Shown here one piece after another: positions 1 through 64,000 of a stretch of 64,000 nucleotides of DNA. The stretch is from a virus. Position 1 is the first letter of the stretch, and every line of letters begins with the position of its first letter. The stretch is taken from IMG/VR virus record IMGVR_UViG_3300045919_000631, positions 1 through 64,000 of that record, one strand, 5' to 3'. A model generated the notes under the pieces. That model saw only the letters and a list, made by a program, of their open reading frames with translations, did no database searches and was not told where the DNA came from. The position numbers and the translations under genes were made by a program.

Positions 1-278
1 GTCCAAAAATCATTATCAATATCTTTAATATCTGGAAAGTATCCACTCTCTGTTTTACGTTGCCAGATTTGCTGCGCTTCAAAAAGTGCCTGGTCATCAG
101 CGTCGCGTTCATTAGCTCTCCCCTCACTGGTAATAATTGCCGTGTATGGTTTAGTGGTAATTTCAGCACCACCAACCTGCCCGTACTTTGTGTAGTATGA
201 TGCACCATCGATAATCATGGTCCATTGCTGGACAGATCCTAGGCTTGTTCTCGAATAAAGAGTCGGAAGTGTTTTCAT
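1..278 (-). CDS. ATP-dependent DNA ligase, N-terminal part (runs off window)
   Basis: Manual translation MKTLPTLYSRTSLGSVQQWT...YGQVGG...GRANERDADDQALFEAQQIWQRKTESGY resembles the N-terminal extension of large-phage DNA ligases; the catalytic core is outside the window. Confidence 0.6.
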   Translation of the reverse strand, partial: MKTLPTLYSRTSLGSVQQWTMIIDGASYYTKYGQVGGAEITTKPYTAIITSEGRANERDADDQALFEAQQIWQRKTESGYFPDIKDIDNDFW

Positions 279-457
279 GGTGATTTATCTTTGATAAGTT
301 GTTCAATGTCAGCTAAAATTTCTTCTCTTGTCTTGCATTTTTCTTCTCCCGTGACATGATCCATGAAAGTGTTTTCATACCAGTCAACAAATTCCTGGGA
401 CATTAAAATATCATACACGATAATACTGTCAGCGAGGGTGATATGGTTGGCGCGCAT
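275..457 (-). CDS. small hypothetical protein
   Basis: ORF track 275..463; second ATG (457) lies 6 nt after the promoter -10 element. Confidence 0.55.
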   Translation of the reverse strand: MRANHITLADSIIVYDILMSQEFVDWYENTFMDHVTGEEKCKTREEILADIEQLIKDKSP

Positions 458-463
458 ACCCAT

Positions 464-479
464 ATGATATCACAGTTCC
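464..479 (-). promoter_or_regulatory. GGAAC-N5-TAnAAT promoter
   Basis: ggaac-tgtga-tatcat; one of >=12 copies. Confidence 0.65.
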
Positions 480-489
480 TTTTGAGAGT

Positions 490-837
490 CTATATTGGAT
501 TGTCGTAGTCACCGCTATCATTTGGAAAACGTAGCTGCAACTTTCTCAACCAATCTCTTAAACCATCTTCAGCGTATCCAGCCTCAATAAAATTAGACTC
601 AAGTTCATCAGGATTATAAACACCCACAAGCTTTTTACCAAGTTTATCCCAAGCTGCTTGAACTTTTGGATCAGCAAACACTTCTTCGAGGTTATCCAAA
701 GCATCAGTAGCTGCTTTATATGTAGTCACTAACTTTTGCATGCTTTGGATATATTCAATATCTTTATCAACATGCTCAACACCTTTCATAAAAGCATCAT
801 CGTTTTCCATAAGTTTTACAACGTCATCAAACTTCAT
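490..837 (-). CDS. hypothetical protein, possible internal head protein
   Basis: 115 aa; N-terminus MKFDDVVKLMENDDAFMKGVEHVD shared with paralogous N-termini. Confidence 0.6.
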   Translation of the reverse strand: MKFDDVVKLMENDDAFMKGVEHVDKDIEYIQSMQKLVTTYKAATDALDNLEEVFADPKVQAAWDKLGKKLVGVYNPDELESNFIEAGYAEDGLRDWLRKLQLRFPNDSGDYDNPI

Positions 838-856
838 AATAGTATTAATTTAAATA

Positions 857-1453
857 TTAGCCTTTTTCAGGTTTACGTTGAAGCACTCCGTTTTTATACC
901 ACGCTTTAGAGCCATTAGCCCATTCTATAGCAGGTCCATCGTCGCGATGAAACACTCCGTTTTTATACCACTCTTTACGGCCATCAGCCCATTCTATAGC
1001 AGGTCCATCGTCGCGATGACATTTTCCGTTTTTATACCACTCTTTAGAGCCACTAGCTCGTTCTATAGCAGGTCCATCGTCGCGATGACGTTTTCCGTTT
1101 TTATACCACACTTTAGTGCCATCAGCATATTCCACTGCAGGTCCATCGTCGCGATGCCATTTTCCGTTTTTATACCACACTTTAGTGCCATCAGCATATT
1201 CCACTGCAGGTCCATCGTCGCGATGACGTTTTCCATCTTTCCACCACTCTTTGGTGCCATCAGCAAACATGATGCAATCTTTTTCTAAACTTTTTGGTTT
1301 ATTTTTAAGACTTTTAGCGACCCAACCTTCTCCACACTTCTCATACTTAGTTGGATCAACTCCGATTTTATAGAAAAACGCTTCTTTATCAACGTCATCT
1401 AAGCCATTCATGAAGTCGTTTTCGAGAAGAGTATATAGCTCGTTGAAGGTCAT
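857..1453 (-). CDS. HRDDGPA-repeat (MORN-like) protein
   Basis: Five 23-aa repeats WYKNGKxHRDDGPAxExAxGxK; TAAATA upstream. Confidence 0.8.
   Translation of the reverse strand: MTFNELYTLLENDFMNGLDDVDKEAFFYKIGVDPTKYEKCGEGWVAKSLKNKPKSLEKDCIMFADGTKEWWKDGKRHRDDGPAVEYADGTKVWYKNGKWHRDDGPAVEYADGTKVWYKNGKRHRDDGPAIERASGSKEWYKNGKCHRDDGPAIEWADGRKEWYKNGVFHRDDGPAIEWANGSKAWYKNGVLQRKPEKG
886..1265. repeat. 69-bp coding tandem repeat, ~5.5 copies
   Basis: caggtccatcgtcgcgatg at 931, 1000, 1069, 1138, 1207. Confidence 0.9.
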
Positions 1454-1466
1454 TAGTAATATTTAC

Positions 1467-1504
1467 AAAAAAAGCCCGGAGCTGCGACTTTCAGCTCCGG
1501 GCTT
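1467..1504 (-). terminator. intrinsic terminator
   Basis: aagcccggagctg/cagctccgggctt stem with U-run on minus strand. Confidence 0.85.
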
Positions 1505-1526
1505 ATATCCTTATATCCAGACTCTA

Positions 1527-2922
1527 TTACTTACCTTGAAACTTGCTATCAAGCAAGCCCAAGTTCTTAAGCAGACTGATGTTAATCAGGTCTGCATTTG
1601 CACTACCTCCACCAGCGGTATTACCCGCACTAGCACTAGCTCCAGAGCCAATGACAACATGTGGCACTGAAATCTTACTAAGTTCTGCAGCTACTCCGAT
1701 ATCGCGTTTTACAGCTAGTTCAGCGATAACTCGGTCATGCTCAGACATTGCCCCCGCCAAAGCCAAGCTCTTTTGCTGAGCTTCTGCCATAGTGATCTGA
1801 GCTTTTGCATTTTCTTCCGCAGCTTGCCTATTGAGGCGAGCTACCTCCAGTTGCTGCGCGGCTTTGAGCTCAGCAACTGCCTTTTCCTGTGCTGCTGCAG
1901 TTTCTGCAGCAATTTTAGTCTGAGTTGCGACTGCAACTAGTTTTGCAGCTTCAGTCTCAGCTACGACCTTTTCTTGGTTAGCTTTAGTCGTAGCTACAGT
2001 TGCATCCTGAGTTGCTTTGATAGTCGCAGTTGCTGCGATTTTATTAGCTTCGGCCTCGATTTCAGCCTTTTCGCGATAACCCTTTTCAACTACCATCAAG
2101 CGTTGCTGCACTTCCTTTTCTCGCTGAGCCTTTGAGTTCTCGGTTGCCAGGAATGCATCTTTCTTGACGGCAAACTGTTTCTGAGTCATCTCATCATACT
2201 TCGTGCCAGTTACAGAAAACTGCTTAACTTGAATACCCAGTTCTGTAAGCGGTGAAGGCTCGGAGATTTTCGGCTTCCCAGATTTTTCATCTAGAATGAC
2301 CTCTGTAGCAAAGACAGTAATCGGCTGACCCTTTGCATCAAACTGGTCCTTGAGAACTCGTTCCACGCGTCGCATCTCAAAGAGACCGCTCATGAGTTGT
2401 TCTTGCACAACTTGAGTATATTCAGCTTTTCGCGATGTCTGGTTCTCTGACGAGGTCATCAGCGGCGCCGAGGACTTTAGACAGTTCACTAGATATGCTT
2501 TTACAGCTGCTCGAACATTTCGATGAGTCCCGTCAGCATCAGGTAGCTGTTGGTGGAACAAGAGTCTTTGCTTATCTGTGATGGGAGTTTCAATGCGTGT
2601 CACCGTAGACATCTTCGCAGTGCCACCATCATTGAACGTGACTTCCACAGAGTCGTCGCCAGGAGATTCCTTAGACGGTTCGGTGTAGTCAAGGGTGATA
2701 TACTTTGGATAGGTCCAGACCGTTCCCCAACCCTTCCAATAGTATCCACCGGAATCGATTGTGCGGATTTCTCCGTTAATCGATTGAACGATTTGCCAGT
2801 TATGGTTATCGTTATGACCAACCGTGCCGTTAAAGGCAAGGCCAGCAATAACAATAACAACAACAGCAAGAATCAACTTAACGAGCGAGGCAATAGGAGC
2901 CCCTTCGGAGTTATTAGCCATA
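1527..2922 (-). CDS. SPFH/band-7 (flotillin-like) membrane protein
   Basis: N-terminal TM helix, SPFH-like core, long Ala/Glu-rich coiled coil; start probably MANNSEG rather than 2969. Confidence 0.8.
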
Positions 2923-2958
2923 TGTTTTGTTTTTATTTGTTTATGTTTACTGACAAAA

Positions 2959-3210
2959 TTAGAATTCAACCGGCTCTTTAACTATGACCCGGATATCTTT
3001 TCTCTTCAACCGATTAATAATTTCATTTGCATCCATTTGTGCGGCTTTAAATGCGGGATCTCTCGATGAGAAAGCAAATTGCCGACAATCATACATGTTT
3101 AAATTACCGATTCTATGTTTTATAAAAAGAAACCTAATTCGATGAACTTGCCACCATTTTTCTCCGAGACCATTTTCAAAATACGTAAGGGTGTATTTAA
3201 GTTTTTTCAT
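2959..3210 (-). CDS. hypothetical protein
   Basis: 83-aa ORF coupled to neighbours. Confidence 0.55.
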   Translation of the reverse strand: MKKLKYTLTYFENGLGEKWWQVHRIRFLFIKHRIGNLNMYDCRQFAFSSRDPAFKAAQMDANEIINRLKRKDIRVIVKEPVEF

Positions 3211-3452
3211 GGTTTGATATCTTTAACAGCTTCAACCTCTTTCTGAAGAGCCTTTTTCTTTGACTTCACTGCTTTAACCACTGCTTTTTTATTAGTGGCT
3301 AAACGTTCAGCTTCTTCTTGGAGAAAGTCTGTTTGTCTATCATCATTGAGCAATTTGCTCTTAATCCAGTGATCAAGCCAAGCAGATCGGAAGATCCAGT
3401 AGCAAAGAGCTAGAAGACTGATTATTGCAAGAAATCGTTCGAAGAGAATCAT
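3207..3452 (-). CDS. small membrane-anchored coiled-coil protein
   Basis: N-terminal hydrophobic helix, Lys-rich tail, upstream of SPFH gene. Confidence 0.6.
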   Translation of the reverse strand: MILFERFLAIISLLALCYWIFRSAWLDHWIKSKLLNDDRQTDFLQEEAERLATNKKAVVKAVKSKKKALQKEVEAVKDIKP

Positions 3453-3460
3453 ACCTTATT

Positions 3461-4015
3461 TTATGACATTTCCTGTATAACTTTTTTCATTGCTGATTTA
3501 ATCTCTCGGAGATCTTTAGCAAGGTCTTTCTTTGTGTATGTGTCAAAACCTTTTTGCATTGCTGATGCAGCAATATCAAGTCCAACGTCTTCGAAGCGTT
3601 TAAGCTTCTCGAGCCAATAATCGTTTTGAAAAGCTCGCAGATCAGCCCGGATTTGATCTGGAGTCAAGGCCTCTCCGTCTCTGTTCAGAAAATATTCTGC
3701 GTCGCGACCAAGACCAAGCTCAAGCTCGGCATCGATATAATATGCACGCATACGCGGCGACAAATCAACGAAATCTTCATCAATGAGAGTTGAAAGATTA
3801 TAGCCTGATTTCTTTTTAGGATAATCATGCACAGTACCTTTGATGAAGCGAAATTGGCCATCTTCATTTACGCCAGTTTCAAGGTGACCCCAAAACTTCC
3901 AATGCTCATGCGGGGTACTATTTTCCCAGGCTCCATCAGAGAGTTGCCCAGAAATTTCGTGCTCCCAAATTGCGTGCAAGCCTTTACTAGGAAATAACCA
4001 CGTATGTTTGTTCAT
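3461..4015 (-). CDS. hypothetical protein
   Basis: 184-aa ORF behind GGAAA-N5-TAAAAT promoter variant (4024-4039). Confidence 0.7.
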   Translation of the reverse strand: MNKHTWLFPSKGLHAIWEHEISGQLSDGAWENSTPHEHWKFWGHLETGVNEDGQFRFIKGTVHDYPKKKSGYNLSTLIDEDFVDLSPRMRAYYIDAELELGLGRDAEYFLNRDGEALTPDQIRADLRAFQNDYWLEKLKRFEDVGLDIAASAMQKGFDTYTKKDLAKDLREIKSAMKKVIQEMS

Positions 4016-4043
4016 TCGTGGTTATTTTACTGATTTTCCCTAT

Positions 4044-4670
4044 TTACCAACCTTCTTCAATCACTGGCATATACACATTAGCATTATATCGGATTTCGTT
4101 TTGTGCTTCGAGTTTACTTTCTCGAGTAGCTCGAATAAAAAATCGAAAGCCTTTATGCGTAGTTGGCATTCCTCTATGAAAAGTGAGCCAATCAAAGAAT
4201 ATAGGTTTCGCTTCAGGCGCAATCATGCGATGAAAAACTTTTTCTTCGCATAATTTTTCCACTTCAGTGTCCCATTTCTTATAGATTTTCTCACCAACTG
4301 GAGGTATCTCCATCTCTGCTTCGCCTATTGCAAATTGCGTCAAAGAGCAATTACCCCACAGACACATGCAGTGCTGTGACCTATACTCTGGTGTCTCATA
4401 ATTTGGCTGTTTATCCTCGCGTGTGCGAGGCACGTCATCGTGATGCCAACCAGGAATACAAGGCCACATTCCAGGCATAAGCATATGAACACGCGAATCA
4501 ACAAGAATATCGTTCCAAGGAAGATAGTCTAGAAATCGTTTTGTGAGAACGCCACCGTTGGCTAAAGCAAATTCTCGAGTGGCACGATGGAGCATTGGCT
4601 CCGTTTTGATAGTGTGTTCATCAGCTTTTTCTAGCTGAGGCCCAAACGCTAAATAGCTTGTAATATTCAT
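4044..4670 (-). CDS. putative 2OG-Fe(II) dioxygenase-like protein
   Basis: PGWHHDDVPR (HxD) and distal FHRG, RFFIRA motifs. Confidence 0.6.
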   Translation of the reverse strand: MNITSYLAFGPQLEKADEHTIKTEPMLHRATREFALANGGVLTKRFLDYLPWNDILVDSRVHMLMPGMWPCIPGWHHDDVPRTREDKQPNYETPEYRSQHCMCLWGNCSLTQFAIGEAEMEIPPVGEKIYKKWDTEVEKLCEEKVFHRMIAPEAKPIFFDWLTFHRGMPTTHKGFRFFIRATRESKLEAQNEIRYNANVYMPVIEEGW

Positions 4671-4673
4671 TAT

Positions 4674-4702
4674 AAAAAAGCCGGTGGTATTAGCACCGGC
4701 TT
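4674..4702 (-). terminator. intrinsic terminator after NAD operon
   Basis: aagccggtg/caccggctt stem with U-run. Confidence 0.8.
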
Positions 4703-4712
4703 GGTTGATTTA

Positions 4713-6230
4713 TTAAGCTAACGCTTTTTCTACATTTGCCTGGACTCGAGCTCGAATTTCTGCGAGACTCTGATCAACAAGCAGCTTACCATCTCTGAAT
4801 ACTTCCTTGAGCTGATTAAACTCGCTATTAACGAGCTCTCTCGGCTGGCGATCAAGTGCGATATAATCACCGTTACCATCTTTAACAACGAGAATAAATC
4901 CTCGTGCCGATTTCTTTAAGCCCGAATCTGTCTTCGGATCTTTGAAGATTTCTCTGGTTTCTCCATTGACAATACCAGCTGTTGCCTTCATGGCAAAGCC
5001 GAGTGTGTCGCGTGTTGTATAGGTGTAAGTGTAAGAACCAACACCGAGAACAACATTTGTCGAGGCGAAGCCTTTATCTTTCAGGCCAGACATGATTTGT
5101 TCACACCGCTCAAGCGTGATACTATCACCGTAAATGAGACCGATATGACTATCAAGGACTCTAAATCCTTTATCGGTTACGGTCCCGCCAAAGATATCCC
5201 AGAGACACTGAATAGCGCCTTTGAACTCAGGACTATCACGACGAGCTTGAGGATCGCCAACAATAATCTTTACAGGGTCACCAGAATCTGGACGAATGAC
5301 AACTCTATCGATTGGGAATCCTCCCTTTCGTGCAAGGATATCTTCTTTGAGCTTTGGCAAGAACTTTGTGATAACCTGCCAGAAATCAAAAGAATCCGAT
5401 ACGATAGAAACGATACCCTTTGGATATACTTCTGTGATGAGTCTCTTGAAGGTATCAAACTCACCGTCTTTAGTGCCCATGCACATAACGCTGTGTTCAG
5501 TAGCTGGAACCGATGTTCCAATAAGCTCTTTGTCAGCATTGGCATTGTAATACTCTTCAGCGAAGTCGATTGCAGGCACTGTATCAGTACCGACAAACGA
5601 AGTCAAGTGACCGAGGCCACTCGAAGCACCATCAAAGGCACCGTTCATTCCGCGGAAGCTAAAATCGTGCGCTTGGAAAGGCACGAAGTTTACATCACCA
5701 CCGGTTTCTTTTGCATAGCGTGTGAGCAGCTGCTTATACTTATATGCAGTTGTCGCACTTGTGCAAGTCTTCCAGATGGAGTTACTGATATTGGTTTCCA
5801 AATAGTTTGTCAACCAAAAGAACTCAGGCTTTGTGTTCTCAATTGTAAAGAGAGGAACACGTGCATTTACTGCAGAGCCCTCAGGGAGAGCTCGAACCGA
5901 TAGCGGCAAATACCCCAGATCGTGTAGCGCTTCGATGTGGTCAACTGGAACTGCTCCCACACCTAAAGATGTATCCATTCGTCGTTTATAAGCACCAACG
6001 ACTTGCGCCTTTGGTAGCTTGAAAAAGCCTTCGTCAAAATTCTTGACAAGGTCTTTGATGTATGCCTGAAGACCAACGGAGACGATTTTTTCGTCAACAC
6101 CCGTAGCTTTCGCAGCGTGCTTTACAGAACGCGGCGTGAAGTTCGAGTAAACAAGCTCAGTCCCTTGTGGATACTGTCGCCTGTGATCGGTCTTATAGAA
6201 GTCCAACTGTGTTAGTGGATTTATTTTCAT
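4713..6230 (-). CDS. nadV: nicotinamide phosphoribosyltransferase family (NAMPT; likely NARP1 Namat)
   Basis: DFYKTDH, HDFSFRG, GTDT, VPATEHSVM, SIVSDS, VIRPDSGDP, GLIYGDSIT, TRDTLGFAMKAT, KDPKTDSGLKKSARG. Confidence 0.95.
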   Translation of the reverse strand: MKINPLTQLDFYKTDHRRQYPQGTELVYSNFTPRSVKHAAKATGVDEKIVSVGLQAYIKDLVKNFDEGFFKLPKAQVVGAYKRRMDTSLGVGAVPVDHIEALHDLGYLPLSVRALPEGSAVNARVPLFTIENTKPEFFWLTNYLETNISNSIWKTCTSATTAYKYKQLLTRYAKETGGDVNFVPFQAHDFSFRGMNGAFDGASSGLGHLTSFVGTDTVPAIDFAEEYYNANADKELIGTSVPATEHSVMCMGTKDGEFDTFKRLITEVYPKGIVSIVSDSFDFWQVITKFLPKLKEDILARKGGFPIDRVVIRPDSGDPVKIIVGDPQARRDSPEFKGAIQCLWDIFGGTVTDKGFRVLDSHIGLIYGDSITLERCEQIMSGLKDKGFASTNVVLGVGSYTYTYTTRDTLGFAMKATAGIVNGETREIFKDPKTDSGLKKSARGFILVVKDGNGDYIALDRQPRELVNSEFNQLKEVFRDGKLLVDQSLAEIRARVQANVEKALA

Positions 6231-6694
6231 GTTATTAGTTTTCTTACTTGTATCAGAGCCTGCCCCAGAAGGTTTTGTCCTTTCCAGTTAGCGGGATCTA
6301 AGATTTTGTCGTCATTTGCTCCGAGGCCGACGCCCCAGATATTATCAACTGGCGATGCTTCAACTAGGATTCTATCTCCAGTATCTCGTAGATTTTGCCC
6401 GAGCTCACTGTTTTGCTGAAACTTGAGTAGATTGACATATGTCATCAACCCAAATTTGACGCATTCCCAAGCCTTTGCGTCGAATCCTTTGACTAGCCTA
6501 CCGAGCTTTTTTGCTTCAGCAGGGTTTGTCTCCTTAAAAATTTTGTCTTTGATTTCTTCATCACCGAAGAAGTCAGCTTTATACCACATGAACGCTTGTT
6601 CGCTATTAGCGAAAACTCCCGTAGGGGCTGGATACCAATTACTGTAGATATCGGCTGTGCCCCAGAAATAAATTGCTTTGTCTGTAATTCTCAT
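6227..6694 (-). CDS. NADAR (YbiA-like) family protein
   Basis: SNWY, SEQAFMWYKA, AKKLGR, KFQQN, LVEASPVDNIWGVG, GQNLLG. Confidence 0.92.
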   Translation of the reverse strand: MRITDKAIYFWGTADIYSNWYPAPTGVFANSEQAFMWYKADFFGDEEIKDKIFKETNPAEAKKLGRLVKGFDAKAWECVKFGLMTYVNLLKFQQNSELGQNLRDTGDRILVEASPVDNIWGVGLGANDDKILDPANWKGQNLLGQALIQVRKLIT

Positions 6695-6697
6695 AAA

Positions 6698-7165
6698 TTA
6701 TTTTACTTCGCTAATCAAACGTTCTATCCATTTATTATAATCATCGTATAGTGGAATTCTATACTTTTCAGCGATAATCTCAACATTTCCTTTTCGCCAG
6801 AACCCTTCGGGGCAGCAGATTATAAGTTTGTCTGATTTTGCGTTTAATCCAAGTTCAAGTAAGCTAATTGGTGACTTTGTATTTGGAGCCAGATACATTG
6901 CGATAATATCGGCATCGGATAACCCTCGAAGCTCCCATGTTACTTGCTCTTTAAATACTGGATTTGTGATGCTTTGTACATAATCTACATCAAACTTTTT
7001 ACGCCGCGGATTTAAGATTGTGCAGTTATAAGGACTGAGCCAATTTGTTACCTCTGTCTGCCAATCCACTGCCTTATCCATATCAATGGATCCGGCTAGA
7101 AAGATTACAGGATTTTTTACTGGGATATCATACGGTTCTGGTGCAATGAAAACTTTAGCGCTCAT
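6698..7165 (-). CDS. nucleoside 2-deoxyribosyltransferase-like protein
   Basis: IFLAGSI..WQ, ILNPRR, QVTWEL, SPISLLELG, GFWRKGNV. Confidence 0.88.
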   Translation of the reverse strand: MSAKVFIAPEPYDIPVKNPVIFLAGSIDMDKAVDWQTEVTNWLSPYNCTILNPRRKKFDVDYVQSITNPVFKEQVTWELRGLSDADIIAMYLAPNTKSPISLLELGLNAKSDKLIICCPEGFWRKGNVEIIAEKYRIPLYDDYNKWIERLISEVK

Positions 7166-8040
7166 GTATAAAAGATTTCCTCAAGTTTAGTAACTGTTAC
7201 TCGCGGTTCCATAACCCATTGAGTTTCTCCGCCCCAGCTATCCGTTGTGAAGATTTGGTCAATTCCTCCATCAATAAGGACTCTTGTACCTTTCGAGAAG
7301 ATACCGTGCGTCACATACAGGGCAATGGTTCCTGCATTTTTAGCACGGAGAGCTTTTGCAAGCTCAATAAATGTACGACCACCATCACAAATGTCATCGC
7401 AAATGATAACAGAAGCACCTTTTAAATCGTCTGCATAGACGATAGTCTCCTTAATTTGACCGGTCGCAAGATCACGAAGCTTATCGCAGCGAATAAAGCT
7501 ACTATGATCGTAAAGTTTCGCAAGAGCTGCAGTCTTTTTATTTGCGCCAGCATCTGGGCTCACAAAGATGGGCTTTGCAGTAATAATATACTTGTTAAGC
7601 TCAGCAAACTCTCCAATAATTTCTTGCTGGCTAAGAACAAGACTATTATTGATAAGTGCTGGAGTTACATCAGAATGCGGATCAACAATAGCGACGGAAT
7701 GAAAGTTTAAGCTATTGATATAATTTGCAAAAACTCTCAAACTAAAAGGTTCACCTTTATCACATACTCTATCTTGTCGGCCATATGGTACATATGGCAT
7801 AAAAAGTTTAATATTAGTTCTTGGCTGAACCAGTTCTTTTACTGCATCTTGAATCAAAGCAAGTTCAAATAGGTCAACAGCATCATGAATACGAGCAGTA
7901 ATCATCACTGGATTAGTAGTGTGATTAAATGCATAGTTTTCACTATCAAGTTTCACTCCAATCTCACCACCAGGAAAGAGGAAGCGATTGTTTTGCTTTA
8001 CCCATTCACCTTCAAAGCCAGGAACTTTAATTTTGAACAT
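7162..8040 (-). CDS. prs: ribose-phosphate pyrophosphokinase family (likely NARP1 Adps)
   Basis: FPGGE, PYVPYGRQDR, DPHS, SPDAGA, DDICDGGRTF, VTHGIFSKG. Confidence 0.92.
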   Translation of the reverse strand: MFKIKVPGFEGEWVKQNNRFLFPGGEIGVKLDSENYAFNHTTNPVMITARIHDAVDLFELALIQDAVKELVQPRTNIKLFMPYVPYGRQDRVCDKGEPFSLRVFANYINSLNFHSVAIVDPHSDVTPALINNSLVLSQQEIIGEFAELNKYIITAKPIFVSPDAGANKKTAALAKLYDHSSFIRCDKLRDLATGQIKETIVYADDLKGASVIICDDICDGGRTFIELAKALRAKNAGTIALYVTHGIFSKGTRVLIDGGIDQIFTTDSWGGETQWVMEPRVTVTKLEEIFYT

Positions 8041-8045
8041 ATTAT

Positions 8046-8061
8046 ATTGTATTGAATTTCC
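8046..8061 (-). promoter_or_regulatory. GGAAA-N5-TACAAT promoter variant heading NAD operon
   Basis: ggaaa-ttcaa-tacaat, ATG 5 nt downstream. Confidence 0.55.
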
Positions 8062-8264
8062 TATTGAACGTTGTGTTCATCATTTCTAAGAAAGTTTTCC
8101 ATTGCACTTAATGGTTTAGGTGCGTCATAATCAGGTTCTTCATCCTCGTCTTCAGCTTCGCAATGCTCACCGCATTCACTGCACATATCACCGTGCATTA
8201 CGCGAGCACCGCAGCAATTAGATACACAGCCACCAGAAAAGTAATCAAAATAATCGTCACTCAT
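8061..8264 (-). CDS. small Cys-rich (Zn-ribbon-like) protein
   Basis: SNCCGA...CSECGEHC. Confidence 0.65.
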   Translation of the reverse strand: MSDDYFDYFSGGCVSNCCGARVMHGDMCSECGEHCEAEDEDEEPDYDAPKPLSAMENFLRNDEHNVQ

Positions 8265-8953
8265 GGGTTTTCTCGTTTATGGTCTCTAACATCAAGGTCT
8301 CTGTGGCTCAAAAGTTCAATTACATAAGAAGCAGCAACTGGGCCACCGAAAGATTCGATACCAACATCAAGACGCTTACCAAGACCAGTATCAGGACGAG
8401 TCAATGGGAGATCTCCGTGTGAGTGGCCACAAATATGGATTGAATTATGTCCCATACGCTCATGCGATATGATTGGAAAGTGACAAAGCACGAAAAGCTG
8501 CTTATTGACTTGAACAGTTGCGTACTGATGCAAAAATACGACACGACGATTTGGATTATTGTCTAACTCAAAATCGAGAGGATACACCTCATACTTTAGA
8601 GTACCGTCGTAATCAATAGCTGTTGGGTAATTTCTAAAGAGTGTGTTCTTGTATGCTTGGCCTTGACCACTATTATGATTTCCCCAAAGCAAATAAAGCG
8701 TTTTAAACTTTAAGCGACGAACAAGAGCCCAGAAATCAGCAGCTTCAGCCTTGATAATAAAATCACCAACGTGAAAGACAATACCGTCATCTGGTACGCG
8801 AGTATTCCAAGTTTGAACTAAAGCCTCGTTACAGTCTTTAGCGTTGGAAAACCCTCGAGGTTTCCAGATAAAGTCTTTATCATGACCATAGTGAAGGTCG
8901 CTAACAAAGAAGACTTTTTCGTCAGGATGCTGGATTTTTAGTGGCTTGAACAT
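8261..8953 (-). CDS. calcineurin-like metallophosphoesterase
   Basis: SDLHYGH, GDF, GNHN, CHFP, GHSH motifs. Confidence 0.9.
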   Translation of the reverse strand: MFKPLKIQHPDEKVFFVSDLHYGHDKDFIWKPRGFSNAKDCNEALVQTWNTRVPDDGIVFHVGDFIIKAEAADFWALVRRLKFKTLYLLWGNHNSGQGQAYKNTLFRNYPTAIDYDGTLKYEVYPLDFELDNNPNRRVVFLHQYATVQVNKQLFVLCHFPIISHERMGHNSIHICGHSHGDLPLTRPDTGLGKRLDVGIESFGGPVAASYVIELLSHRDLDVRDHKRENP

Positions 8954-9061
8954 TTATTATTTCTCCATCTTTTGTAAGAGGAAATGCTAAATGATAATAT
9001 AAACCGAGCCCATCTTTATAGACCCAGCATATATTATCATAGCATTTTACAAAGTAAAGGG

Positions 9062-9613
9062 TCATCCCAAATAAGCTTTAATTACTTCTTCAGCGAAAGC
9101 TTTCCAATCATTGCGATCACTTTCGCGAAGCCATTCCCATCCTATTGGATGCCCCATCGCTTCATATGCAATTTGCGCTACGTGAATATCGTCTTCTTTA
9201 TCAAAGCCAAGCCATCTGATATGAGGGTGATGCGTTACGTTGAGTTTATAATTAGGAGTTGGATCAGAATCTGATACTTCAACCCACGGGCCTTGATTAA
9301 AATACCAACAGAAGTCAGTTGGCAATACTGCCTCTCCGATTTCTAGTTGTCTAAAGCCTTCTGGCATTGATACTCCTAGCTCAGGAGCTGGTTTCTTTGT
9401 TACCTGCTTTTTAACTTTCTTACGAATAAACTTTGTGAGTCCAAGATCTTTATGGAAAGGTGTGCCGATGAGGTGGTCAATTATGAAGGCACCACTCGGA
9501 ACCCATTTTTGGGTCCAGATATTTAACATTAAATCGTTTTCACGAATAGGTTCACCTGTTCTAAGGATGCGCCAGCCGTCAGGAATTGGTGGTAATTTTT
9601 GCTTTGAGTTCAT
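9062..9613 (-). CDS. hypothetical protein with duplicated P(D/E)G(W/F)RxLxxGE module
   Basis: PDGWRILRTGEPI and PEGFRQLEIGEAV. Confidence 0.65.
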   Translation of the reverse strand: MNSKQKLPPIPDGWRILRTGEPIRENDLMLNIWTQKWVPSGAFIIDHLIGTPFHKDLGLTKFIRKKVKKQVTKKPAPELGVSMPEGFRQLEIGEAVLPTDFCWYFNQGPWVEVSDSDPTPNYKLNVTHHPHIRWLGFDKEDDIHVAQIAYEAMGHPIGWEWLRESDRNDWKAFAEEVIKAYLG

Positions 9614-9800
9614 TTTTTGCTTCGAGTTTAATTATTTTCTCTTTGAATAGCTCTGCTTGTAATGCGAAAAGTGCTGCTTTTACACGAACGATATCATCAG
9701 TATCGAAGACAGTTTCGAGCAGCAGTTTTTTATTGTAATAAATTTTTAAAGTCTTGTGGTTAGTGTCCCAGTATACAGTTTCAAATGTAATGTCGTGCAT
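9579..9800 (-). CDS. hypothetical protein
   Basis: 73-aa ORF in operon. Confidence 0.55.
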   Translation of the reverse strand: MHDITFETVYWDTNHKTLKIYYNKKLLLETVFDTDDIVRVKAALFALQAELFKEKIIKLEAKNELKAKITTNS

Positions 9801-10012
9801 TAGCTAATAAGTGCAGAGATTTTCGTATGCACAGCATGTGCGGCTTCGTGCTCTTTATTTAGCTCATCGTTCTTTGCGCCAAGATAGATAATAACTACAT
9901 CATTATCTGCAATTTGCTGCTTATTACGCACCTTGAGGTCTTCAAGATCTTGAATTGTTTTCGTGAACGACGAGAGGATGTCGGTAAGTTTTTTCTTTTT
10001 AAAGAGTGGCAT
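9800..10012 (-). CDS. hypothetical coiled-coil protein
   Basis: 70-aa ORF behind GGAAC promoter. Confidence 0.6.
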   Translation of the reverse strand: MPLFKKKKLTDILSSFTKTIQDLEDLKVRNKQQIADNDVVIIYLGAKNDELNKEHEAAHAVHTKISALIS

Positions 10013-10020
10013 AGATTTAT

Positions 10021-10036
10021 ATTTTACGGAAGTTCC
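10021..10036 (-). promoter_or_regulatory. GGAAC-N5-TAAAAT promoter
   Basis: ggaac-ttccg-taaaat. Confidence 0.7.
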
Positions 10037-10704
10037 TATTGAGAAAGTTCTGGAAACAAGTAACGATTAATGTAGATGTTAACCATGTCTTCAGGATAAC
10101 CACATCCCATTAAAAATCGCTTTGTATAAACGTTTTCTTTTTGATTTTTGCAGTAATAGTTATGTTCTGGTATGAAGCTCGAATTGACTACAGTTTTGCC
10201 AACATTTGCTAGATAATAATCCATGCTTTTACAAGCAACATCAATAATCTTATTGAGCTCATCATCTGAACTAACATTACCAGCAGCAATCATAAAAGGA
10301 GAAAATATTCTCTTTCCCCAATCTGGCAATTCCCTATCTTTCTTCCACGTGAGAGGTTTTACTGTCTCTTCAAACCACTTCATCATAAAATGGTCTTTAT
10401 CGCCAGTAATCGAAAAATCGTGAAAGATGCCAGTAATTTTATTGGCGCCAGCCATCAAATCAAATCCATATATTGGAGATGCGTCATCAGTCTTTGGAAA
10501 GATTGTAATATGCATTATCCACATCTTTTTGGATTCACGCACATCCAATACTTGAATATGTGCGCGCCTATACGTATCTGATTTCCAAACTTTATTAAAC
10601 CAATTGAAGGCTTCTAATTGCCGCTCTTCAATTGGTTTACCTGATTTATCTAGCTTAGCAGTTAACTCATCTGCTAAGCTTTGCATTCTGTCAAAAATTG
10701 TCAC
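10036..10704 (-). CDS. ferredoxin-dependent bilin reductase (PcyX/PcyA-like)
   Basis: YRRAHI, MHITIFP, PIYGFD, FHDFS, RELPDWGKRIFSP, YCKNQKEN; coupled to heme oxygenase. Confidence 0.85.
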   Translation of the reverse strand: MTIFDRMQSLADELTAKLDKSGKPIEERQLEAFNWFNKVWKSDTYRRAHIQVLDVRESKKMWIMHITIFPKTDDASPIYGFDLMAGANKITGIFHDFSITGDKDHFMMKWFEETVKPLTWKKDRELPDWGKRIFSPFMIAAGNVSSDDELNKIIDVACKSMDYYLANVGKTVVNSSFIPEHNYYCKNQKENVYTKRFLMGCGYPEDMVNIYINRYLFPELSQ

Positions 10705-11237
10705 GCAATTCGCGCAATAATTTGCGTGTTATAATAAAATGCATCTTTCGCCTCTCCAGCTAATTCAGGCACAGCAAGCTCTCTCATTTTTTGACGAAGA
10801 ACTGGAAGATTATCAAATTCATACCAGAGGCCTGCACCTGGGACTAAAGATTTTAGCATTTGGCCTCCAAACATATCTCCAGCATATCGTACGTAAAAAT
10901 GTGCTTTAATTTTATTAACATCAGTGAGCTCAATAAGATAATTGTAATAATCAATTGTCTCCCAATAAATTTTCGCGGGTGTGCCAACTTTTGCGTTAAT
11001 CTCAGCGAGATCTTTTCTAATGTTTGGAAGGCGTGCAATTCCTGAAAAGTCTGTAAGAATGCCCGCTTTTTCAGCAATAGGCTCAAGCGCTGCATAGACA
11101 AGTGTCATCTGCGTAATATACGCTTGAATTTCTTTTTCTGTCGCTGCTTTAGCAAAAAGCAGCCGCATGAACGGAGTGTTCTCTGCGGCTGCGTGTTCTG
11201 TAGCTGTTAATTCTCTTAAAGATAGTGTATTTGACAT
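10701..11237 (-). CDS. hemO: heme oxygenase
   Basis: LRELTATEHAAAE (proximal His), VYAALE, HFYVRYAGDMFGGQML. Confidence 0.92.
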   Translation of the reverse strand: MSNTLSLRELTATEHAAAENTPFMRLLFAKAATEKEIQAYITQMTLVYAALEPIAEKAGILTDFSGIARLPNIRKDLAEINAKVGTPAKIYWETIDYYNYLIELTDVNKIKAHFYVRYAGDMFGGQMLKSLVPGAGLWYEFDNLPVLRQKMRELAVPELAGEAKDAFYYNTQIIARIA

Positions 11238-11275
11238 ACACTAATTTTAAAGTCTAACTATCAGAAATCAATGAT

Positions 11276-11971
11276 TTAAAGAATACCTTCTTTGATGAGT
11301 CGGTCCATGAGTTTCACGCCAGGGACATTGAAGGAACGGAGCACCTCAATTGCACATTTAATAAGGTCATCTGTATATTCACGACCGGTGTTAGTATCAT
11401 TAATGCAATCAAGAATATCTGAATAGTGATTTCTATCAATGATAGCAATGGCAAGTTCGTTTTCCTCAAGTGACTTAGAGTTCATCTCTTTAAGAACTCG
11501 TGTCAAAGCAGAAATTACCTCATATCGGTTGATGATTATGGATGTCAAAAATGGAGAGAAATCAACATTAGCGTCGATATCAATCCCGCGAAACACTCTA
11601 GGCAAAAGTGTTGAAATCAGTTGCGTGTTAAGCCGAGCTTGGAAACGACTCCCTCTAACGAGGCCGGCGCTTCCAAGCTGAGCCACTGCAATGCGACGAA
11701 GACCTTTAGCGCGATCCTTCTCATCTTTAAACGGTGCGCCATCATTGACTGTAATTTTAAAATCTCGGACACAATTAGCAACACACTTCGGTTGGTCATT
11801 GTGAGGATATCCTAGCGCATAAGCGACTGCGGATTCAACGCACATTTCACCCGGCACTGGTTCTCCTTCAGTGTCTGCAACAAGGCCTGCATCCACGACT
11901 TCAACAACATGGCGAGCTTGAGCCAACGTAATTGGCGCAAACGAATTTTTCTTTAGTTTTTTAGTTGGCAT
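11276..11971 (-). CDS. hypothetical protein
   Basis: 231-aa ORF, MCVESAVAYALG..HNDQPKCV. Confidence 0.7.
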   Translation of the reverse strand: MPTKKLKKNSFAPITLAQARHVVEVVDAGLVADTEGEPVPGEMCVESAVAYALGYPHNDQPKCVANCVRDFKITVNDGAPFKDEKDRAKGLRRIAVAQLGSAGLVRGSRFQARLNTQLISTLLPRVFRGIDIDANVDFSPFLTSIIINRYEVISALTRVLKEMNSKSLEENELAIAIIDRNHYSDILDCINDTNTGREYTDDLIKCAIEVLRSFNVPGVKLMDRLIKEGIL

Positions 11972-12018
11972 ACTATTTTATTTTATAGTTTTTCCCTTAG
12001 TCAATAAGTTAGCTAAAT

Positions 12019-12095
12019 TGGTACCATCGGAGGGGCTCGAACCCTCGACCCTCGGTTTAGAAAACCGATGCTCTGTCCGGCTGAGCTACAATGGT
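12019..12095 (-). tRNA. tRNA-Arg(TCT)
   Basis: cloverleaf, anticodon arm tcggt-ttTCTaa-accga, encoded CCA. Confidence 0.93.
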
Positions 12096-12104
12096 ATAAA
12101 ATTT

Positions 12105-12485
12105 TTAATCAATCTCTCCTTTTTCTTCGATTTCTTCCTCATCCTCTTCGTCGAGTTCTCCAATCCGTTCCAAAGCAAAATCAATTACACCAGAACCTGT
12201 CCCAAACCCATACTCGCCACATTCAAACAATTTCTTCAGTGTTGCTGCCTCTTCGTCAGAAAGTTCTTTGACTTTAAATGAACGAAGCCAATCATTATAG
12301 CCACAAAAAATTATTTGCTCGTTAGTACCAAAATACACTTCTTGTTCTGTATCTCCAACTTTTTCAAAGTACTTTGCGGTAATTTTCTTAATTTCTTCCC
12401 ATTCATCAGCTTCTACAACGTGAAAAAAATCGAGGTCAAACTCATCAGCGTAATTTGTATTTCCAATAATTAGAACTTTAGACAT
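12105..12485 (-). CDS. hypothetical acidic protein
   Basis: 126-aa ORF behind GGAAC promoter. Confidence 0.7.
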   Translation of the reverse strand: MSKVLIIGNTNYADEFDLDFFHVVEADEWEEIKKITAKYFEKVGDTEQEVYFGTNEQIIFCGYNDWLRSFKVKELSDEEAATLKKLFECGEYGFGTGSGVIDFALERIGELDEEDEEEIEEKGEID

Positions 12486-12490
12486 ACCAG

Positions 12491-12506
12491 ATTGTATGGA
12501 AGTTCC
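12491..12506 (-). promoter_or_regulatory. GGAAC-N5-TACAAT promoter
   Basis: ggaac-ttcca-tacaat, ATG 5 nt downstream. Confidence 0.7.
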
Positions 12507-12577
12507 CGCAGGGGAAAGGCTCCCATATTTCTATGAGAGCCTTCATTCGTAGTCCGGAGACAACGCGTGACAGTAAA

Positions 12578-13297
12578 TTAGAACTTCAAGCTATAACCGC
12601 CGCTATAACCTGTGATTTGTCCATTGTTGTTAGTAAAGCCATTGCGATGAACAAAGACACCTGCTCCGAGATCACCATGCTTGGTTACATATCCAACACC
12701 AAGACCACCAGTATAATAGCGCTTTGCGTTCTTATATGCAGCAACTGTGAAGGAGCCAGGATCGTTGAAACCGACGCCAAAGCTTGGGACTACCTTGAAG
12801 CCCTTATAGACAGGGATCCGAACTTTAGTGGTGCCTTCATAATTGACTGAATGATTTTTCGTGTCAAAACGTGCTGTCAGATCAAGAGGAATGATCGTTG
12901 AGTTACCGCTCACTCTGATAAACGGCACTGTATTGTTCTTGAAACCATCAAATGCAGCTGTTCGGCTCACATTCTTGTAAGTTGCTCCAAGCTCTAAATC
13001 AGCAATAGTCGCTACGAATTTGTAGCTTGCTGTGACATCAACTCGCTTGAAAAGGCCAGCCTTAACGGTGGTCTTATTCAAATTAGCTGTATCAATATTG
13101 CTGTAGGTCTCGACACCGACACCAACACCGTAAAGGCTTGTTGATGCGCCTGCTGTCGCAACATTTGTTTCTGTCACAACACCTTGCTCAAGAAGCTTCG
13201 ATGTATATCCAACGTTGGCAGTCACATCGAAGGGAACTCCTGCGAATGCAATGCCGGCTGTAAGCACAAGAAGTGCAATTAGTTTAGTTTTATTCAT
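12578..13297 (-). CDS. outer-membrane beta-barrel protein
   Basis: Sec signal peptide ending AFA, alternating beta-strand pattern, C-terminal YSLKF BAM signal. Confidence 0.8.
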   Translation of the reverse strand: MNKTKLIALLVLTAGIAFAGVPFDVTANVGYTSKLLEQGVVTETNVATAGASTSLYGVGVGVETYSNIDTANLNKTTVKAGLFKRVDVTASYKFVATIADLELGATYKNVSRTAAFDGFKNNTVPFIRVSGNSTIIPLDLTARFDTKNHSVNYEGTTKVRIPVYKGFKVVPSFGVGFNDPGSFTVAAYKNAKRYYTGGLGVGYVTKHGDLGAGVFVHRNGFTNNNGQITGYSGGYSLKF

Positions 13298-13352
13298 ACA
13301 GTCTTATTTAATCACTGTTCCCAACTGCATCAACTTTCAAAGTGGTGAAAAT

Positions 13353-13438
13353 TGGTACGCAAGGAGAGATTCGAACTCTCAAGGACATTTGATCCTAAGT
13401 CAAATGGTTCTACCAGTTTCCCTTTCGTCCACTTGCGC
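13353..13438 (-). tRNA. tRNA-Leu(TAG), enlarged D-arm
   Basis: tttga-ctTAGga-tcaaa, T-arm gagag-ttcgaat-ctctc, CCA. Confidence 0.85.
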
Positions 13439-14059
13439 AAGTAAAAGTTTATCTATTCGTTTGTAATAACTGCCATAATTGCTTGGTATTTTTAATTCTC
13501 TTAAAGTGTCTTGCATATTAAAGTTGTTTTTCTTGTACGTGTGGATTAGATCTTCATCGGATACTCGAAGTTTACAATTTTTTTGCTTTTTGCGGCGGTA
13601 TGTTGGTGTTTGAGCATGGCAATTCGGGCATAATCGTCTCAAGTTTTTAATTCTGTTGTCAGATCTAATTCCATTTATATGGTCAGTTTCCAGCGGAATT
13701 GGAAAATCGTTCCAAGCTGATAACCCGCAACCACCGCACTGATCAGGCCAGTGAAGCACTTCTGTTAAATGACGCTTAATAACACTGCCACCAATATTAG
13801 AATTTGCTGTGAATACGGTTGGATCAGCATATTGTGAGTATTTACCGGGCTTGATTAAGGCTGTTACTCCTTTATGCTGTGGATTGCCAGCATAATTAAT
13901 GCCAAGCTCAGCATTATATTTCATCCATGTTCCATGTGATATGCCTAGCTTTCTTTTAATTTCAAAATTAGAGATTGTATTGTTTGACTCTTCAATCCAT
14001 CTAATAATTTCAGCTTTTCTGGCGGATATCTTTAATCTTTTTCCTTCTCTGGTAGTCAT
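13400..14059 (-). CDS. HNH homing endonuclease
   Basis: CGGCG..LETDHINGIRSDNRIKNLRRLCPNCH; perfect TATAAATA at 14068-14075. Confidence 0.9.
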   Translation of the reverse strand: MTTREGKRLKISARKAEIIRWIEESNNTISNFEIKRKLGISHGTWMKYNAELGINYAGNPQHKGVTALIKPGKYSQYADPTVFTANSNIGGSVIKRHLTEVLHWPDQCGGCGLSAWNDFPIPLETDHINGIRSDNRIKNLRRLCPNCHAQTPTYRRKKQKNCKLRVSDEDLIHTYKKNNFNMQDTLRELKIPSNYGSYYKRIDKLLLAQVDERETGRTI

Positions 14060-14079
14060 AGCTCATATATTTATATCAC

Positions 14080-14102
14080 GACTACCGTTACACCATACGC
14101 CC
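14080..14102 (-). pseudogene. orphan 5' tRNA fragment
   Basis: gggcgta-tggtgtaacggtagtc = acceptor 5' strand plus D-arm, no matching 3' half. Confidence 0.55.
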
Positions 14103-14380
14103 TAAAAAATACTGTTCTTATTGGAGATCTTGTATTCAATAATAGTCCCAGTCGTGTTAATCGTCAGAGTTTCGCCTTTTAATAAAGATTGAATTGCATC
14201 TCCTTGCGTTAAATTCAAATAACTCCAGCATGTTGGAGGATTCGCTTTTAAGTATCTAAGACTTAGTAAAAACTCTAACGCTCCGGTGCATGGAAATGTT
14301 GTCTTGCAAATAACACTGAGATTATTTTCTATATCTTCTTCTATCGCATCAATCCCGTTCAAAAAATCAGCATCGTTCAT
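14102..14380 (-). CDS. hypothetical protein (FLxGxDAIE N-terminal family)
   Basis: MNDADFLNGIDAIEED. Confidence 0.65.
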   Translation of the reverse strand: MNDADFLNGIDAIEEDIENNLSVICKTTFPCTGALEFLLSLRYLKANPPTCWSYLNLTQGDAIQSLLKGETLTINTTGTIIEYKISNKNSIF

Positions 14381-14382
14381 AA

Positions 14383-14652
14383 TTAGAATCTTTTGTATCG
14401 TATAATTTTAAGACCTTCAATTTTTCTGCCTATATGATCTAATTGCATATCAATTGTGACTGTCTCTCCTCGGAGGAGTGCTTCTCGTCTTCTATCAATA
14501 TCAAAGGTTGGCCAACATCTAATCATATCGCCAAGCAAAAAAAGTTCAATATGATGCACTTGATTATCATCATAAATCAGCTCTTGAGTAATTAGCAATT
14601 TGTCGTTGATTTCTTTTTCAAGAGCATCAACCCCAGCTAAGAAATCGTTCAT
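14383..14652 (-). CDS. hypothetical protein (FLxGxDAIE N-terminal family)
   Basis: MNDFLAGVDALEKE. Confidence 0.65.
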   Translation of the reverse strand: MNDFLAGVDALEKEINDKLLITQELIYDDNQVHHIELFLLGDMIRCWPTFDIDRRREALLRGETVTIDMQLDHIGRKIEGLKIIRYKRF

Positions 14653-15842
14653 CCTTTTGAATTAGCAAAATCTCCAGGACCATCTTCTTCATCTTCAGAA
14701 GAGTCTTTAAACTTATCTTCTGATGCATCGTTGTATGCATCCCATTGAGCTTGAGCTTGGCTAATTAAGCTCTTGAAAAGATTAGCAGATTGATTATTAT
14801 TCTGCATGGCAAGCTTAATTGTTGCAGCGTCTTGTTGAAGAAGTAGCTTATAAACAAGAGGCAACAGCTTCATATCTTTTTGCGGGACATGCGTTGCTAG
14901 ATTTGTGTATAGAGCTGGACCACTCATAATATCAGTAACTTCATCATCAACAGTCTCTTTATCGAGATTTGACTGAGAAGTGACATCCATTGAGAGATAA
15001 TCGTAAAGACCTTTTACAATTTCATGAACAAGATATGGGAAGAATGGAGCTTTTGCATTGATGACATATCCATTTCCTTCAGGCTCAACTTCTTCAGAGC
15101 CCATTGCCATATCATTGAGCATTTCTTTTGGAATTTGTTGATGTGGCGTTGCATAGTATACTGCTTGAACAATGACAGCTAAAGCACCATAAGCTTTTGT
15201 AAGCTCAGGAGAAATGTGGTCGAGTTGATCGCTAATCAGCTGAAAGAGATAAAGCTTATTAACAGCGTTGCCTTGTGTAATTAAATTTGCAAATTGTCTC
15301 TTCAATGAAGATTCATCAACATCAGCTAATACATCAGCAAGCTCTAAATTAATTTTTTCAGCCTCTGTCAAATCATCAGGGCCTTGAGGTTGCTCTTCGG
15401 CAAGCTCTTTTTCTTGTTCAGTGATTGCATTATCGAGATTTGCAGCTGTTAATTGTGCATCAATTCGAATTGCACCTTTATCAATTAACTCTTTAAACAT
15501 CGCAAACTCAGGCAAATCTAAGACAACTTGCACAGCCAAGTGTTCAAGCTGCTCTTCATGGCCTTGTTGCAATTGTCCAGCTTTACGAATCGCTCCCATC
15601 ACTGTTTGAAGCAGCTGTGGTAATTGAATTTGACTTGCTGGCTTACCGAGATAGTGCTCAAGACGCTGAACCGTTTTCTTATAGCTTTCACTCGTTACGA
15701 GCTCCAGATAGCGCTGACCATTTGGTCCAGGCTCTGGCATAATTTCTTCAACAGGAAGCGGCTTTTTATAAAGAGCTTGCTTACTCTTATGAAAGAGGTT
15801 TGGAGCACCGCTTGTATCGATTGCTTCTTTAAAAGTTTTCAT
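14649..15842 (-). CDS. hypothetical protein, probable virion/head protein
   Basis: 397 aa, MKTFKEA N-terminus, zincin-like LVHEIVKG lacking the second His. Confidence 0.7.
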   Translation of the reverse strand: MKTFKEAIDTSGAPNLFHKSKQALYKKPLPVEEIMPEPGPNGQRYLELVTSESYKKTVQRLEHYLGKPASQIQLPQLLQTVMGAIRKAGQLQQGHEEQLEHLAVQVVLDLPEFAMFKELIDKGAIRIDAQLTAANLDNAITEQEKELAEEQPQGPDDLTEAEKINLELADVLADVDESSLKRQFANLITQGNAVNKLYLFQLISDQLDHISPELTKAYGALAVIVQAVYYATPHQQIPKEMLNDMAMGSEEVEPEGNGYVINAKAPFFPYLVHEIVKGLYDYLSMDVTSQSNLDKETVDDEVTDIMSGPALYTNLATHVPQKDMKLLPLVYKLLLQQDAATIKLAMQNNNQSANLFKSLISQAQAQWDAYNDASEDKFKDSSEDEEDGPGDFANSKG

Positions 15843-16078
15843 TTAGCCAAATTGCGGCGTTTTGCTTTGAAGAGGGTTACATCCTTTTCTTCATCCTCAC
15901 TCTTTGCAAGAGCTTTGGGGCGAGGTGTTATACCTGGCTTTGTGGGCTGCAACGGATGTGGTGTTGCTGGTCGCGTTCCTGGCGTTGCAGGCGTGCGCAC
16001 TGGTGTCTTTACAGGAGGTGGTAGTGTTTGAGGCATTTCTTTTAGAAGATTCTTGACAATGCTATCGTAGGTAAACAT
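15839..16078 (-). CDS. Pro/Thr-rich small protein
   Basis: 79 aa, TAAATA upstream. Confidence 0.65.
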   Translation of the reverse strand: MFTYDSIVKNLLKEMPQTLPPPVKTPVRTPATPGTRPATPHPLQPTKPGITPRPKALAKSEDEEKDVTLFKAKRRNLAK

Positions 16079-16130
16079 TAAAATATTTAATGCTATTTAG
16101 CCAATAATAGAGATTTTCCTTTTGAGAAAT

Positions 16131-16206
16131 TGGGGTGCCCAAGGAGGATTGAACTCCCTCTCCAAGCTCCACAGGCTAGTGTGCAAACCAATACACTATG
16201 AGCACC
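16131..16206 (-). tRNA. tRNA-His(GTG)
   Basis: ctGTGga loop, G-1/C73, CCA. Confidence 0.92.
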
Positions 16207-16216
16207 ATAAAGTTCA

Positions 16217-16420
16217 TACACTGTTATATCAGCCTGAACGCGCGCCGTGGAACTGGGTGATATGTTTAGCCTCTTGTGGCTCCTATTTGTTACCAAATAT
16301 AGCAGTGTAAAGGTTAGCCGCTAAGCCAGCCAGAACGGTTTCTCAGGACGTATATTTTACAGCAATGGTTTGTGCTCACTGGATCATAATATAATGACCT
16401 ATACGCTTAGCCCTGAGAAA
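16217..16420 (-). ncRNA. unclassified structured RNA(s)
   Basis: closing stems tttctcagg/cctgagaaa and tacactg/cagtgta, between two tRNAs. Confidence 0.55.
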
Positions 16421-16422
16421 GT

Positions 16423-16497
16423 TGGAAGACCGGGACGGAATTGAACCGACGAATAACAGGTTTGCAAGCTGCTGCCTAACCATTCGGCATCCGGTCT
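16423..16497 (-). tRNA. tRNA-Cys(GCA)
   Basis: ttGCAaa loop, U73, CCA. Confidence 0.9.
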
Positions 16498-16502
16498 AAA
16501 AA

Positions 16503-16577
16503 TGGTGCCTCCACTGTGAATCGAACACAGATTGACTGATTCGTAATCAGTTATTCTATCCATTGAAATATAGAGGC
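16503..16577 (-). tRNA. tRNA-Arg(ACG)
   Basis: actga-ttACGaa-tcagt. Confidence 0.92.
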
Positions 16578-16586
16578 TCAAAAAAT

Positions 16587-16663
16587 TGGTGGAGATGGTA
16601 GGACTCTAACCCACAGTTATAACTCGTTCGAAGCGAGGTCGGCTCTACTTTGCCAGCATCTCC
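16587..16663 (-). tRNA. tRNA-Arg(TCG), atypical D/T loops
   Basis: ctcg-ctTCGaa-cgag, acceptor ggagatg/catctcc, CCA. Confidence 0.7.
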
Positions 16664-16668
16664 AAAAT

Positions 16669-16744
16669 TGGTGCGCAAGGAGGGACTTGAACCCTCAGAA
16701 TCAGCCTTCTCAGAGCTGCGGCTATACCGTTCGCCTACAAGCGC
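16669..16744 (-). tRNA. tRNA-Leu(GAG), short variable arm
   Basis: cagct-ctGAGaa-ggctg. Confidence 0.82.
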
Positions 16745-16749
16745 AAAAA

Positions 16750-16977
16750 TTAACGACGTCTGTGATAATGACCATACCATCCAATATCAGCACGCCAAAA
16801 AATGAATGGTGCAGGATAGTAATACTGAGGTTGCGCAACAATAATATTTAGCGCACATTCAGCAGAGGGCATTGGTTGATAGCTGACTTGCTGATACACG
16901 ACCGGTACCGGCTGATGAACGGGAGCAGCAACGCAACCACCGAGAAATAAAGCTGCAATAAGAGTTAAGTATTTCAT
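16750..16977 (-). CDS. small lipoprotein
   Basis: MKYLTLIAALFLGG-C lipobox. Confidence 0.7.
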   Translation of the reverse strand: MKYLTLIAALFLGGCVAAPVHQPVPVVYQQVSYQPMPSAECALNIIVAQPQYYYPAPFIFWRADIGWYGHYHRRR

Positions 16978-16985
16978 ACGTAATA

Positions 16986-17195
16986 TTATTTAATTTCCCA
17001 CTCTAACCGAATATCAGTCCATGTTGGAGGGCAATAACAATAACCATCGCCATGATCCGCGCAACAGCCAACGTACTCCATTTTAACAGTAACTTTACTT
17101 AAATCTGTAACACCTTTTTCTTTAAGGCTTTTAATAAGATTTTCTATGCTGCAGCCTTCAGCGTCTGTTAGAGATAGTGTATCAACTTTTTTCAT
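16986..17195 (-). CDS. small Cys-containing hypothetical protein
   Basis: 69 aa, GCC...YCYC. Confidence 0.6.
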   Translation of the reverse strand: MKKVDTLSLTDAEGCSIENLIKSLKEKGVTDLSKVTVKMEYVGCCADHGDGYCYCPPTWTDIRLEWEIK

Positions 17196-17199
17196 AAAT

Positions 17200-17275
17200 T
17201 GGTGCGGTCACTTGGACTTGAACCAAGACCAGCTGTTTAGGAAACAGCAACTCTTTCCAATTGAGCTATGACCGC
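17200..17275 (-). tRNA. tRNA-Arg(CCT)
   Basis: gctgt-ttCCTaa-acagc. Confidence 0.92.
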
Positions 17276-17280
17276 GTAAA

Positions 17281-17405
17281 TGGAGTCGGATAGCGGAATC
17301 GAACCGCCTGTACTTCGAAGGTACGATCACCGTAGGCTTAATACCAACCAGGAGAGGCGTAAATGGTGCCTCTGAAGAGAATCGAACTCTATCTCCATAC
17401 CCGAC
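17281..17405 (-). ncRNA. two-headed tRNA-like RNA
   Basis: two TTCGATT T-loops, two acceptor-like stems, each followed by NCCA. Confidence 0.65.
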
Positions 17406-17411
17406 ATAAAT

Positions 17412-17495
17412 TGGTGCCCAAGGTGGGACTCGAACCCACAAAACCGGAGATTTTAAGTCTCTAAACTGTGCCATTCGCTATAAGGTCACAAGGGC
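17412..17495 (-). tRNA. tRNA-Leu(TAA), enlarged D-region, short variable arm
   Basis: gaga-ctTAAaa-tctc, T-arm gtggg-ttcgagt-cccac, CCA. Confidence 0.8.
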
Positions 17496-17501
17496 AAAAA
17501 A

Positions 17502-17586
17502 TGGTGCCAGAGGTCGGACTCGAACCGACACGCCTTTCAGCGACTGATTTTGAGTCAGTTACGTCTACCGATTTCATCACACTGGC
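17502..17586 (-). tRNA. tRNA-Leu(CAA)
   Basis: actga-ctCAAaa-tcagt, long variable arm. Confidence 0.93.
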
Positions 17587-17592
17587 ATTAAA

Positions 17593-17680
17593 TGGCGGAA
17601 AATGATCGCATCGAACAATTACGGTTTTTGCCGTACTACTGATTTCAAGTCAGTTTGAGGAGCCAACCTCAGCATCTTCC
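17593..17680 (-). tRNA. tRNA-Ser(TGA), possible 8/4 fold
   Basis: actga-ctTGAaa-tcagt, long variable arm, G73. Confidence 0.85.
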
Positions 17681-17766
17681 AAAAATTGTTGTAAATTTTT
17701 TGAACATCTCTAATGAACTCTGCATTAAAATATTTAATCATATGCATTAAAACATTCAAGTAAAAT

Positions 17767-17856
17767 TGGCGGAGAGCAGGGGACATGATCCACAACCCAT
17801 TTAAGGATCTCATCGTTTAGCAAACGAGCCTAGTATGCCTATCTAGTTTACTCTCC
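17767..17856 (-). tRNA. tRNA-Ser(GCT)
   Basis: tcgt-ttGCTaa-acga, long variable arm, G73. Confidence 0.85.
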
Positions 17857-17865
17857 AAAAATTTA

Positions 17866-18114
17866 TTACGCCATCACTTTGTCTTTTAATCGACGAGCAA
17901 TGCTGTAGTGTTTATTAAACTCGTTAGTTAACTTTTCACTACGAGCAATCTTTGCAGCCTGTGCATGAAATGTATAAAGAGCTCTCGGATCTTTACAATT
18001 CTCAATGCCAGGTACACTATTAACAAAATTGTGATAATCGTTCTCAGAGTCAAGCGCGGCTCTATTAATTGCAGCAACGCTTAAGATGTTATTTACAGCT
18101 TCGTTAAAGGTCAT
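17866..18114 (-). CDS. hypothetical protein, possible internal head protein
   Basis: MTFNEAVNNIL N-terminus, TAAATA upstream. Confidence 0.65.
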   Translation of the reverse strand: MTFNEAVNNILSVAAINRAALDSENDYHNFVNSVPGIENCKDPRALYTFHAQAAKIARSEKLTNEFNKHYSIARRLKDKVMA

Positions 18115-18266
18115 GTAATTATTTATTTCTTCTTAAAGCGCTTCCAGAACTTTGATTTCTCGATTAATAGCGCAATGCCATCAACAACAAGCTCCCAAAG
18201 AACAGCGCCGCCAAATTTGACGAATAGGGTAATGAGTAGGGTCCACATCCATATATTTAATAAAAT

Positions 18267-18341
18267 TGGTGCAGCGCCAGGGTATCGAACCCTGTCCTCA
18301 AGTTTGGAAAACTCACATGCGTCCATGAACACCTGCGCTGC
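18267..18341 (-). tRNA. tRNA-Gly(TCC)
   Basis: tgagt-ttTCCaa-acttg. Confidence 0.9.
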
Positions 18342-18483
18342 GAAATTTCTTGATGGCAACTAATACAATACACAACCCAGCAAACACTAACCCATACGTG
18401 GACGGCTCTGGCACAACTGGGTGATGTTTTGCATTCCAGTCAGTCATGGCGCTATCTAATGTTTGTGTTGTGGTTGCTGGCAT
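18313..18483 (-). CDS. stand-alone PEP-CTERM microprotein (56 aa, below ORF-track cutoff)
   Basis: MPATTTQTLDSAMTDWNAKHHPV-VPEPSTYGLVFAGLCIVLVAI-KKFRSAGVHGRM: VPEP motif, TM helix, basic tail. Confidence 0.85.
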   Translation of the reverse strand: MPATTTQTLDSAMTDWNAKHHPVVPEPSTYGLVFAGLCIVLVAIKKFRSAGVHGRM

Positions 18484-18487
18484 AAAG

Positions 18488-18563
18488 TGGTGGTAGTAGA
18501 GGAAATCGAATCCCCAACATTCCGCTAATCGGGCGGACGCTCTACCAATTGAGCTATACTACC
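18488..18563 (-). tRNA. tRNA-Ile(GAT)
   Basis: tccgc-ccGATta-gcgga. Confidence 0.9.
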
Positions 18564-18686
18564 AAAAAGTCATTAGATTTCAAAATCCTTAGCCCTCAGA
18601 ACATTTTTTTTTTCTGATTATTTTTCGTTGGCTCAAAATCTCAATACAACTGAACCTTGATCTGTGTAAGTAAGTTTCATTGAATT

Positions 18687-18702
18687 ATTATATTTTTGTT
18701 CC
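18687..18702 (-). promoter_or_regulatory. GGAAC-N5-TATAAT promoter
   Basis: ggaac-aaaaa-tataat. Confidence 0.7.
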
Positions 18703-18707
18703 TAAAT

Positions 18708-18782
18708 TGGTGCGCCGGACAGGGATCGAACCTGCGACATTCTCGTTGGCAACGAGATGCACTACCGCTGTGCTACCGACGC
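18708..18782 (-). tRNA. tRNA-Gly(GCC)
   Basis: tctcg-ttGCCaa-cgaga. Confidence 0.93.
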
Positions 18783-18789
18783 ATTGAAT

Positions 18790-18866
18790 TGGCAGGCCCG
18801 CATGGATTCGAACCATGTCAAAAAGCTTCAAAGGCTTCTGTGCTAAAACCGTTACACCACGGACCC
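18790..18866 (-). tRNA. tRNA-Gln(TTG)
   Basis: gaagc-ctTTGaa-gcttt. Confidence 0.92.
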
Positions 18867-18872
18867 ATAAAA

Positions 18873-18948
18873 TGGATGCCAAGGAGGGACTCGAACCCAC
18901 AACCTAATCCTTCAGAGGGATCCGCGCTACCAATTACGCTACTCGGCA
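18873..18948 (-). tRNA. tRNA-Gln(CTG)
   Basis: gatcc-ctCTGaa-ggatt. Confidence 0.92.
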
Positions 18949-19010
18949 AAAATCAGGTGTATTAGGTTCCTGTAAACTTCACTAATACACTACTCTTTCG
19001 AGTGTGAAGA

Positions 19011-19088
19011 TGGCTCCGGCCCGTGGTAACGATCCACGCTTAACACGGGTAACAACCGTGTGCTTAACGCCATGCCAGCCCGACCGGA
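19011..19088 (-). tRNA. tRNA-Asn(GTT)
   Basis: cacgg-ttGTTac-ccgtg, U1-A72, G73. Confidence 0.87.
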
Positions 19089-19094
19089 ATAAAC

Positions 19095-19430
19095 TTATTT
19101 TAAATCATCAATTCTATCAGCTCTCAATCCTGTATTTGGAATGATTTGAATGGCTCTATCATCCCAAATCTGAACCGCTGTGTAATCTTTTTGATTGGTG
19201 ATCTCCATATCAATTCCGTGCTTTATTAGCCAGGTTTTAATTGCTGGAATCGCATCTGGATTGGATGCTCTTGCTGTAAAAAGCTTTACTGTTTGTCCTG
19301 ATGTAAGCCATCGACGAACCCGTAGGAGCATTAAAGGTACAGGCTCGCCGATATGTTCATGGCCCTTATACCCATCGTACTGAGCAAGTGTGCCGTCTAG
19401 ATCAACTAAAATTACACCAGAATTGTTCAT
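19095..19430 (-). CDS. HAD-family phosphatase (Pnkp 3'-phosphatase-like)
   Basis: DLDGTLA, FTAR, IWDDRA. Confidence 0.8.
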   Translation of the reverse strand: MNNSGVILVDLDGTLAQYDGYKGHEHIGEPVPLMLLRVRRWLTSGQTVKLFTARASNPDAIPAIKTWLIKHGIDMEITNQKDYTAVQIWDDRAIQIIPNTGLRADRIDDLK

Positions 19431-19435
19431 TTCAA

Positions 19436-19451
19436 ATTATAATAATGTTCC
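19436..19451 (-). promoter_or_regulatory. GGAAC-N5-TATAAT promoter
   Basis: ggaac-attat-tataat, ATG 5 nt downstream. Confidence 0.7.
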
Positions 19452-19528
19452 AGTCACTGGGTTTGCTTTGCAAACTTTGTTTCGTTTATGACTACAGAAA
19501 TAAGTGAGCTGGAACAATAAATACTTAT

Positions 19529-20158
19529 ATGACTACAGAATTTCTACCAGAGTGTATCTCTGCTTTTAAAGCTTCACGAAAATGTGGAATTTATAAATTA
19601 ATAAGTCCTAACGAATATTACTATATTGGATCGTCTAATAATATTAGGCTACGGTGTTTAAATCACCTGCATAGGCTTAAAAATAATACCCACCCTAACC
19701 CACGCGTACAAAATAAATTTAATGCACATCCAAGTGATTGGAAGGTTTTAATTTTGGAGGAATGTGTTGAAGACTGTATTCTTACAATTGAACAAAAATA
19801 TTTAGATAAAAATTATGGGTTAGAACTTTGTATGAATAATAATCCAATTGCTGGCAAACCTCCGACCAATACAACAGGTATCGGACGCTTTCTAGGCGGT
19901 AAACACGCTCCAGAAGCTAGAGCTAAAATATCAGCAGCAAATATAGCTCGATCAACACCAGAATATAGAAAACGTATGTCTGATATCACAAAATTAAATG
20001 GTAATAAACCACCCAGCCACCCGATTGGGTATATAGTACCTTTAAGTGTGCGCGATAAAATCAGTAATACCCTAAAAGGTCATACAGTTTCTATAGAAAC
20101 GAGAACAAAAATAAGTAATACTTTGAGAAAAAGAAAAGACTTTAAACTACTCATTTAA
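19529..20158 (+). CDS. GIY-YIG homing endonuclease with NUMOD3-like repeats
   Basis: GIYKL...YYIGSS...R...H...EQ; KHAPEARAKIS, HTVSIETRTKIS. Confidence 0.9.
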   Translation: MTTEFLPECISAFKASRKCGIYKLISPNEYYYIGSSNNIRLRCLNHLHRLKNNTHPNPRVQNKFNAHPSDWKVLILEECVEDCILTIEQKYLDKNYGLELCMNNNPIAGKPPTNTTGIGRFLGGKHAPEARAKISAANIARSTPEYRKRMSDITKLNGNKPPSHPIGYIVPLSVRDKISNTLKGHTVSIETRTKISNTLRKRKDFKLLI

Positions 20159-20659
20159 AAATTTCTCCATTTTATTTAAAATTTCATGCGCTACATCTTC
20201 GCGTAGTAGCTGATTCATATAGCCCATGAAAGGTCTAACGTTTATAACCTTGAGCGGCCCAATATCAGAAAGAAATGCTTTCTTTGATTCAAGTGGTAAA
20301 TTAAAACCGTTATCAGGCAAATCATCAACGAGAACAGAACGACCAACTGGAAAATTAAGCTTCTCAACGTGACTGTTTTGAGTATCTTCTCGAGCATAGA
20401 TATTACCCCGGTCAAAGCCAAGATCAAAAGTGTCTACCATCATATGCGCATACTCTCTACATGCTGCTGTGAGCATATAAACATCGCTGTATCTCTCTCT
20501 AACAAGCTTTAGAAATTCTTTTGCACCAGGACGCAGAGTCGTATAATACTTTGATCCATCAGGAAATACAATTCGGGTTGCTCCACCTGGCAAATTGCCA
20601 TAAGCATATTGCGAGTGAATGAGCGTTTCATCGAGATCAATAAAAATATATTTGTTCAT
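20147..20659 (-). CDS. HAD-family NIF/FCP1-like phosphatase
   Basis: IDLDETLIHS, LRPGAKEFL, VLVDD. Confidence 0.82.
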   Translation of the reverse strand: MNKYIFIDLDETLIHSQYAYGNLPGGATRIVFPDGSKYYTTLRPGAKEFLKLVRERYSDVYMLTAACREYAHMMVDTFDLGFDRGNIYAREDTQNSHVEKLNFPVGRSVLVDDLPDNGFNLPLESKKAFLSDIGPLKVINVRPFMGYMNQLLREDVAHEILNKMEKFLNE

Positions 20660-20904
20660 TGTAATTCTTCTTTTGTTAAAGCCCAGCGTGTGCCTGTAAA
20701 TCTAGAGGCTATTACTTTTTTGTTTCTTAACTTTTTCCAATACCTCACCATTGCATCATCAGAGTCCCACAAAAACGATCCAAAGGGTTTTGATTGTATC
20801 CCATCTTTATTCTCTGGGCCAGTGGTCTTAAAAAAGAGTAAATTAGTCTTAATGAATTCAGGACCCTCTTCTATCGCATCAACACCAGCTAAAAAATTGT
20901 TCAT
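20656..20904 (-). CDS. hypothetical protein (FLxGxDAIE N-terminal family)
   Basis: MNNFLAGVDAIEE. Confidence 0.65.
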   Translation of the reverse strand: MNNFLAGVDAIEEGPEFIKTNLLFFKTTGPENKDGIQSKPFGSFLWDSDDAMVRYWKKLRNKKVIASRFTGTRWALTKEELQ

Positions 20905-21872
20905 AAAAATACTTCTTTAAATTTCTGCATGACGTTCTTTGGGGAGAATCTCTCTGTATACATATCACACTCAAAGGCGTTAACTTTAGCTTTATTAATC
21001 TTAATCATTTTCTCGTACAAATCTTCCAAGCCACTATACAATATGGCTTTAGTGCCAAGAATATCTAAATGAGCTCTATCATATTGATGAACCATTTGAT
21101 TATCCCACCAGCCGTCCCAAGTAAAGATTGCTTTGCCCATTGCACTAAATTCAGCAACAGCAAGACCAAAAGTCTCGCCATCAGCTCTTGCATGAATCAT
21201 TGCATCTGCGGTGTTAATAAATTTACGTTTATACGTTCCATCAACATCAGCATTAAAAGGTAAAAATTTAACGCGTGAGTGGTCAATAAAAGGCGTTGTG
21301 TTCATAAACACGAAATACAAATCAGGCCGTCTATCTAAAGCAGCTAAAATTGCAGCATGGACAAATGGTAGGTTAAATTGATCCTTACCACCTAGTCGCC
21401 CAAACACAAATGCATCCTTAGGAATGCTTAGCTCGTCACGCAAATCCGTATCAATGCGAGGCATATCAACTATATGCGGAACCCACAGCGGTTGGCTGTA
21501 TTTTTTCGCAATATATTCTGATACACCTGCATAGACATCACCATAGGGCTCAGTCATGACAAAAACGCAATGAATGCCAACTTTACAGTTATTTGGAATC
21601 CAATCTCTTGTACCCCAACGAGCCATAACGATGACATCTATTTTCTCTTTGTCGATGATCTTCGGTAAATCATTTTGCATGTCGTCGTAAAGAATACAAC
21701 GAACATTTGCTTTCTCAAATTTTTCAATGGGCATAGTGCCATTGCCAATGTTGCCTTTACCGCTAATGGCAAATGCATCCAATCCTAAAACTGATTGCAA
21801 ACCTTTTGCGTAATCTAACGCAACAACGCCAGTGCCGCGCTCTAATGTATTAACGTGAAAAGCAACTTTCAT
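20901..21872 (-). CDS. GT-B glycosyltransferase (GT4-like)
   Basis: ERGTGV, DAMIHARADGETFGLAVAEF. Confidence 0.85.
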   Translation of the reverse strand: MKVAFHVNTLERGTGVVALDYAKGLQSVLGLDAFAISGKGNIGNGTMPIEKFEKANVRCILYDDMQNDLPKIIDKEKIDVIVMARWGTRDWIPNNCKVGIHCVFVMTEPYGDVYAGVSEYIAKKYSQPLWVPHIVDMPRIDTDLRDELSIPKDAFVFGRLGGKDQFNLPFVHAAILAALDRRPDLYFVFMNTTPFIDHSRVKFLPFNADVDGTYKRKFINTADAMIHARADGETFGLAVAEFSAMGKAIFTWDGWWDNQMVHQYDRAHLDILGTKAILYSGLEDLYEKMIKINKAKVNAFECDMYTERFSPKNVMQKFKEVFL

Positions 21873-22081
21873 AAATTTAGAATGTATCCAAGCCCATCAC
21901 AGCTTTCACATGGACCAGATCCATAATTTTCGCCCCAATCTGGATGAGGACACGGCAATACTGCTACTCCTTGTTCATCCCAATATTCTCTGCCAGATCT
22001 GTCACATGCTGGGCATTTTCTATACGTCTGTTTGCCAGTGATTATGTTTCTAAGAGTCTCTGTCTCTATTTCGATAAACAT
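21869..22081 (-). CDS. small DnaJ-type Zn-finger-like protein
   Basis: CPACDRSG...CESCDGLG. Confidence 0.7.
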   Translation of the reverse strand: MFIEIETETLRNIITGKQTYRKCPACDRSGREYWDEQGVAVLPCPHPDWGENYGSGPCESCDGLGYILNL

Positions 22082-22086
22082 TCAGT

Positions 22087-22102
22087 ATTTTATGAATGTT
22101 CC
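22087..22102 (-). promoter_or_regulatory. GGAAC-N5-TAAAAT promoter
   Basis: ttgaca...ggaac-attca-taaaat, ATG 5 nt downstream. Confidence 0.75.
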
Positions 22103-22120
22103 TAGTAATGTCAAGAAAAA

Positions 22121-22196
22121 TGGAGCCCAAGATCAGGATTGAACTGATGACATCTGCGCTACAAGGGCAGCACTCTACCAACTGAGTTACATGGGC
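22121..22196 (-). tRNA. tRNA-Thr(TGT)
   Basis: ctTGTag loop, CCA. Confidence 0.88.
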
Positions 22197-22211
22197 ATGC
22201 TAACAAAAAAA

Positions 22212-22288
22212 TGGTCAGTATGAGATGAATTGAACATCCAACCTCTTGAACCCAAATCAAGCGCTCTACCAAGTTGAGCTACATACTG
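22212..22288 (-). tRNA. tRNA-Pro(TGG)
   Basis: cttga-ttTGGgt-tcaag, C1-G72. Confidence 0.92.
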
Positions 22289-22382
22289 AAAAAGTTATTT
22301 ATGAGCCGGGCAATTGCATGCCTATGCATCTCCATATAGGGACTTTAACCCATGGGACTAACTCACGCCATATCTGGCAAAT

Positions 22383-22460
22383 TGGTGGAGAATAGGGGCA
22401 TCAAACCCCTCTGTATCATGATTGCAAATCAAGCGTCCACATCAAGCAGACCCATTCCCC
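22383..22460 (-). tRNA. tRNA-Ala(TGC)
   Basis: ttTGCaa loop, G3:U70. Confidence 0.88.
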
Positions 22461-22795
22461 AAATCTAAAATTATTTGATCAACGTTGCCTATCAGCAACT
22501 TGATGTTATTTTCTCTTACCACTGCTTCAAGTTTTTCTTGATCAAGCTTTAATTTATACTCATTTTTAGGATCAAGATAAATATCTCTATCAGGTAAATA
22601 GAAATCTGGATAATATCTTCGTTTCCTACCGTTGCTGTCAGTCCAATAAAATTTTATTTCACGTGATCGCTCCCATCTAATATTTTTCTCATCTAAAAAT
22701 TCTGCTAACTTTACTTCCCAACTTGAGTCCATCCAAATATCTCTATATTTGTATTTATGGTAATTTGTTTCTCCACCGCAATTTGGATTCGCTGT
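22442..22795 (-). pseudogene. N-terminally truncated PD-(D/E)xK (TnsA-like) homing endonuclease
   Basis: DSSWE...RRYYPDFYLP..IYLDPK; the frame continues upstream (ANPNCGGETNYHKYKYRDIW) to an in-frame stop with no start. Confidence 0.6.
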
Positions 22796-22830
22796 AATTT
22801 ATGGTGGACTGACAAAGAATCAAACCATAT

Positions 22831-23043
22831 TTATCGATTTACTGTCCAAATATCATCTAAATCGTTTTGCTCATCTTCCTCGGATGGCTCCATACCAAAA
22901 GTATCATATGCTGAATCTTCTGGATTCCATACTTGCTCACCAGAAAACAAATGCTCTCCTTTGGCATTCTTTCCAACTGACTTGGAGCCTTTTAAAATTC
23001 TGTATCCAAGAGCGCTCCACTCTTTGAATGTTTTCGTTGTCAT
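22831..23043 (-). CDS. hypothetical protein
   Basis: KTFKEWSALGYRILKGSKS resembles ArdC-like ssDNA-binding motif. Confidence 0.6.
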   Translation of the reverse strand: MTTKTFKEWSALGYRILKGSKSVGKNAKGEHLFSGEQVWNPEDSAYDTFGMEPSEEDEQNDLDDIWTVNR

Positions 23044-23335
23044 AAAATGTTTGGAGCCCTAGGGTGCAAAATGCATCCCGAACTCCGCCTTCGCATAATC
23101 GCTACCTCGAGTACTTAACGCGACTTTCGGTTCAGCTTTTTTGGGTTTAGGTTGAGAGTAGAGCACAACACGAACGTACCGAGCTCCGATAGTCCGATCA
23201 CTGATGCTTTGTGAGTGATACAAACCTAAAATTGGTATATGTCATACAGATCCGGCCATATACAACCGCCTGCGACGTTCGTCGTTCGCACCCCCCTGTG
23301 TTTTTATTTCAATTGCCTTTCAGGTCTTGCAAAAT

Positions 23336-23412
23336 TGGTGCCCCCGCTCGGACTTGAACCGAGAACCTGACGCTTAAAAGGCGCCAGCTCTGACCAATTG
23401 AGCTACAAGGGC
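23336..23412 (-). tRNA. tRNA-Lys(TTT)
   Basis: ggcgc-ctTTTaa-gcgtc. Confidence 0.93.
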
Positions 23413-23464
23413 GAAAATGGTGGACCTACTGAGTGTTATGACTTATTCTTTTCGGCCCGTAAAA

Positions 23465-23872
23465 TGGTGTAGGCGGCCGGATTTGAACCGGCGTGTATGC
23501 TGCCTTGTCAACCAGTTTCTACAAGTTTAGATTTATAAAATTCATAACGAGCAGCATAAATCAAACTGCATCGCAATTACTCTAACATTCTAACTTTCTA
23601 CTAGAACTGCGGATAAGGTTAGCCAACTCCGCAGTGCCATCTCACTGTTACGATTTGGTAGATAGTGAGAATCTTTACCAACTCGTTCACCTTTAATTAG
23701 GCGAATGAGAGCTCTCCGGACGGGATGGTGACTAGGTCACGAACCTTCGCGAAGAAACTCTTAACTGAATTTACAATGTTGTTTATTGTTTGAAGCGATA
23801 TTAAAGAGCATTGCATCATTGCTCTACTTGCTACTGGACTTTCCGGCATCATATAGAATCCAGAACGCCCAC
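23465..23872 (-). ncRNA. ssrA: tmRNA
   Basis: 5' gtgggcgttctggattc, 3' gccggttcaaatccggccgcctacacca, G3:U70; internal tag frame 23780-23697 ending ELSFA*. Confidence 0.9.
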
Positions 23873-23891
23873 AAATTCAAAGAACATCCAA

Positions 23892-23907
23892 ATTATACTG
23901 AAGTTCC
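23892..23907 (-). promoter_or_regulatory. GGAAC-N5-TATAAT promoter for tmRNA
   Basis: ggaac-ttcag-tataat, ~20 nt before the tmRNA 5' end. Confidence 0.75.
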
Positions 23908-23918
23908 AAAAGAAAAAT

Positions 23919-24014
23919 TGGTGGTCCTATATTTCGTTTCCATTTGAACTACTCCCCAAATTTTACAATTGATATTATTTGGCTTTCATTCTGAGTCTAC
24001 CGCAGCCTAGGACC
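23919..24014 (-). ncRNA. CCA-ended tRNA-like element without canonical T/anticodon arms
   Basis: 7-bp ggtccta/taggacc plus ACCA. Confidence 0.55.
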
Positions 24015-24027
24015 TATGGTGGCAAAA

Positions 24028-24103
24028 TGGTGGGTGCACCGGGACTCTAACCCAGAACCAACTCCTTAAGAGGGAGCGACTCTAACAATTGAGCTATACA
24101 CCC
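24028..24103 (-). tRNA. tRNA-Lys(CTT)
   Basis: gctcc-ctCTTaa-ggagt. Confidence 0.9.
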
Positions 24104-24113
24104 AGAAAATTAA

Positions 24114-24326
24114 TTGAGTATTGCCGGGCTTGATTCCGGCTCAATGTGTTCTCACACGACTGCACCATCTCAGTTTACTGCAATCAGGGCTGCGTTACTT
24201 CTGAGCGCGACTTCAGACATTCCGCTGCGGCCGGTCGCTGGTTTCCGTGTTTATCACCAGTGCAGATTTTATTCCAGATCTCAACCCATACCCCTGTTGC
24301 GTGGGTCCATCCCCACCGATACTCAA
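24114..24326 (-). ncRNA. ~210-nt unclassified structured RNA
   Basis: terminal stem ttgagtat/atactcaa, D-like and T-like hairpins at each end, GC-rich. Confidence 0.65.
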
Positions 24327-24330
24327 AAAA

Positions 24331-24408
24331 TGGCGTCCCTGAAGGGATTTTAACCCTTGTTGATGCATTGAGAATGCAGTTTCCTAAGACAGACTAGAAG
24401 ACAGGGAC
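24331..24408 (-). tRNA. tRNA-Glu(CTC)
   Basis: tgca-ttCTCaa-tgca, G73. Confidence 0.85.
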
Positions 24409-24741
24409 GTTCTGTTGCAAAGCTTCATCGATCTTTGCTTGAAACTCTGGGCTCTCATATCTATTAATAAGAGCTGCAAAGTATCTATAAAGGCTTGTAT
24501 GTGTTGGACGCGAGCGAATCGTATCAACAATTCCTCGATAAGCGGCAACAGACATTCGCGCTTTGAAGCGCTGTTCATTTACGAAGTTGATAGAGACCTC
24601 TTTTGCTTTTTCGATATCATCATCGTAATTATTTTTAATGATACCAAACAATGTTCGGAAAATGGAAGGGTGTGCAACATTCTCTTTCCCCGTTGCTTGA
24701 CCTTTCCATGATTGGAATTGCTTACCAAGGTTATGAATCAT
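24394..24741 (-). CDS. hypothetical protein
   Basis: 115-aa ORF behind GGAAC promoter. Confidence 0.65.
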   Translation of the reverse strand: MIHNLGKQFQSWKGQATGKENVAHPSIFRTLFGIIKNNYDDDIEKAKEVSINFVNEQRFKARMSVAAYRGIVDTIRSRPTHTSLYRYFAALINRYESPEFQAKIDEALQQNVPVF

Positions 24742-24749
24742 GCAACATA

Positions 24750-24765
24750 ATTATATCACTGTTCC
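24750..24765 (-). promoter_or_regulatory. GGAAC-N5-TATAAT promoter
   Basis: ggaac-agtga-tataat. Confidence 0.75.
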
Positions 24766-24782
24766 GTGTGAGAACTTTAAAA

Positions 24783-24857
24783 TGGTAGCCCCACCGGGAT
24801 TCGAACCCGGATAATCGCAGTGAAAGTGCGGTAAACTAACCGTTATTCTATGAGGCC
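24783..24857 (-). tRNA. tRNA-Glu(TTC)
   Basis: cgca-ctTTCac-tgcg. Confidence 0.92.
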
Positions 24858-24939
24858 GTAAATTGGTATCACGTTCAGGTGTTATTTTAACGCGATGGAA
24901 GTATCCTAACTGGTCCTGTTGCTACTGCAGTAGCGAGAT

Positions 24940-25014
24940 TGGAGGCAGGGACGGCGTTTAAATCCGTTGCTGAAGGTTATGAGCCTACTGAGTTATCACA
25001 TACTCTACCCTGCG
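24940..25014 (-). tRNA. tRNA-Met(CAT), initiator-like, divergent
   Basis: ctCATaa loop, C1 mismatch, cgcaggg 5' end, atypical T-loop. Confidence 0.72.
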
Positions 25015-25022
25015 TCAAAAAA

Positions 25023-25099
25023 TGGTACCAGGTGAGGAACTCGAATCCCCAACATCTTGAATGTAAATCAAGTGCTCTAACCAATTGAGCTAACCCGGC
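25023..25099 (-). tRNA. tRNA-Val(TAC)
   Basis: cttga-ttTACat-tcaag. Confidence 0.92.
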
Positions 25100-25104
25100 A
25101 TAAC

Positions 25105-25226
25105 AAAGTACTTTTTATTAGATCGGGGTTTAAAGCCGATTTGCCTTAACCATTAGGCTATCTTGGCATGGAGCCAGGAGTTGGATTTGAACCAACGTGT
25201 CTTTTAGACATTGCTGTGAGTACTTT
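25105..25226 (-). ncRNA. circularly permuted tRNA-like RNA (Y RNA/YrlA-like topology)
   Basis: order V-arm, T-arm, acceptor 3', loop, acceptor 5', D-arm, anticodon-like arm, closed by aaagtact/agtacttt. Confidence 0.75.
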
Positions 25227-25230
25227 TAAC

Positions 25231-25291
25231 TAAGCGCATTTATTTTCGAGATAATAGTTCGAATTTTATTTTGGATTGCTGTGTGCGCTTA
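25231..25291 (-). ncRNA. short CACAGCAA-motif hairpin RNA
   Basis: taagcgca/tgcgctta stem followed by cacagcaat, as in the neighbouring element. Confidence 0.55.
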
Positions 25292-25297
25292 AAGATG

Positions 25298-25381
25298 TTG
25301 TAAGTGTACTGCCATACTATACTATGCGAGACCCGGCTAAACGTAATCCAGCAGGAGACTTCGAACCTCCCCTTCTTACAA
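25298..25381 (-). ncRNA. second circularly permuted tRNA-like RNA
   Basis: ttgtaag/cttacaa closing stem, T-arm ggagg-ttcgaag-tctcc, closed acceptor hairpin, D-arm with GG. Confidence 0.68.
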
Positions 25382-25383
25382 AT

Positions 25384-25459
25384 TGGCACGTCCGGCCGGA
25401 GTTGAACCGACATAAGGTGGATTTGGAGTTCACTGCCCTACCACATGGACCACAGACGT
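25384..25459 (-). tRNA. tRNA-Trp(CCA)
   Basis: ctCCAaa loop, G73. Confidence 0.9.
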
Positions 25460-25665
25460 GTAAAATTTGTAGTCCATTTTTCATCATGTTACCATGGGAT
25501 GGACCGATCCGTTTCCACTCTTTAGTCTGGAAGCTCAGCGAGCTTAGGGCTCGGAACCTTATTAAGATTCTTACACTCTACTGCAACCACTCTTTTGCGC
25601 AGCATAATCTCCAGCGAACTTTGTGATCGTTGCCAAAGGTGTCTGCGCTTACATTGAGCAGAAAT

Positions 25666-25760
25666 TGGTGCTAGTTTTATCTGAATCTTGCCCTTGGGCC
25701 TAATAAGAACTGCAACTTAATCAGGATACGAGGCTTGCCAACATCAGACCTTTAACTAGC
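25666..25760 (-). ncRNA. CCA-ended non-cloverleaf RNA
   Basis: 7-bp gctagtt/aactagc plus ACCA, inner tctga/tcaga. Confidence 0.55.
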
Positions 25761-25769
25761 AAAGGAAAT

Positions 25770-25844
25770 TGGTGGTAGAAGAGGGGCTTGAACCCTCAAC
25801 CTTATCCTTATGACGGATTTGCGCTACCATTGCGCCATTCTACC
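25770..25844 (-). tRNA. tRNA with CAT anticodon (Ile2 or elongator Met)
   Basis: atcc-gtCATaa-ggat; acceptor resembles the phage tRNA-Ile(GAT). Confidence 0.85.
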
Positions 25845-25848
25845 GAAA

Positions 25849-25923
25849 TGGTGGGCCAAGAGGGACTTGAACCCCCAACGCCGAGATCTTCACTCTCGCG
25901 CTCTACATTGGAGCTATTGACCC
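25849..25923 (-). tRNA. tRNA-Phe(GAA)
   Basis: cgaga-gtGAAga-tctcg. Confidence 0.9.
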
Positions 25924-25967
25924 ATTTAAATTGAATGCCTAGCATTTCTGCTAGGACTTTTGTTTTC

Positions 25968-26063
25968 TTATTCGCTACAAGACTTGTTGTTGTAGTCTTC
26001 GTGAGTTATTACTCCAACTAAAGCAACAGCCAAATAGGCGATTATGATGGTTACAATTTGCAT
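25968..26063 (-). CDS. 31-aa membrane microprotein
   Basis: MQIVTIIIAYLAVALVGVITHEDYNNKSCSE with AAGGA upstream. Confidence 0.45.
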   Translation of the reverse strand: MQIVTIIIAYLAVALVGVITHEDYNNKSCSE

Positions 26064-26150
26064 TGTTTCCTTTGTCCTTAGAACTGATGCCCGTAGGTTA
26101 ACCAGTTGTTAAAATGGTGGGATTAATAGTAATCGACTTCTTAAAAGAAA

Positions 26151-26226
26151 TGGCCCCCACACGGGAAATCGAATCCCGATAAATGGATAGACAATCCATG
26201 GTACTAAGCCGTTGTACGATGTGGGG
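26151..26226 (-). tRNA. tRNA-Asp(GTC)
   Basis: atgga-ttGTCta-tccat, G73. Confidence 0.88.
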
Positions 26227-26233
26227 CTTTAAA

Positions 26234-26851
26234 TTACAGCCAGCTTGGTCCTTTTTGATCAACTGGAATTTTTAAAATCTTTCTTACTAACCATTTTACC
26301 CACCAATACGCGGTGAGCTTTAATGATTGAAATTTTAAGAGCGTATGATTACCAACAATAATTGAAGCACCATAACGCTTAACAACTCTTACATGGCCTG
26401 CTGTTTCGTGGCAAAGTTTAGTGACATCAACGATACTACCACCATAGGCTTGATCGCTCCAATTGTCAACTAAAATATCTGCTCCCATTCTGTTTCCAGA
26501 ACCTTTTACAACACCTCGTAAAATTGCGTGGCTTGCTCCTTTTACACTAAAAATTTGATTACCAAGACCATTTTGCGATTCACCGAATGAACCGTGTAGC
26601 ATTGTCGTGGCGTGATTATTAATATCAACCGAGCATTCAGCTCCTTGATTGACTACTAGACCGCTGAGACTTACGATACTAAAATCGCAAATCTTTAAAA
26701 TGCTTGCATATTGCACAGGGTGATCTGGCGTTAATACGGCATTGTCTCCTGGGTTATTTGCTGGTGTTGGATTAGAACTACCGGCGTTTGATTCCCAGAC
26801 ATTGTTGCTTACTGATAGGTAATTAACATCTACTTTGGTTGAACTGCTCAT
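26234..26851 (-). CDS. hypothetical beta-rich protein with C-terminal amphipathic helix
   Basis: true start MSSSTK behind TAAATA; the ORF-track extension overlaps tRNA-Tyr. Confidence 0.7.
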   Translation of the reverse strand: MSSSTKVDVNYLSVSNNVWESNAGSSNPTPANNPGDNAVLTPDHPVQYASILKICDFSIVSLSGLVVNQGAECSVDINNHATTMLHGSFGESQNGLGNQIFSVKGASHAILRGVVKGSGNRMGADILVDNWSDQAYGGSIVDVTKLCHETAGHVRVVKRYGASIIVGNHTLLKFQSLKLTAYWWVKWLVRKILKIPVDQKGPSWL

Positions 26852-26868
26852 GATGTTATTTATTAAAA

Positions 26869-26953
26869 TGGTGGGCATAGAAGGACTCGAACCTTCGGAG
26901 ACGTTAGTCAGCTGATTTACAGTCAGCCACAATTGCCGCTATGTGATACACCC
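26869..26953 (-). tRNA. tRNA-Tyr(GTA)
   Basis: gctga-ctGTAaa-tcagc, long variable arm. Confidence 0.93.
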
Positions 26954-27208
26954 GAAACTGCGCAGTCTCTCCTGCTGTCAAGCCTAGATCATCGCGCTCG
27001 GCTTTCAGGCTAAATTGGCCTGGCTTTTATTTAAAGACGATCCAGGGCTCGTCATAAAGAACAACTAACTTATTGACTCTTCGTCCTCACAAGCACGGAT
27101 TTACATCCTTCCTGGTTTTGGGGCCCGCAAAACATTTCCTATAATAAGAAATGGCGGCTATTTCATACGCTTCGAGGCGCGCTTTTGCCTATATCTAAAT
27201 TGAACTGT

Positions 27209-27243
27209 AAAAGAAAACCCTAAGCTTTTTGGGCTTAGGGTTA
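27209..27243 (-). terminator. conditional intrinsic terminator (attenuator B:C)
   Basis: aaccctaagc-ccaaaaa-gcttagggtt-ttctttt. Confidence 0.85.
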
Positions 27244-27269
27244 AAAGTAAAACTGTCTTTAACCCTAAG
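27234..27269 (-). promoter_or_regulatory. antiterminator hairpin (A:B)
   Basis: perfect 12-bp cttagggttaaa/tttaaccctaag, mutually exclusive with the terminator. Confidence 0.8.
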
Positions 27270-27354
27270 ATGTCCCTTTATCTGCCAAACCATGTGGTTC
27301 TAGCGCAACGTTCGAGTTGCTTGTAAACCAAATTGTTTGATACATTGAGAGCAT
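27265..27354 (-). CDS. attenuator leader peptide (29 aa)
   Basis: MLSMYQTIWFTSNSNVALEPHGLADKGTS*; its TAG lies in antiterminator strand A. Confidence 0.75.
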   Translation of the reverse strand: MLSMYQTIWFTSNSNVALEPHGLADKGTS

Positions 27355-27385
27355 TTGTGAAATTATTTAATCTAACTTCCGGTAT

Positions 27386-27401
27386 ATTATAGTATAGTTC
27401 C
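27386..27401 (-). promoter_or_regulatory. GGAAC-N5-TATAAT promoter at head of RNA array
   Basis: ggaac-tatac-tataat; an additional TAAATA at 27364-27369. Confidence 0.75.
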
Positions 27402-27447
27402 TGAAATTCAACCTATTTATTTTTGGGATATGAATGGGGCTTAATCT

Positions 27448-27825
27448 TCATTTACCAAAAAAGAAGAGATAATCATCGTGATTAAGCTCGAGTCTATCAT
27501 TTTTGTTCGCGCTAAGAACTTGGAGCCAACCATTATATGCTTGCACGAGCTCATGATGCTCCATAATCTTTTCTTGACATTCAGTTAGATCACGCTGAAG
27601 AGTTGCATCAATCCGAATCTGTGGACTAAAAGAGCCTTTTGTATTAGAGTAACTAGCAGCAACTGAATCATGGACTTCAATGCCACCGTCCCCAATACTC
27701 TTCATCACTTCTTTCTTTTTATTTTCCCACCATTCAAATTTAGCTTGATGAGTATCTCGTTTAGTCAGCGCCGCTGAAGCTAGTTCCGATGCTGTATATA
27801 AAAATTTCCATTCGTGACGTTTCAT
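27448..27825 (-). CDS. hypothetical helical protein
   Basis: 125-aa ORF. Confidence 0.7.
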   Translation of the reverse strand: MKRHEWKFLYTASELASAALTKRDTHQAKFEWWENKKKEVMKSIGDGGIEVHDSVAASYSNTKGSFSPQIRIDATLQRDLTECQEKIMEHHELVQAYNGWLQVLSANKNDRLELNHDDYLFFFGK

Positions 27826-27828
27826 AAA

Positions 27829-28470
27829 TTATTGATATAGATAGGGTTTCCATTCTTCTCTGATTACAGTACCCTCAGGTACAATTTGATGCAAGTTAAT
27901 ACCTTTTAAGGGTTTTACTTCTTTACCGTGGATATCGTAATAAGGAAAATGGCTATCTTTTTTATTATTGCATTCCCAGCAAGCCAGCACTAAATTAAAA
28001 TCATCATTGCTTCCACCTTTGCTTTTTGGGAGACAGTGATCCTTAGTTGCTGCGCTATATGGAATCTTTTCGTAGCAATATTGACATACACCTTTGTATA
28101 TGTCATAGAGCCGACGAAGAGAAATACTTTGACCGCTTTTTGGACGGTGCCCAAAGTTTCTTGTGCAGACTAAAATTGTGGGGATTGCCCAGCATCTATC
28201 TTCTCCAGTTAACTGATCTGGAGCAGAACGAAGACAAGGTTGGTCGTCAAAAAGTGATACTTCATTGTTAAACCAGCGTAGAGTATTAATCCCTTCTCCA
28301 AGCACTAAATCAGCTCCGTGCCAAGACACAGCATTACCTACAGCATCGATACCTTTTACACGGCCGCACATAAGGTGCCGAAAAGCAGCGCGAGCAGTAA
28401 TGACGTTGAACGCTTCGTGCGCAACGTTGCAGATTAAACTTGTGCGAGTATGTGGAGCTACAACTTTCAT
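27829..28470 (-). CDS. HNH endonuclease (McrA-like)
   Basis: CQYC...TKDHCLPKSKGGSNDDFNLVLACWECNNKK. Confidence 0.9.
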   Translation of the reverse strand: MKVVAPHTRTSLICNVAHEAFNVITARAAFRHLMCGRVKGIDAVGNAVSWHGADLVLGEGINTLRWFNNEVSLFDDQPCLRSAPDQLTGEDRCWAIPTILVCTRNFGHRPKSGQSISLRRLYDIYKGVCQYCYEKIPYSAATKDHCLPKSKGGSNDDFNLVLACWECNNKKDSHFPYYDIHGKEVKPLKGINLHQIVPEGTVIREEWKPYLYQ

Positions 28471-28533
28471 TCAGAATAATGCCGAGGCTGGGCTTACCAT
28501 ACCTCGGCTGGTTATAATTATAATATCCAGGAT

Positions 28534-28758
28534 TTACTTAGCGACTACACCGGACTGATTGAGAGCTGACGCAAGATCACGAGCATCAACTGGAGTCCAT
28601 TCAGACTGCCATTGATTAATCACGTTCAAAACCTTTGCACCATCTCCAACAATACGGAAAGAACCGTCATTGACGCGCTCAAGTGTGATGTTGAAACGCT
28701 TTGGTCTGACAGACTTATTAGCTAAATAACTATTCCATTGTTCGTTGATTTTCTTCAT
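28534..28758 (-). CDS. hypothetical protein
   Basis: 74 aa, GGAAC promoter upstream, hairpin downstream. Confidence 0.7.
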   Translation of the reverse strand: MKKINEQWNSYLANKSVRPKRFNITLERVNDGSFRIVGDGAKVLNVINQWQSEWTPVDARDLASALNQSGVVAK

Positions 28759-28765
28759 ACACTCT

Positions 28766-28781
28766 ATTATAGGTTAGTTCC
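28766..28781 (-). promoter_or_regulatory. GGAAC-N5-TATAAT promoter
   Basis: ggaac-taacc-tataat, ATG 7 nt downstream. Confidence 0.75.
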
Positions 28782-29122
28782 GGAAAAAACAAGGTATCTC
28801 TTATGTTCTTTCAATAACTTTTTCTTTAGTTGTGTCTGCTGAGTTATCATCAATGGGCAGTGCCCATGCTGATGTAATCAGTTTTATTGGTTCGGTACTA
28901 CCTTGTAAAATAATTACTTGGCCAGGCGCTAGTTCAATTAGTTCGTCGGGCTTCATCCATTCCCTATTCCACTTTTATTGCAAGGATCTGCATTTGCGTC
29001 ATACTCCTCTTCAATAGGCACAATAAAAGTTGTGAGCAACGTTTTATACGGTTGAGTAGTTCCTTGAAGGTAAATAATCTCTCCAGGCTTTATTTCTATT
29101 ACTTTTTTAGGGTCCCAGGTTG

Positions 29123-29341
29123 TCATAAATTTGTTACTTGCTGATGAACGAAAATAATTTCCATCTCAAAATCTTTTTTACTCTTGCAAAGAGCTTGTTG
29201 CCTAAAAATACACTGCGCATTTTCACTTTCACTTTGAAAGGTCAAATCCGGGTTATCAAAAACACTCACAAACCCAGATCGGTCATAAACAAATAAATAG
29301 CCACTCATTTTGGCTCTATATACTATATCTTTCGGATCCAT
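29123..29341 (-). CDS. hypothetical protein
   Basis: 72-aa ORF. Confidence 0.5.
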   Translation of the reverse strand: MDPKDIVYRAKMSGYLFVYDRSGFVSVFDNPDLTFQSESENAQCIFRQQALCKSKKDFEMEIIFVHQQVTNL

Positions 29342-29472
29342 TTAATTGAATTGTATATCCAAAAGCTCTTGATAAAGTTCTCTCAATAAACGCGCGGCGA
29401 TTGCTGCTTGTTCATTGTTAAGACCTTCTCCTCGAGCTACGGAAGATTCTATGGTGATAATAATTCTATCAA

Positions 29473-29958
29473 CTATTTCTGCTTGCATAAATTTGCTGGA
29501 AACTCTATAGGGTCAAATTGAATCCGTTTTTTAATTTGCATATAGGCTCTTAATACTTTGTATCTATAATGTTGAGCATACTTCACTGCGTCGATTTCTG
29601 CTGGTGAATTTTTATATTTCTCAGGCGTGCTTTCATCATACATTGCGTTTGTATGAGGGATTCTTATAATCTTGTATTGTATAAAGTGTCTAAGCTCATG
29701 TAGCAAATCTACAATAAAATTTGCTGAGTCTTTAATCTCTTGTGACATGTAAATTGTATGCACAAGACCTGGCTCTACTCGATAATACGAATACCATCCT
29801 TTTACCAAGCGAATTGAAATTTGATATTTCTTTGTGGGTCTTTTGTGGTGAATACATTCTTCCTTTAGAATTGAAGATAGTATAAGTGATAAAACTTGAA
29901 AATCGATACTAAACTTCTTTAAAATTCCTTGAGAAGGTTTAAACTTAATATGGCACAT
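29473..29958 (-). CDS. putative zinc metallopeptidase
   Basis: LLHELRHFIQY...PAEIDA (HExxH plus distal E). Confidence 0.75.
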   Translation of the reverse strand: MCHIKFKPSQGILKKFSIDFQVLSLILSSILKEECIHHKRPTKKYQISIRLVKGWYSYYRVEPGLVHTIYMSQEIKDSANFIVDLLHELRHFIQYKIIRIPHTNAMYDESTPEKYKNSPAEIDAVKYAQHYRYKVLRAYMQIKKRIQFDPIEFPANLCKQK

Positions 29959-30241
29959 CTTCTTCGTCTTTTACGGGGAATCTTGCAGGCTTATATTCGC
30001 TTCCAGAGAGCTCTTCCATTTCAAGTGCTCTGATATATTCAGCCTCTTTTATAATGTCTTCGGGCATTTTTGAAGCAGTTGTTGAACGTGCAAGCCTCCG
30101 CTCAAATTCATCTTCTGTAATTAATTCAGCCATAGATCTATCAAAAGCTTCTTGGCTTGAACGATCCCATCCATCGGGATCTAAAACTACTCCATCATAT
30201 GTTTTAAGCCACTCTATGCTACTCTTTTTAACAGGTTCCAT
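29945..30241 (-). CDS. hypothetical protein
   Basis: VLDPDGWDR motif; GGAAC promoter at 30256-30271. Confidence 0.65.
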   Translation of the reverse strand: MEPVKKSSIEWLKTYDGVVLDPDGWDRSSQEAFDRSMAELITEDEFERRLARSTTASKMPEDIIKEAEYIRALEMEELSGSEYKPARFPVKDEEDVPY

Positions 30242-30289
30242 TTGAGATAAATGCTATTTTAATGTTGTTCCTTGATAAATATTAAAACG

Positions 30290-31510
30290 ATGATTTCGCG
30301 ACCAATTTCAGATGTGTATGCTCGTATTATTCTTAATGAGTATAGCGAAGGGTTTATTAAAGCTCAAATGGAGCGTTTAAAACGCTCAGCTGGTCCACAC
30401 GTGACTGAAGAAATGATGCGCTCATATATTGAGCGATTTGATCAATTAAAGTCAGGACAGGCATCGAAAGCGCAAATTATCCAGCTTGTTAGACAATTTA
30501 TAGCAGGTGGTCAAATCGCTGCTGATCCGCAATATGGTCCAAGAGATGCTGAGCGCATTAAAAAATTAGCGGCAAATCCGCTTGAGCTTGGGTTTTATAA
30601 CTGGCATGATTTGGAAATCGTCAAGGACTCATTTAGAGATCCTGCTGATAAAAAAGCACAAAAAATGGCTAATCCTGAGGACACAGGAGCGGAATTGATT
30701 TATAATGATCATGGTTTTCAGATTTATTGGGCTGAAGATATGAACGCTTGTATAAAGTTTAAGCAGTGGATCACAAATAAAACAGCAAAAAGTGGTGAAA
30801 CTGGTAATGCGTATGGATGGTGTATTAGTTATAAACCATCCAGTAATCTATACGCAAATTATCGATTTGGAAAAGATAGAGCGAATGCTAGCATTTATTT
30901 CGTTGTTGATTGGAACATCCCACCAAGCAATCCAAACCATTGTATCGTTTTAATGGCTTTACAAGATGGTCGGTACAGATTATCTGATGCAACAAATAAC
31001 ATGTCAAGAGAAACTGTCACAGGATGGGACACTGTTGTTCAATGGATTCCAAAGATTCGTGATTTGAAAGGATTGATTACGTTTAAACCATTTTCTGAAG
31101 CAGAAGAGCTTTACAATATAACTCGCACAGCTACAGCTGCTGACTTTGCTGGATATACAAGATATAATGTTAAGCAGGCGTATATCGGTGCTGGTAAGCC
31201 AATTAATTCTGAAGACTATCTCAAACTCCCTCAAGAGTTGCAGCATTTATATGTTAATGTTCGCTGCCCAACGCCAGAAAATGATAACTTGAATTTGTTG
31301 CTGTATGGTATCTTTGCTAATACAGACGCTGATAGAGTTAGAGCTGCGATTAAAACTGTTAGAGATTTATACTTACAGAAAGACCCAAATTACAGAGAGC
31401 CTCTATTGTGTGAGCCAACTGTGATGAAAGGCGATAATCAAACATACAAATATTATCGCAAACTTGTCAACGATGCTATCGAGGCAAAAGGTAAAGGTCG
31501 AAGAAACTGA
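30290..31510 (+). CDS. hypothetical late protein
   Basis: ~406 aa, GWCIS...YANYR...IYFVVD motif, TAAATA at 30276. Confidence 0.75.
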   Translation: MISRPISDVYARIILNEYSEGFIKAQMERLKRSAGPHVTEEMMRSYIERFDQLKSGQASKAQIIQLVRQFIAGGQIAADPQYGPRDAERIKKLAANPLELGFYNWHDLEIVKDSFRDPADKKAQKMANPEDTGAELIYNDHGFQIYWAEDMNACIKFKQWITNKTAKSGETGNAYGWCISYKPSSNLYANYRFGKDRANASIYFVVDWNIPPSNPNHCIVLMALQDGRYRLSDATNNMSRETVTGWDTVVQWIPKIRDLKGLITFKPFSEAEELYNITRTATAADFAGYTRYNVKQAYIGAGKPINSEDYLKLPQELQHLYVNVRCPTPENDNLNLLLYGIFANTDADRVRAAIKTVRDLYLQKDPNYREPLLCEPTVMKGDNQTYKYYRKLVNDAIEAKGKGRRN

Positions 31511-31511
31511 G

Positions 31512-31598
31512 TGGTAGGGATAATCGGACTCGAACCGATACACTTTTACAAGTATTTGCTCTTAAGGCAAATGTGTCTACCAATTTCACCATATCCCC
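31512..31598 (-). tRNA. tRNA-Leu(TAA), canonical copy
   Basis: tttgc-ctTAAga-gcaaa, long variable arm. Confidence 0.93.
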
Positions 31599-31601
31599 AT
31601 A

Positions 31602-32516
31602 TCACTCATCAGTCTTTACTACGTGAAATACAGCGTCAACTCCACGACCATATTTTTCAATTAGGCCCATGTCTTGCATGTCTTTCAAGATAATATATGC
31701 TTGCGATGGCGTTAATCCAAGCTCTTTTATAACTCTTCCTTTAGAGATAAAAGGCTCATTCTTCATTGCAAGAATTTTGGTAATATTAGCATCTTGACGC
31801 TTCTTCTTATTGAGAGGGATCTCTTCAGTTTCTTTGGGACCACTAAAGAGAAACCCACTCTCTGTCATAAAGCTATTAAAATCGTTACAAGAACCGAAAC
31901 GGTTTTTATATACAGAGATTACCCGCGCTGAAGAGTCTTCAGTGTCTTCATCGAGAGTAATTTGCATATTAACATCGCATATATGAGGAATGAGAGAGTT
32001 GCCTTTCAAGGTGCCTGCCTTTGTGAGGTGCATCACAAAGATAACAACACATTCATGATCTTTTGCGTGCTTAACTAAGCTATTAATTGCAAATGTCTCA
32101 TGCTCTCTTGTGTTCATATCTTCATCCTTTTCAAGAGCTTGGAATGAATCAATTACAAGCACATCATTATCCTCAATAGCTTTCAACAATTTATCAACGT
32201 CGGTCTCATTTGCGATGCGCACGTTTTGCACATTAAGACGCTTGCAATTATATGCAAGTTGGTGCAAACTTTCTTCACCAGATGCATGAGCAACGGTGTA
32301 ACCAGCTTTGCTAAGCGATTCAAGTAATTGAAGCAAAAACGTGGTTTTGCCTAAGCCAGCGCGAGCCGTAATAGTGATACTTGACCCCGGAAGCAATCCC
32401 TCGCCAAAGATTCTATCCAGCTCTTCAACGTTAGATTTAATACGACGATAAAATACATCAGGTATTTGTACATCAGAAGCTTTTACAAATTCTGTTCGTT
32501 CAAGTCCAAGGTTCAT
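31602..32516 (-). CDS. RadA/Sms-like RecA-fold ATPase
   Basis: AGLGKTT Walker A, SGEES, VIDSFQ, HLTKAG, KNRFG. Confidence 0.9.
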   Translation of the reverse strand: MNLGLERTEFVKASDVQIPDVFYRRIKSNVEELDRIFGEGLLPGSSITITARAGLGKTTFLLQLLESLSKAGYTVAHASGEESLHQLAYNCKRLNVQNVRIANETDVDKLLKAIEDNDVLVIDSFQALEKDEDMNTREHETFAINSLVKHAKDHECVVIFVMHLTKAGTLKGNSLIPHICDVNMQITLDEDTEDSSARVISVYKNRFGSCNDFNSFMTESGFLFSGPKETEEIPLNKKKRQDANITKILAMKNEPFISKGRVIKELGLTPSQAYIILKDMQDMGLIEKYGRGVDAVFHVVKTDE

Positions 32517-32944
32517 GCAGTAATTTGAATATACTCCTCGCTAATTTTCTTATTAAAATGTCTCATAAAACAGTCTTCAATATATGAGAGTTCCCGTTTA
32601 TGTTTGATGCATGCTTCTGTGTCTGCCTCATCAATAGTTTCTGTTATCAATGATTTATAGCATAGAGCAAGCCAGGTGCTGTATGCATTTAATTTATATT
32701 GACTATGCTCTTCTTCAGAGATGCCAGCGTCTTGGCGTTTTTGTTTTTCGGCACCTTTTTTTGCAAAGGTTTGAAGAAACAATTGGAATTTATTTTTGTA
32801 CTTTTTCTTCACAAGTTTTTGCAGAAACTTATGATAAATTGGTACTATCTCACCGGTAAGAGTGCATTTAGCTTGATAAGAGGAAGGGACTTCCACCGCA
32901 CCGTCTGCGAAAAAATACTTGAAATTTTTCTTTTGTCTGGCCAT
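32513..32944 (-). CDS. hypothetical protein
   Basis: 143-aa ORF coupled to RadA-like gene. Confidence 0.65.
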   Translation of the reverse strand: MARQKKNFKYFFADGAVEVPSSYQAKCTLTGEIVPIYHKFLQKLVKKKYKNKFQLFLQTFAKKGAEKQKRQDAGISEEEHSQYKLNAYSTWLALCYKSLITETIDEADTEACIKHKRELSYIEDCFMRHFNKKISEEYIQITA

Positions 32945-32959
32945 AGATTAAATAATTCA

Positions 32960-33226
32960 GTGAATGAGTTAATTAAGTTAATTAATATTCTTAAAGAGTA
33001 CTCTAAAAAAGTGTACCCTGATTATGATAGAGGAACGGTGCTAACACACTTTCCGAAAAAGTTTTACCAAGATTTGTTATCAAATATTGAAAAACTTAAT
33101 ACTGATATTGTCTACAAAACAGAAATAAATCAAAAAGAATATCTTGTTGTGTTAGCACCGAGTTATGATGATACTCATAATTTTTTTGCTTCTCTATCCT
33201 CTAGCGCAATTGATGACGAGGATTAA
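32960..33226 (+). CDS. hypothetical late protein
   Basis: GTG start behind TAAATA. Confidence 0.55.
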   Translation: MNELIKLINILKEYSKKVYPDYDRGTVLTHFPKKFYQDLLSNIEKLNTDIVYKTEINQKEYLVVLAPSYDDTHNFFASLSSSAIDDED

Positions 33227-33447
33227 TACGCAGCAAACCATTGCTCACGCTGAGTATCAATCCATCTATCACTAAGCTCAGCAGCTCCCATAACAGAGCC
33301 GGTATCCTCGCTTACTAGGATGCCTGGTCCATATTTTGGATTAGGTTTGAAGGTCCAGTAGACCCCCATTCCAAAAACACGACCAGGTCGGTCAATACGT
33401 AGAATGCCTGTTTTAAGGCAATGAATTAAATAATCAGCAATGCTCAT
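33223..33447 (-). CDS. hypothetical protein
   Basis: 74 aa behind GGAAC promoter at 33455-33470. Confidence 0.65.
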   Translation of the reverse strand: MSIADYLIHCLKTGILRIDRPGRVFGMGVYWTFKPNPKYGPGILVSEDTGSVMGAAELSDRWIDTQREQWFAAY

Positions 33448-33510
33448 GACCTATATTATATTACAGTTCCGTGGAGGTCCACTTTAATGAATCAATAAAT
33501 AATAACACAT

Positions 33511-36500
33511 ATGAGTTTCGTCAAAATCTCTGAACTACCACAAAATTCTGTATTGTCCCAGGACGATTTACTCGCAATGGTGCATAGCACAGCTGGTACA
33601 CTTGTTACATATAAAGTAGGTTTATCAGATTTAGATTCTCGGTATGTTCAGCTCTTTGTACCCCTTTCTGGTGGTATAATGAATAGCAGTTTAAATGTTC
33701 TTGGCTCAATCAGTGCTCGCGATAATTTATTTGCAGCTGGTATGCTTGTTGGCAGCTTATCAACAACGACATTTAACGTTTTTAGTTTAACAGCAAGCAA
33801 TTTATCAGCCAATAATGTTTTTATTGGTGTGCTTTCTGGATCAAATGCAGGATTTATTAATTTATCAGCGTTTTCATTGAACGTTTTCTCTCTTTCAGCG
33901 ATCAATGAACGTGTTAATAGCTTAACAGCAAATTACATAAACACAACGAGCTTAACTGCTTATAATTTATCTGCGACAAATATTAGAGGAGCTAGTGGTG
34001 TATTTGATACAGCAACAATTACTTCAATATCAGCGGCTTCATTAGTTGTTGTAAATGCTACAGTTGGAACCCTCTCAGCAACGAACATTACTTCTAGTGG
34101 TGGCAATTTTTCAACAACAAACGCAAATGTTATTGACTTATCAGCATATCATTTATCAGCTAATCAAATTGTAAATTCTCAGATTTGGACTGATCCAGTA
34201 GCAAATACAGTCGGTATCAATACTAAAGCCCCAAATAATGCACTGACAGTTATTGGTACTATTAGCGCGGTCGGTGCTGTTACATATACAGCACCGCGAC
34301 CAAATCTAGTTTATGTAGCAACTTGGGGTGATGATACTAACGTTGGTACAAATCCTTCAGCCCCATTTAAGACAATTAAAAAGGCTTGTCAATTTGTATC
34401 ACAAAACCAGGGTATGACATATCCAGTCACTCAAACAGCTGGTCAGCCAGTGACTCAATATACAATTTTCGTAATGACAGGCACCTATACGGAACAGAAT
34501 CCGATTTATGTGCCGCAATCAACTTCAATCATCGGTGATGGTTTAAGACGTGTAACTATTATCCCAGCAAATCTTTATTACGATGTTCTTTGGGTTAATA
34601 ACGCCTGCTATGTTTGGGGCATTACTTTTAGAAGTCATTTAGAGCCATCAGCTGCAATAGCGTTTCCAAATCTTGACTCAACAAAGCCACAATTTCAAAT
34701 TGCGTTTAATACTTCTGGATATGCAATTTCAGCTGTGGGAACGAATGATTATTATCGCACATACAAACCACTAATCACAACAAGCCCATATCCACAAGGT
34801 TGCTCTTCAATTACGCAATCAGTTAGTGCTCCAAATCAGTTTACAGTTGCGCAAACAATTTCAGGGCGACCATCATTCTTTAATACAGCATCATCTCGCG
34901 TTGCAACTGAATTCACAACATTTATTAATGTTGTGCTCGGTGGTCAAACAGCAGTGCCTGCAACGTTCCCGACATACCCAGCAAATATTCCAGTTACAGC
35001 AGGAACAGCAATTACAATTTTAACAGCAAATAGATCAGCTATTCAAGCTTATTCATCTGCATATTGGACAGCAAATTACCCAGGTGTTCTTACAACACCA
35101 CAATTAACAGCATCGACAAGAGATATGGGTGCGTTTGTTGACACAATTGTTGCTGATCTAAAAACAGGATCAAATCACAGAGCTGTTGAATTTGGTGATA
35201 TCTTTTATGTTGGCACAATTAATCAAAGCGGTTCTGGTAATAATATTCCATTACCCGCTGGTGTAGTTGGTCCATGTAATGGAGTGTTTGGAGCTACATA
35301 CAATTACATTAATGCAGGATCCGGTTTAAATCTTTCTGCATATGCGGATTCAACAACATTTATTTTATCTGAGTTTAAAGCCCTCACAGGTATTTTAACA
35401 AATGGACAAAATTCAGTTGTTCTTTTCCCAACACTAACTCCAACAACTGATGAATTAGCTGCAGCAAATCTTCTCAGCGCAAATCGTTCATTCTTTCAAG
35501 CTGAGTTAACAGCATATGTTGATAATAACTTCCCTGGATTCAATTATACTAAGTCAACTGCTGCAACAATTTCAGCTGCAAAAGCACGTGCTTATCGTGA
35601 TGCAGGTTGGATTGTAGATGCTATTGCTTATGATTTACAAAAAGGTACAAATTCACGCGCTGTAACATATGCAAATTCATATTACTATCCAGGATATAGC
35701 CGTATTGCTGGTCAGGAAATTGCCACAGCAAAAACGCTCGGATATTTGAGTTATCTAGCTTCTTATGTTATCAATAATAGCGCTGCTCAAACAACGTATG
35801 GTGGATGCGGTCTTCGAATTGATGGAAGTCTTTGTCGCGGTCCTCTCAGAAGCTTTGTAACCGACTCCTTTACGCAAGTAAATGAAGGTGGATTGGGAAT
35901 GCATATACTCAATAACGGATATGCTCAACTTGTATCTACATTTACTGTTGGTTGCCGTATTGGATTGCTTGCAGAGTCTGGTGGTCAGATGACAGTCAAT
36001 ACTTCAAATTGTACATTTGGTCTTTCTGGACTTGTTGCAAACGGATATTCATCAACGCCAGTATTGTCAGGTATTTTAAGTGCAGACGCTGCTTATAATT
36101 CAATTTATATCACAGTGAGTGGTGTCTTACCGAGATATGATGCTCCAGATTATTTGACATATCCAATGCCTGTAACGGTTCCATATGTTGGTCTTGTTAT
36201 GACAGTGGATGGAGATACTTCAAACACGCTCTATATTGTGGCTTCGGCATCACTTGTTGATGCAGCAAGATATTCATACAATTTGACATTTAATCAAAAT
36301 GTTCAAGCACCTCTTAAATCATTAAGTGCTGTCAAGTTTTACGTTCGAAGTGAAATTGCAACAAATTCACACGCCTTTGAATATGTCGGGTCGGGTACGC
36401 AACTCAGTCAGTTATCTCAAGCAATTCCAGCACTTGGTGGTGTAGCAAACCCTGACAATGAAGCCATTGCTTTAAGCGGTGGTGCAGTGTTCTTCACAAG

Positions 36501-36633
36501 CACAAACACTCAAGGTAACTTCAAAGTTGGTAACAATTTTACAATTCTTCAAGACACTGGCACAATTCAAGGAACCACATTCCAGAGATCTATCTTGGCA
36601 CTGGTTACGCCTTTAACTTTAGCGCTTGAATAA
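33511..36633 (+). CDS. virion structural protein with pectin-lyase-like beta-helix
   Basis: VKISELP N-terminus, YVATWGDDTN..G..FKTIKKA, GDGLRRVTI, DSFTQ, NGYAQLVSTFT; TAAATA upstream. Confidence 0.8.
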   Translation: MSFVKISELPQNSVLSQDDLLAMVHSTAGTLVTYKVGLSDLDSRYVQLFVPLSGGIMNSSLNVLGSISARDNLFAAGMLVGSLSTTTFNVFSLTASNLSANNVFIGVLSGSNAGFINLSAFSLNVFSLSAINERVNSLTANYINTTSLTAYNLSATNIRGASGVFDTATITSISAASLVVVNATVGTLSATNITSSGGNFSTTNANVIDLSAYHLSANQIVNSQIWTDPVANTVGINTKAPNNALTVIGTISAVGAVTYTAPRPNLVYVATWGDDTNVGTNPSAPFKTIKKACQFVSQNQGMTYPVTQTAGQPVTQYTIFVMTGTYTEQNPIYVPQSTSIIGDGLRRVTIIPANLYYDVLWVNNACYVWGITFRSHLEPSAAIAFPNLDSTKPQFQIAFNTSGYAISAVGTNDYYRTYKPLITTSPYPQGCSSITQSVSAPNQFTVAQTISGRPSFFNTASSRVATEFTTFINVVLGGQTAVPATFPTYPANIPVTAGTAITILTANRSAIQAYSSAYWTANYPGVLTTPQLTASTRDMGAFVDTIVADLKTGSNHRAVEFGDIFYVGTINQSGSGNNIPLPAGVVGPCNGVFGATYNYINAGSGLNLSAYADSTTFILSEFKALTGILTNGQNSVVLFPTLTPTTDELAAANLLSANRSFFQAELTAYVDNNFPGFNYTKSTAATISAAKARAYRDAGWIVDAIAYDLQKGTNSRAVTYANSYYYPGYSRIAGQEIATAKTLGYLSYLASYVINNSAAQTTYGGCGLRIDGSLCRGPLRSFVTDSFTQVNEGGLGMHILNNGYAQLVSTFTVGCRIGLLAESGGQMTVNTSNCTFGLSGLVANGYSSTPVLSGILSADAAYNSIYITVSGVLPRYDAPDYLTYPMPVTVPYVGLVMTVDGDTSNTLYIVASASLVDAARYSYNLTFNQNVQAPLKSLSAVKFYVRSEIATNSHAFEYVGSGTQLSQLSQAIPALGGVANPDNEAIALSGGAVFFTSTNTQGNFKVGNNFTILQDTGTIQGTTFQRSILALVTPLTLALE

Positions 36634-36641
36634 ATAATTTT

Positions 36642-37004
36642 ATGGCAACAACAGTAGCATTAAATCACTTCGTTAGAGCATCAGTTTTATTAACAACGAC
36701 ACTGACGCAAGTGTATTCCGCACCTGCAAATCAAGCATCGATTGTTTTAACAGCGCTAGCTACTAACACGACATCAAGCCCGCAGACAATTACCTTAGGT
36801 GTCTCCGGTAATGGTGGAACAAATCAAGCAACCCTTCCTTACTTTGATATTGTAAAGAATTTTCAAATTCCAGCAAATGACACAGCGAATTTAGCAATTG
36901 GTAAAATTGTATTGAATAACTACGATGCTCTTTATGCAAGTGCTCAAACTTTATCAGCTATCAATGTAACTCTTTCAGTGCTTGAGACTTTAAATACACA
37001 ATAA
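36642..37004 (+). CDS. small virion structural protein
   Basis: beta-rich, VYSAP...LSVLE, typical partner of the preceding family. Confidence 0.7.
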   Translation: MATTVALNHFVRASVLLTTTLTQVYSAPANQASIVLTALATNTTSSPQTITLGVSGNGGTNQATLPYFDIVKNFQIPANDTANLAIGKIVLNNYDALYASAQTLSAINVTLSVLETLNTQ

Positions 37005-37005
37005 T

Positions 37006-38418
37006 ATGTCAAACTCGTTTCCGCAAACAATTGGTGGTAAACTATTGGTCAACTCTCCGCTTAGTGCATCGAGTGATCGCTATACCTTTTTAAGTTTACC
37101 AAACGCTGAGCCAAATCTTGGCGCTCCACGTGGTTTGTCTGGAACGTGCTATTTTAATGTCACTGAACCAGTTTCAGGCACAAGAGTTTGGTCTTCAAGC
37201 GCGAGCATAACTCAATTCGGAAATAATATTGGTATTGGTTTGGATTTGCCAAGAGAAAAATTAACAGTTGTTGGCAATATTTCAGCAACAGGCACAATTT
37301 ACGGAACATTAAACGGTGCAAACTCTGCAGCAGCAGGCAATGATACATACGTTCAATATAATAGCGGTGGACGTTTTGGTGCAGATTCTGCATTTACATG
37401 GAATAGAACATATTCAGGCCTGATTATTGGTGGGTTTACTAATCAGTTATCTGCAAACAACGGTCAAATAATTGGCGCTGGTGGTAATTACGTTCAAGCA
37501 GCTCACACAAATTCAATTATTCTCGGAACCAACATCACAACAAATGCTGCTAATTATACATTTGTTAATAATCTTAGCACTCCAGGGAGCATCGTTGGTA
37601 ACAATATTTTTGCTACAAATGCTATTGGTGTTGGAACACTTACACCGAATCAACAGCTAACAGTTGTTGGTAATATTTCAGCAACAGGTAATTTATATGG
37701 AACTCTTCAATTGCCTCAAACTGCATTGCTTGCAGCTGGTTTTGATACATATGTTCAGTATAATAGCAGTGGCAATTTAGCTGGTAATTCAACATTTACA
37801 TACAATTATAATTTAACTGGGTTAAAAGTTGGTATTACTCACATACTCACAGGCACAAGATCGTCAATCTTGGGTGGTCAAAGCAACTGCGTGTCAAGTA
37901 ATTTTGGAATTGTTGGTGGTGGTAATAACAACAATGTATCTTCTGACTACGCTTCTATTCTCGGCGGACGTTGTAATTCATCGCAAGGCACTCATGCAGT
38001 TGTTGGTGGTGGTAATTGCAATAGCGTTATTGCATCTGGTTATGCAAGTAGCATTGTCGGTGGTGAGTTAAATACAGTCACGAGCGATTATGGCGCTGTT
38101 TTAGGCGGTAGAAGTAACACCTTATCACATAATGATGCTTTTATTCTCGGTTCAAACTTGGCATCAAATGCAGTTTGCACAACATTTGTTAACAATCTTA
38201 GTACTCCAGGAACATTATACGGCAATTTAATGCAAGCATCGTCAGCGACAGTTACTGGTAATCTTAGCGCCAAAGGCAATATTCAAGGTAATATTGTTGC
38301 TAACACCTTAACATTAAATTCTGCATCATTCTTTCCGACATTAACAGCAACCAACTCTTATATAACAATAACTGTTGGAACATCATCACTAGCTCTGCCG
38401 CTTTACAGATATACTTGA
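37006..38418 (+). CDS. tail fibre-like protein
   Basis: LTVVGNISA and GGxxN repeats. Confidence 0.75.
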   Translation: MSNSFPQTIGGKLLVNSPLSASSDRYTFLSLPNAEPNLGAPRGLSGTCYFNVTEPVSGTRVWSSSASITQFGNNIGIGLDLPREKLTVVGNISATGTIYGTLNGANSAAAGNDTYVQYNSGGRFGADSAFTWNRTYSGLIIGGFTNQLSANNGQIIGAGGNYVQAAHTNSIILGTNITTNAANYTFVNNLSTPGSIVGNNIFATNAIGVGTLTPNQQLTVVGNISATGNLYGTLQLPQTALLAAGFDTYVQYNSSGNLAGNSTFTYNYNLTGLKVGITHILTGTRSSILGGQSNCVSSNFGIVGGGNNNNVSSDYASILGGRCNSSQGTHAVVGGGNCNSVIASGYASSIVGGELNTVTSDYGAVLGGRSNTLSHNDAFILGSNLASNAVCTTFVNNLSTPGTLYGNLMQASSATVTGNLSAKGNIQGNIVANTLTLNSASFFPTLTATNSYITITVGTSSLALPLYRYT

Positions 38419-38462
38419 TGACTATTTGGGCTTCACATAGTCTATAAATTAAATAATTAGAC

Positions 38463-41400
38463 ATGAGCCAGAACGTTAATTACCGCGACACTAATTTTAC
38501 TAGTTTAGTGAGTTTGGGTATCGGAACTGATAATCCTAACCATGCGCTAACTGTTGTCGGCAATATCTCTTCAACTGGTAATATCTATGGTAACTTTGTT
38601 GCTGCGTCCGGTGCAGGAAGCGCTGGCGGAGTTAATTCTCAAGTTCAGTTCAATAATTCAGGCTTACTTGCAGGCGATAGCGGCTTAACCTACACAAATT
38701 CAACAAGCACTCTAACAGTTTCTAATGAGTATGTTAAAACAGCACTTGCAATTGGTATATTAAGCGGAGCTAGTGCATTAACAGTTGTTGGTAATATCTC
38801 AGCCTCTGGCATCATTTACGGTAATATTCCATTACTAAGTGCTCTTGCATCTGCTTTTGGACCAAATACGCAAGTTCAATATGCTAGTGCAGGATTGCTT
38901 GCGAGCGTTCCAACATTTACGTACAACCCCGTAAATAGCAGCGTAAATGTTCCAAACGTTTATACAAGCAATATTATTTTAAGCTCTTTAGCTGTTGGAG
39001 CTTTAAGTGGCTCAGAAGTTGCTACTATTGTTGGTAATTTGTCAGTGACTGGTACAATCTACGGCAACTTAAGCACAAATCAATTTTTGTTATCTGCAGC
39101 AGGTCCAACAAATTCAGTTCAGTTCAATTTAAACGGTAAACTCTCTGCAGACGCTGGCTTGACCTATACGCAGGCAACGAGCACATTATTTGCTCGCAAT
39201 ACTAACATAACACTCTTAACTGCAACATCGAGTGTTTTCACAAGCAAAGTTGGTATTAATACTATTACACCAAATGAAATGCTCACCGTTGTTGGTAATA
39301 TCTCAGCAACAGGAAGCATTTACGGCTCAGTAACAATTCCACCAGTCACTGCAACAGGTGTTGCTGCAGGTATAAACACACAAGTTCAATATAATCGCAG
39401 TGGTATTTTAAGTGCAAATGCTGGGTTTGCTTATTTTGATAATTTAAGCAGTGTTGTAGTCGGTTCAGGCAATTCATTAAGTGGCCTCAGCGCATTTAAC
39501 AGCGCGATTCTTGGCGCGAATAACATAGTATCGCATCCAAATGTTTTCACTCTTGGTTCTAATTTAACATCATTTGCGGCAAATTATACTTTAGTAAATA
39601 ACTTAAGCACAAATGGTCAAGTTGCAGCAAATACAGTTGTTGCAAATACTTTATCAGCAGCTGGGTCTATTTTTGGAACATTTCCTCAATTATCTGCAGC
39701 CGGTGCAGCAGCAGGCGCTGCAACTTGGGTTCAATATAATACAGGCGGTGCACTCGGGGCTGATGCAGGTTTTATTTATCTTCGCACTATAAGCGGCGTT
39801 CAAATAGGTGCAAATAATGTGGTGAGTGGCCTTTATAGTGGTGCTCTTGGTCAAAACAATACAGTATCGCATAATAATGCTTTTGCTTTTGGCACTAATT
39901 TAGTATCTAACACAGCTAATTTCACTTACGTCAATAATCTTAGTACCCCTGGTCAAGTACGTGCAAGTTGTGTAACTGTTGTGGGTGATATTTCTGCAAC
40001 AGGTACTGTATATGGCACTGTAGTATTGCCAGCACTAACATCAACAGCTTTTGCAGCTGGTTCAGCTACAAATATTCAGTTTGCAAAGAATAGTCTTCTC
40101 GCAGGTGATAACGCATTTGTTTATTTGCAGAGTCTCACAGCTTTACAAGTTGGTTCAAATCAAGCAATTAGTGGTCCATTTAGCAGTCTTGTTGGTGGAT
40201 TGAGTAATACGATTACGGCTAGTGCATCATTTATTGCTGGTGGCGTCAACAATAGAGTTGATGGCATTAATTCAGTTATCAATGGCGGTACATATAATCG
40301 TTCTTGGAGTGCAAATTCATTTATTGGAGCCGGTACGAATAATACAGTTGTAAATGATTTAGCAGTTGCTCTCGGTGGCAATAATAATATCGTGAGCGGT
40401 AGTGGATCTGCTAACGTAGGTGGTATTGTAAATGTTGTAAATGGATGTTACTCGGCAAATATTGGTGGTGCTCTCAATAATGTTCAAGGTACGTGCGCAG
40501 CTTCAGTTGGTGGTGCCTTTAATCAACCGGCAGGAACGTTTTCAGGCACTGTCGGTGGATGCAATAATATTGCTTGCTGTGCTGGTAGCTCAGTTGTTGG
40601 TGGCTTTTCAAATCTAGCATGTGGAAATTGTTCAACAATTGCTGGAGGCGTTTGCAATACGACAAAAGGTCCATATGCAGCTATAATTGGAGGTTGTTGC
40701 TTAACAGAAACGGGCATTGCATCAGTTCTTGTTGGTGGCCTCACTAATACAATTACTGGATCTGGTTCAGTTATTGCAGGTGGTTTAAACAATACTGCAA
40801 CAGCTAATTATTCTTTAATTGGTGCTGGTTATAATAATGCAATCAACAATACAGTTTCTGGTAGCGTTATTCTCGGTGGTTCAAATAATACTATTACCCA
40901 CAATGATGCAATTGTTCTCGGCACCGGTCTCTCGTCAGTTTCAGCAAATTACGTTGTTGTAAGTAACTTAAGTGCTAAATTTAACATTTATGCAAGCAAT
41001 TTACCGACAGCACCTACTGGCGAATCACAGGCTATATATGTTAGTGCAGGCAATTTTGCAACCAATCAAGGATTTCAATATCTTCCGCAGTTAAGTGCTC
41101 TCGTCGTTGGTAAAGGCAATTCCACAGTTGGGTTGTATGGTACAGTTGCTGGTGGTTATTGCAATATTTTAAGCGGTGATTGCAGCTTTATTGGTGGTGG
41201 TAATAATAATACCACTGGATACGGTACTAATATAGTAATTGCTGGTGGTGGATTTAATACATCATTCGCTTCTTATGCAGCAATGGGTGGTGGTTTTTGT
41301 AATATTAATAATACCACCTATGGGTTTGTTGGTGGTGGCCGCTGCAATAATAATACAGCTGATGCAGGTGTTTTAGTCGGTGGTTGTAGTAATATTAATA

Positions 41401-43262
41401 ACGGGTACTGCGGTGCTTTTATTGGTGCTGGATTTGGAAACTTTGTGTGCCAGCTTGGATCAGTAATTGTTGGTGGTGTTAGTAATACAGCTTGCGGTGC
41501 TTATTCTATTATAGCTGGTGGTAGAGTTAATAATATAGCAGCAAACACTGATGCAGCAGCTATATTAGGTGGGTGCGGTAATTATACATGCGGTTTTTGT
41601 TCATTTATCGGTGGTGGTTGTTTTAACTGTGTGCGAGACCATTTTAATGCGATAGTTGGTGGTGCAGGAAATCAAATTCAGCAAGGTCAAGCTTGGTCAA
41701 CTATTGCTGGAGGTCTTAGCAATTGCATAACAGGGTACTACACTAATCCAGCCAATCATTCATTTATTGGTGGTGGTTGTTTTAACACTGTGTATTGCGT
41801 TGACGGTGGTTTTATTGGTGGTGGTTATAGCAATTTAATACAAAGCACGTATGGATTTACCAACGGTCTTGGTAAAAACACAGCATCATCAATCGTTGGT
41901 GGCACAAATAATTGCATATTAAGCTCATACAACTTTATCGGTGGTGGTACAAATAACTTTATAAAAGCTTGCTACAGTTCAATTAATGGCGGTGCTAATA
42001 ACTCACTAAGCGGCTGTAACAGCTTTATTGGCGGTGGCTTTAGTAATTCTGCATCGGGTAATTGCGCCAGCATCGTCGGTGGTTATTGCAATATTTTAAG
42101 CAGTGATTGTAGTTTTATTGGTGGTGGCAATAATAATACCACTGGATACGGTACCAATATAGTAATTGCTGGCGGTAGTAATAATACTGCTAGTGGATTT
42201 TACACCACTATAGTTGGTGGGTGTGTAAATTGTATTTGCACCGGAGCTATTTATAGCTTTATTGGTGGTGGTCGTAATAACACAGCTGCTGTTGATACTT
42301 CAATAGTTGTCGGTGGATGCTATAATACCGCTTACGGTGGTTGTGGTGCTTTTGTTGGTGGTGGTTATCTAAATTTTACTAACGCAATAGCTGGAGCAGT
42401 CGTTGGTGGTTATCAAAATTGCTCAACTAGCGGTAACTACACTACTATAGGTGGTGGTCGCCAAAATACAGTTTGTGCTGAAGTTGCAGTAATTGCTGGT
42501 GGTTGCCAAAATTTCTCATGTGGACAGTATTCAGGTATTTTAGGTGGACAATTAAATCAAGTAAGAGATCATTGGTCATCAGTTGTTGGTGGGTGTGTAA
42601 ATTGCATACAACAAGGTAATTGTTATTCAACCATCGTTGGTGGTTTAAGCAATTGCATAACTGGTAATTATAACACTCCAGCAAACTTTGGATTTATTGG
42701 TGGTGGGGTTTGCAACCAACTGTATTGCGCAGATTCTGGCGCAATTGTCGCTGGACAATACAATTGCATTGTCCATCAAAATAACGGAGCAATTAACTTG
42801 GGTAAAAATATTGCTTCAGCAATTGTTGGTGGCACAAATAATTGCATATTAAGCTCATACAACTTTATCGGTGGTGGTACAAATAACTTTATAAAAGCTT
42901 GCTACAGTTCAATTAATGGCGGTGCTAATAACTCACTAAGCGGCTGTAACAGCTTTATTGGCGGTGGCTTTAGTAATTCTGCATCGGGTAATTATGCTAC
43001 TATCGTTGGTGGATATTGCAATTTAGTGACAACTGATTGCTCAGGCATTCTCGGTGGTATGTTCAATAAAGTTAGCCACGCTTGCTCGTTTACAGTTGGT
43101 GTCAATCTTTCAACAAACGCGACAAACACAACCTATATGAATAATTTGAGCGTTCAAACGTTATTGAATGCTGGCGGGCTTCCAAGCACCTCAGCTGGAC
43201 AGCCAAAAGGAACAATTTATTATTGCTCCACTGACTCAAATAGGCTATATTACGTGCCTTGA
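38463..43262 (+). CDS. large Gly/Cys/Asn-rich fibre/adhesin
   Basis: 1599 aa, dozens of ~15-aa IGGGxxN repeats, VQ(F/Y)N and VVGNISA modules. Confidence 0.8.
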   Translation: MSQNVNYRDTNFTSLVSLGIGTDNPNHALTVVGNISSTGNIYGNFVAASGAGSAGGVNSQVQFNNSGLLAGDSGLTYTNSTSTLTVSNEYVKTALAIGILSGASALTVVGNISASGIIYGNIPLLSALASAFGPNTQVQYASAGLLASVPTFTYNPVNSSVNVPNVYTSNIILSSLAVGALSGSEVATIVGNLSVTGTIYGNLSTNQFLLSAAGPTNSVQFNLNGKLSADAGLTYTQATSTLFARNTNITLLTATSSVFTSKVGINTITPNEMLTVVGNISATGSIYGSVTIPPVTATGVAAGINTQVQYNRSGILSANAGFAYFDNLSSVVVGSGNSLSGLSAFNSAILGANNIVSHPNVFTLGSNLTSFAANYTLVNNLSTNGQVAANTVVANTLSAAGSIFGTFPQLSAAGAAAGAATWVQYNTGGALGADAGFIYLRTISGVQIGANNVVSGLYSGALGQNNTVSHNNAFAFGTNLVSNTANFTYVNNLSTPGQVRASCVTVVGDISATGTVYGTVVLPALTSTAFAAGSATNIQFAKNSLLAGDNAFVYLQSLTALQVGSNQAISGPFSSLVGGLSNTITASASFIAGGVNNRVDGINSVINGGTYNRSWSANSFIGAGTNNTVVNDLAVALGGNNNIVSGSGSANVGGIVNVVNGCYSANIGGALNNVQGTCAASVGGAFNQPAGTFSGTVGGCNNIACCAGSSVVGGFSNLACGNCSTIAGGVCNTTKGPYAAIIGGCCLTETGIASVLVGGLTNTITGSGSVIAGGLNNTATANYSLIGAGYNNAINNTVSGSVILGGSNNTITHNDAIVLGTGLSSVSANYVVVSNLSAKFNIYASNLPTAPTGESQAIYVSAGNFATNQGFQYLPQLSALVVGKGNSTVGLYGTVAGGYCNILSGDCSFIGGGNNNTTGYGTNIVIAGGGFNTSFASYAAMGGGFCNINNTTYGFVGGGRCNNNTADAGVLVGGCSNINNGYCGAFIGAGFGNFVCQLGSVIVGGVSNTACGAYSIIAGGRVNNIAANTDAAAILGGCGNYTCGFCSFIGGGCFNCVRDHFNAIVGGAGNQIQQGQAWSTIAGGLSNCITGYYTNPANHSFIGGGCFNTVYCVDGGFIGGGYSNLIQSTYGFTNGLGKNTASSIVGGTNNCILSSYNFIGGGTNNFIKACYSSINGGANNSLSGCNSFIGGGFSNSASGNCASIVGGYCNILSSDCSFIGGGNNNTTGYGTNIVIAGGSNNTASGFYTTIVGGCVNCICTGAIYSFIGGGRNNTAAVDTSIVVGGCYNTAYGGCGAFVGGGYLNFTNAIAGAVVGGYQNCSTSGNYTTIGGGRQNTVCAEVAVIAGGCQNFSCGQYSGILGGQLNQVRDHWSSVVGGCVNCIQQGNCYSTIVGGLSNCITGNYNTPANFGFIGGGVCNQLYCADSGAIVAGQYNCIVHQNNGAINLGKNIASAIVGGTNNCILSSYNFIGGGTNNFIKACYSSINGGANNSLSGCNSFIGGGFSNSASGNYATIVGGYCNLVTTDCSGILGGMFNKVSHACSFTVGVNLSTNATNTTYMNNLSVQTLLNAGGLPSTSAGQPKGTIYYCSTDSNRLYYVP
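41151..42993. repeat. ~930-bp intragenic tandem duplication
   Basis: 41895-42063 identical to 42825-42993; 41151-41245 near-identical to 42078-42172. Confidence 0.85.
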
Positions 43263-44158
43263 TTTTTGACTGATGCAATTATTGCATTAACATCAAACAA
43301 TTCATTTGTGCTATATGGATACTCGTGATCTTGACCATCAAAATTATAGTCAAAGATAAAGCTATCAATTAAATGCTCCATATCGCGTTTTGCAGTTGGA
43401 TAGATATTATCGTGAATATTATATCCAAATGTTGTATGCGATGTACCGACCCAAGCAACTGTTGACGGCAATCCTAGCGTAGCGGCAGCATGTTGCATGC
43501 TACTATCAATCAATAAACGCTTTTTTGACATTAAAAGCATAGCCATGAACTCACGCTTACCAATTTCAGGCAGTGCCTCAGTCCCATTTAATTTAAAGCC
43601 GGTTGGTCTTGATACTTGAATAATATGATGCGTATCTTTAAAAGCGTCAACCACTTGTTGGGCCTGATAAATTGGAAAATCTCTGGTCCAGCTATACGGT
43701 TTTTGTGAAGCCCAGGCACCTCCACAAGTTTGAAATATCATTATTGGCTTAGGATTGGCGTATTTTTGTTGAACATTTTCAAGCTCTCGAGCATTAAAAT
43801 ATAGACGCGGAGTCTCATTGTTATATTTCAATTTAAACAATTCACACCAGCTGATAATAACGTGCTGCTTCTTTTGAATATGAGCGGCTGTAAAGTATGG
43901 CTCGTTTTTAAAGATTAATGTGTCTTTATCTTGAATATAATCTCTATAAAAATAAGGATGAGCTCCAGAGCGGTATACTCTTGCGACATTTGGGTTATTT
44001 AAATAAACTTCAGGCCAAGGTGTAACAACAATTAAATCACGTTCAGGATGATTTGCTTTAATTGCAGCCGCTACAGCTGTCGATGCAATGATTTTTCCAA
44101 GACCACCTTCAGGAATAAAAACGGAATAGCTTTTTGGCTCACTTAATACTAATGTCAT
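43250..44158 (-). CDS. glycosyltransferase (GT9/heptosyltransferase-like)
   Basis: GGLGKII, PEVYLNNP, IDSSMQHAAA...FGY. Confidence 0.75.
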   Translation of the reverse strand: MTLVLSEPKSYSVFIPEGGLGKIIASTAVAAAIKANHPERDLIVVTPWPEVYLNNPNVARVYRSGAHPYFYRDYIQDKDTLIFKNEPYFTAAHIQKKQHVIISWCELFKLKYNNETPRLYFNARELENVQQKYANPKPIMIFQTCGGAWASQKPYSWTRDFPIYQAQQVVDAFKDTHHIIQVSRPTGFKLNGTEALPEIGKREFMAMLLMSKKRLLIDSSMQHAAATLGLPSTVAWVGTSHTTFGYNIHDNIYPTAKRDMEHLIDSFIFDYNFDGQDHEYPYSTNELFDVNAIIASVKNQGT

Positions 44159-44187
44159 GAAGCTACTTACATAACACTAACAATCTA

Positions 44188-44439
44188 TCAAGACTTATTG
44201 GCAATTAAATCATCAAAAGTACTGACTAGGGTGGTGTGGAGGCTTGGATATGCTAAGTTCTTATCAAAGATTTTACAGAAACTATCAGTTTGTTTTAGTT
44301 CTTCAACGCGGGCTAATATACTTTGACACTCAATTAGGGCCCATTTATTGTAGCTATAATGTTGTTGAACAGTATTTACTAGAGTTTGCCAATCCATTTG
44401 ATTATTTATAAATATACTTGTGATATCTGTACCTTTCAC
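44188..44439 (-). CDS. hypothetical protein
   Basis: 83-aa ORF; start probably MDWQ. Confidence 0.45.
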   Translation of the reverse strand: MKGTDITSIFINNQMDWQTLVNTVQQHYSYNKWALIECQSILARVEELKQTDSFCKIFDKNLAYPSLHTTLVSTFDDLIANKS

Positions 44440-45085
44440 AATTTACGATTATAATAACTCCGTATTAACTGCAGCGTCTGGTTATTCCGTGCAATTTAAC
44501 ACTTTTAAATTTTCAACAGACTTCACTTCTATTACAGCGGGTATATCCGATAAAAAAGTTGTTTGGAATTTTGGTGATGGTACAACCTCAGCTGAGTTAA
44601 CAGCTACGCACTGGTATAAATATCCTGGGACTTATCTCGTTCAGCTAAATCTTTTTGATCAGTTTGGGCAAGGTACTCAAAATTCTTATGTAAGCTCAAT
44701 AGCAATATATAATTATATACCCGATACTATTATTATATCATCAACTGTGCAGCCAATTTTAACAAGCGGTGAAGCTGTTACTCAATTATTTTTAACAAGA
44801 TATAACTCTTGGCAAATGTCATCAAGTGCTGAAAACACTGTAATAAATTTGACAGTATCAGGCAATCAATCACCTTTTTATAGTGCATCGGCATATAATT
44901 CAGATAAATTTGCTCACCTAAAATCATCGAGTCGATTTGCTTTAAGTTCTACGTTTGGACTAACTGTAGTCGATCAAGTATCCACAACTAACAATCCGAT
45001 ATTTTTACTAGTTAATGGAACTAATTATTTGGTAGGCACGAGCGGTGTGAGCTCATTTTATTACATTGAAGATTCAAAGATATAG
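44420..45085 (+). CDS. PKD-domain structural protein
   Basis: WNFGDGT...HWYKYPGTYLVQL; TATAAATA at 44407-44414. Confidence 0.85.
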   Translation: MISVPFTIYDYNNSVLTAASGYSVQFNTFKFSTDFTSITAGISDKKVVWNFGDGTTSAELTATHWYKYPGTYLVQLNLFDQFGQGTQNSYVSSIAIYNYIPDTIIISSTVQPILTSGEAVTQLFLTRYNSWQMSSSAENTVINLTVSGNQSPFYSASAYNSDKFAHLKSSSRFALSSTFGLTVVDQVSTTNNPIFLLVNGTNYLVGTSGVSSFYYIEDSKI

Positions 45086-45099
45086 ACTATAATAAAGAA

Positions 45100-45798
45100 A
45101 TGGTAATTTTTGATCCCACTAACCACACATATAAAAATCCAGAAAGTGGTGAGTTTTATAAGTCAGTTTCAACTCTTTTATCTCAATACAAGAAGCCATT
45201 TGATGCAAAGTTTTTTTCGAAGATAGTCGCTAAGAGAGAAGGCGTTTCACAGCAAGCTATTTTAGATAAATGGGATAAAAATACTCAAGAAGCGTGCATA
45301 AAGGGTAAAGATATTCACAGCATTATTGAAGGTTACATAAAAAATGACGCTTATGATATTGAAAACTTATCTTTGATAGACGAGTTTAAAAAAGTTTTTA
45401 ACAAGGAAGAATTTAAAGTTTTTCATAGTGAGAAAATCTTGTTCAGTGACGAACATAAAGTAGCCGGCACTTCAGATTGTATTGCTGATAACATAAAAGG
45501 TAATACTTTTGATGTTTACGATTTTAAAACAAATAAAAATTTCCAATTCTTTAATAAATATAATGAGTACCTCTTAAAACCTCTAGAACATTTACAGAAT
45601 TGTCATTTCAATGTCTACGCTTTGCAACTATCACTATACGCTTTTTTATATAGTAAAATGTCTGGTAAATCTGTTCGAAAATTAGCACTTTATTACTATG
45701 ATGACACTAAGTTCAACTATATTAATGTCCCGTACATGCGTTGGGATATTGCTGTTTTATTAAAACATTATGGATCCAATCATCCTGAAAAAAGTTAA
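45100..45798 (+). CDS. PD-(D/E)xK exonuclease
   Basis: SVSTLL, GKDIH, AGTSD, DFKTNK, YALQLSLY. Confidence 0.88.
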   Translation: MVIFDPTNHTYKNPESGEFYKSVSTLLSQYKKPFDAKFFSKIVAKREGVSQQAILDKWDKNTQEACIKGKDIHSIIEGYIKNDAYDIENLSLIDEFKKVFNKEEFKVFHSEKILFSDEHKVAGTSDCIADNIKGNTFDVYDFKTNKNFQFFNKYNEYLLKPLEHLQNCHFNVYALQLSLYAFLYSKMSGKSVRKLALYYYDDTKFNYINVPYMRWDIAVLLKHYGSNHPEKS

Positions 45799-46036
45799 GA
45801 CGCTTTTGATGACTTGCACTGCTGATAATTGCAGCAGCGTTAAAAGCAAATTGATGACAATATTAAAACCAACTGAGGCTGACTTAATGTATATTCATTT
45901 TTTGGATATTGAGCCTCATTTCATCAAAGAAACCTGCAAGATACCTGCATCTCAGGTAATTCCTCAATTTAACGATTACTTTCAATCGAGCAATCCTGTG
46001 ACATATTTGTATGTTGATGACTACTTAGAGACCTGA
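45770..46036 (+). CDS. hypothetical protein
   Basis: 88-aa ORF. Confidence 0.5.
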   Translation: MDPIILKKVKTLLMTCTADNCSSVKSKLMTILKPTEADLMYIHFLDIEPHFIKETCKIPASQVIPQFNDYFQSSNPVTYLYVDDYLET

Positions 46037-46056
46037 TAACGTAATTAAATAATCTT

Positions 46057-49000
46057 GTGCTATCAGGGTTAAATACATTAAGTCCAGTATCATTTAATTA
46101 CAATAACGACAGCGATTTATCTGTAAATCAGACGCCTTTTGCTACACAACAGGGGCTTAATCTCAATTTTGTAAGCCTTTTAAGTTCGTGTCGAGACGAA
46201 GCTGTGTTAAATTATTCAAACACATTTTTATCCGACTTAATTGATATAAACGATTGCATGCAAATTGCAGCAAAGCAATCTATCCCCTTACGGTTTTCGA
46301 CATATTTTGCATTTAACTCTTACCCATCAATTAATATAGCATCAAGCTATTTGCAAATTATTTCAAATCCTGGCAATATCTCAGCTTTAACGTTTGTCAA
46401 CACGTTATGCGACTCATTAAATTCATATTTTGTATTTAGCGACGTTGATGGTATATCTTGCAAAATAAGCACAATAGATAACTCTATTACTAAGTTTTTG
46501 ACTGTCGACCCAGCAACAAGTGCTTGCATTTTTTCCGTTGAAACATCAGCAATAACAGCTATTAGTTCTAATCGATTTGAGTATGCATTAGATAATAGTG
46601 GATTCTTAAAACTTTTTTATAGAGGTGCTGGGACTCTTTGCACTGTATCTAAAGTTAATAACAGTCTTAGCGCTGTGCCCATTGCTGTTATAAATCCGTT
46701 TAGTACAATTCTTACAACTTCATATAAACCAGTAACGCCTCCAAATATAAGAAATAACTTTGTTTATTATGATGGGATTAAAAACTTTAAAGTAAATTCT
46801 GCAAAATCAATTTCAACTCAACAGAATTACGCCGCGCATTACGAGCATGAGAGCCAGAGTAATTTTCAAAATAGTGTGTCAGCTGGTATCGATTTTTTTA
46901 AATTAAAAAACACTCTAAGCGATAATTATTGGATTAATGATACTTTGCCTTTTGATAAAAAAACAGTTCAAAGAAGATACTCAAACATTTTATCAAAGCA
47001 AAATAGTGAAAAATTTGCGGCGGATTTGCAATTTAACTACGCTTACTACACAAAAGAGTATTATTTTGCTCCAGATATAACAACTAAATTTACTTTACCT
47101 GACTCCTTATACCCATACCTGAATATTAATATTAATGATAGCAGCCTTGCATTGGCAGGATCATATGGTGGTATGTCTCCTGTATTTTCTGATAAAATTT
47201 TTAAGCAAAATGATGTCAATTTAAACTTGACAGATTTTAATAATTCAAACGGTCTGTATTTATTTTCATGGTTATATACAAGCAGTAATCAGCTCACCTC
47301 ATATTGGGTTGATAGATATTATTACCCAAAAAGCACCTCACTGACAAATGCTTACACAGGTGCTTCATATCAAATTTTCTCTTACGTATCTGATTTATCT
47401 GCATATTTGTCTCTCAATAGTGTAAGCAATTTTCTATACTATGATATTAAGAGTTCGCAGGTATTAGAGCCTCTGGCAACTTATTATTATTCAAGAATAG
47501 GATCAAATTACATCGAAAAGGTAGTTAGTAAATTTGCAACTGCCTTAAGTTCGTTAGATTCAAGTTACTTCACGATTAGTAACCCAAGTAACGCGTTCTC
47601 GGTTGCATTTAACTTAAATTGCGACCGTATCAGCAACGTTAAGACACCTTTATTAGTTGGTAATAACTTTGATGAAGGAGTTAGTGTATATAAAGGCGGA
47701 ACTGAAAACATTTTCACTCCAGGCTATTTTATATCAACTGATAAGCTTATTAATTTTTATGATATTGATGATGCCTTAACGTTTACATTAAACTTAAGCA
47801 CATATGTTGGTAGCTCCGTAAAGATATTGGATGTAGTAAATACTGGATTTGACCATCCACAGAAAGTGTTTTATGTTAATACAGCAAATAGCTATCCAGG
47901 ATTTATTGATTTTAGTCTTGATGGTAAAGTACTAAACAAAGTCGAGTTTTCAAACCTTGCTAATAAATTTGATGCAGGTATAAGTGGAAAAACGTATATC
48001 GGTAATGCCAATATAATTTACTACAACACAAATGGAGCACTTACTAGCGCTTATAATTTTGATTATATCAATAATACTCACGATTTAGGTACAGTATATG
48101 CTAACCCAAGCGGTTGCTTTGTATCTTTTAACAGCTCTCTTTGCGCGTTATCAGGCACACACGGTGTTGTTTTTGGTAAATATGGTGTATCTAAAGCAAA
48201 TAACGTGATTTATTTTAGAAATTTAGCAACAGGTATATATTCTGAATACGTTGCTTTAAGTACATCAAATGCTGTATTTGACTTACAGTCTTATAACAAC
48301 TTGTTGTATGTGCAAACTAATACAAAAGTATCAGCTATTGATTCTCTTAAAAACGTTGTAAGCACGTTTTATCTAAACACGAGTGCTGTATCTGGGCTTG
48401 CAATTGATTTTATTAACAAAGATTTTTCTACAAAATTGCTAAGCTATTCTGTAGATATTAGTGGTCGCATTATTGTCGATACGTTTAATATTGATACCAC
48501 AAAATTGGAGTCAACGTTTGCAACTAACTTAACTGCAATCTCTTCACAGTATCAAGAGATTGCAAATAATATCAACACACAATTATTCACTCCAGTAAAT
48601 TTCACAACTATTAATAGCATTAATAAATTTGATACTAATGATATCATTGTGCGTGCTGATTTATTTTCTGGAAATAATTACAAGAATAAAACAACTCAAA
48701 TAATTGGAAGCAGTATGACCAGCAATCAGCGTTTATTACTATCATTTGACCCGACAAATGGTATAATAAAATTGTATATTGATGGTGTGCTCACTAATTT
48801 TGCTTCAATTTCAGCTAATACATTTTTGAATAGTTACTTTCTTGCAAATACTTTCGGAGTTGGTGTACCATACATTGGAAATATACCAGTGACTAGTTTA
48901 ATTGCTTCTTGTAGTTGTGCTCCTATGGACTATCAATTAGCAAATTTTAAAGTGTATAACAATGCTTTAACTGATGATGAAGCAAAATTTGACTCACTAT

Positions 49001-49254
49001 TGAATAAGCGTATTCAAGGCATAAATTTTGACGTACCACAAGGCACGCGCAATAATACAGATTCTATAGCATCATTTAATAAATTCTTAATACCAGGCCG
49101 CAAAAATAACAACATAAAAGTGTATATCAAAAATTTGAATCTTAGTCAAGCATCGCAATTACAGCTTATCTCTCTTTTACAGAGCAAGTTAGTTGATGTT
49201 TTACCAGCTAATACCAATAACGTAGAGTTTGATTTTTCAATAAACAATGAGTGA
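46057..49254 (+). CDS. large structural protein with LamG-like C-terminus
   Basis: IKLYIDG, FKVYNNALT; late promoter. Confidence 0.7.
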   Translation: MLSGLNTLSPVSFNYNNDSDLSVNQTPFATQQGLNLNFVSLLSSCRDEAVLNYSNTFLSDLIDINDCMQIAAKQSIPLRFSTYFAFNSYPSINIASSYLQIISNPGNISALTFVNTLCDSLNSYFVFSDVDGISCKISTIDNSITKFLTVDPATSACIFSVETSAITAISSNRFEYALDNSGFLKLFYRGAGTLCTVSKVNNSLSAVPIAVINPFSTILTTSYKPVTPPNIRNNFVYYDGIKNFKVNSAKSISTQQNYAAHYEHESQSNFQNSVSAGIDFFKLKNTLSDNYWINDTLPFDKKTVQRRYSNILSKQNSEKFAADLQFNYAYYTKEYYFAPDITTKFTLPDSLYPYLNININDSSLALAGSYGGMSPVFSDKIFKQNDVNLNLTDFNNSNGLYLFSWLYTSSNQLTSYWVDRYYYPKSTSLTNAYTGASYQIFSYVSDLSAYLSLNSVSNFLYYDIKSSQVLEPLATYYYSRIGSNYIEKVVSKFATALSSLDSSYFTISNPSNAFSVAFNLNCDRISNVKTPLLVGNNFDEGVSVYKGGTENIFTPGYFISTDKLINFYDIDDALTFTLNLSTYVGSSVKILDVVNTGFDHPQKVFYVNTANSYPGFIDFSLDGKVLNKVEFSNLANKFDAGISGKTYIGNANIIYYNTNGALTSAYNFDYINNTHDLGTVYANPSGCFVSFNSSLCALSGTHGVVFGKYGVSKANNVIYFRNLATGIYSEYVALSTSNAVFDLQSYNNLLYVQTNTKVSAIDSLKNVVSTFYLNTSAVSGLAIDFINKDFSTKLLSYSVDISGRIIVDTFNIDTTKLESTFATNLTAISSQYQEIANNINTQLFTPVNFTTINSINKFDTNDIIVRADLFSGNNYKNKTTQIIGSSMTSNQRLLLSFDPTNGIIKLYIDGVLTNFASISANTFLNSYFLANTFGVGVPYIGNIPVTSLIASCSCAPMDYQLANFKVYNNALTDDEAKFDSLLNKRIQGINFDVPQGTRNNTDSIASFNKFLIPGRKNNNIKVYIKNLNLSQASQLQLISLLQSKLVDVLPANTNNVEFDFSINNE

Positions 49255-50704
49255 TATAAAAAAATATGAATTCAGTGACGGTTCTCTGTTTACGTTAACG
49301 GGCTCTAATTATATTGGGTACTTTAATATAACTGATAATGTTGCGTACGCTGGCAAATACACTCAAGATGTTGCATTAGCTAACAAAAGCAATGTTAAAA
49401 CAGCAGTGACAATTTCTGATAAGTTTTTTAATAGATTAATCAATCAAAACATATCCTTGTCGTATAGCTTATCTGATTTTGTCTTTTATCCTGGAGAACT
49501 TCTTAACAAAAACTCAATCAATGTTAAATTAGAATATGCTTTCGAAAATTTTATTGATGTATACAGAGCCTGTTTTATGGCTTCATCAAATTTACCTTAT
49601 AGTTTTCAAAATTTTGCAGCTTTATCGTCAACAAGTGGTGGACTTAGTATTGTTTGGGCAAACTCCGCAACGAGTTTTGCAGCAGGATTTTCCGCCTTAA
49701 GTGCTTTATATCCACAAATTCAATCATCTAGCCGTATTTGCTACGCTCCTAACAAATACTCAACAAATAAGACTCTAATTGTTGCAAATTCAGCATCACT
49801 TCATGTTTTTAAAGTTAATCAAAGCCAAAACACTTTCACGTTCGTATTTTCTTCAGCGTTTGTCGCAACTAATAATAGTCTTGACTATAATCAACTAACG
49901 TTTAAAAATATCACAAGCATAGCCCGTGATGGAAATTCTTTTTACGTTTGCGATGCTGGCAATGCAATTGTATATGCTTATGATATTTCTGATGTCTTAG
50001 CTGAAGACCGTGCACTTGGCAAACAATTTAATCTCAAAAATTCAATAAATCATAACGCTTTGCTTATTCAGCCAACTATAGTTGAAGCATCAGAAAATTA
50101 TGTGTTTGTGTATGATAGCTCTTCTAATTTAGTTTATTTTTATGATGCTAATTTTAATCATATTAATACGTATCGAAATTCAAAGTTTTTTAGCAAACAT
50201 CCTGTTGTAGATTTGACTTACTATAAGCCATATAATCAACTATTTGCACTTACTCAAGATTTCAATATTGCTAAGATCAATCTAGATACAAGCTCAACAA
50301 TTGTTGCTCTTAATACTGCCTATACCGTATCCGGAGAGCTTGCTAAAAAGATTATATTTTCAAACTCTAATTCAGATGTGTTTTACTTGATGACGAACTC
50401 GTCTTTATATAAAAAGTTTGTATCAAACCCAGAACCAAACATCGGGTCTTTCTTTTTTAATTACAAATACGACACTGATCAAACTGCTGTATATTGGGAT
50501 ACATATTCTGTTAATTGGAGCGCGGCTAATATTAACTGGGATTACGGTCCAAAATCGGCATCTTTTAGTTCAGCCTCAGCAGTAAATATATACGACATTG
50601 ATACCTTCAATTCTGATTTAAGTTCTGATGATATCATGCTATATGCATTCAATTCATTTTTGAACTATAATGAGATTACAGTATTTAACTCAATTTTAAA
50701 ATAA
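49247..50704 (+). CDS. structural protein, beta-propeller-like
   Basis: FYVCDAGN / VFVYDSSS NHL-like blades. Confidence 0.65.
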   Translation: MSDIKKYEFSDGSLFTLTGSNYIGYFNITDNVAYAGKYTQDVALANKSNVKTAVTISDKFFNRLINQNISLSYSLSDFVFYPGELLNKNSINVKLEYAFENFIDVYRACFMASSNLPYSFQNFAALSSTSGGLSIVWANSATSFAAGFSALSALYPQIQSSSRICYAPNKYSTNKTLIVANSASLHVFKVNQSQNTFTFVFSSAFVATNNSLDYNQLTFKNITSIARDGNSFYVCDAGNAIVYAYDISDVLAEDRALGKQFNLKNSINHNALLIQPTIVEASENYVFVYDSSSNLVYFYDANFNHINTYRNSKFFSKHPVVDLTYYKPYNQLFALTQDFNIAKINLDTSSTIVALNTAYTVSGELAKKIIFSNSNSDVFYLMTNSSLYKKFVSNPEPNIGSFFFNYKYDTDQTAVYWDTYSVNWSAANINWDYGPKSASFSSASAVNIYDIDTFNSDLSSDDIMLYAFNSFLNYNEITVFNSILK

Positions 50705-51144
50705 TGGCTGACGTTTTTACAGTTCCAACAAACACCTCAACAGTAAATTTCGATATTTACCCGAGAACATCTGTTCAAATATCTAATTCAACAGACACAA
50801 GTGATGAGTATGTTAATACGGTTATTATTAATAAATCTCTTGCAAAGCTTTTATTGAATTATTCAGTGCTTATATCATATTTTAACTATAAATTTACTGG
50901 TATATATACTCCTGGGACTGTGATTGTATCATCAGATATTAAGCCGTTATCTACACCACAAAAGCTGTCAATTGCAACAATAATAGATGATAATTTCTTT
51001 GTGGGGATAAATGAAAAAACAGCTCCGCAAGTATTAACAAGAATATTTTCATCTCTGTTACAAGCTAACTCAGCAATATTACAACAAACAAACATCGAGA
51101 TATCAAATCTCGATGATGCACTGAAAGTCGTTACAGCACTATAA
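50704..51144 (+). CDS. hypothetical structural protein
   Basis: 146-aa ORF in late operon. Confidence 0.6.
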   Translation: MADVFTVPTNTSTVNFDIYPRTSVQISNSTDTSDEYVNTVIINKSLAKLLLNYSVLISYFNYKFTGIYTPGTVIVSSDIKPLSTPQKLSIATIIDDNFFVGINEKTAPQVLTRIFSSLLQANSAILQQTNIEISNLDDALKVVTAL

Positions 51145-51159
51145 AGAATAAATAATTTT

Positions 51160-51816
51160 ATGGCTCTTCCTAATTTAGCAGGTAATGCAATTAACACTTC
51201 ATATGTTGGTGTATTGCACGTTAATGGTGCTAGTCCTTCAGCAATACCAGCTAGTGGCGTCACTGTTGTTTCTGATGGTAATGGTAATTCAAGCTCTCTC
51301 AGTGTTGGTCGAGCTGGTAACGGAGCGACCGTAACCGGGACATTTATTGCAAACGGCTTAACATTTCCAGGATCTGGTGGTGGTGTAACAACTTTAGTTG
51401 ATCTAATTTATCCGGTTGGTTCTATATACCTATCAGTGGCAGCAACAAATCCAGGAACGTATTTTACTGGCACGACATGGATTGCTATCGCGCAAGGTAA
51501 AATGTTAATGGGCACAGGAACTGGCACAGATAAAAACGGCAACACTTTTACGGGATTGTCTGGTGATGATGTGTTAACTGGTGAATATACTCATCAATTA
51601 ACGACAGGTGAAATGCCTGCTCACTCACATCAATTGAACACATTAGGTTTAGGGCAAGCAGATGGTAATACAACAAATGCGGATCAGGGTGTTCTTTTTA
51701 ATTCTATTGGCATTTCGGGGGCTTCATCCAATTCAACAGGATCTGCTGGTGGTGCACTTGCTCACAATAATATTCCACCATATTTTGGCGTTAATATCTG
51801 GCAACGAACAGCATGA
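51160..51816 (+). CDS. baseplate/short-fibre protein (gp10 C-terminal/collar-like)
   Basis: IYPVGSIYLSV, GEYTHQLTTGEMPAHSH, HNNIPPY..IWQRTA. Confidence 0.85.
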   Translation: MALPNLAGNAINTSYVGVLHVNGASPSAIPASGVTVVSDGNGNSSSLSVGRAGNGATVTGTFIANGLTFPGSGGGVTTLVDLIYPVGSIYLSVAATNPGTYFTGTTWIAIAQGKMLMGTGTGTDKNGNTFTGLSGDDVLTGEYTHQLTTGEMPAHSHQLNTLGLGQADGNTTNADQGVLFNSIGISGASSNSTGSAGGALAHNNIPPYFGVNIWQRTA

Positions 51817-53180
51817 GCTACAATGTTATCATTTTTGCATCATTTCCTTCAACTATATTTGTCGACCCTCAGCAAGAGCTCGCCAATTATGGTAGCGTAA
51901 GCCATTATTTTAATTTACAACCAGCGTTTCAGACGGCAACAATTGTGCCGCATAATGTAGCATCCATAACATCGCTAAATATAACGAGCAACGGTGTTGA
52001 TGACGGTAACTTTGATATTTTTCCTATAAAATATGCAAATGAAGATATTAACTTTGTTGTAAAACTTAAAGATATCAAAGGCTTTGATGTAAAGGACTAT
52101 AAATTGCTGCCTTTAAGTAGTTTTACTTTTTCTCTTAGTTCTTCCGTAGGTGCAAATCTTTCGTCTGCATCTTTTCAGAACAATATTGGAACCTTAAGCT
52201 CGTTAACGCAGGGTGGTTTCTTCAAAGGTCTACTTACATGTCCAGTCACTGCAAATAACGTTAAGATAAAAGCTATCTACAATGACGGAATTATTAATTT
52301 AACTGGATCATCAGCTACATTTTCAATTTATAGTAGTGGCGGCCTTTATCAGCTGCGGAAAGTTAATGAAGATTTTGATCAAGCTAACGCTTTTAAGTAT
52401 TTAGCCACACAGCCTGCGTTAATTGATAGACCTATGCTAATGGATCAGTTTCTCGGTCAAATAGTTGGCACTGCGACTGCTAATCCAAATACACTTGGTA
52501 TTGAGGTGTATGAAAAAATTTCAAACTTTGTATCTAACTTAGAAGATATTGAGTATTGCAATGTTGATGCATTGAAGTCATTGCTTGATTCAGTTAATGT
52601 CCCTTATGAAAACTTTGATTATGATTTACCGCCAAGTTTTAAACGCTTAGTTGATATATTATCTGTTAAGCACAAGCTAATATTTGGGCAATCAAATCAA
52701 TATCAAGGCAATTACAATCCAAAAGGGTTTGTTAATAGCGCGATATATGGATTAAACAGAGGCACTCAGTTAAATATCAATAGCGCAATTTTATCTAGTG
52801 GAAGTCTTGCACAGTATATTTTAACTCATGAAAAATTTAGTGACACATATAACCTCGTTAGTACAGACCTTACAGGTATTTCTGGGGTACCATATATTCA
52901 CGATACTGCCTATCCTCTCAGCGCTGTCTCTACTAATTGGGGCTGGTCCTTGGTACTTCCCGGAACTGTATCCGGAACAGGAGTGTCAAAATACTACGAC
53001 TTCTACAAATATACCCCAGCTGTAGAGGGAACACTTCTGCAGAAATTTCTAGATTTTGATAATAGCAATAACACTCTGTTACAAACAAACAGCACAATTA
53101 ACGAGTTCACCAGACAAGGTGGTATTATAGACAACGTTTTGCTGCATAACATATACACAAACCTTGAAATATTGTCTTAA
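51813..53180 (+). CDS. hypothetical baseplate-region protein
   Basis: 455-aa ORF in late operon. Confidence 0.65.
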   Translation: MSYNVIIFASFPSTIFVDPQQELANYGSVSHYFNLQPAFQTATIVPHNVASITSLNITSNGVDDGNFDIFPIKYANEDINFVVKLKDIKGFDVKDYKLLPLSSFTFSLSSSVGANLSSASFQNNIGTLSSLTQGGFFKGLLTCPVTANNVKIKAIYNDGIINLTGSSATFSIYSSGGLYQLRKVNEDFDQANAFKYLATQPALIDRPMLMDQFLGQIVGTATANPNTLGIEVYEKISNFVSNLEDIEYCNVDALKSLLDSVNVPYENFDYDLPPSFKRLVDILSVKHKLIFGQSNQYQGNYNPKGFVNSAIYGLNRGTQLNINSAILSSGSLAQYILTHEKFSDTYNLVSTDLTGISGVPYIHDTAYPLSAVSTNWGWSLVLPGTVSGTGVSKYYDFYKYTPAVEGTLLQKFLDFDNSNNTLLQTNSTINEFTRQGGIIDNVLLHNIYTNLEILS

Positions 53181-53188
53181 ATATTGTA

Positions 53189-55555
53189 ATGCTACTCACA
53201 TCAAATAGATACTCAATCATTACTGTGCTTAATAGTGTAACAAACACTATTAATGATGATAAGTTTGATGCAAGAGTTCCTTTTTCATTTTTAGAGTTTC
53301 TTAACTACTCTAAAGCGCTAGATAACCACTTGATAAATCTGTCTGATTATCAAGATTACCTCAAAAAATGGAACGGGGTTACTAATAATACGCAAAATGA
53401 TTTACCGACACAAGTGCGTGAGCAGTTTATTGTTTTTTTAAAAACTGTCGCACTTAACTACACAACTTCGGAAGAAAAGAGATATCTATCAAATATTGAT
53501 TACTCATCAAATGATGATCTTGAGATTGCTACCCCGTTCTTTGTTAACAAAGTAAAACAAGTAATTTTGTATTTTGCTGATAAACGAGATACTTTTAAAC
53601 AAACTCTAGCTATTGCAGCAAATAAAGGAACCAATCACGGAACTGAAGAGTTTATTCGAGCATTTATTATTGATAATTTTATCGGTAATGAAAGTTCAAC
53701 GCAATTTACAACTACAGATTCTACATCAGCAATTACTTCAAAACTGCATATTGAGATTGAGGAAGGGTATGATATCAATAATGATTATTTTGATTTAGAT
53801 CCGTATGAGGCACCAGCTTTTTATAATGCAGAGAATGATAGATCTGCGTATTTTTCGTCGAATACTAATAGCATTGACCCGGAAATTTTTCTTAATGGAG
53901 ATCAAGCCATAATCAACCTCATAAATTATGAACAAGTTATCCTTGATAGTATACCAACTTTAGCTGTATTAATAAACACTCCTGATCTAACGTTGCTTGA
54001 AAATAGCGACTTCATAGACTATTCTAATCATACTAGATCAAATATTAAACTGCTACTAACAGCAAAACTCATACAAAAATTTGTTGGCACTGATTTTTAC
54101 TATCTTAGCACAAACACATTTGGCGAAACTTTGAGTGGACGTTTATTTGAAGCAACCTCACCGTACGCAAATTTATTAAACTTACATTATCCATCAACAT
54201 TAACAGTTCCTGCAAGTGCTACTTTATATGACCGTGATGTGGGTTTATTTTATCGGCCTTCTATTCAGAACATTTATTCACTGCAGACCCCGTTTTCATA
54301 TTCACTAAAATCATCTTTATGTGCTAACAGTGTGTACGTGTTTCCGGACCCTTCGAAATATGGAAACGTTTCTGGGGTTAGTAAGACTACGTTCAATTCA
54401 CCGTTTTTATACGAACAGCATGGTGAGGATATTCAAAGAAATATTTCTTCAAATAACGCTTATGGCCACTCGTTTGTGACTAATAACAATACAACTTTTG
54501 AAAGTTATAACTCAAGAGAACAAAACAAATTTAAGAGTGTGGCAAACAAGCTATATAATTCAGGAATAGCTACTACAAATGTTTCTGACCCTTTTGGTAA
54601 TGTTATTGTAGGTTTTAAGCAGCAGAATACTCTATTCATTAATAATTGGACCAATAACGTTAGTCTATCTTCTTGGGGCCTTGGGCTTTCTGCGTTAAAT
54701 ACAATTCCTTATACGAGTAATATCAAAACTGCAAACACCCTGCCGTTTTTAAATACATCTACAGCTCCGAGTAATATACAGGGATTAGCAACTCCATTAT
54801 CTATATACGATGAGCGTGAAACAAATGGTGATTTTTACGTTTTTAATGCTTTATCGAGTCAATTTACTTCTCTCACTGCTGCTTTTAGTGATGTTCTAAC
54901 AAAATATCCTACAGAGTCTAATTATATTAGATATGCATTACATAATGTTGAAATATATGATTCTACTTATGTATTCACTACATTTGCTTATAAGCTTATA
55001 GATCGCATAGATTTTGATGGACAATTTAAAAAATCTCCGAGTGTTCCACTTAGTTTACATGTGTATAGCAATCATTTAGCAAGTAACGTGTTTAATGTTA
55101 GTAAAACTCTCAACGTAGCGACCTATACACTAGTTGATAATGTTTCAGCACAATATAACAACCGTCAATTTACTTTATCATTTTATCAATACGACACAAG
55201 GCTTAATACTTGGAAGCAGTTGACATTTTTATCAAGTAATGTTTTTCAATATGCTGTTAACTCTAAATTAGACGCAAATAATTTAAAGCTATCATATAAC
55301 AGCCGTCAAGATGTGTATAATATTATTGTCGATTTAAAGGATTTAAATAGAAATATTTTTATACATAACTTGGTTTTAAAGATTGCTAACGGTCGTGTTG
55401 AGATAACAAAAGATATCCTATATGCTTGCACAAATAATAACTGCACGATTAATTTTTATGATGGCAGCAATAGCATTCAAAACGTTAATATTTTATCAAA
55501 CGCTTTATCTAGCATACCGTACATAAGTACTTCAAATGGCACTTACCAATTTTAA
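53189..55555 (+). CDS. hypothetical baseplate-region protein
   Basis: 788-aa ORF, TAAATA upstream. Confidence 0.65.
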   Translation: MLLTSNRYSIITVLNSVTNTINDDKFDARVPFSFLEFLNYSKALDNHLINLSDYQDYLKKWNGVTNNTQNDLPTQVREQFIVFLKTVALNYTTSEEKRYLSNIDYSSNDDLEIATPFFVNKVKQVILYFADKRDTFKQTLAIAANKGTNHGTEEFIRAFIIDNFIGNESSTQFTTTDSTSAITSKLHIEIEEGYDINNDYFDLDPYEAPAFYNAENDRSAYFSSNTNSIDPEIFLNGDQAIINLINYEQVILDSIPTLAVLINTPDLTLLENSDFIDYSNHTRSNIKLLLTAKLIQKFVGTDFYYLSTNTFGETLSGRLFEATSPYANLLNLHYPSTLTVPASATLYDRDVGLFYRPSIQNIYSLQTPFSYSLKSSLCANSVYVFPDPSKYGNVSGVSKTTFNSPFLYEQHGEDIQRNISSNNAYGHSFVTNNNTTFESYNSREQNKFKSVANKLYNSGIATTNVSDPFGNVIVGFKQQNTLFINNWTNNVSLSSWGLGLSALNTIPYTSNIKTANTLPFLNTSTAPSNIQGLATPLSIYDERETNGDFYVFNALSSQFTSLTAAFSDVLTKYPTESNYIRYALHNVEIYDSTYVFTTFAYKLIDRIDFDGQFKKSPSVPLSLHVYSNHLASNVFNVSKTLNVATYTLVDNVSAQYNNRQFTLSFYQYDTRLNTWKQLTFLSSNVFQYAVNSKLDANNLKLSYNSRQDVYNIIVDLKDLNRNIFIHNLVLKIANGRVEITKDILYACTNNNCTINFYDGSNSIQNVNILSNALSSIPYISTSNGTYQF

Positions 55556-56027
55556 TACTCTCATCTTAACGTTGTCTTCAACACCTCCAGTTGCAAACAC
55601 TAATGCTATGTTTGTTTTATCTGCTGCAATTCAAGGAATAACTCAGGTTCAACTCAATTACAATCTATTAAGTGCTTTTTCTTCTAAGATGTACAAAACA
55701 ACTTTAAATTGGACCTCAAGCGCAACAGCGGCGGTTAACGCGTCTTATGATAACTCAACTTTGCTTCCTTTTAATTCAGCATATACCAGCTACGTATATT
55801 CTCCATCAACGTCAGGTATAACAACAAAGCAAGCTGCGTTCAGTGTTTACTTTGAAAATGGTGCTATTCACACTTTTCGCGTTGGTCTCTTTATTTTAGG
55901 TGATAGCTTAATTGATCTTGACTTGAATGTCTTGAATGTTCAGAATATTGCTCAGCTTGGCTACAGCGTATTAAACGTCCAATCCAATAAACAAAACGTT
56001 GTTTTTAACGTATCCGATTTACGCTAA
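55536..56027 (+). CDS. hypothetical structural protein
   Basis: 163-aa ORF. Confidence 0.6.
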
Positions 56028-57944
56028 ATAATTAGCAGTAACGTCTTTAATATAAAATGGTGAGTGGCCAGAATACCCTACACCAAATTTAAGATTCGTT
56101 GGAATTGCGCTCAACGCAAGACCGGTATTGATTGATGTTACAAGATTATATTTGTTATTTTGCAGTGCATATACATCTATCTGCTGCATATAGCGGCGAA
56201 GGCCGACACGAACAGTTCTTTCAATACTATCAAGCCCGTAAAACGTTGCAGGATTAACTGCAGCAGATGAAATGTAATTAAAGTTTGTACCTGTTCTTAA
56301 TGCAATTTGACTTGGAATTAATCCTGTCAAGCCTGTTGTAAACGCTGCTATTGAATTTTTTTGACTAAAAGCACCAGTAACGTCAAATCCAAGTGCCATA
56401 TAAATTCCAGAAATTGATGATAATGGTGTTGATGTATTATTACCAACTGTGGTTAATCCTGGTCCGCATGCGCCACCAGTTAGTGTTTGAACATTGGCAT
56501 CTATAAAGAATACACTAAAACCATAAGTACTGATTGTTGAAAATCCTGTTGACAATAAATTGAAAGTGAACCCAATTGTAAAATCATAATTTGCTTTAAA
56601 TGCTGATACAAACAACATTGAGCTGCAATACAATGGATATGTCGGTGTCGGTGTTGGAGTCGGTGTAGGGGTTGGAGTCGGTGTCGGGGTCGGTGTTGGT
56701 GGGCATGGTACAACTAACTGATCACCGTTTTGAGCCAATAGTGGATCAGATAACTCATCTGTCAGTGGGCATACAGTTGGTGTAGGTGTGACAGATGGTG
56801 TTGGAGTAGGGGTCGGTGTAGGGGTCGGGGTATTAGTAGGAGTCGGAGTAGGGGTCGGTGTTGGAGTATTAGTAGGGGTCGGTGTAGGACTTAAAGGAGG
56901 TGTAGGTGTCGGCGTGGGGGTTGGAGTCGGTGTTGGAGTATTAGTTGGAAGCGGAGTCGGTGTAGGTGTCGGAGTAGGAACAAACGGAGTCGGTGTTGGA
57001 GTATTTGTTGGTACTGGTGTTGGAGTTGGAGTTGGTGTCGGAGTACCAGGTACTGGTGTTGGGGTAGGTGTTGGGGTAGGTGTATTAGTCGGTGGTGGAA
57101 CCGGAGTCGGTGTGGGCGTTGGGGTAGGTGTACTAAATACTGGTGTTGGAGTAGGTGTTGGAGTCGGTGTATTAGTTGGAGTGGGGGTTGGAGTCGGCGT
57201 GTTTGTGGGCGTCGCTGTTGGTGTGGGAGTAGGAGTCGGGGTATTAGTAGGGGTTGGAGTCGGTGTAGGTGTCGGAGGATCGGTATTAGCTGTAAACTCT
57301 AATAGAGCATCAGATAATATTGAAACGTCGGGGTTTTGTGAAAGAGATATACTCGTTGGAGTTATTGTAAAATTAGTTTTTGGATTACTAATTGTATCTC
57401 CATTGATATTAAAATTGGAACCAAAATAGATTCCACCTGACGTCATGTTCTTAGAATCAGCTGATGTTACCCAATCACCACTTCCAATACCATTAACGTT
57501 TGTACCTGCTAAAGCTAGGCCAAGTGGACCGCCAGGAATAGAACTTGATAATGTCCAACCTCTGTATGAACCATTTTGAAAAGTTGCGGTTCCTCCAATA
57601 ATATCAATAGAAAGATTGACTATTAAAAGAGTGGAGTCGATTGATCGACCAGCTGATGCTGTTATTGCAGATTTACCTGTTGGTAAAGTAACATCAGCAA
57701 ACATTGTTGTGCTGACACCATCACCAACAATACTGCCTTGTGATACACCATCAAAGTATAAAGTATACGCAACATCAGTTGGAATAGGTGTTCCAAAAGC
57801 ATATATTTTATAACGAATTGTGCTTCCAGCGCTATACCCAACTGTCATTATAGCACCAACAATATTGTTTAATGCTTGCGATAATGTTGAGGATGATATT
57901 GTACCAATACCCTCAATATGGTCAAATGTAGCTCTTGTTGACAT
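56019..57944 (-). CDS. Pro-Thr repeat (mucin-like) protein with C-terminal legume-lectin-like domain
   Basis: long (PT)n linker; GFSVFF...ALGFD...FGVGYSG. Confidence 0.8.
56640..57276. repeat. low-complexity Pro-Thr codon repeat
   Basis: (ggNgt)n hexamer array with variable third positions. Confidence 0.9.
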
Positions 57945-57945
57945 A

Positions 57946-59757
57946 TTATTCTACAATGATATTATCAAGAATAGTCTTGTTGAACAAGAACGGAAATTTA
58001 AAATACGGCAGTTGAATATCAGTAGATTTCACTTGAATGTCTGTTGAATAGTTAGGATTAAACACCAGTAAAGTCAACCCACTTGAATTGATAACTAATC
58101 CATCGTCTAAAATTCTTCGCATACTATAATTTGCTACACCTGCAACGCTAAGGATTTGCGATACTAAATCACTCAAAGATACAAGCTGACCAAGCGTGCA
58201 ATTATCTGGAGCAAAATAGTTTTGAAAGATTGTATTCACACTATTTTTAATACTGTTTGAATCTACTCTAGCATCAGATGTCTTTGTTATTACTATGAAA
58301 GTTGTCTTTGCAATATCAGGAGTTAATGTCTCGCCGGATCCGGCTAATCCTAGCGTAAATGCTGTGTATATAGGATCTTGAGGCACAAGCTCCATATTTA
58401 GAGCTTTCAACGGATTCATTGTTGATATTATCGCGTTTTTTTGTGAATTTTGTAAAAAATACTGAGTGTTACTACTATCAACACTTTGGATGCGAGGTAC
58501 AGCAAAAATATAAACGTTGTTGTCTTGTCCAGCATGTGCAAAATTTACTTCATTTGACAAAAATCTAGGATCTCCGTTTGGTGATGCTAAACCTAGGTCG
58601 TAAAAGTATTTAATATAATTCTCTATAAATGAGTTATTATTAACTGCCTTAACATCAATTACAATGTTTGAAAAATTCTTTGATATAAAAGTCTTAAAAT
58701 CATCAGATGTCAGTAAACGATTTTGGCTAAAAAACGTCTTCGGAGAGTTTACTCTAATTTCATCAACTGTCTCTTTTTCTCTTGAAGATGAAGATGCGAG
58801 ATTATTTGAAAAGCTTATATTAGTTGCAAGATTAACGGAGATATAATTTAGTGTTGATGAAAATACGTCTGCAGATATCTTATTGAACTGAGGAGACTGA
58901 AAGAAATTAATTGTTTGGCCGTTTAATTGATTGGCTGATATAACACCAGATGCACCATCGCTTTGGAGATAATAAACATAAACTTGGTCATTTGTATTTA
59001 ATTTTTTGCCAAATACTCCGTTACCAAATTTAATTTCATAAAACTCGTTTTCGTTCAATCTAAGCTCATATTTTAAAGCATCTCCAGATTCTAAAAATAA
59101 AGAACTTGTCGGCACATACTCATTATATTTACCAGTTGTTGCATCAAGCACATATACTCCAAACCCTCCATCAATAAATAGTGGATTATTGGTTACAGTG
59201 TCTTTAACGACGACAGTTACTGTTTCCCAATTTTCACCTGTTGCAAACTGCGCAGGATACTCAATCCATTTGCCTTGTTTTAATAAATTTTCTTCATATA
59301 GCGTTGCCAGGTCTTCAGTTCCTGATAATGTCTTGCTGAAAGTTATATCGGATGGGAAAGAAAAATATATACCATTAACATCAAAAAACGAATATCTCGG
59401 GAGTGTGTATATACCAGTAGGAATATCTGATCCCGCTGTTGCCTCAAACGCTAAAAGCCCTGTTTGAAAACCTGTTGGCTTATAATTCATAAGCTTTACA
59501 AGTTTGTTCATATTCTCATATAAAGCTGCTTGGTCAAATTGAGCCTCTGCTCCTGTATTATTAAGATAGAACAAAAGATAGTGATAACTTAGTGCTATAA
59601 CATCCATTATAGCGCTGATATTACTCCCTTCAAAATTTTGATCAGTAAAGACCCCACCTTGCGTTAGCCTGTCTCTAATTAAACTTTTGAGCGTAAGTGC
59701 ATCAAAGGTTGCGTAACCGTTGCGTGGTAGTGTGAGATCTGTGAAAGTTGTTGCCAT
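57946..59757 (-). CDS. gp6: baseplate wedge subunit (T4 gp6-like)
   Basis: [43 protein letters not shown]. Confidence 0.9.
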
Positions 59758-59760
59758 TTG

Positions 59761-60240
59761 TTAATTTTTGAAGAAGCCTGTTTTATCTAAAGTACCTTTA
59801 AAGCTTACTTGCTCAGTACTAAAAGAAGGGACACTTATATTAAAAGTTATTGTATATGATTGATTTTCTGAGTCAGGAGAAACATCAATGTTAATTATAT
59901 TTACACGTGGTTCAAATTTTTGAACATTTTCAAATATTGTCGTACCTATGATTCGAGCCCGTGCGTCACTTACTGGAGCAAATAAAATATCTCCAAAATT
60001 AGCACCAAAAATGGGATTTAAGGGTTTTTGTCCAGGCGATGTTGTTATTATATTAATAATGCTGTTAAATATTGCACCGAGGTTGTTATTTACAATTACA
60101 TCTGTTACTTGCTGCTTCTTATAAAGTTGATTGTTAAATGTTAGCCCTAATGTTAAATCAAGCTGCAAATCTGTATAAGTCTTAGCATTGCCTCTGCTAG
60201 GATTTATATTGTTTAAGATATCGAGCTTTAGGTTAGCCAT
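59761..60240 (-). CDS. gp25: baseplate wedge subunit (T4 gp25-like)
   Basis: NIITTSPGQKPLNPIFG, FEPRV. Confidence 0.9.
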   Translation of the reverse strand: MANLKLDILNNINPSRGNAKTYTDLQLDLTLGLTFNNQLYKKQQVTDVIVNNNLGAIFNSIINIITTSPGQKPLNPIFGANFGDILFAPVSDARARIIGTTIFENVQKFEPRVNIINIDVSPDSENQSYTITFNISVPSFSTEQVSFKGTLDKTGFFKN

Positions 60241-60290
60241 GGCATAATTATTTAGGCCTAGAACAGAAAATCACAAAGAGAGACTAAATA

Positions 60291-60890
60291 ATGATAATGC
60301 AACGTAAATTTTTAACTTTGGTCGAGAACTCAATAGCTCGCTTTAGCAATGGCGGGTTTCTAGTGGGTGATGTTGTTAAATTTGCTCCTAGTTTTAAGAG
60401 CAAAGAGTCCTTTAAAGAGCTTACCGATGATGTCAAAAAGTATATTACAGACTTCATGAAGACTGATAAGCCTTTACGTGTTGTTGATATCGTCACAAGC
60501 AAATTAACACCTGGACCAGGCAACAGCGATAATCGCGGTGCAAAGTTTTCTGTCGTGCTAGCAACCGAATTAGCGCCAGGTAGTTTTGATTTACAGAACA
60601 AAGTTACAGTGCCAGGTGATTTGTTAATTGCTGACAACCCATATCCAAATTTACCTCCAATTGCAAATAGTCTCCGTAAAAAAGAGAAAATTAATTTAAA
60701 GCCAGTAAAACCTGAAGAGGATGAAGAGGTTGTCAACGCACCATATGACCAAACTCTTCAGAGTCAAATTGGAGACACTGTAAAACGTGGAGACCGGTCA
60801 CTTGGAAATGTTAATGTTAAGATCCCATCCAAGTCGGTCAAAACGCCGATGACTGCAGGTAGCTATACTAAGATGTATGTTGGTGGCTAA
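60291..60890 (+). CDS. hypothetical late protein
   Basis: 199 aa, TAAATA upstream, GGFLVGDVVK. Confidence 0.7.
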   Translation: MIMQRKFLTLVENSIARFSNGGFLVGDVVKFAPSFKSKESFKELTDDVKKYITDFMKTDKPLRVVDIVTSKLTPGPGNSDNRGAKFSVVLATELAPGSFDLQNKVTVPGDLLIADNPYPNLPPIANSLRKKEKINLKPVKPEEDEEVVNAPYDQTLQSQIGDTVKRGDRSLGNVNVKIPSKSVKTPMTAGSYTKMYVGG

Positions 60891-61807
60891 GCCAACTTTT
60901 GTAGAGCTAACATACAAGCAAAAGAATTAATTTCTTTGTCAGCCACAAAAACATCTCTATAAAGATGTTCACTAATAACTGAGATCAAATCAGGTTTAAT
61001 AACTGAATTAATTTTGCTATCATTGTAAATGAAGTTCAAAAATTGGCGAAGTAGGCTGCTATAATCACCTTGAAACCTTGATTCGTTTTCAATTAAAAAC
61101 TTTCTTAGCTCTAGAGCTTTCTTATCCGCTAAGAACTTCCAAACACTAGCAAGCATTTCTGTATCTCCTATTTCGTTTGAAAGATTTAGAGTGCCGCTAA
61201 CGCTATATCTTTGCAAACCACTGAGAACCTTGCGAATATCAGGGTAACAGTTTTTAATGTATTGGACAAGCAATCTCTTTTGACTTTCAGGGATTACTAT
61301 TTTCTCTTTGTTAAGAACATCGACTGCACGTGATAAAACACCTTGAATTGGTGGAGTTAAATCGAATGCTTGAGCTCTGCTTTGCAAGGCTAACATTATC
61401 TTATGTTTAAAATTAGCTGTAAAGATAAAGCGTGTAAAGTTCTGATACTCCTCAACAGTATTGCGAAGTGCTCGTTGTGCGTCAATTGATAGCCCATCAC
61501 ATTCATCTAATATAACAACTTTTAATGCGCCATCAATGCTTTTTGTCTGAGCGAAGTTAGTTACCTTGTTTCTAATCGTATCGATGCCATTTTCATCAGA
61601 AGCGTTAATATAAAGATACTGGCATTTGAGTATGTCTTGAACAATAACTCGTGCAAGTGTTGTCTTACCAATACCTGACGGACCCACAAAGATAAAATGT
61701 GGTATGTCACCTTTTAACGAAGAGAAATATGCTCTATTATCTGGAGATAAAATAATATCATTAAGCGTTTTAGGCTTATGACGTTCTTGCCATAATGTTT
61801 CGAACAT
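60887..61807 (-). CDS. gp44: sliding-clamp loader large subunit (T4 gp44/RFC-like)
   Basis: LWQERHKPKT, GPSGIGKTT, INASDE, ILDECD, AQRALR. Confidence 0.93.
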   Translation of the reverse strand: MFETLWQERHKPKTLNDIILSPDNRAYFSSLKGDIPHFIFVGPSGIGKTTLARVIVQDILKCQYLYINASDENGIDTIRNKVTNFAQTKSIDGALKVVILDECDGLSIDAQRALRNTVEEYQNFTRFIFTANFKHKIMLALQSRAQAFDLTPPIQGVLSRAVDVLNKEKIVIPESQKRLLVQYIKNCYPDIRKVLSGLQRYSVSGTLNLSNEIGDTEMLASVWKFLADKKALELRKFLIENESRFQGDYSSLLRQFLNFIYNDSKINSVIKPDLISVISEHLYRDVFVADKEINSFACMLALQKLA

Positions 61808-61808
61808 A

Positions 61809-62258
61809 TTATTTCTTATCTGATGATCCAAAACCTTTTTCGCCTCGAGCTGTTTCAGTTACTTCAGTTGCCCAATCAACGTTGGCCTGGATTAGTGGGT
61901 ATACAATAATTTGTGCAATTTTATTGCCTTTTGTCACTTGATATGGAATATCACTTTGATTATACAACTTAATGCCCATATTTCCGCGATATGGATTATC
62001 TATAATTCCAAAATGTGGCTGTACTCCAAACTTAAATCCAAGACCTGAACGGCCTTCTACGCGAAACCAATAACCTGGTGTGATATACGCCAGTTGCAGG
62101 CCGACATCAACGATACCACTTCCTCTTGCATCAATAAGTTTGTCTTCTACTGCAACTAAATCCAATCCACTATCTCCGATATATGGGTCTGAATGATTAT
62201 AAGCAGGGAGCATTGCATCTGGATGTGTCTTTACGAATTTAATTGTTACTGGAAACAT
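61809..62258 (-). CDS. dut: dUTPase
   Basis: DSGLDL, GRSGL, GIIDNPYRG, KIAQ, RGEKGFGSS. Confidence 0.95.
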   Translation of the reverse strand: MFPVTIKFVKTHPDAMLPAYNHSDPYIGDSGLDLVAVEDKLIDARGSGIVDVGLQLAYITPGYWFRVEGRSGLGFKFGVQPHFGIIDNPYRGNMGIKLYNQSDIPYQVTKGNKIAQIIVYPLIQANVDWATEVTETARGEKGFGSSDKK

Positions 62259-62317
62259 ATATTTCACATTATAGAAGTTAGAACTATTAAATCAAGAAGA
62301 TATAATAAGTAATTAAG

Positions 62318-62812
62318 ATGGAAGCACAAAACAAAGATATCAGTAATACCAATATTAGCGATACCGTTAATCAGCTTGTGGCTCAACTTCAGGCACCAGC
62401 TGGGAGAAAAGATGAAAAAGAGTTCTCTCTTAAAAGAGAAGAGCTTGAAGACTTTATTATTCAGCAATCAGGGCAACTTGTAAAAGGGAGTGTTGAATTT
62501 ATTGAAGAGCTAAAAGAAATGCTCGTTTCTGCCCCAGAGGCAAAAGACGTTGAAGCTTTGTCTAAGTATGTCGCAGCTACTGCAGCAGCTATAGAGAGTT
62601 TAAATAAAGTTTACACTGCTAATAAGACTGAAGCTTTAAAGATAAAACTCAAAAACATGGATATTGAGAGTAAGAAGCAGCTACAATCAGCAGATATTGG
62701 AAGCCGACTTGTTATGAATAGAGAAGAAATTCTTAAACGGCTTATTGATGATGCAAAGCTTATTGAAGCAGAGGTTACGACAGTATCTCCATCGTTGACT
62801 TCTCGATCTTAA
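62318..62812 (+). CDS. hypothetical helical protein
   Basis: 164-aa ORF. Confidence 0.65.
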   Translation: MEAQNKDISNTNISDTVNQLVAQLQAPAGRKDEKEFSLKREELEDFIIQQSGQLVKGSVEFIEELKEMLVSAPEAKDVEALSKYVAATAAAIESLNKVYTANKTEALKIKLKNMDIESKKQLQSADIGSRLVMNREEILKRLIDDAKLIEAEVTTVSPSLTSRS

Positions 62813-63662
62813 CAATTTCGTCTTTAAACGCATCAACTTTTACCTGCAGATGTTCCATATCAGTCAAGGTAAACTTAAAAAGAATTGCTTTGCGGTTAGG
62901 GTCTAAATCTTTTGGATTTATTTGTTTGAAGAAAGATATGAAATCGCTCAAGTCACCGAGAACACTCTTGAGTAAATTTAGTATCTGTAGCTGATTTACA
63001 ATTGCTCGATTATAATATAGGATATCAGTTACTAAATTAGTGCCATGAGCTGTTTTAGCTGTGTTCACATTTACATCAACTTGCAAGCCACTAAGACCAC
63101 GCTTTAAAAGGGTGTCAGTATAGTAACTAAATGTTTTTAGCACCTTTAATTCATTTTGAGAAATTTTGTTATATAGTGATGCTGATATTCCGACCGGTAA
63201 AAAATATTGTTTACTGTATGTATCGTAGTATGGAGATGTGTTATTATCAAGCACACATATAGTATTTGCTATATCCCCTGTATCATCAGAAAATTGTTTG
63301 AAATAGACGTTATTGTTGATAGCTGACTGAACACGAACCTGGAACTGTTCAGACATTGCAAAATATTTCTCAATGAAAAATAATTTAAACGAATCATCAA
63401 GCTGTTTTTCACCGGCGGGATTTCCAAAAGCATCAAAATTAGGAACAGTGAAATTGGCATCGTTTAATGTTGCAAATAAGCCACCAACTGAACTCAACAT
63501 ATCATAGGAACTATTAGCTTTAGCAAACTCAATGCACTGATTAATTTCAGCAATATATGTTCCCATAGCTGAAAGTATGTTGGTGCTTGAGTTGTAAAAG
63601 GAAATGCTAGTTGCTTCTACAATATTAACGTAGTCAGGAAGAAGTGTTTGCTTATAGGACAT
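62775..63662 (-). CDS. hypothetical protein
   Basis: 295-aa ORF. Confidence 0.65.
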   Translation of the reverse strand: MSYKQTLLPDYVNIVEATSISFYNSSTNILSAMGTYIAEINQCIEFAKANSSYDMLSSVGGLFATLNDANFTVPNFDAFGNPAGEKQLDDSFKLFFIEKYFAMSEQFQVRVQSAINNNVYFKQFSDDTGDIANTICVLDNNTSPYYDTYSKQYFLPVGISASLYNKISQNELKVLKTFSYYTDTLLKRGLSGLQVDVNVNTAKTAHGTNLVTDILYYNRAIVNQLQILNLLKSVLGDLSDFISFFKQINPKDLDPNRKAILFKFTLTDMEHLQVKVDAFKDEIVKIEKSTMEILS

Positions 63663-64000
63663 TTTCGTTAAATTTAAGATCTGTGAAGTCGTACGTTTTT
63701 ACTGCAATAATTTTGTTAACAAAATCAGTGTCATCAATAAAATGATATTCAATACCAATTATATAATATATTCCAAGGAACTTATTATCGAAATCGTTGT
63801 CGATGTATTCACCTCTACGATCAACGCTAATAAATTTGCTAGTGTCTCTATGCATTGATCCACCAACAATTATTTCTACACCTAGGTTTAAAGCTAAAGC
63901 ATCTCTTAATAACTGATTTCGGCCAAATGATAAATGTGAATATGATTCAAATTTTGGGTATGTTGCAAAAACATTTTTAGAAGCATAATTTAACTTTTGA
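63652..64000 (-). CDS. C-terminus of a possible baseplate hub protein (partial)
   Basis: frame open to the window edge; LGIYYIIGIEYHF resembles hub C-termini. Confidence 0.4.
   Translation of the reverse strand, partial: QKLNYASKNVFATYPKFESYSHLSFGRNQLLRDALALNLGVEIIVGGSMHRDTSKFISVDRRGEYIDNDFDNKFLGIYYIIGIEYHFIDDTDFVNKIIAVKTYDFTDLKFNENVL

Follow-up and report, generated by a model that had tools for sequence, protein, structure and literature searches.

Introduction

Mimics of tRNA are a recurring viral and cellular route into the translation and RNA-surveillance machinery, with tmRNA, Y RNAs and viral tRNA-like structures as examples, and to our knowledge all described tRNA mimics have a single acceptor-like end. 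Genes for ordinary tRNAs can be rearranged as well. The permuted and split tRNA genes of Cyanidioschyzon merolae, some archaea and Nanoarchaeum carry a bulge-helix-bulge motif and are converted into a standard tRNA by the archaeal/eukaryal splicing endonuclease and a ligase. Among the mimics that are processed like tRNA precursors, the YrlA RNA of M. smegmatis has a closed 7-bp acceptor hairpin which in vivo is cleaved by RNase P and receives CCA, resulting in a two-piece RNA (Chen et al. 2014, PMC4201824). The mycobacteriophage DS6A encodes a TLD-only RNA that inhibits tmRNA whether it is chargeable or not, perhaps by titrating SmpB (PMC4131195), and the Lak megaphages carry 'enigmatic' minihelix introns in their tRNA genes (Devoto et al. 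2019, PMC6784885).

Here we describe the gene of a two-headed tRNA-like RNA that lies in a row of tRNA genes of a large uncultured phage from a wetland. The gene has 125 bases and is located on the minus strand (17405..17281) of the window, by which we mean the whole analysed stretch of 64,000 nucleotides (positions 1 to 64,000 of the IMG/VR virus record IMGVR_UViG_3300045919_000631). As the same odd design is kept by matching base changes in a second phage lineage, the comparison of the sequences points to a real and apparently undescribed tRNA mimic.

Results and Discussion

Architecture of the element

Read along the minus strand, a 42-nt unit ending in ACCA is followed by a 5-nt spacer and a 78-nt unit of tRNA length ending in UCCA. 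The individual features are given below, where L251 and L302 stand for the homologues from the second lineage.

17399..17405, minus strand: 5' acceptor strand of head A (outer), GUCGGGU; pairs 7/7, with one G-U, with 17285-17291; the element and the 42-nt piece both begin here
17392..17398, minus strand: linker AUGGAGA from head A to T-arm B; AUG invariant in the alignment, the rest variable (AUGCAU in L251/L302)
17375..17391, minus strand: T-arm B, (U)AGAG-UUCGAUU-CUCU(U); equivalent in L251/L302 GUGGG-UUCGAAU-CCCAC, helix kept
17364..17374, minus strand: 3' acceptor strand of head B (inner), (C)AGAGGC, with discriminator A and CCA; pairs 6/6 with 17353-17358; ACCA invariant
17364, minus strand: predicted 3' end of the 42-nt piece, at the inner CCA
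17359..17363, minus strand: linker UUUAC, which forms the loop when the inner acceptor is closed; predicted site of processing by RNase E / RNase P (putative cleavage)
17352..17358, minus strand: 5' acceptor strand of head B (inner), GCCUCU(C); the 78-nt piece is predicted to begin here
17327..17351, minus strand: conserved core CUGGUUGGUAUUAAGCCUACGGUGA, putative D-arm-like hairpin closed by CYG/CGG, from sequence conservation and RNAalifold
17309..17325, minus strand: anticodon-arm-like hairpin (C)GUAC-CUUCGAA-GUAC(A), read from the sequence
17292..17308, minus strand: T-arm A, GGCGG-UUCGAUU-CCGCU; equivalent in L251/L302 CAGUG-UUCGACU-CACUG
17281..17291, minus strand: 3' acceptor strand of head A (outer), AUCCGAC, with discriminator U and CCA; the element ends here and UUUAC follows

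A sequence-only reading of this DNA had already described two acceptor stems, two T-loops and two CCAs, and its parts are all found in the minus strand. These are the outer acceptor GTCGGGT (17405-17399), which pairs 7/7 with ATCCGAC (17291-17285) and leads into TCCA ending at 17281, the T-arm A GGCGG-TTCGATT-CCGCT and the hairpin GTAC-CTTCGAA-GTAC at their proposed places, and the inner parts with the T-arm (T)AGAG-TTCGATT-CTCT(T), AGAGGC+ACCA ending at 17364, the linker TTTAC and GCCTCT, the latter pairing 6/6 with AGAGGC. In topological terms the inner unit does occupy the place of the D-arm, as this reading had put it; more simply, the locus consists of a minihelix gene and a tRNA-length gene with swapped 5' acceptor strands. 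As a result of this swap the two units can be folded only together. Paired with itself the 78-nt unit reaches 2/7 (GCCUCUC against AUCCGAC) and the 42-nt unit 3/7, and paired with each other they reach 7/7 in the outer and 6/7 in the inner acceptor, the seventh inner position being mismatched in both lineages (C.C and G.A). The resulting fold comprises two canonical 7+5 acceptor/T-arm heads, each with a single-stranded NCCA end. A short linker bridges both stacks on one side, and the conserved 26-nt D-arm-like core and the small hairpin with its 7-nt loop are located on the other. Thus in both lineages each of the two heads has a T-arm with UUCRANY loop that stacks on an acceptor of 7 bp and leads into NCCA.

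Both CCAs are followed by a spacer of the TTT/ATT type that is present after every genuine tRNA of the array. The inner UUUAC (17359..17363) is even identical to the spacer 17276-17280 between the element and the next gene, tRNA-Arg(CCU) at 17275-17200, and L251/L302 have UUUAA or UUUAC at this place.

In order to judge whether such an arrangement arises by chance, we compared about 1,970 tandem T-arm/CCA pairs from about 240 other phage loci, where cross-pairing without self-pairing was present in only one true homologue. Since neither unit pairs with itself and the controls lack the cross-pairing, the architecture is beyond chance. The DNA itself was found in two sequencing runs, both from wetland metagenomes and both of DNA, and no RNA run was among those listed. 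Run X1 is the probable source sample, and one of its Logan contigs (36 kb) is identical to the DNA over all of a 3.2-kb stretch. The run X2 from an independent study contains the same phage, identical and at low coverage, with short contigs that touch only the two ends of the element and do not bridge it.

Homologues and covariation

A homologue of 121 nt is located in the tRNA arrays of another phage lineage, with at least four identical copies (L251 = L297 = L298 = L300) and the variant L302, all five from different metagenome assemblies, so that the design cannot be an artefact of assembly. These arrays show no detectable protein or DNA similarity to the window phage. L251 and L302 differ at 5 of the 121 positions, all of them structure-neutral, and their upstream flanks cannot be aligned. 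Among the matches listed in the scans of IMG/VR, including a relaxed scan for ACGGTG and two architecture scans, the known set comprises two lineages with three distinct sequences, so that the covariation described below rests on essentially one deep comparison. No near match resulted from a search of the phage database, a distant blastn matched only ordinary tRNA-Leu genes, and a search of IMG/VR for the exact-junction pattern gave no match. The flanking gene of 397 amino acids has its closest homologues at 50-56% identity, and in 160 loci (1.2 Mb) around its relatives a tRNA array is almost never present and blastn revealed no homologue of the element. All 18 matches of a core-motif scan through 185,579 prokaryote genomes are in coding or chance contexts. 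The matches L305 and L306 of a half-motif scan were rejected as chance, and borderline covariance-model matches (L295, L288, L299, L287 and others) turned out to be ordinary tandem tRNAs.

The homologues were aligned with Infernal, as MAFFT alone misaligned them. Across the members, 98.6% of the cells of 23 base pairs are paired and 16 pairs are changed on both sides. None of 500 shuffles was as good as the real alignment, and slid controls had 36–51% paired cells and 1–3 double changes. The homologue search that the sequence-only reading had called for thus showed covariation of both acceptor helices, with double-sided changes in L251/L302 at 5/7 outer pairs, all of which stay paired, and at 5/6 inner pairs. 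Together with four of the five pairs of T-arm A and two pairs of T-arm B, covariation is seen in the alignment for all four main helices, and the proposed architecture with two CCAs and two acceptors is supported by this covariation. RNAalifold independently gave the same helices and a core closed by columns 55-57/74-76. Between the lineages the helices share almost no sequence and the core is about 90% identical, reading CYGGAUUGCUAUAAAGCUACGGUGA in L251/L302 with a shift of 1 nt against the window core. The inner loop ACCAUUUAM is nearly invariant across lineages.

A covariance model built from the window copy alone (R1) scored the homologues at 55–58 bits vs at most 42 bits for tandem tRNAs, and a second model (R2) gave 111–144 bits for the members and at most 40 bits for everything else. 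The thermodynamic stability of the window copy is unremarkable (z = -1.6) and its minimum free energy structure misses the T-arms. For L251/L302 the unconstrained minimum free energy structure recovers both acceptor helices and both T-arms.

Comparison with known RNAs

None of the Rfam families, including tRNA, tmRNA, permuted tmRNA and YrlA, calls the element. YrlA (RF02553) is similar in being a non-decoding tRNA mimic with phage-encoded examples and the permuted order of T-arm, closed acceptor hairpin and D-like arm, closed by the ends of the RNA itself. It differs as its closing helix is a Ro60-binding module without T-arm and CCA, whereas here this helix is part of a second complete acceptor/T-arm/CCA head, and as CCA is encoded at both ends here. 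With two-piece tmRNA and the DS6A RNA the element has in common the order of T-arm, 3' acceptor with CCA, spacer, 5' acceptor and a GG-containing D-loop analogue, as well as a phage-encoded and possibly non-decoding mature RNA, which here is predicted to consist of two base-paired pieces. In contrast to these, it has no mRNA-like part, no UUCGAC motif and no P2a helix, and its second piece ends in a second tRNA-like head. The Lak introns are also nested modules in phage genes of about 115–140 nt with two T-arms and two CCAs, they are located in tRNA arrays of large uncultured phages, and ordinary tRNA-trimming enzymes could cut their inner module as well. There, however, a minihelix in normal order (5' strand, T-arm, 3' strand, CCA) is inserted into the anticodon loop of a complete tRNA and its excision leaves two halves for ligation. 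Here cutting would remove only the 5-nt spacer, the inner module is permuted and adjoins the acceptor, and the outer unit is an incomplete tRNA without canonical D arm, anticodon arm and variable region. The inner 3' strand has no partner upstream of T-arm B and pairs instead with a strand that follows 5 nt after the inner CCA.

Permuted and split tRNA genes similarly have the 3' part upstream of the 5' part, with a helix formed by the flanks holding the parts together. In contrast, the present element belongs to a bacterial phage with a tmRNA and encoded CCA, its flanking helix is a tRNA head and no standard cloverleaf is formed. The species 1 and 2 RNAs of phage T4 (rnaC, rnaD) are stable non-tRNA RNAs from a phage tRNA cluster with a tRNA-like 3' end, but they carry just one T-arm or 3' end each, lack an internal CCA and a second acceptor, and are not similar to the element in sequence; they were rejected as homologues owing to their different architecture. 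A small ORF starting at the conserved AUG was also discarded, its length and frame not being conserved (23, 12 and 19 codons), as was the core GGUGAUC as an anti-16S-tail sequence, of which only GGUGA is conserved.

Proposed processing and function

The explanation that we favour, with confidence evenly balanced between it and everything else, is a conserved, non-decoding and bivalent two-headed tRNA mimic that is processed to a paired two-piece particle. The element would be transcribed within the polycistronic tRNA array, and the tRNA-maturation enzymes of the host would take both heads for pre-tRNAs, with RNase P cutting on the 5' side of both G17405 and G17358. The CCA ends at 17364 and 17281 would then result from cleavage within the UUUA spacers by an RNase E-type enzyme together with trimming by exonucleases. 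The resulting 42-nt and 78-nt products may stay base-paired as one particle with protected ends, which could show two tRNA top halves and the core to one or more factors recognising acceptor, T-arm and CCA without any decoding, and thus serve as a bivalent mimic, sponge or scaffold. Processing at the inner linker, as put forward in the sequence-only reading, is plausible because the spacer is of the kind present between tRNAs, the inner helix is of the 7+5 RNase P type, the M. smegmatis YrlA provides a precedent and the co-folding is favourable: when the 42-nt and 78-nt pieces are folded together, both acceptor helices are restored and -13 to -17 kcal/mol are gained. The near-invariant inner loop could also mean that the intact loop is the functional form and stays uncut. 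The function as decoy that had been suggested as well is an inference.

A more specific proposal, which we regard as rather unlikely, is a natural heterodimer in which the 42-mer and the 78-mer are locked by their swapped acceptor strands and expose two functional CCA ends, occupying or misleading a partner in a bivalent manner or serving as a scaffold for the core. In such a heterodimer both CCA ends would be substrates of acceptor-end enzymes and those of L251/L302 would be charged by AlaRS via G3:U70. Its target would be a host factor that monitors or attacks the 3' ends of tRNAs, for which a CCA-modifying defence toxin, SmpB/EF-Tu and RNase P are examples. In an alternative version the two heads would be a built-in scaffold that stabilises and delivers the 26-nt core. 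Regarding the identity elements, L251/L302 carry the alanine set G3:U70 and A73 on both heads. The window copy has C3-G70 on the inner head and C3-G70 with U73 on the outer head and therefore the set on neither, showing that it is not a conserved feature of the family and that no single synthetase-type partner fits both lineages.

A conserved RNA with two complete acceptor/T-arm/CCA heads formed from two co-dependent units would be a new structural solution, and it would be a natural example of RNase P-type processing that turns a closed hairpin into a two-piece RNA. It also adds to the growing evidence for several classes of tRNA-derived RNAs that lie hidden in the tRNA rows of large uncultured phages and escape standard annotation entirely, others being the minihelix introns and the handle-type permuted mimics. 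If the ends are truly charged or targeted, the element would offer an experimental handle on a host factor recognising tRNA ends that these phages must control, and it might serve as a compact natural scaffold design for RNA expression.

Alternative explanations

The locus might also be a working two-piece (split or permuted) decoding tRNA with one charged head, reading CGA via UCG here and AUY via GAU in L251, where the 78-nt piece gives the D-like arm, the anticodon arm and one acceptor strand and the 42-nt piece the rest. The 78-nt piece has indeed tRNA length and arm order, and the hairpin loops have 7 nt and begin with C-U in both lineages. The triplet UCG of the window copy corresponds to arginine, the inner 5' strand GCCUCU is that of the phage tRNA-Arg(ACG) (GCCUCUA), the inner discriminator is A, and the array already has many non-canonical readable tRNAs that software misses. 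Nevertheless we consider decoding improbable. The equivalent hairpin AGG-CUGAUCC-CCU of L251/L302 is located at the same place with a different sequence, so that the loop triplet is UCG in the window vs GAU in L251/L302, and the alanine set combined with a GAU loop and C37 in L251 would insert alanine at isoleucine codons. The anticodon-like stem has 3-4 bp, 4-5 nt separate it from the D-like arm and only 1 nt, in the place of a variable loop, precedes T-arm A. Moreover, the core and not the loop is most conserved, and the phage already has a tRNA-Arg(UCG) at 16587-16663. The Rfam tRNA model (RF00005) gave no match on 17281-17405 at the gathering threshold or at E values up to 10 and none on L251/L302, and ARAGORN left the element uncalled by default, with only a forced SeC-with-intron call at -ps80 -i. 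The varying triplet, the short stem, the single nucleotide before T-arm A and the missing tRNA calls together argue for a non-decoding RNA, which we read as a probably two-piece tRNA mimic.

A permuted-order mimic of the tRNA-like domain of tmRNA, which would bind SmpB and modulate trans-translation of host or phage as proposed for the TLD-only tmRNA of DS6A, has a low probability in our view. In its favour, the inner unit is ordered like the genes of permuted tmRNAs, running from the T-arm over the 3' acceptor with CCA, the spacer and the 5' acceptor to the D-loop analogue, and the core starts with CUGG(A)UU like the 5' ends of the tmRNAs in this phage and in relatives of it (acceptor-NN-CUGGNUUCGAC), whose D-loop analogue is resembled by CUGG(N)UU. 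A tmRNA gene is present in the phage itself (23465-23872), L251/L302 have G3:U70 and A73 on their heads, and there is the precedent of a TLD-only RNA that inhibits tmRNA (PMC4131195). On the other hand the common motif has just 6–7 nt, as the core shares only CUGG(N)UU with tmRNA 5' ends and not the 5' motif GGNUUCGAC, the element lacks the conserved CGAC, 2-nt spacer and P2a helix of tmRNA, the window copy has G3:U70 on neither head, and a second piece of only 78 nt has no room for a tag reading frame. The tmRNA models (RF00023, RF01851, RF04321; tmRNA, cyano_tmRNA and tmRNA_permuted) resulted only in a partial T-loop match of 11.7 bits on the window element and nothing on L251/L302, and the ARAGORN -m search gave nothing on the element. 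Downstream of the L251 element, tmRNA_permuted aligned weakly, with 18.5 bits, over other odd tRNA-like units, and this match was rejected. Likewise quite improbable is an RNA of the Y RNA kind that would bind a ring protein of the Ro60/Rsr type (TROVE or DUF2828) and would be related to YrlA and the CAGCAA-'handle' mimics of huge phages, for which we found no published family. YrlA has the same order of T-arm, closed acceptor hairpin and D-like arm closed by the RNA ends (PMC4201824), the same array holds a handle-type mimic at 25105-25226, and the relative G002 encodes a DUF2828 protein. Yet the handle motif is carried by 25105-25226 and its G002 homologue, whereas CAGCA is absent anywhere in the element, where AUGGAGA (window) or AUGCAU (L251/L302) follows the closing helix. 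A GNCGAA-type Ro-binding strand is missing as well, the closing helix is a full acceptor/T-arm/CCA mimic, and G002 has the DUF2828 protein and the handle RNA without the two-headed element. The YrlA model did not match the window element or L251/L302, its lone match of 20 bits being an ordinary tandem tRNA pair. PF05731 (TROVE) and PF11443 (DUF2828) had no match in 109 kb of the phage record, which is about 52% complete; the records of the L251 lineage are about 7% complete. SmpB, the CCA-adding/PolyA_pol family, RtcB and RNA_ligase also had no match in these 109 kb (about 52% of the genome), and owing to the fragmentary record these negatives do not weigh against a partner protein.

Finally, a non-functional by-product, i.e. 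a recent recombination chimera of neighbouring tRNA or minihelix genes, a decaying pseudogene or an assembly artefact, is strongly disfavoured and very unlikely. tRNA arrays recombine readily, the 9-mer GTTCGATTC is common to both T-loops and CCATTTAC to both CCAs, and three complete relatives of the window phage lack the element, which is therefore dispensable for that phage group. Descent from tRNA parts is suggested by TTGGTAT...TACGGTGA within the core, as in ordinary tRNAs (L299) this sequence makes up U8-G9, the D-stem, position 26 and the first part of the anticodon stem. The recombination chimera or recent rearrangement that the sequence-only reading had considered, and had named as what would refute it, is rejected in view of the second lineage, where the same nested design is present in five independent assemblies with 16 compensatory pair changes and not one broken pair. 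In addition the core is kept though the helices are turned over completely, all five differences between L251 and L302 leave the structure unchanged, and the controls, about 1,970 in number, contain no cross-paired tandem pair.

Other RNAs of the same array are unusual as well. It is rich in non-canonical yet readable tRNAs missed by software, e.g. Ser(UGA) and Ala(UGC), and the homologue of its handle-type permuted tRNA mimic in the relative G002 has a covarying clamp helix.

Results and Discussion

The gene at window positions 17405-17281 (minus strand, 125 nt) is shown by comparative analysis to be a conserved gene for a structured RNA, with two predicted canonical tRNA top halves, a conserved core and standard spacers, located within a tRNA array. 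The sequence-only reading had described a two-headed tRNA-like RNA with two T-loops, two acceptor stems and two CCA ends, and its sequence details all proved correct on the minus strand, down to the positions given for the predicted 3' ends (17364 and 17281).

Parts of the two-headed element, read from 17405 to 17281, all on the minus strand
1. GUCGGGU, outer 5' acceptor strand, starting at 17405
2. AUGGAGA, following the outer 5' acceptor strand
3. (U)AGAG-UUCGAUU-CUCU(U), T-arm B, following AUGGAGA
4. (C)AGAGGC-A-CCA, following T-arm B, predicted 3' end 17364
5. UUUAC, inner spacer, following the inner CCA
6. GCCUCU(C), following UUUAC, its first G at 17358
7. CUGGUUGGUAUUAAGCCUACGGUGA, core, then a single U, following GCCUCU(C)
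8. (C)GUAC-CUUCGAA-GUAC(A), hairpin, following the core and U
9. GGCGG-UUCGAUU-CCGCU, T-arm A, following the hairpin
10. AUCCGAC-U-CCA, end of the element, predicted 3' end 17281

The element is made up of a 42-nt minihelix-type unit and a 78-nt unit with the length and arm order of a tRNA, whose 5' acceptor strands are exchanged: neither unit can close on itself and cross-pairing gives helices of 7/7 and 6/6 pairs. Between T-loop and CCA the spacing is the canonical 7+5 in each head, and both CCAs are followed by a TTT/ATT-type spacer, as is every genuine tRNA of the array, the inner UUUAC being identical to the spacer between the element and the next tRNA-Arg(CCU). Neither ARAGORN (default) nor Rfam, with E allowed up to 10, called the element, which was spanned solely by a forced low-threshold intron model.

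In IMG/VR we looked for short T-arm units ending in CCA that have a second T-arm and CCA downstream at tRNA distance, and filtered the matches for cross-pairing without self-pairing. Among the IMG/VR matches listed, the metagenome phage locus L251 was the only one besides the window to pass this filter. A motif scan found the L251 sequence again in three loci (L297, L298, L300) and, as a variant, in L302; with L251, these make five loci among the matches listed, from five different metagenome assemblies. Each homologue has 121 nt and sits within a large tRNA array of a different phage lineage, with no protein or DNA similarity to the 109-kb genome of the window phage detectable. The sequence-only reading had named covariation of both stems among homologues as a check of its architecture, and in this second lineage both acceptor stems are indeed kept by paired changes.

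Helices of the element in the two lineages
Outer acceptor: window GUCGGGU/AUCCGAC; L251/L302 GGGCGUG/CACGUCC
Inner acceptor: window GCCUCU/AGAGGC; L251/L302 GGGCUG/CAGUCC
T-arm B: window (U)AGAG/CUCU(U); L251/L302 GUGGG/CCCAC
T-arm A: window GGCGG/CCGCU; L251/L302 CAGUG/CACUG
Hairpin: window GUAC-CUUCGAA-GUAC; L251/L302 AGG-CUGAUCC-CCU

Both lineages keep the AUG after the outer strand, ACCAUUUA(C/A), a lone A preceding T-arm A and a 26-nt core, CYGG(A)UUGSUAUWAAGC(C)UACGGUGA. Between L251 and L302 there are 5 differences in 121 positions, each of them structure-neutral: two fall on variable positions of the T-loops, one on the final base of the linker, and the other two turn A-U into G.U and C-G into U.G. 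Their upstream flanks cannot be aligned and a downstream block is ~82% identical.

With the window copy as its sole sequence, a covariance model scored the homologues at 55-58 bits and ordinary tandem tRNAs at no more than 42 bits; the borderline matches, checked singly, were tandem tRNAs with self-complementary acceptors. In an Infernal alignment of the three distinct sequences the four main helices (23 pairs) show standard pairs in 98.6% of cells, and in 16 pairs both partners have changed. No measure was reached by any of 500 shuffles, and controls with the 3' partners slid by 1-3 columns gave 36-51% pairing and 1-3 double changes. With the three-sequence covariance model, members scored 111-144 bits, against at most 40 bits for all else in 1.4 Mb of phage tRNA arrays. 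RNAalifold predicted the same helices independently and added a putative short CYG/CGG stem that would close the core into a D-arm-like hairpin. Unconstrained minimum-energy folding recovered both acceptor helices and both T-arms for L251/L302 and both acceptor helices for the window copy, and on co-folding of the 42-nt and 78-nt pieces (41/75 in L251) both acceptor helices re-formed, at -13 to -17 kcal/mol relative to the separate pieces; thermodynamic z-scores by themselves were unremarkable. The predicted helices are thus well supported by covariation, and since this comes from two lineages, the support covers the helices and not the structure of the core. We are highly confident that the element is a real, selected and structured RNA with this fold.

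In both lineages the anticodon-like hairpin has a 7-nt loop with self-complementary sequence (UUCGAA in CUUCGAA, window 17314-17320; GAUC in CUGAUCC, L251:4977-4983). Kissing dimerisation of two particles through these loops would be possible, which could be a coincidence.

The element is no standard tRNA, as its acceptor strands do not self-pair, Rfam gives no hit, the anticodon-like stem has 3-4 bp and a single nucleotide stands in place of the variable loop. To judge from its sequence it is probably no decoding two-piece tRNA either: the loop triplet is UCG in the window and GAU, followed by C37, in L251/L302, where the alanine identity set (G3:U70, A73) on both heads would mis-insert Ala at Ile codons; neither head of the window copy carries this set. 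It is no tmRNA: the inner unit is ordered like a permuted tmRNA gene and the core starts with CUGG(A)UU, comparable to the 5'-terminal D-loop analogue of the tmRNAs in the window phage and its relatives, but the element has no CGAC motif, spacer, P2a helix or tag frame and matches no tmRNA model. Nor is it a YrlA. It has the order T-arm, closed acceptor, D-like in common with YrlA, and M. smegmatis offers a helpful precedent, since there, in vivo, RNase P cuts the closed 7-bp YrlA acceptor and CCA is added (PMC4201824); the YrlA model gives no match, however, and the closing helix of the element is a full second tRNA head and no Ro60-binding helix. The element does not belong to the minihelix-shaped introns either, as its inner module is permuted and lies outside any anticodon loop; that class includes the 'enigmatic' introns known from Lak phages, of which one 'itself may encode a tRNA' (PMC6784885). 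It is no CAGCAA-handle RNA: it has no handle, and the complete relative G002, which does carry a handle RNA, lacks the element. T4 species 1 and 2 RNAs are an analogy only. tRNA-like non-coding RNAs, permuted tRNA-like genes and two-piece tRNA-like RNAs are already known; for a strand-swapped pair with two complete CCA-ended heads no description was found in Rfam 15 or the searchable literature.

The most likely working of the two-headed RNA would start with its co-transcription with the tRNA array. RNase P would cut 5' of both G1 positions (17405 and 17358), and endonuclease and exonuclease trimming would yield both encoded CCA ends at 17364 and 17281. The 42-mer and 78-mer would stay paired by 13 acceptor base pairs and any tertiary contacts between the GG-containing core and the T-loops, giving a particle with all four ends shielded in a tRNA-like context. 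Such a particle would present two acceptor/T-arm/CCA surfaces to readers of tRNA top halves, for which RNase P, the CCA-adding enzyme, T-loop modification enzymes, minihelix-accepting synthetases, EF-Tu, SmpB and acceptor-end toxins are candidates. For the scenario as a whole, a two-piece mimic that is processed and does not decode, we see an even chance, and any single named partner is improbable. As helices and acceptor identities are free to vary while the core is frozen, we think that the heads are generic tRNA-shaped modules for processing, stability and recognition and that the specific function sits in the core.

The element is rare and patchy. It is present once in the window phage and was not found in whole-record searches of the complete relatives G002-G004 (marker protein 34-44% identity) and one partial relative, nor among ~1,970 tandem T-arm/CCA pairs from ~240 other phage loci, and the core motif did not occur in RNA context in 185,579 prokaryote genomes. 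Further lineages may carry it beyond those among the IMG/VR matches listed. An unrelated phage contig contains a looser analogue of the two-T-arm design (L388:9427-9553, plus strand). This tRNA-like unit of 127 nt has a closing acceptor that pairs perfectly (7/7), a T-arm on the 3' side and ACCA; an extra T-arm-like hairpin (AAGCAGG-UUCGACU-CCCGCUU) directly follows its 5' acceptor strand, without inner CCA or inner acceptor.

In the homologue lineage, tiny GGCACCA-ended units lie directly upstream of the element, after the CCA of the preceding tRNA (AUAACCCCGGGGCGGCACCA at L251:4870-4893; ACAGCCGGCACCA in L302, minus strand), and may be microhelix-like CCA-ended remnants or processing signals. 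CUA-anticodon tRNAs of the amber-suppressor type (L251:435-508, L251:12366-12441, L298:9952-10027) suggest TAG recoding in this lineage.

The window phage is a divergent myovirus that matches baseplate and tail-fibre PHROGs and has hardly any Pfam hits. Its IMG/VR record of 109 kb, of which the window covers the first 64 kb, is ~52% complete. It comes from a wetland metagenome and was also present at low coverage in the wetland metagenome of a second study. Its tRNA array (12.0-31.6 kb, minus strand throughout) contains 26 tRNAs called by ARAGORN, two further tRNAs from Rfam and one tmRNA. Three more tRNAs were called by neither program at standard thresholds and supply the Ser and Ala that are absent from the called set.

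Uncalled tRNAs of the window array
17593-17680, minus: class-II tRNA-Ser(UGA), weak T-stem
22383-22460, minus: tRNA-Ala(UGC), G3:U70, UUUGAUG T-loop
17412-17497, minus: tRNA-Leu(UAA)-like gene, acceptor with two U-U mismatches

A ~46-nt unit ending in CCA (~22802-22847, minus) consists solely of an acceptor-like stem (GGACAGU/UCAGUCC, two mismatches) and a T-arm (UAUGG-UUUGAUU-CUUUG). As a minihelix gene that stands alone, it is of the type from which the 42-nt piece of the two-headed element may stem. At 25298-25381 (minus) lies a 'closed-acceptor' tRNA mimic of YrlA-like topology, in which the strands UUGUAAG/CUUACAA close a unit of T-arm, sealed acceptor hairpin and D-arm.

A circularly permuted tRNA-like gene at 25105-25226 (minus) has a clamp helix AAAGUACU/AGUACUUU and then CACAGCAA, followed by a V-hairpin, a T-arm, the 3' acceptor UCCUGGC-U-CCA, a 1-nt linker, the 5' acceptor GCCAAGA, a D-arm and an anticodon arm with a 9-nt loop. 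Its clear homologue in G002 (~3360-3500 of locus L170, G002:C1:36500-46000, minus) shows the same order and the ACAGCAA motif, with a different but still perfect 8-bp clamp (AAGUAUAU/AUAUACUU); the clamp helix thus covaries between the two and the CAGCAA handle is found in both. G002 also encodes a DUF2828/Ro60-like protein (G002:24323-25102, 87 bits). In the complete relative G003 (296 kb), two tRNAs (C1:199599-199721, L172; C1:280832-280940, L173) carry anticodon-loop inserts of ~51 and ~35 nt and are otherwise perfect cloverleaves with 7/7 acceptors. These inserts, hairpin-rich and not minihelix-shaped, are small tRNA introns, and the phage that carries them has bacterial-type features.

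Follow-up and report, generated by a model that had tools for sequence, protein, structure and literature searches.

Within a 64,000 nt stretch of the IMG/VR virus record IMGVR_UViG_3300045919_000631 (positions 1 to 64,000, here called the window), the spacer between two tRNA genes is filled by an open reading frame (ORF) of 56 aa, counted from its first ATG (18313–18483, minus strand) and supported by matches to PF07589 and TIGR02595 and by codon usage. This raises the question of whether a phage can encode a bacterial protein-sorting tag with essentially no passenger attached to it, and what such a product would do. The initial annotation had described a VPEPSTYGL motif, a transmembrane (TM) helix and a KKFR cluster, preceded by only 23 residues and with an overlap into tRNA-Gly, and each of these elements is present at this location. 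The upstream neighbour is tRNA-Ile(GAU) (18488–18563; 63.1 bits with the Rfam tRNA model) and the downstream neighbour is tRNA-Gly(UCC) (18267–18341; 20.4 bits), both detected with ARAGORN, both with an encoded CCA and both on the minus strand like the ORF. The ARAGORN and ORF coordinates place 29 nt of the ORF (18313–18341, minus strand) within tRNA-Gly, with the TGA stop codon (18315–18313) located inside the 5′ part of the tRNA. The tag is tripartite, with VPEP at residues 24–27 (18403–18414) and STYG at residues 28–31, together forming the PEP motif and a conserved extension as delineated by family alignments (18391–18414), a TM segment from Y30 to I44 with a G-L-C motif, read from the sequence (18352–18396), and a basic cluster K-K-F-R at residues 45–48, recognised by comparison with relatives (18340–18351), all on the minus strand. 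Eight residues follow this cluster. The 23 residues N-terminal of VPEP (11 with a start at Met13) are hydrophilic and on direct reading lack a signal-peptide-like stretch.

The tRNA array surrounding the ORF has several features of its own. ARAGORN predicted 26 tRNAs in the window, versus 33 in a first-reader count, and the score of tRNA-Gly(UCC) is below the Rfam gathering score of 29, with a normal T-arm and G-U-rich D and anticodon stems. Located in or beside the array are an HNH-like ORF (13400–14059, minus strand; slightly under the Pfam cut-off) and a GIY-YIG endonuclease ORF and a NIF-type phosphatase (19529–20158, plus strand, and 20147–20659, minus strand), and homing endonucleases may explain the mosaic nature of the array.

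TIGR02595 and PF07589 represent the PEP-CTERM sorting domain of exosortase substrates, which was reportedly described by Haft et al. in 2006. The ORF scored 23.7 bits against TIGR02595 (curated cut-off 16) and 22.7 bits against PF07589 (curated cut-off 20.7), and the HMM comparison that the initial annotation had suggested thus came out above the cut-off for both models. A six-frame search of the whole 109,280 bp phage record with TIGR02595 gave this ORF as the sole match (24 bits), and the same search exceeded the cut-off in just two of 14 bacterial and archaeal genomes used as controls. As the generic model is short and thousands of small frames exist in the window, a score of about 23 bits (E-value of 1e-4 per protein) might be reached by a spurious open frame of a tRNA spacer that merely resembles a PEP-CTERM tag. 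However, the combined pattern of motif, TM segment and basic cluster, which was drawn up after the ORF had been seen, occurred once in the real genome and in none of 300 second-order Markov shuffles, and the similarity of the ORF to its relatives runs beyond the generic motif. The ORF reached 62.3 bits with a strict model built from 33 family members with the window ORF left out, and 62.6 bits (E 3e-18) with a 91-member model among the 3,010 open frames of the phage, where the next frame scored 8 bits. The shuffles and family models together effectively refute the chance reading, the probability of which we consider close to nil.

Other properties of the ORF were examined for agreement with a protein-coding role. 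Of the six frames, that of the ORF scores best for codon usage, and this score is at the 7.6th percentile of windows from true genes and within the top 1.2% of off-frame windows. Residues K45 and K46 are at positions +20 and +21 from the P of PEP, a spacing shared with 61 microprotein members and 50 host tails. Specific NCBIfam PEP-CTERM families, which included FxDxF (NF038126), NF038129 and MHFG (NF038119), gave at best 20.4, 19.6 and 19 bits with the ORF against cut-offs of 50–100, reflecting the shared tag only. No match to the ORF was obtained at E≤10 with TIGR04161 (VPEID-CTERM miniproteins) or any other NCBIfam miniprotein model, and the PHROGs collection had no family at E<0.02 for the ORF or eight of its relatives. 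A structured RNA in the spacer was also considered and rejected, with a fold z-score of 0.31 and no Rfam match in the spacer.

Searches of large protein collections showed that the ORF has many small relatives. A phmmer search of 1.84 billion cluster representatives gave 14 matches at E≤1e-3, of which 11 were 48–83 aa in length and had the extended motif, and a profile search of 5.8 billion proteins gave 112 small proteins (43–98 aa, up to 85 bits), all unnamed or annotated as 'hypothetical'. The window ORF served as the query with which family members were initially detected; word-indexed protein searches with the ORF alone, at near and longer lengths, gave no match, and its own copy was absent from the protein collections searched. 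The broad 91-member model did not separate the microproteins from host tails, and strict models were therefore rebuilt. The family signature consists of D-x-W-x-x-Y (in its fuller form D-[PA]-W-x-x-Y-[ED]), a K/H/G-rich linker such as KGKGKG, HGHGH or KHH which ends in His-Pro, the sequence VPEP[SA]TYG in the context [VI]-VPEP-[SA]-TYG, a TM helix often containing G-L-C, and a tail of basic residues. The PEP motif provides the most conserved columns, with P25, E26, T29 and Y30 invariant and P27 and G31 nearly so, and H21 and P22 are invariant or nearly so in alignments A1 and A2. The window ORF fits this scheme with T-D-W at residues 14–16, K-H-H-P at residues 19–22 and a length of 44 or 56 aa, and its juxtamembrane segment D15-W16 ... 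K19-H20-H21-P22 (18418–18441, minus strand) is family-specific, as defined by the alignments and the consensus of the strict microprotein model. The TIGR02595 cut-off was passed by 11 of the 12 aligned members, while no specific NCBIfam PEP-CTERM family and no PHROG accommodated any of them. A signal peptide is present in 11 of 61 members, with the other 50 lacking one like the window ORF, and 15 of these 50 start at most six residues from the aromatic motif.

Judged from these alignments and models, the ORF almost certainly belongs to a family of phage-borne microproteins of about 44–75 aa that span the membrane once. The family is uncatalogued, and has been overlooked by gene callers and PHROGs. 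The proposal in the initial annotation of a genuine phage-encoded PEP-CTERM microprotein devoid of cargo is supported, and our literature search found no paper describing such a phage-encoded protein.

Pattern scans located further members on six more IMG/VR viral contigs (L004, L005, L006, which equals L077, L007, L079 and L080), and a metagenome scan added members on the 181 kb contig L096 and on three short contigs. The first metagenome pattern scan had given no matches, while the second gave 120 stretches, 80 loci of which were read, with four true members. Phage-type genes on the carrier contigs include a terminase (L079), a tail fibre (L080), and an RtcB ligase and tRNA nucleotidyltransferase (L096). 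The carrier phages are diverse, with GC contents of 33–58%, and the window phage has just nine proteins in common with the 130 kb G007 phage, at 27–38% identity. Searches of 50,697 GenBank phage records detected no family member by tblastn, and no DNA relatives of the region beyond tRNA matches. Most of the loci read in the second metagenome scan, on dozens of gut-metagenome contigs in the L088–L167 series, matched the degenerate DNA pattern for H-P-x-x-P-E-P-x-T-Y-G and were rejected as relatives, as this match represents a stop-bounded 49-codon off-frame coincidence in a conserved gut-bacterial gene.

In the contexts read, the micro-ORF is located within packed same-strand operons and mostly overlaps its neighbour by 1–17 nt, chiefly by 4 nt. 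Unlike most other members examined, the window ORF has neither an overlapping-neighbour operon context nor a stop codon outside a tRNA. Comparison of L004:4901–5090 and L005:4901–5090 showed that the micro-ORF and approximately 40 nt upstream are 90–96% identical at the nucleotide level, and the flanks are unalignable (30–50%). Because these two contigs keep the micro-ORF while their flanks cannot be aligned, the pattern suggests that the micro-ORF behaves as a mobile cassette that is exchanged between phages. Contig L096 (Ga0078972_1000388) has the microprotein gene amid a phage tRNA-repair module (2936–6723), where it is flanked by an RtcB tRNA ligase and, on the opposite side, by a phrog_388 nucleotidyltransferase and a tRNA nucleotidyltransferase. 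A link of the family to tRNA or tRNA-repair genes, based on the window, on L096 and on a tRNA-Met located 0.9–1.9 kb upstream in L004 and L005, was dropped, as it is inconsistent across members.

The initial annotation had left room for the ORF being unconserved, or simply the truncated tail of a longer host-derived gene. We found the family to be maintained by purifying selection, with dN/dS values of 0.064/0.555 (~0.12) for L004/L005 and 0.027/0.096 for L117/L165. The family is derived from the tails of long host proteins, yet constitutes a phage gene family that stands alone, and not a stray truncated tail.

The origin of the tag was sought in bacterial genomes. VPEPSTYG tails in GTDB genomes are mostly from Opitutaceae and other Verrucomicrobiota and secondly from Burkholderiales, in agreement with the distribution over Verrucomicrobiota and some Betaproteobacteria given in the initial annotation, and nearly all of them end proteins of 170–2,000 aa. 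The family profile gave seven matches at E≤1e-9 in 301 genomes of the class Verrucomicrobiae, all at the ends of frames of 378–2,663 aa and most spanning nearly the whole profile, and one match, again in a long frame, in 401 genomes across the Verrucomicrobiota phylum; there was no match in 301 Burkholderiales genomes. The small form was absent from the 301 and 401 Verrucomicrobiota genomes, the 301 Burkholderiales genomes and four exhaustively searched genomes. The matching host tails read ...N-Q-I-x-F-x-G-F...D-T-x-W-x-S-Y-D-x-Q-I-x-P-V-PEPSTYG-A-I-F..., and the proteins carrying them contain PATR repeats (PF12951), which occur in autotransporter-like adhesins. Following PEP, the sequence [LA]-[IV]-F-x-G-L-(C) is common to the microprotein family and the Verrucomicrobial tails, while Burkholderiales tails have M-[ML]-L-A-G-L-G-L-V-G, and the window ORF, with L-V-F-A-G-L-C, is of the Verrucomicrobial type. 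With a model of the long host tails the ORF scored 44.6 bits, which is 17.7 bits below its score with the microprotein model. By sequence comparison, the family is a free-standing copy of the C-terminal ~45 residues of giant Verrucomicrobial PEP-CTERM proteins with PATR repeats, from which it differs by its basic linker ending in His-Pro.

This extended similarity supports the use of the tag as a host clue, as the initial annotation had proposed, with Verrucomicrobiota favoured over the Betaproteobacteria that were its second candidate. Three Opitutaceae genomes were found to contain 3–6 exosortase genes each, and no exosortase gene (EpsH/Xrt, PF09721) was detected in the ~52% complete record of the window phage (G000) or in G007. 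The GC content provides an objection, being 37% in the phage and 61–69% in the Verrucomicrobiota with the best-matching tails, so that the host is assigned only indirectly. Near-complete tRNA sets in phages are commonly viewed as compensation for a GC gap between phage and host, and such a gap may be what the large tRNA set of this phage compensates for.

The phage itself is a distant T4-like myovirus, with a gp6-type baseplate wedge protein ~27% identical to those of cyanomyoviruses, and its record has a GC content of 36.8%. It also encodes a full-length nicotinamide phosphoribosyltransferase (4713–6230, minus strand; phrog_448, 665 bits), an auxiliary gene often present in large phages. Shine-Dalgarno sites are absent in 78 of the 96 long ORFs, and an A/T-rich tract is found at positions −13 to −4, which is often TAAATAAT-like and in that form resembles T4-type late promoters. 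Shine-Dalgarno sites are likewise lacking at the micro-ORFs of L004–L007. Using a start-context matrix built from the phage's own genes, the first ATG of the window ORF (18483), located 4 nt past the CCA of tRNA-Ile, scored −6.05, which is below every long-ORF start of the phage. The ATG of Met13 (18447) scored +1.71, at the 58th percentile of long-ORF starts, and gives a protein starting with M-T-D-W, as in many family members, leaving 40 nt after tRNA-Ile. Because the Met13 context is typical, that of the first ATG is the worst and the M-T-D-W start is family-like, the product is likely to be a 44 aa protein from Met13 (18313–18447, minus strand).

Expression of the window copy is uncertain, as its stop codon lies inside tRNA-Gly, and RNase P cleavage of the precursor would consequently leave a message without a stop codon. 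The last nine codons (S-A-G-V-H-G-R-M and the stop) are tRNA-Gly sequence and not family sequence, which ends at K-K-F-R, precisely where tRNA-Gly starts. The family could thus be real and the window copy a stranded relic that is not expressed, derived from a cassette which inserted among the tRNA genes and whose 3′ end, including its own stop codon, was replaced by tRNA-Gly, with the spacer RNA removed during tRNA processing. The position of the stop codon and the eight foreign residues at the tail fit such a relic, as does the first ATG, which is so close to the CCA and has the poorest start context in the genome. Both GC and GC3 of the ORF exceed the phage norm (GC3 of 0.43 versus 0.275 ± 0.083 for phage genes, 94th percentile), which may indicate a fairly recent, unsettled acquisition. 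Syntenic relatives were not found: there were no close relatives of the phage in viral contigs when searched with 8-mer peptides, no exact copies of the tRNA-Ile 3′ half in viral contigs, and the two phages related via the neighbouring 111 aa gene have no tRNAs nearby and no PEP-CTERM. All other members examined are in ordinary operons, never between tRNAs. However, the frame of the window copy is intact from the usual family start to the basic cluster and has kept all invariant residues, the start context of Met13 is typical, the codon-usage score is the best among the six frames, and there is no RNA structure to explain the composition of the spacer otherwise. The foreign residues are not exceptional either, since host tails often extend 5–15 residues past the basic pair. 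On balance we consider a relic unlikely, and a functional window copy is predicted with reasonable, though not high, confidence.

If the copy is functional, a sigma-70-like sequence (18644–18617, minus strand) could drive tRNA-Ile, the ORF and tRNA-Gly, although such matches are not enriched here. A second small ORF, located 19 nt past tRNA-Gly (18123–18248, minus strand), encodes 41 aa with a single helix and a basic tail and has a start-context score of 3.8, which is very good for this phage; it may specify a second small membrane protein on the same tRNA-array transcript.

What might the microprotein do? The best explanation overall, for which we see the arguments as about evenly balanced, is that the ORF is a real family member acting as a minimal substrate or competitor of exosortase. 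The 44 aa product starting at Met13 would be translated from the tRNA-array transcript and inserted into the inner membrane with its N-terminus out and its C-terminus in, following the positive-inside rule. This topology is predicted because the N-side has a negative net charge and the C-side one of +4, and the short acidic N-tail would need no signal peptide; acidic N-tails of 12–24 residues can cross the membrane without one, as in the Pf3 coat protein. The signal peptides found in some members fit a periplasmic N-terminus for the family as a whole. The PEP motif would then be presented to the host exosortase, where the minimal substrate would compete with host PEP-CTERM proteins, and the surface or matrix of the infected cell would be altered, for instance causing superinfection exclusion, loss of a receptor or easier release. 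Competition by a minimal substrate is the simplest reading, given that the recognition motif and its spacing are what selection acts on. The phage thus probably supplies a minimal substrate or decoy to the surface-sorting enzyme of its host, and for the family we lean slightly towards a function through exosortase. The sequence would fit either a decoy, a plausible role already put forward in the initial annotation, which jams the enzyme, or a tagged product, in which a short peptide is placed on the envelope.

The second of these forms can be taken further, with the protein being true exosortase cargo, the released N-terminal peptide of ~12–25 residues being attached to the envelope or exopolymer as the active product, and its D-x-W motif and His/Lys linker serving as a surface mark or as a tag that binds metals or changes charge. 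The residues upstream of PEP are themselves conserved (D-x-W-x-x-Y, the K/H/G linker and His-Pro), and 11 of the 61 members have signal peptides like ordinary cargo. However, the upstream motif is also present in the host tail (W-x-S-Y-D), and may thus be a recognition element, and we regard the active-peptide reading as improbable. Alternatively, the product could be a functional small membrane protein that is independent of exosortase, with the PEP-like motif as inherited baggage or a structural turn. Such a protein might exclude superinfecting phages, serve as a modulator of the holin/antiholin type or inhibit some other membrane machinery. Small membrane proteins are numerous in T4-like phages, the 41 aa TM ORF is directly downstream, and the lack of an exosortase in the phage record is in line with such a role. 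Arguing against this, the columns that do not vary within the family (P, E, P, T, Y and G) are those of the exosortase recognition motif, and the basic cluster has retained the 20-residue distance of real substrates, neither of which a generic anchor needs. The family also tracks one host-type tail. A role independent of exosortase is therefore quite improbable in our assessment.

Extending the minimal-substrate reading, phages that infect Verrucomicrobiota, and perhaps those of other bacteria with exosortases, could carry a mobile 'anti-sorting' cassette which mimics the tail of host proteins and occupies or poisons exosortase, such that giant PATR proteins would miss the surface. These adhesin-like proteins may be phage receptors or traps. 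This proposal is speculative, and we consider it rather doubtful in its full form. If true, inhibition or hijacking of a sorting system of the exosortase type by a phage product would be seen here for the first time, and the cassette would offer a natural minimal substrate to learn what exosortases attach their substrates to. A natural 44–75 residue substrate mimic under purifying selection would be a handy probe for the chemistry and the acceptor of exosortases. Phages that alter exosortase-dependent surface proteins would also represent a new kind of host takeover in Verrucomicrobiota, which are abundant but poorly studied, and for which we know of very few phages. The fine sequence of the tag (TYG-[LA]-[IV]-F-x-G-L-C and the W..Y motif) could additionally be used to mark the hosts of uncultured phages.

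Comparison with known systems shows both the relationships and the peculiarities of the window ORF. With PEP-CTERM exosortase substrates it has in common the PEP motif, the TM helix, the basic cluster and the 20-residue spacing, but it lacks a signal peptide, has essentially no passenger, and is located between tRNAs on a lytic-type phage, without an exosortase in the available 52% of the record. As cited in PMC12642866, Zoogloea needs PEP-CTERM proteins to form flocs (Gao et al. 2018). The PF12951-containing Verrucomicrobial proteins have tails that resemble the family in their aromatic motif (W-x-S-Y-D versus D-x-W-x-x-Y), in PEPSTYG-[LA]-[IV]-F-x-G-L-(C) and in the basic pair at +20/+21, which is Arg-Arg in these tails and Lys-Lys in the window ORF. 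These tails have Q-I-x-P before PEP and are found on proteins of 400–5,500 aa, whereas in the free-standing phage proteins this position is taken by the K/H/G linker with its terminal His-Pro. The Pf3 coat protein, with ~44 aa, a short acidic N-tail, one TM segment, a basic C-tail and no signal peptide, is similar to the window product as a topological analogy only, with no sequence relationship, and coat proteins of the Pf3 type insert with the N-terminus out and the C-terminus in. Small PEP-CTERM clusters are also listed in bacteria in the Atlas (score 0.88, a lead only). Bacterial cargo-less miniproteins, such as the VPEID-CTERM targets of exosortase E (TIGR04161/TIGR04162), likewise consist of little beyond the sorting tag, but these are chromosomal and usually have an adjacent exosortase and a signal peptide, whereas the family described here is found on phage contigs.

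What the first reader, a model, noticed from the sequence alone, without database searches (positions are those of the whole stretch)
25105..25226. Circularly permuted tRNA-like RNA with internal CCA and UUA anticodon-like loop
Seen, minus strand in order: closing strand aaagtact, CACAGCAA, V-arm tgtc-taaaa-gaca, T-arm gttgg-ttcaaat-ccaac, acceptor 3' strand tcctggc, linker tccat, acceptor 5' strand gccaaga, D-arm gcc-taatggttaa-ggc, atcgg-ctTTAaacc-ccgat, closing strand agtacttt. All tRNA arms are present, but the 3' half comes first. Known: bacterial and phage YrlA-class Y RNAs have a T-arm/closed acceptor/D-arm permutation and bind Ro60/Rsr; processed permuted tRNAs are known from algae and archaea. 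Inference: a Y-RNA-like mimic or nuclease decoy, or less likely the precursor of an ochre-reading tRNA. No Ro60/TROVE gene is in this window.
Basis: partly seen in the sequence, partly recalled or inferred. Interest (0 to 1): 0.85.

Follow-up and report, generated by a model that had tools for sequence, protein, structure and literature searches.

The report
Phage Y-like permuted tRNA mimic
This 122-base stretch in a phage tRNA gene cluster encodes a small RNA shaped like a tRNA with its acceptor end sealed and its ends paired, belonging to a large phage RNA family absent from Rfam 15 that accompanies Ro60-like ring proteins, so it is most likely a viral counterpart of the Y RNAs of cells.

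Summary
Window 25226-25105 (minus strand) folds as described: closing helix, V hairpin, T arm, loop-closed acceptor, D arm and an extra hairpin.

It is not a chance pair of tRNA halves. A covariance model built from this sequence alone finds about 75 full-length relatives in phage tRNA arrays (29-66 bits). Across 24 diverse members, 30 of 32 pairs show compensatory changes, including all 8 pairs of the closing helix.

The family signature is a "handle": a closing helix followed by ACAGCAA. A second, handle-only RNA lies just upstream (25290-25232).

The internal CCA and the UUA/UAA loop are not conserved, so a working or ochre-reading tRNA is unlikely.

Rfam's YrlA model does not match. However, all 5 complete phage genomes with such elements encode a DUF2828 protein whose predicted fold matches Ro60. 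A sister subfamily in jumbo phages sits directly upstream of a hidden Ro60-like gene at 44 loci.

The held half of this genome contains no such gene.

Best reading: the Y-RNA-like partner of a phage Ro60-like protein. Earlier runs of this scan noted the same handle family on other DNA. I found it in no paper searched; one preprint only guesses at such RNAs.

The parts
25105..25226 (-). Whole permuted tRNA-mimic RNA (122 nt), between tRNA-Trp and tRNA-Val
   Evidence: Sequence; MFE fold z -3.7; R2 family model 44 bits; its own model R1 finds relatives at 29-66 bits
25219..25226 (-). Closing helix, 5' strand AAAGTACT (handle)
   Evidence: Pairs with 25105-25112; in 24 relatives all 8 pairs show changes on both sides and 94.8% of cells are paired
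25211..25218 (-). C + ACAGCAA, conserved unpaired motif of the handle
   Evidence: Conserved after the closing helix in family members, including copies that the model found independently of any motif pattern
25198..25210 (-). V hairpin TGTC-TAAAA-GACA
   Evidence: a hairpin of variable sequence sits at this place in most relatives
25180..25196 (-). T arm GTTGG-TTCAAAT-CCAAC
   Evidence: 100% paired in relatives, 4 of 5 pairs covary
25161..25179 (-). Closed acceptor hairpin TCCTGGC-TCCAT-GCCAAGA
   Evidence: 6 of 7 pairs here; all 7 pairs covary in relatives; this is the hypervariable but always paired part in the freshwater subgroup
25143..25160 (-). TA + D arm GCC-TAATGGTTAA-GGC
   Evidence: conserved TA-G..GG..C pattern in relatives
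25122..25140 (-). Extra anticodon-like hairpin ATCGG-CTTTAAACC-CCGAT (9-nt loop)
   Evidence: present in only about 8 of 24 relatives (helix 6); the loop sequence is not conserved
25105..25112 (-). Closing helix, 3' strand AGTACTTT, followed by GTTAT and tRNA-Val
   Evidence: the ...CTT + GT(T/A) ending is shared with relatives
25232..25290 (-). Second, handle-only RNA: AAGCGCA-C-ACAGCAA, 44 nt, TGCGCTT
   Evidence: Sequence; hairpin fold z -2.5; same AAG...CTT helix plus ACAGCAA signature as the family
25299..25381 (-). Weak third unit without handle motif: UUGUAAG, T-arm-like hairpin, closed acceptor (6/7), D arm, CUUACAA

Best explanation
The element is a gene for a stable non-coding RNA of about 120-130 nt. 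It is transcribed with the phage tRNA array and is presumably freed by the processing of its tRNA neighbours (Trp upstream, Val 5 nt downstream). It folds into the upper part of a tRNA (T arm, D arm, acceptor helix closed by a 5-nt loop). Its two ends pair in a helix that, together with the adjacent unpaired ACAGCAA, forms a conserved 'handle'. I infer that the handle docks the RNA on a phage Ro60-like ring protein (DUF2828 type, TROVE-like helical ring plus vWA domain). I also infer that the tRNA-shaped part is displayed to a tRNA-recognising partner, so the particle acts in phage-host conflict over tRNA or RNA turnover, as Y RNAs tether Ro60 to effectors. Shown: the structure, the family, its covariation, and its co-occurrence with Ro60-fold proteins in other phages. 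Inferred: transcription, processing, binding and biological role. In this phage the protein gene would lie on the unsequenced half of the genome.
For: Structure.

Family and membership:
- R1 (built from this sequence only) hits 23 other elements at 29-66 bits in viral and MAG loci and 53 in freshwater metagenomes. T4 gave no R1 match (E<=1) and KVP40 only 10.7-12.6 bits.
- R2, built without the window sequence, hits the window at 44 bits.
- Covariation: 95% of cells paired versus 63% in shuffles and about 39% with slid partners; 30 of 32 pairs carry double changes.
- The elements lie inside tRNA arrays.

Partner protein:
- PF11443 is found in 10 of 15 viral records with window-type elements, 5 of 5 complete ones, and 0 of 14 control genomes.
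- It lies on the same strand, 6-20 kb downstream of the elements.
- Its AF2 model matches Ro60 structures as its top 13 PDB hits (E to 7.5e-9).

Sister subfamily (GGGAAAAC type): it lies upstream of a 544-aa protein at 44 loci. That protein's model also has Ro60 as its top hits.

Cultured phages:
- KVP40, a T4-like phage with about 30 tRNAs, has DUF2828 (KVP40.0300, annotated 'RNA-binding protein') just downstream of its tRNA array, and ACAGCAA handle RNAs inside the array.
- RHph_TM30 has tandem units of the same topology directly upstream of an annotated TROVE gene.

Literature: Bas63 gp130 is Ro60-like by structure and counters the Ppl defence; the authors guess that some of its 'tRNA genes' are Y RNAs (PMC11482910).
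Against: No Ro60-like gene was found in the 109 kb held for this phage. TROVE, DUF2828, a profile of 10 phage DUF2828 proteins and a MIDAS-motif scan were all negative. The two unannotated ORFs near the array are unrelated.

The record is about 52% complete, so this neither supports nor refutes the reading.

The co-occurrence rests on few complete genomes, and the genes lie 6-20 kb apart, not adjacent. Rfam YrlA does not match. No transcript, processing or binding datum exists. The AF2 models are of middling confidence (pLDDT 73 and 66; TM 0.3-0.55).
Confidence: 0.6

Rival explanations
1. A free-standing tRNA decoy or sponge. The sealed tRNA look-alike works without any Ro60-like protein. It would soak up or mislead a tRNA-recognising factor, such as a host anticodon or acceptor-stem nuclease, a tRNA-modifying or CCA-adding enzyme, RNase P, or a sensor of uncharged or damaged tRNA.
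For: There is no Ro60-like gene in the held half of the genome. In the freshwater subgroup the acceptor helix is swapped among at least 10 sequences while always paired, and the rest of the RNA is nearly invariant. This pattern is expected if the helix is a specificity or mimicry module. Some members carry tRNA-like anticodon hairpins.
Against: The most conserved part is the handle (helix + ACAGCAA), which has no counterpart in tRNA. It also occurs on RNAs without any tRNA part (window 25290-25232; KVP40). That points to a dedicated handle-binding partner. All 5 complete genomes with window-type elements have a Ro60-fold gene.
Confidence: 0.22
2. A circularly permuted tRNA gene whose transcript is made into a working tRNA. 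Either RNase P cuts before GCCAAGA and trimming to CCA yields a two-piece tRNA held together by the acceptor and closing helices (as in two-piece tmRNA), or the ends are ligated. It would read UAA (anticodon UUA) or UUA/UUG (anticodon UAA).
For: The loop is discriminator + CCA + 1 nt. The direct re-permuted join is called tRNA-Stop(tta) with a 2-nt 'intron', or tRNA-Leu(taa), by ARAGORN at relaxed settings. No tRNA-Ser or tRNA-Ala was found in the record.
Against: ARAGORN finds nothing at default settings. The loop has 9 nt. A normal tRNA-Leu(taa) already exists at 31512-31598. Among copies found without requiring CCA, only about 1 in 8 has CCA (others: ATGTTA, TTCAT, AATAA, CGAAAG), and the abundant freshwater subgroup has TTCAT. 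About two thirds of members have no anticodon-like hairpin at all. Long ORFs read normally under table 11, so there is no sign of UAA recoding.
Confidence: 0.04
3. Non-functional debris: the 3' half of one tRNA and the 5' half of a tandem duplicate, left by deletions in a decaying tRNA array. The closing stem would be an accident of the palindrome AGTACT.
For: The array contains several degenerate or odd tRNA-like pieces. The flanks share the direct repeat AAAAGTACT. The family model R2 can score 36 bits on a true tandem tRNA junction in T4. Tandem duplication is the likely evolutionary origin of any permuted tRNA.
Against: The same architecture, with the same non-tRNA motif ACAGCAA and a covarying closing helix, recurs in dozens of unrelated phage contigs. 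The window's true tandem junctions score at most 21.5 bits with R2 and at most 13 bits with R1.
Confidence: 0.04

Closest known systems
YrlA, the tRNA-like Y RNA of bacterial and phage Ro60/Rsr (Rfam RF02553; Chen et al. 2014, PMC4201824; structure preprint 10.1101/312249)
   Same: The circular permutation is the same: 5' stem strand, T arm, acceptor helix closed by a loop, UA, D arm, 3' stem strand. There is no chargeable end. It is linked (in relatives) to a Ro60-fold protein, and phage examples sit in tRNA arrays (RHph_TM30).
   Different: There is no match to the Rfam model, whereas RHph_TM30 units reach 36-37 bits. The basal part is a short helix plus ACAGCAA rather than the long Ro-binding stem. 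A V hairpin, and here an extra anticodon-like hairpin, are present. The associated protein is DUF2828 or a Pfam-invisible relative, not a TROVE-positive Ro60.
Bas63 (Felix O1-type) gp130, a Ro60-like counter-defence protein (PhageMaP preprint, PMC11482910)
   Same: It is a Ro60-fold phage protein encoded beside a tRNA array. The authors suggest that some of its 'tRNA genes' are Y RNAs. This is the same kind of protein that I find in genomes carrying the handle RNAs.
   Different: The preprint identifies no RNA. I did not examine Bas63 itself. The present phage is T4-like, and no such gene is in its held half.
Circularly permuted tRNA genes of red and green algae and archaea, and two-piece tmRNA from permuted ssrA genes
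   Same: The 3' half comes before the 5' half, with discriminator-CCA next to the 5' acceptor strand. The likely origin is tandem duplication.
   Different: Those are processed into functional tRNA or tmRNA with a free CCA end. Here the CCA and the anticodon arm are not conserved and the acceptor hairpin stays closed under covariation.
T4 stable RNAs species 1 and 2 (rnaC, rnaD) at the end of the T4 tRNA cluster
   Same: They are small stable RNAs of unknown function embedded in a T4-type tRNA cluster.
   Different: They are not homologous: neither R1 nor R2 hits them, and they are not permuted.

Membership tests
YrlA (Rfam RF02553) | Permuted tRNA-like domain: T arm, loop-closed acceptor-like helix, D arm, ends joined in a stem | tested here: met
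   compare the RF02553 consensus structure shown
YrlA (Rfam RF02553) | Scores at or above the family's gathering threshold (69 bits) | tested here: not met
   No YrlA hit at E<=10 in 401-nt and 284-nt searches. Positive control: RHph_TM30 units score 36-37 bits.
YrlA (Rfam RF02553) | Encoded next to a Ro60/TROVE gene (Chen et al. 2014) | tested here: inconclusive
   No TROVE, DUF2828 or vWA-like gene in the 109-kb record, but the record is about 52% complete
YrlA (Rfam RF02553) | Bound by Ro60/Rsr through a conserved basal helix | not testable with these tools
   Needs RIP or binding assays
ACAGCAA-handle phage RNAs (absent from Rfam 15 and the papers searched) | Closing helix of 7-10 bp (often AAG...CTT) followed within 0-2 nt by ACAGCAA | tested here: met
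   AAAGTACT-C-ACAGCAA ... AGTACTTT
ACAGCAA-handle phage RNAs (absent from Rfam 15 and the papers searched) | Reciprocal covariance-model matches over the full length | tested here: met
   R1 finds members at 29-66 bits. R2 (sister subfamily, window excluded) hits the window at 44 bits. Caution: R2 gives 36 bits to one T4 tandem junction.
ACAGCAA-handle phage RNAs (absent from Rfam 15 and the papers searched) | Lies inside a phage tRNA array on the tRNA strand | tested here: met
   Between tRNA-Trp and tRNA-Val; the same holds in relatives
ACAGCAA-handle phage RNAs (absent from Rfam 15 and the papers searched) | Genome also encodes a Ro60-fold DUF2828 protein | tested here: inconclusive
   5 of 5 complete relatives have one; none in the held half of this genome
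Functional circularly permuted tRNA gene | Re-permuted sequence is a canonical tRNA with a 7-nt anticodon loop | tested here: not met
   ARAGORN at default settings finds nothing; calls come only at relaxed settings; the loop has 9 nt
Functional circularly permuted tRNA gene | CCA (or a processable 3' end) and the anticodon arm conserved among homologues | tested here: not met

The most novel reading that the evidence does not exclude
Phages of many lineages run a second, undescribed kind of Ro/Y-RNA particle. A Pfam-invisible or DUF2828 Ro60-like ring would bind a short 'handle' (closing helix + ACAGCAA, or the two-stem GGGAAAAC form). It would thereby display interchangeable cargo: sealed tRNA look-alikes whose acceptor helices are swapped rapidly, or non-tRNA inserts. 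The cargo would set which host tRNA-directed factor or defence is intercepted. The element in this window and its handle-only neighbour would be two such cargo RNAs.
Probability: 0.3. Interest if true: 0.8.

Novelty: new variant of a known kind. Interest (0 to 1): 0.62.

Why it matters
Y RNAs and Ro60 are best known from animal cells and a few bacteria, and what they do in microbes is still largely open.

This work gives a sequence-defined, covarying RNA family that standard tools miss: ARAGORN, the Rfam tRNA model and the Rfam YrlA model all fail on it. The family is common in tRNA-rich phages, including the cultured KVP40, and it tracks with Ro60-fold proteins. One such protein has been reported to defeat a bacterial defence.

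That supplies concrete RNA partners to test for those proteins. It offers an explanation for some of the unexplained gaps in phage tRNA arrays. It also gives a simple signature (helix + ACAGCAA) for annotating them.

The hypervariable but always paired acceptor helix suggests a specificity module that can be tested directly.

Tried and rejected
**Searches that found no relative of the element**
- Megablast and blastn against GenBank phages found only the neighbouring tRNA-Val.
- My first junction pattern in IMG/VR gave two chance hits in coding DNA.
- Relatives found through neighbouring proteins lack the element. R1 found nothing in 21 such records.
- blastn with relatives' loci against cultured phages returned only tRNAs.

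**Ideas tested and dropped**
- T4 rnaC and rnaD are not related.
- KVP40's 113-124-nt 'pseudo-tRNAs' are normal-order tRNAs with inserts, not permuted.
- I considered that the flanks GTT... and ...AA are halves of a GUN anticodon loop, that is, a tRNA opened at position 37/38. I dropped this because the outer AAG/CTT and TAG/CTG positions covary as pairs.
- A loose genome-wide scan for 'stem + RCAGCAW' has too high a background to be useful.
- TROVE (PF05731) is absent from 58 element-bearing viral records. That would have misled me without the DUF2828 and fold tests.
- MAFFT misaligned the variable ends, so I used model-guided alignments. These lean towards the structure (caveat).

Full report
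**Setting.** The window is the first 64 kb of a 109,280-base IMG/VR virus record estimated to be 52% complete. It looks like a T4-type myovirus with about 39% G+C, carrying nicotinamide phosphoribosyltransferase, a baseplate wedge protein and tail fibres. A tRNA array on the minus strand runs from about 31.6 kb to 12.0 kb. It holds 26 ARAGORN tRNAs, all with an encoded CCA, at least two more tRNAs seen only by Rfam, and a tmRNA. The finding lies in the 284-base gap between tRNA-Trp (25459-25384) and tRNA-Val (25099-25023).

**Observation.** Folding 133 nt without constraints returns exactly that structure: an 8-bp closing helix, a V hairpin, a T arm, an acceptor helix closed by UCCAU, a D arm and a 5-bp hairpin with a 9-nt loop. 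The energy is -32.8 kcal/mol, z = -3.7, and none of 200 shuffles folds as well. ARAGORN and Rfam's tRNA model do not call it. Relaxed Rfam searches give only 13-15-bit partial tRNA alignments and no Y RNA or YrlA hit at E<=10. If the halves are joined in tRNA order, ARAGORN still finds nothing at default settings. It reports a tRNA-Stop(tta) with a 2-nt 'intron', or a tRNA-Leu(taa), only at relaxed settings.

**Finding relatives.** Close relatives of the phage are poorly sampled, and those found through neighbouring proteins lack the element. A structure-guided DNA pattern (T loop, CCA, UA, D loop) found 24 places in IMG/VR. Seventeen were ordinary tandem tRNAs. Seven had perfectly complementary acceptor strands with four different sequences. 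These seven share with the window a motif 5' of the T arm (theirs AAAAGTGTTTACAGTAAT, ours AAAAGTACTCACAGCAAT) and its 3' partner. A second pattern retrieved 63 loci with 37 distinct sequences of this 'GGGAAAAC type'. RNAalifold finds 33 pairs, 17 of them with compensatory changes. A model built from them, without the window sequence, hits the window element over its full length at 44 bits, whereas the window's real tandem tRNA junctions score at most 21.5 bits. One caution: the same model gives 36 bits to one tandem junction in T4, so this score alone is not decisive.

**The window's own subfamily.** A third pattern, and above all the model built from the window sequence alone (R1), found elements much more like ours inside large phage tRNA arrays. 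Each has this layout:
- a 7-10-bp closing helix of variable sequence, often AAG...CTT;
- ACAGCAA within 0-2 nt of the helix;
- a V hairpin, a T arm and a closed acceptor;
- UA and a D arm;
- a short A-rich linker or an extra hairpin;
- the 3' strand of the closing helix.

R1 scores 29-66 bits on 23 such elements, including copies that no pattern had selected. It scores 34-62 bits on 53 elements from freshwater metagenomes. It gave no match in T4 (E<=1) and only 10.7-12.6 bits in KVP40. On 24 diverse members, 95% of pair cells are standard pairs, against 63% after shuffling and about 39% with slid partners. Thirty of 32 pairs show changes on both sides, including all 8 pairs of the closing helix. 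That alignment is model-guided, which favours the structure, but the raw sequences show the same thing. In the collection of bacterial and archaeal genomes only 6 of 77 pattern hits have a closed acceptor, all on phage-like MAG contigs. Rfam 15 has no family over these elements.

**What is and is not conserved.**
- The handle (helix + ACAGCAA), the T arm, the D arm and the closure of the acceptor are conserved.
- The CCA is not. Among copies found without requiring it, about 1 in 8 has it, and the abundant freshwater subgroup mostly has TTCAT.
- The anticodon-like hairpin is present in about 8 of 24 members, and its loop varies.
- In the freshwater subgroup the acceptor helix takes at least 10 different sequences, is 99.6% paired and varies by about 0.9 bits per column, while the rest is nearly invariant.

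These facts argue against a chargeable or decoding tRNA and for a sealed tRNA mimic.

**The window's other units.** Just upstream, at 25290-25232, lies a second handle (AAGCGCA-C-ACAGCAA ... TGCGCTT) around a 44-nt insert that is not tRNA-like. A weaker unit with no handle motif lies at 25381-25299.

**Protein partner.** TROVE (PF05731) is absent from all 58 element-bearing viral records I searched, including 10 complete genomes. Notes from earlier runs of this scan pointed to DUF2828 (PF11443) as a hidden Ro60 relative, and I tested that here.
- PF11443 is present in 10 of 15 viral records with window-type elements and in all 5 complete ones. It is absent from 8 GGGAAAAC-type records and from 14 control genomes.
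- The gene lies on the same strand, 6-20 kb downstream of the elements.
- An AlphaFold2 model (pLDDT 72.8) has Ro60 structures as its 13 best PDB matches over the full length, with E values down to 7.5e-9.
- For the GGGAAAAC type, a 544-aa protein with no Pfam or PHROG hit follows the RNA at 44 loci. Its model (pLDDT 65.8) again has Ro60 as its best matches.
- Cultured phages fit this picture. KVP40 encodes DUF2828 (KVP40.0300, annotated 'RNA-binding protein') 3.4 kb downstream of its tRNA array and has ACAGCAA handle RNAs in the array. RHph_TM30 has unannotated tandem units of the same topology directly upstream of an annotated TROVE gene.
- A preprint reports that the Ro60-like gp130 of phage Bas63 counters the Ppl defence, and guesses that some neighbouring 'tRNA genes' are Y RNAs (PMC11482910).

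**This genome.** None of these proteins is detectable in the 109 kb held. TROVE, DUF2828, a 10-sequence DUF2828 profile and a MIDAS-motif scan of all ORFs of 300 aa or more were all negative, and two unannotated ORFs near the array are unrelated. With half of the genome missing, this is inconclusive.

**Verdict.** The element is a real, conserved, structured RNA gene. It has YrlA topology but is not a member of Rfam YrlA. It belongs to a phage 'handle' family that I found in neither Rfam 15 nor the papers searched. Earlier runs of this scan noted the same family on other DNA. My estimates are:
- about 0.6 that it is the partner RNA of a phage Ro60-like protein;
- about 0.2 that it is a free-standing tRNA decoy;
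- a few percent each for a working permuted tRNA and for debris.

Noticed in passing
window 25232-25290 (-): A second handle RNA without a tRNA part: AAGCGCA-C-ACAGCAA, a 44-nt AT-rich insert with a small hairpin, then TGCGCTT. It lies directly upstream of the main element.
   Followed up: partly
window 25299-25381 (-): A possible third permuted unit lacking ACAGCAA: UUGUAAG, a T-arm-like hairpin, a closed acceptor with a 15-nt loop, a good D arm, then CUUACAA. Its fold is no better than shuffles.
   Followed up: partly
window 17280-17353, 17412-17495 and 24945-25016 (-): tRNA-like genes with T arms and CCA ends (or an odd T loop and a CAT anticodon) that ARAGORN and Rfam miss. Several annotated tRNAs have acceptor mismatches. 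No tRNA-Ser or tRNA-Ala was found in the record.
   Followed up: no
window 23465-23872 (-): A phage-encoded, standard-order tmRNA (87.6 bits) sits in the middle of the tRNA array.
   Followed up: no
window 12019-31598 (-): Nearly every tRNA has its encoded CCA followed by ATT or TTT, and is preceded by a TTT..A-type spacer. This suggests a shared processing signal. The CCA inside the element is followed by TGCC instead.
   Followed up: no
L034:5183-5317, L054:4873-5025 and 35 other distinct loci (alignment A3): A jumbo-phage subfamily with a two-stem handle (GGGAAAAC...GTTCCC). It is found 170-1200 nt after tRNA-Met(CAT) in most loci, between a DnaB-like helicase and a Ro60-fold 544-aa protein followed by an ARPP-1 (PF20208) protein. 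The motif TACAGTAA recurs in the spacer upstream.
   Followed up: partly
alignment A7 (53 freshwater metagenome loci, e.g. L265:349-461): The acceptor helix is hypervariable (10 different 7-bp helices, 99.6% paired) in RNAs that are otherwise nearly identical. This looks like swapping rather than gradual drift.
   Followed up: partly
L329 (KVP40 NC_005083) 3633-3755, record 169632-169754: A handle-like hairpin (GACATT-TT-ACAGCAA ... AATGTC) encloses the ribosome-binding site and start codon of the DUF2828 gene KVP40.0300. This could be autoregulation by the protein.
   Followed up: no
L329 13302-13417, 14968-15091, 15102-15214: KVP40 'tRNA-Pseudo-3/4/5' (113-124 nt) are normal-order tRNAs whose anticodon region is replaced by a 40-50-nt insert containing CTGA(C/T)AAG.
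   Followed up: no
L179 (RHph_TM30 MN988521.1) 1976-2090, 2155-2229, 2721-2866: Three unannotated permuted tRNA-like units lie in the 1.2-kb gap upstream of the annotated TROVE gene. The first two score 36-37 bits with Rfam YrlA, below the gathering score; the third was detected only by R1 (30 bits).
   Followed up: partly
L111:5852-6477, L117:3837-4428, L151:8713-9309: ROOL RNAs (279-323 bits) lie in the same phage tRNA arrays as the handle RNAs.
   Followed up: no
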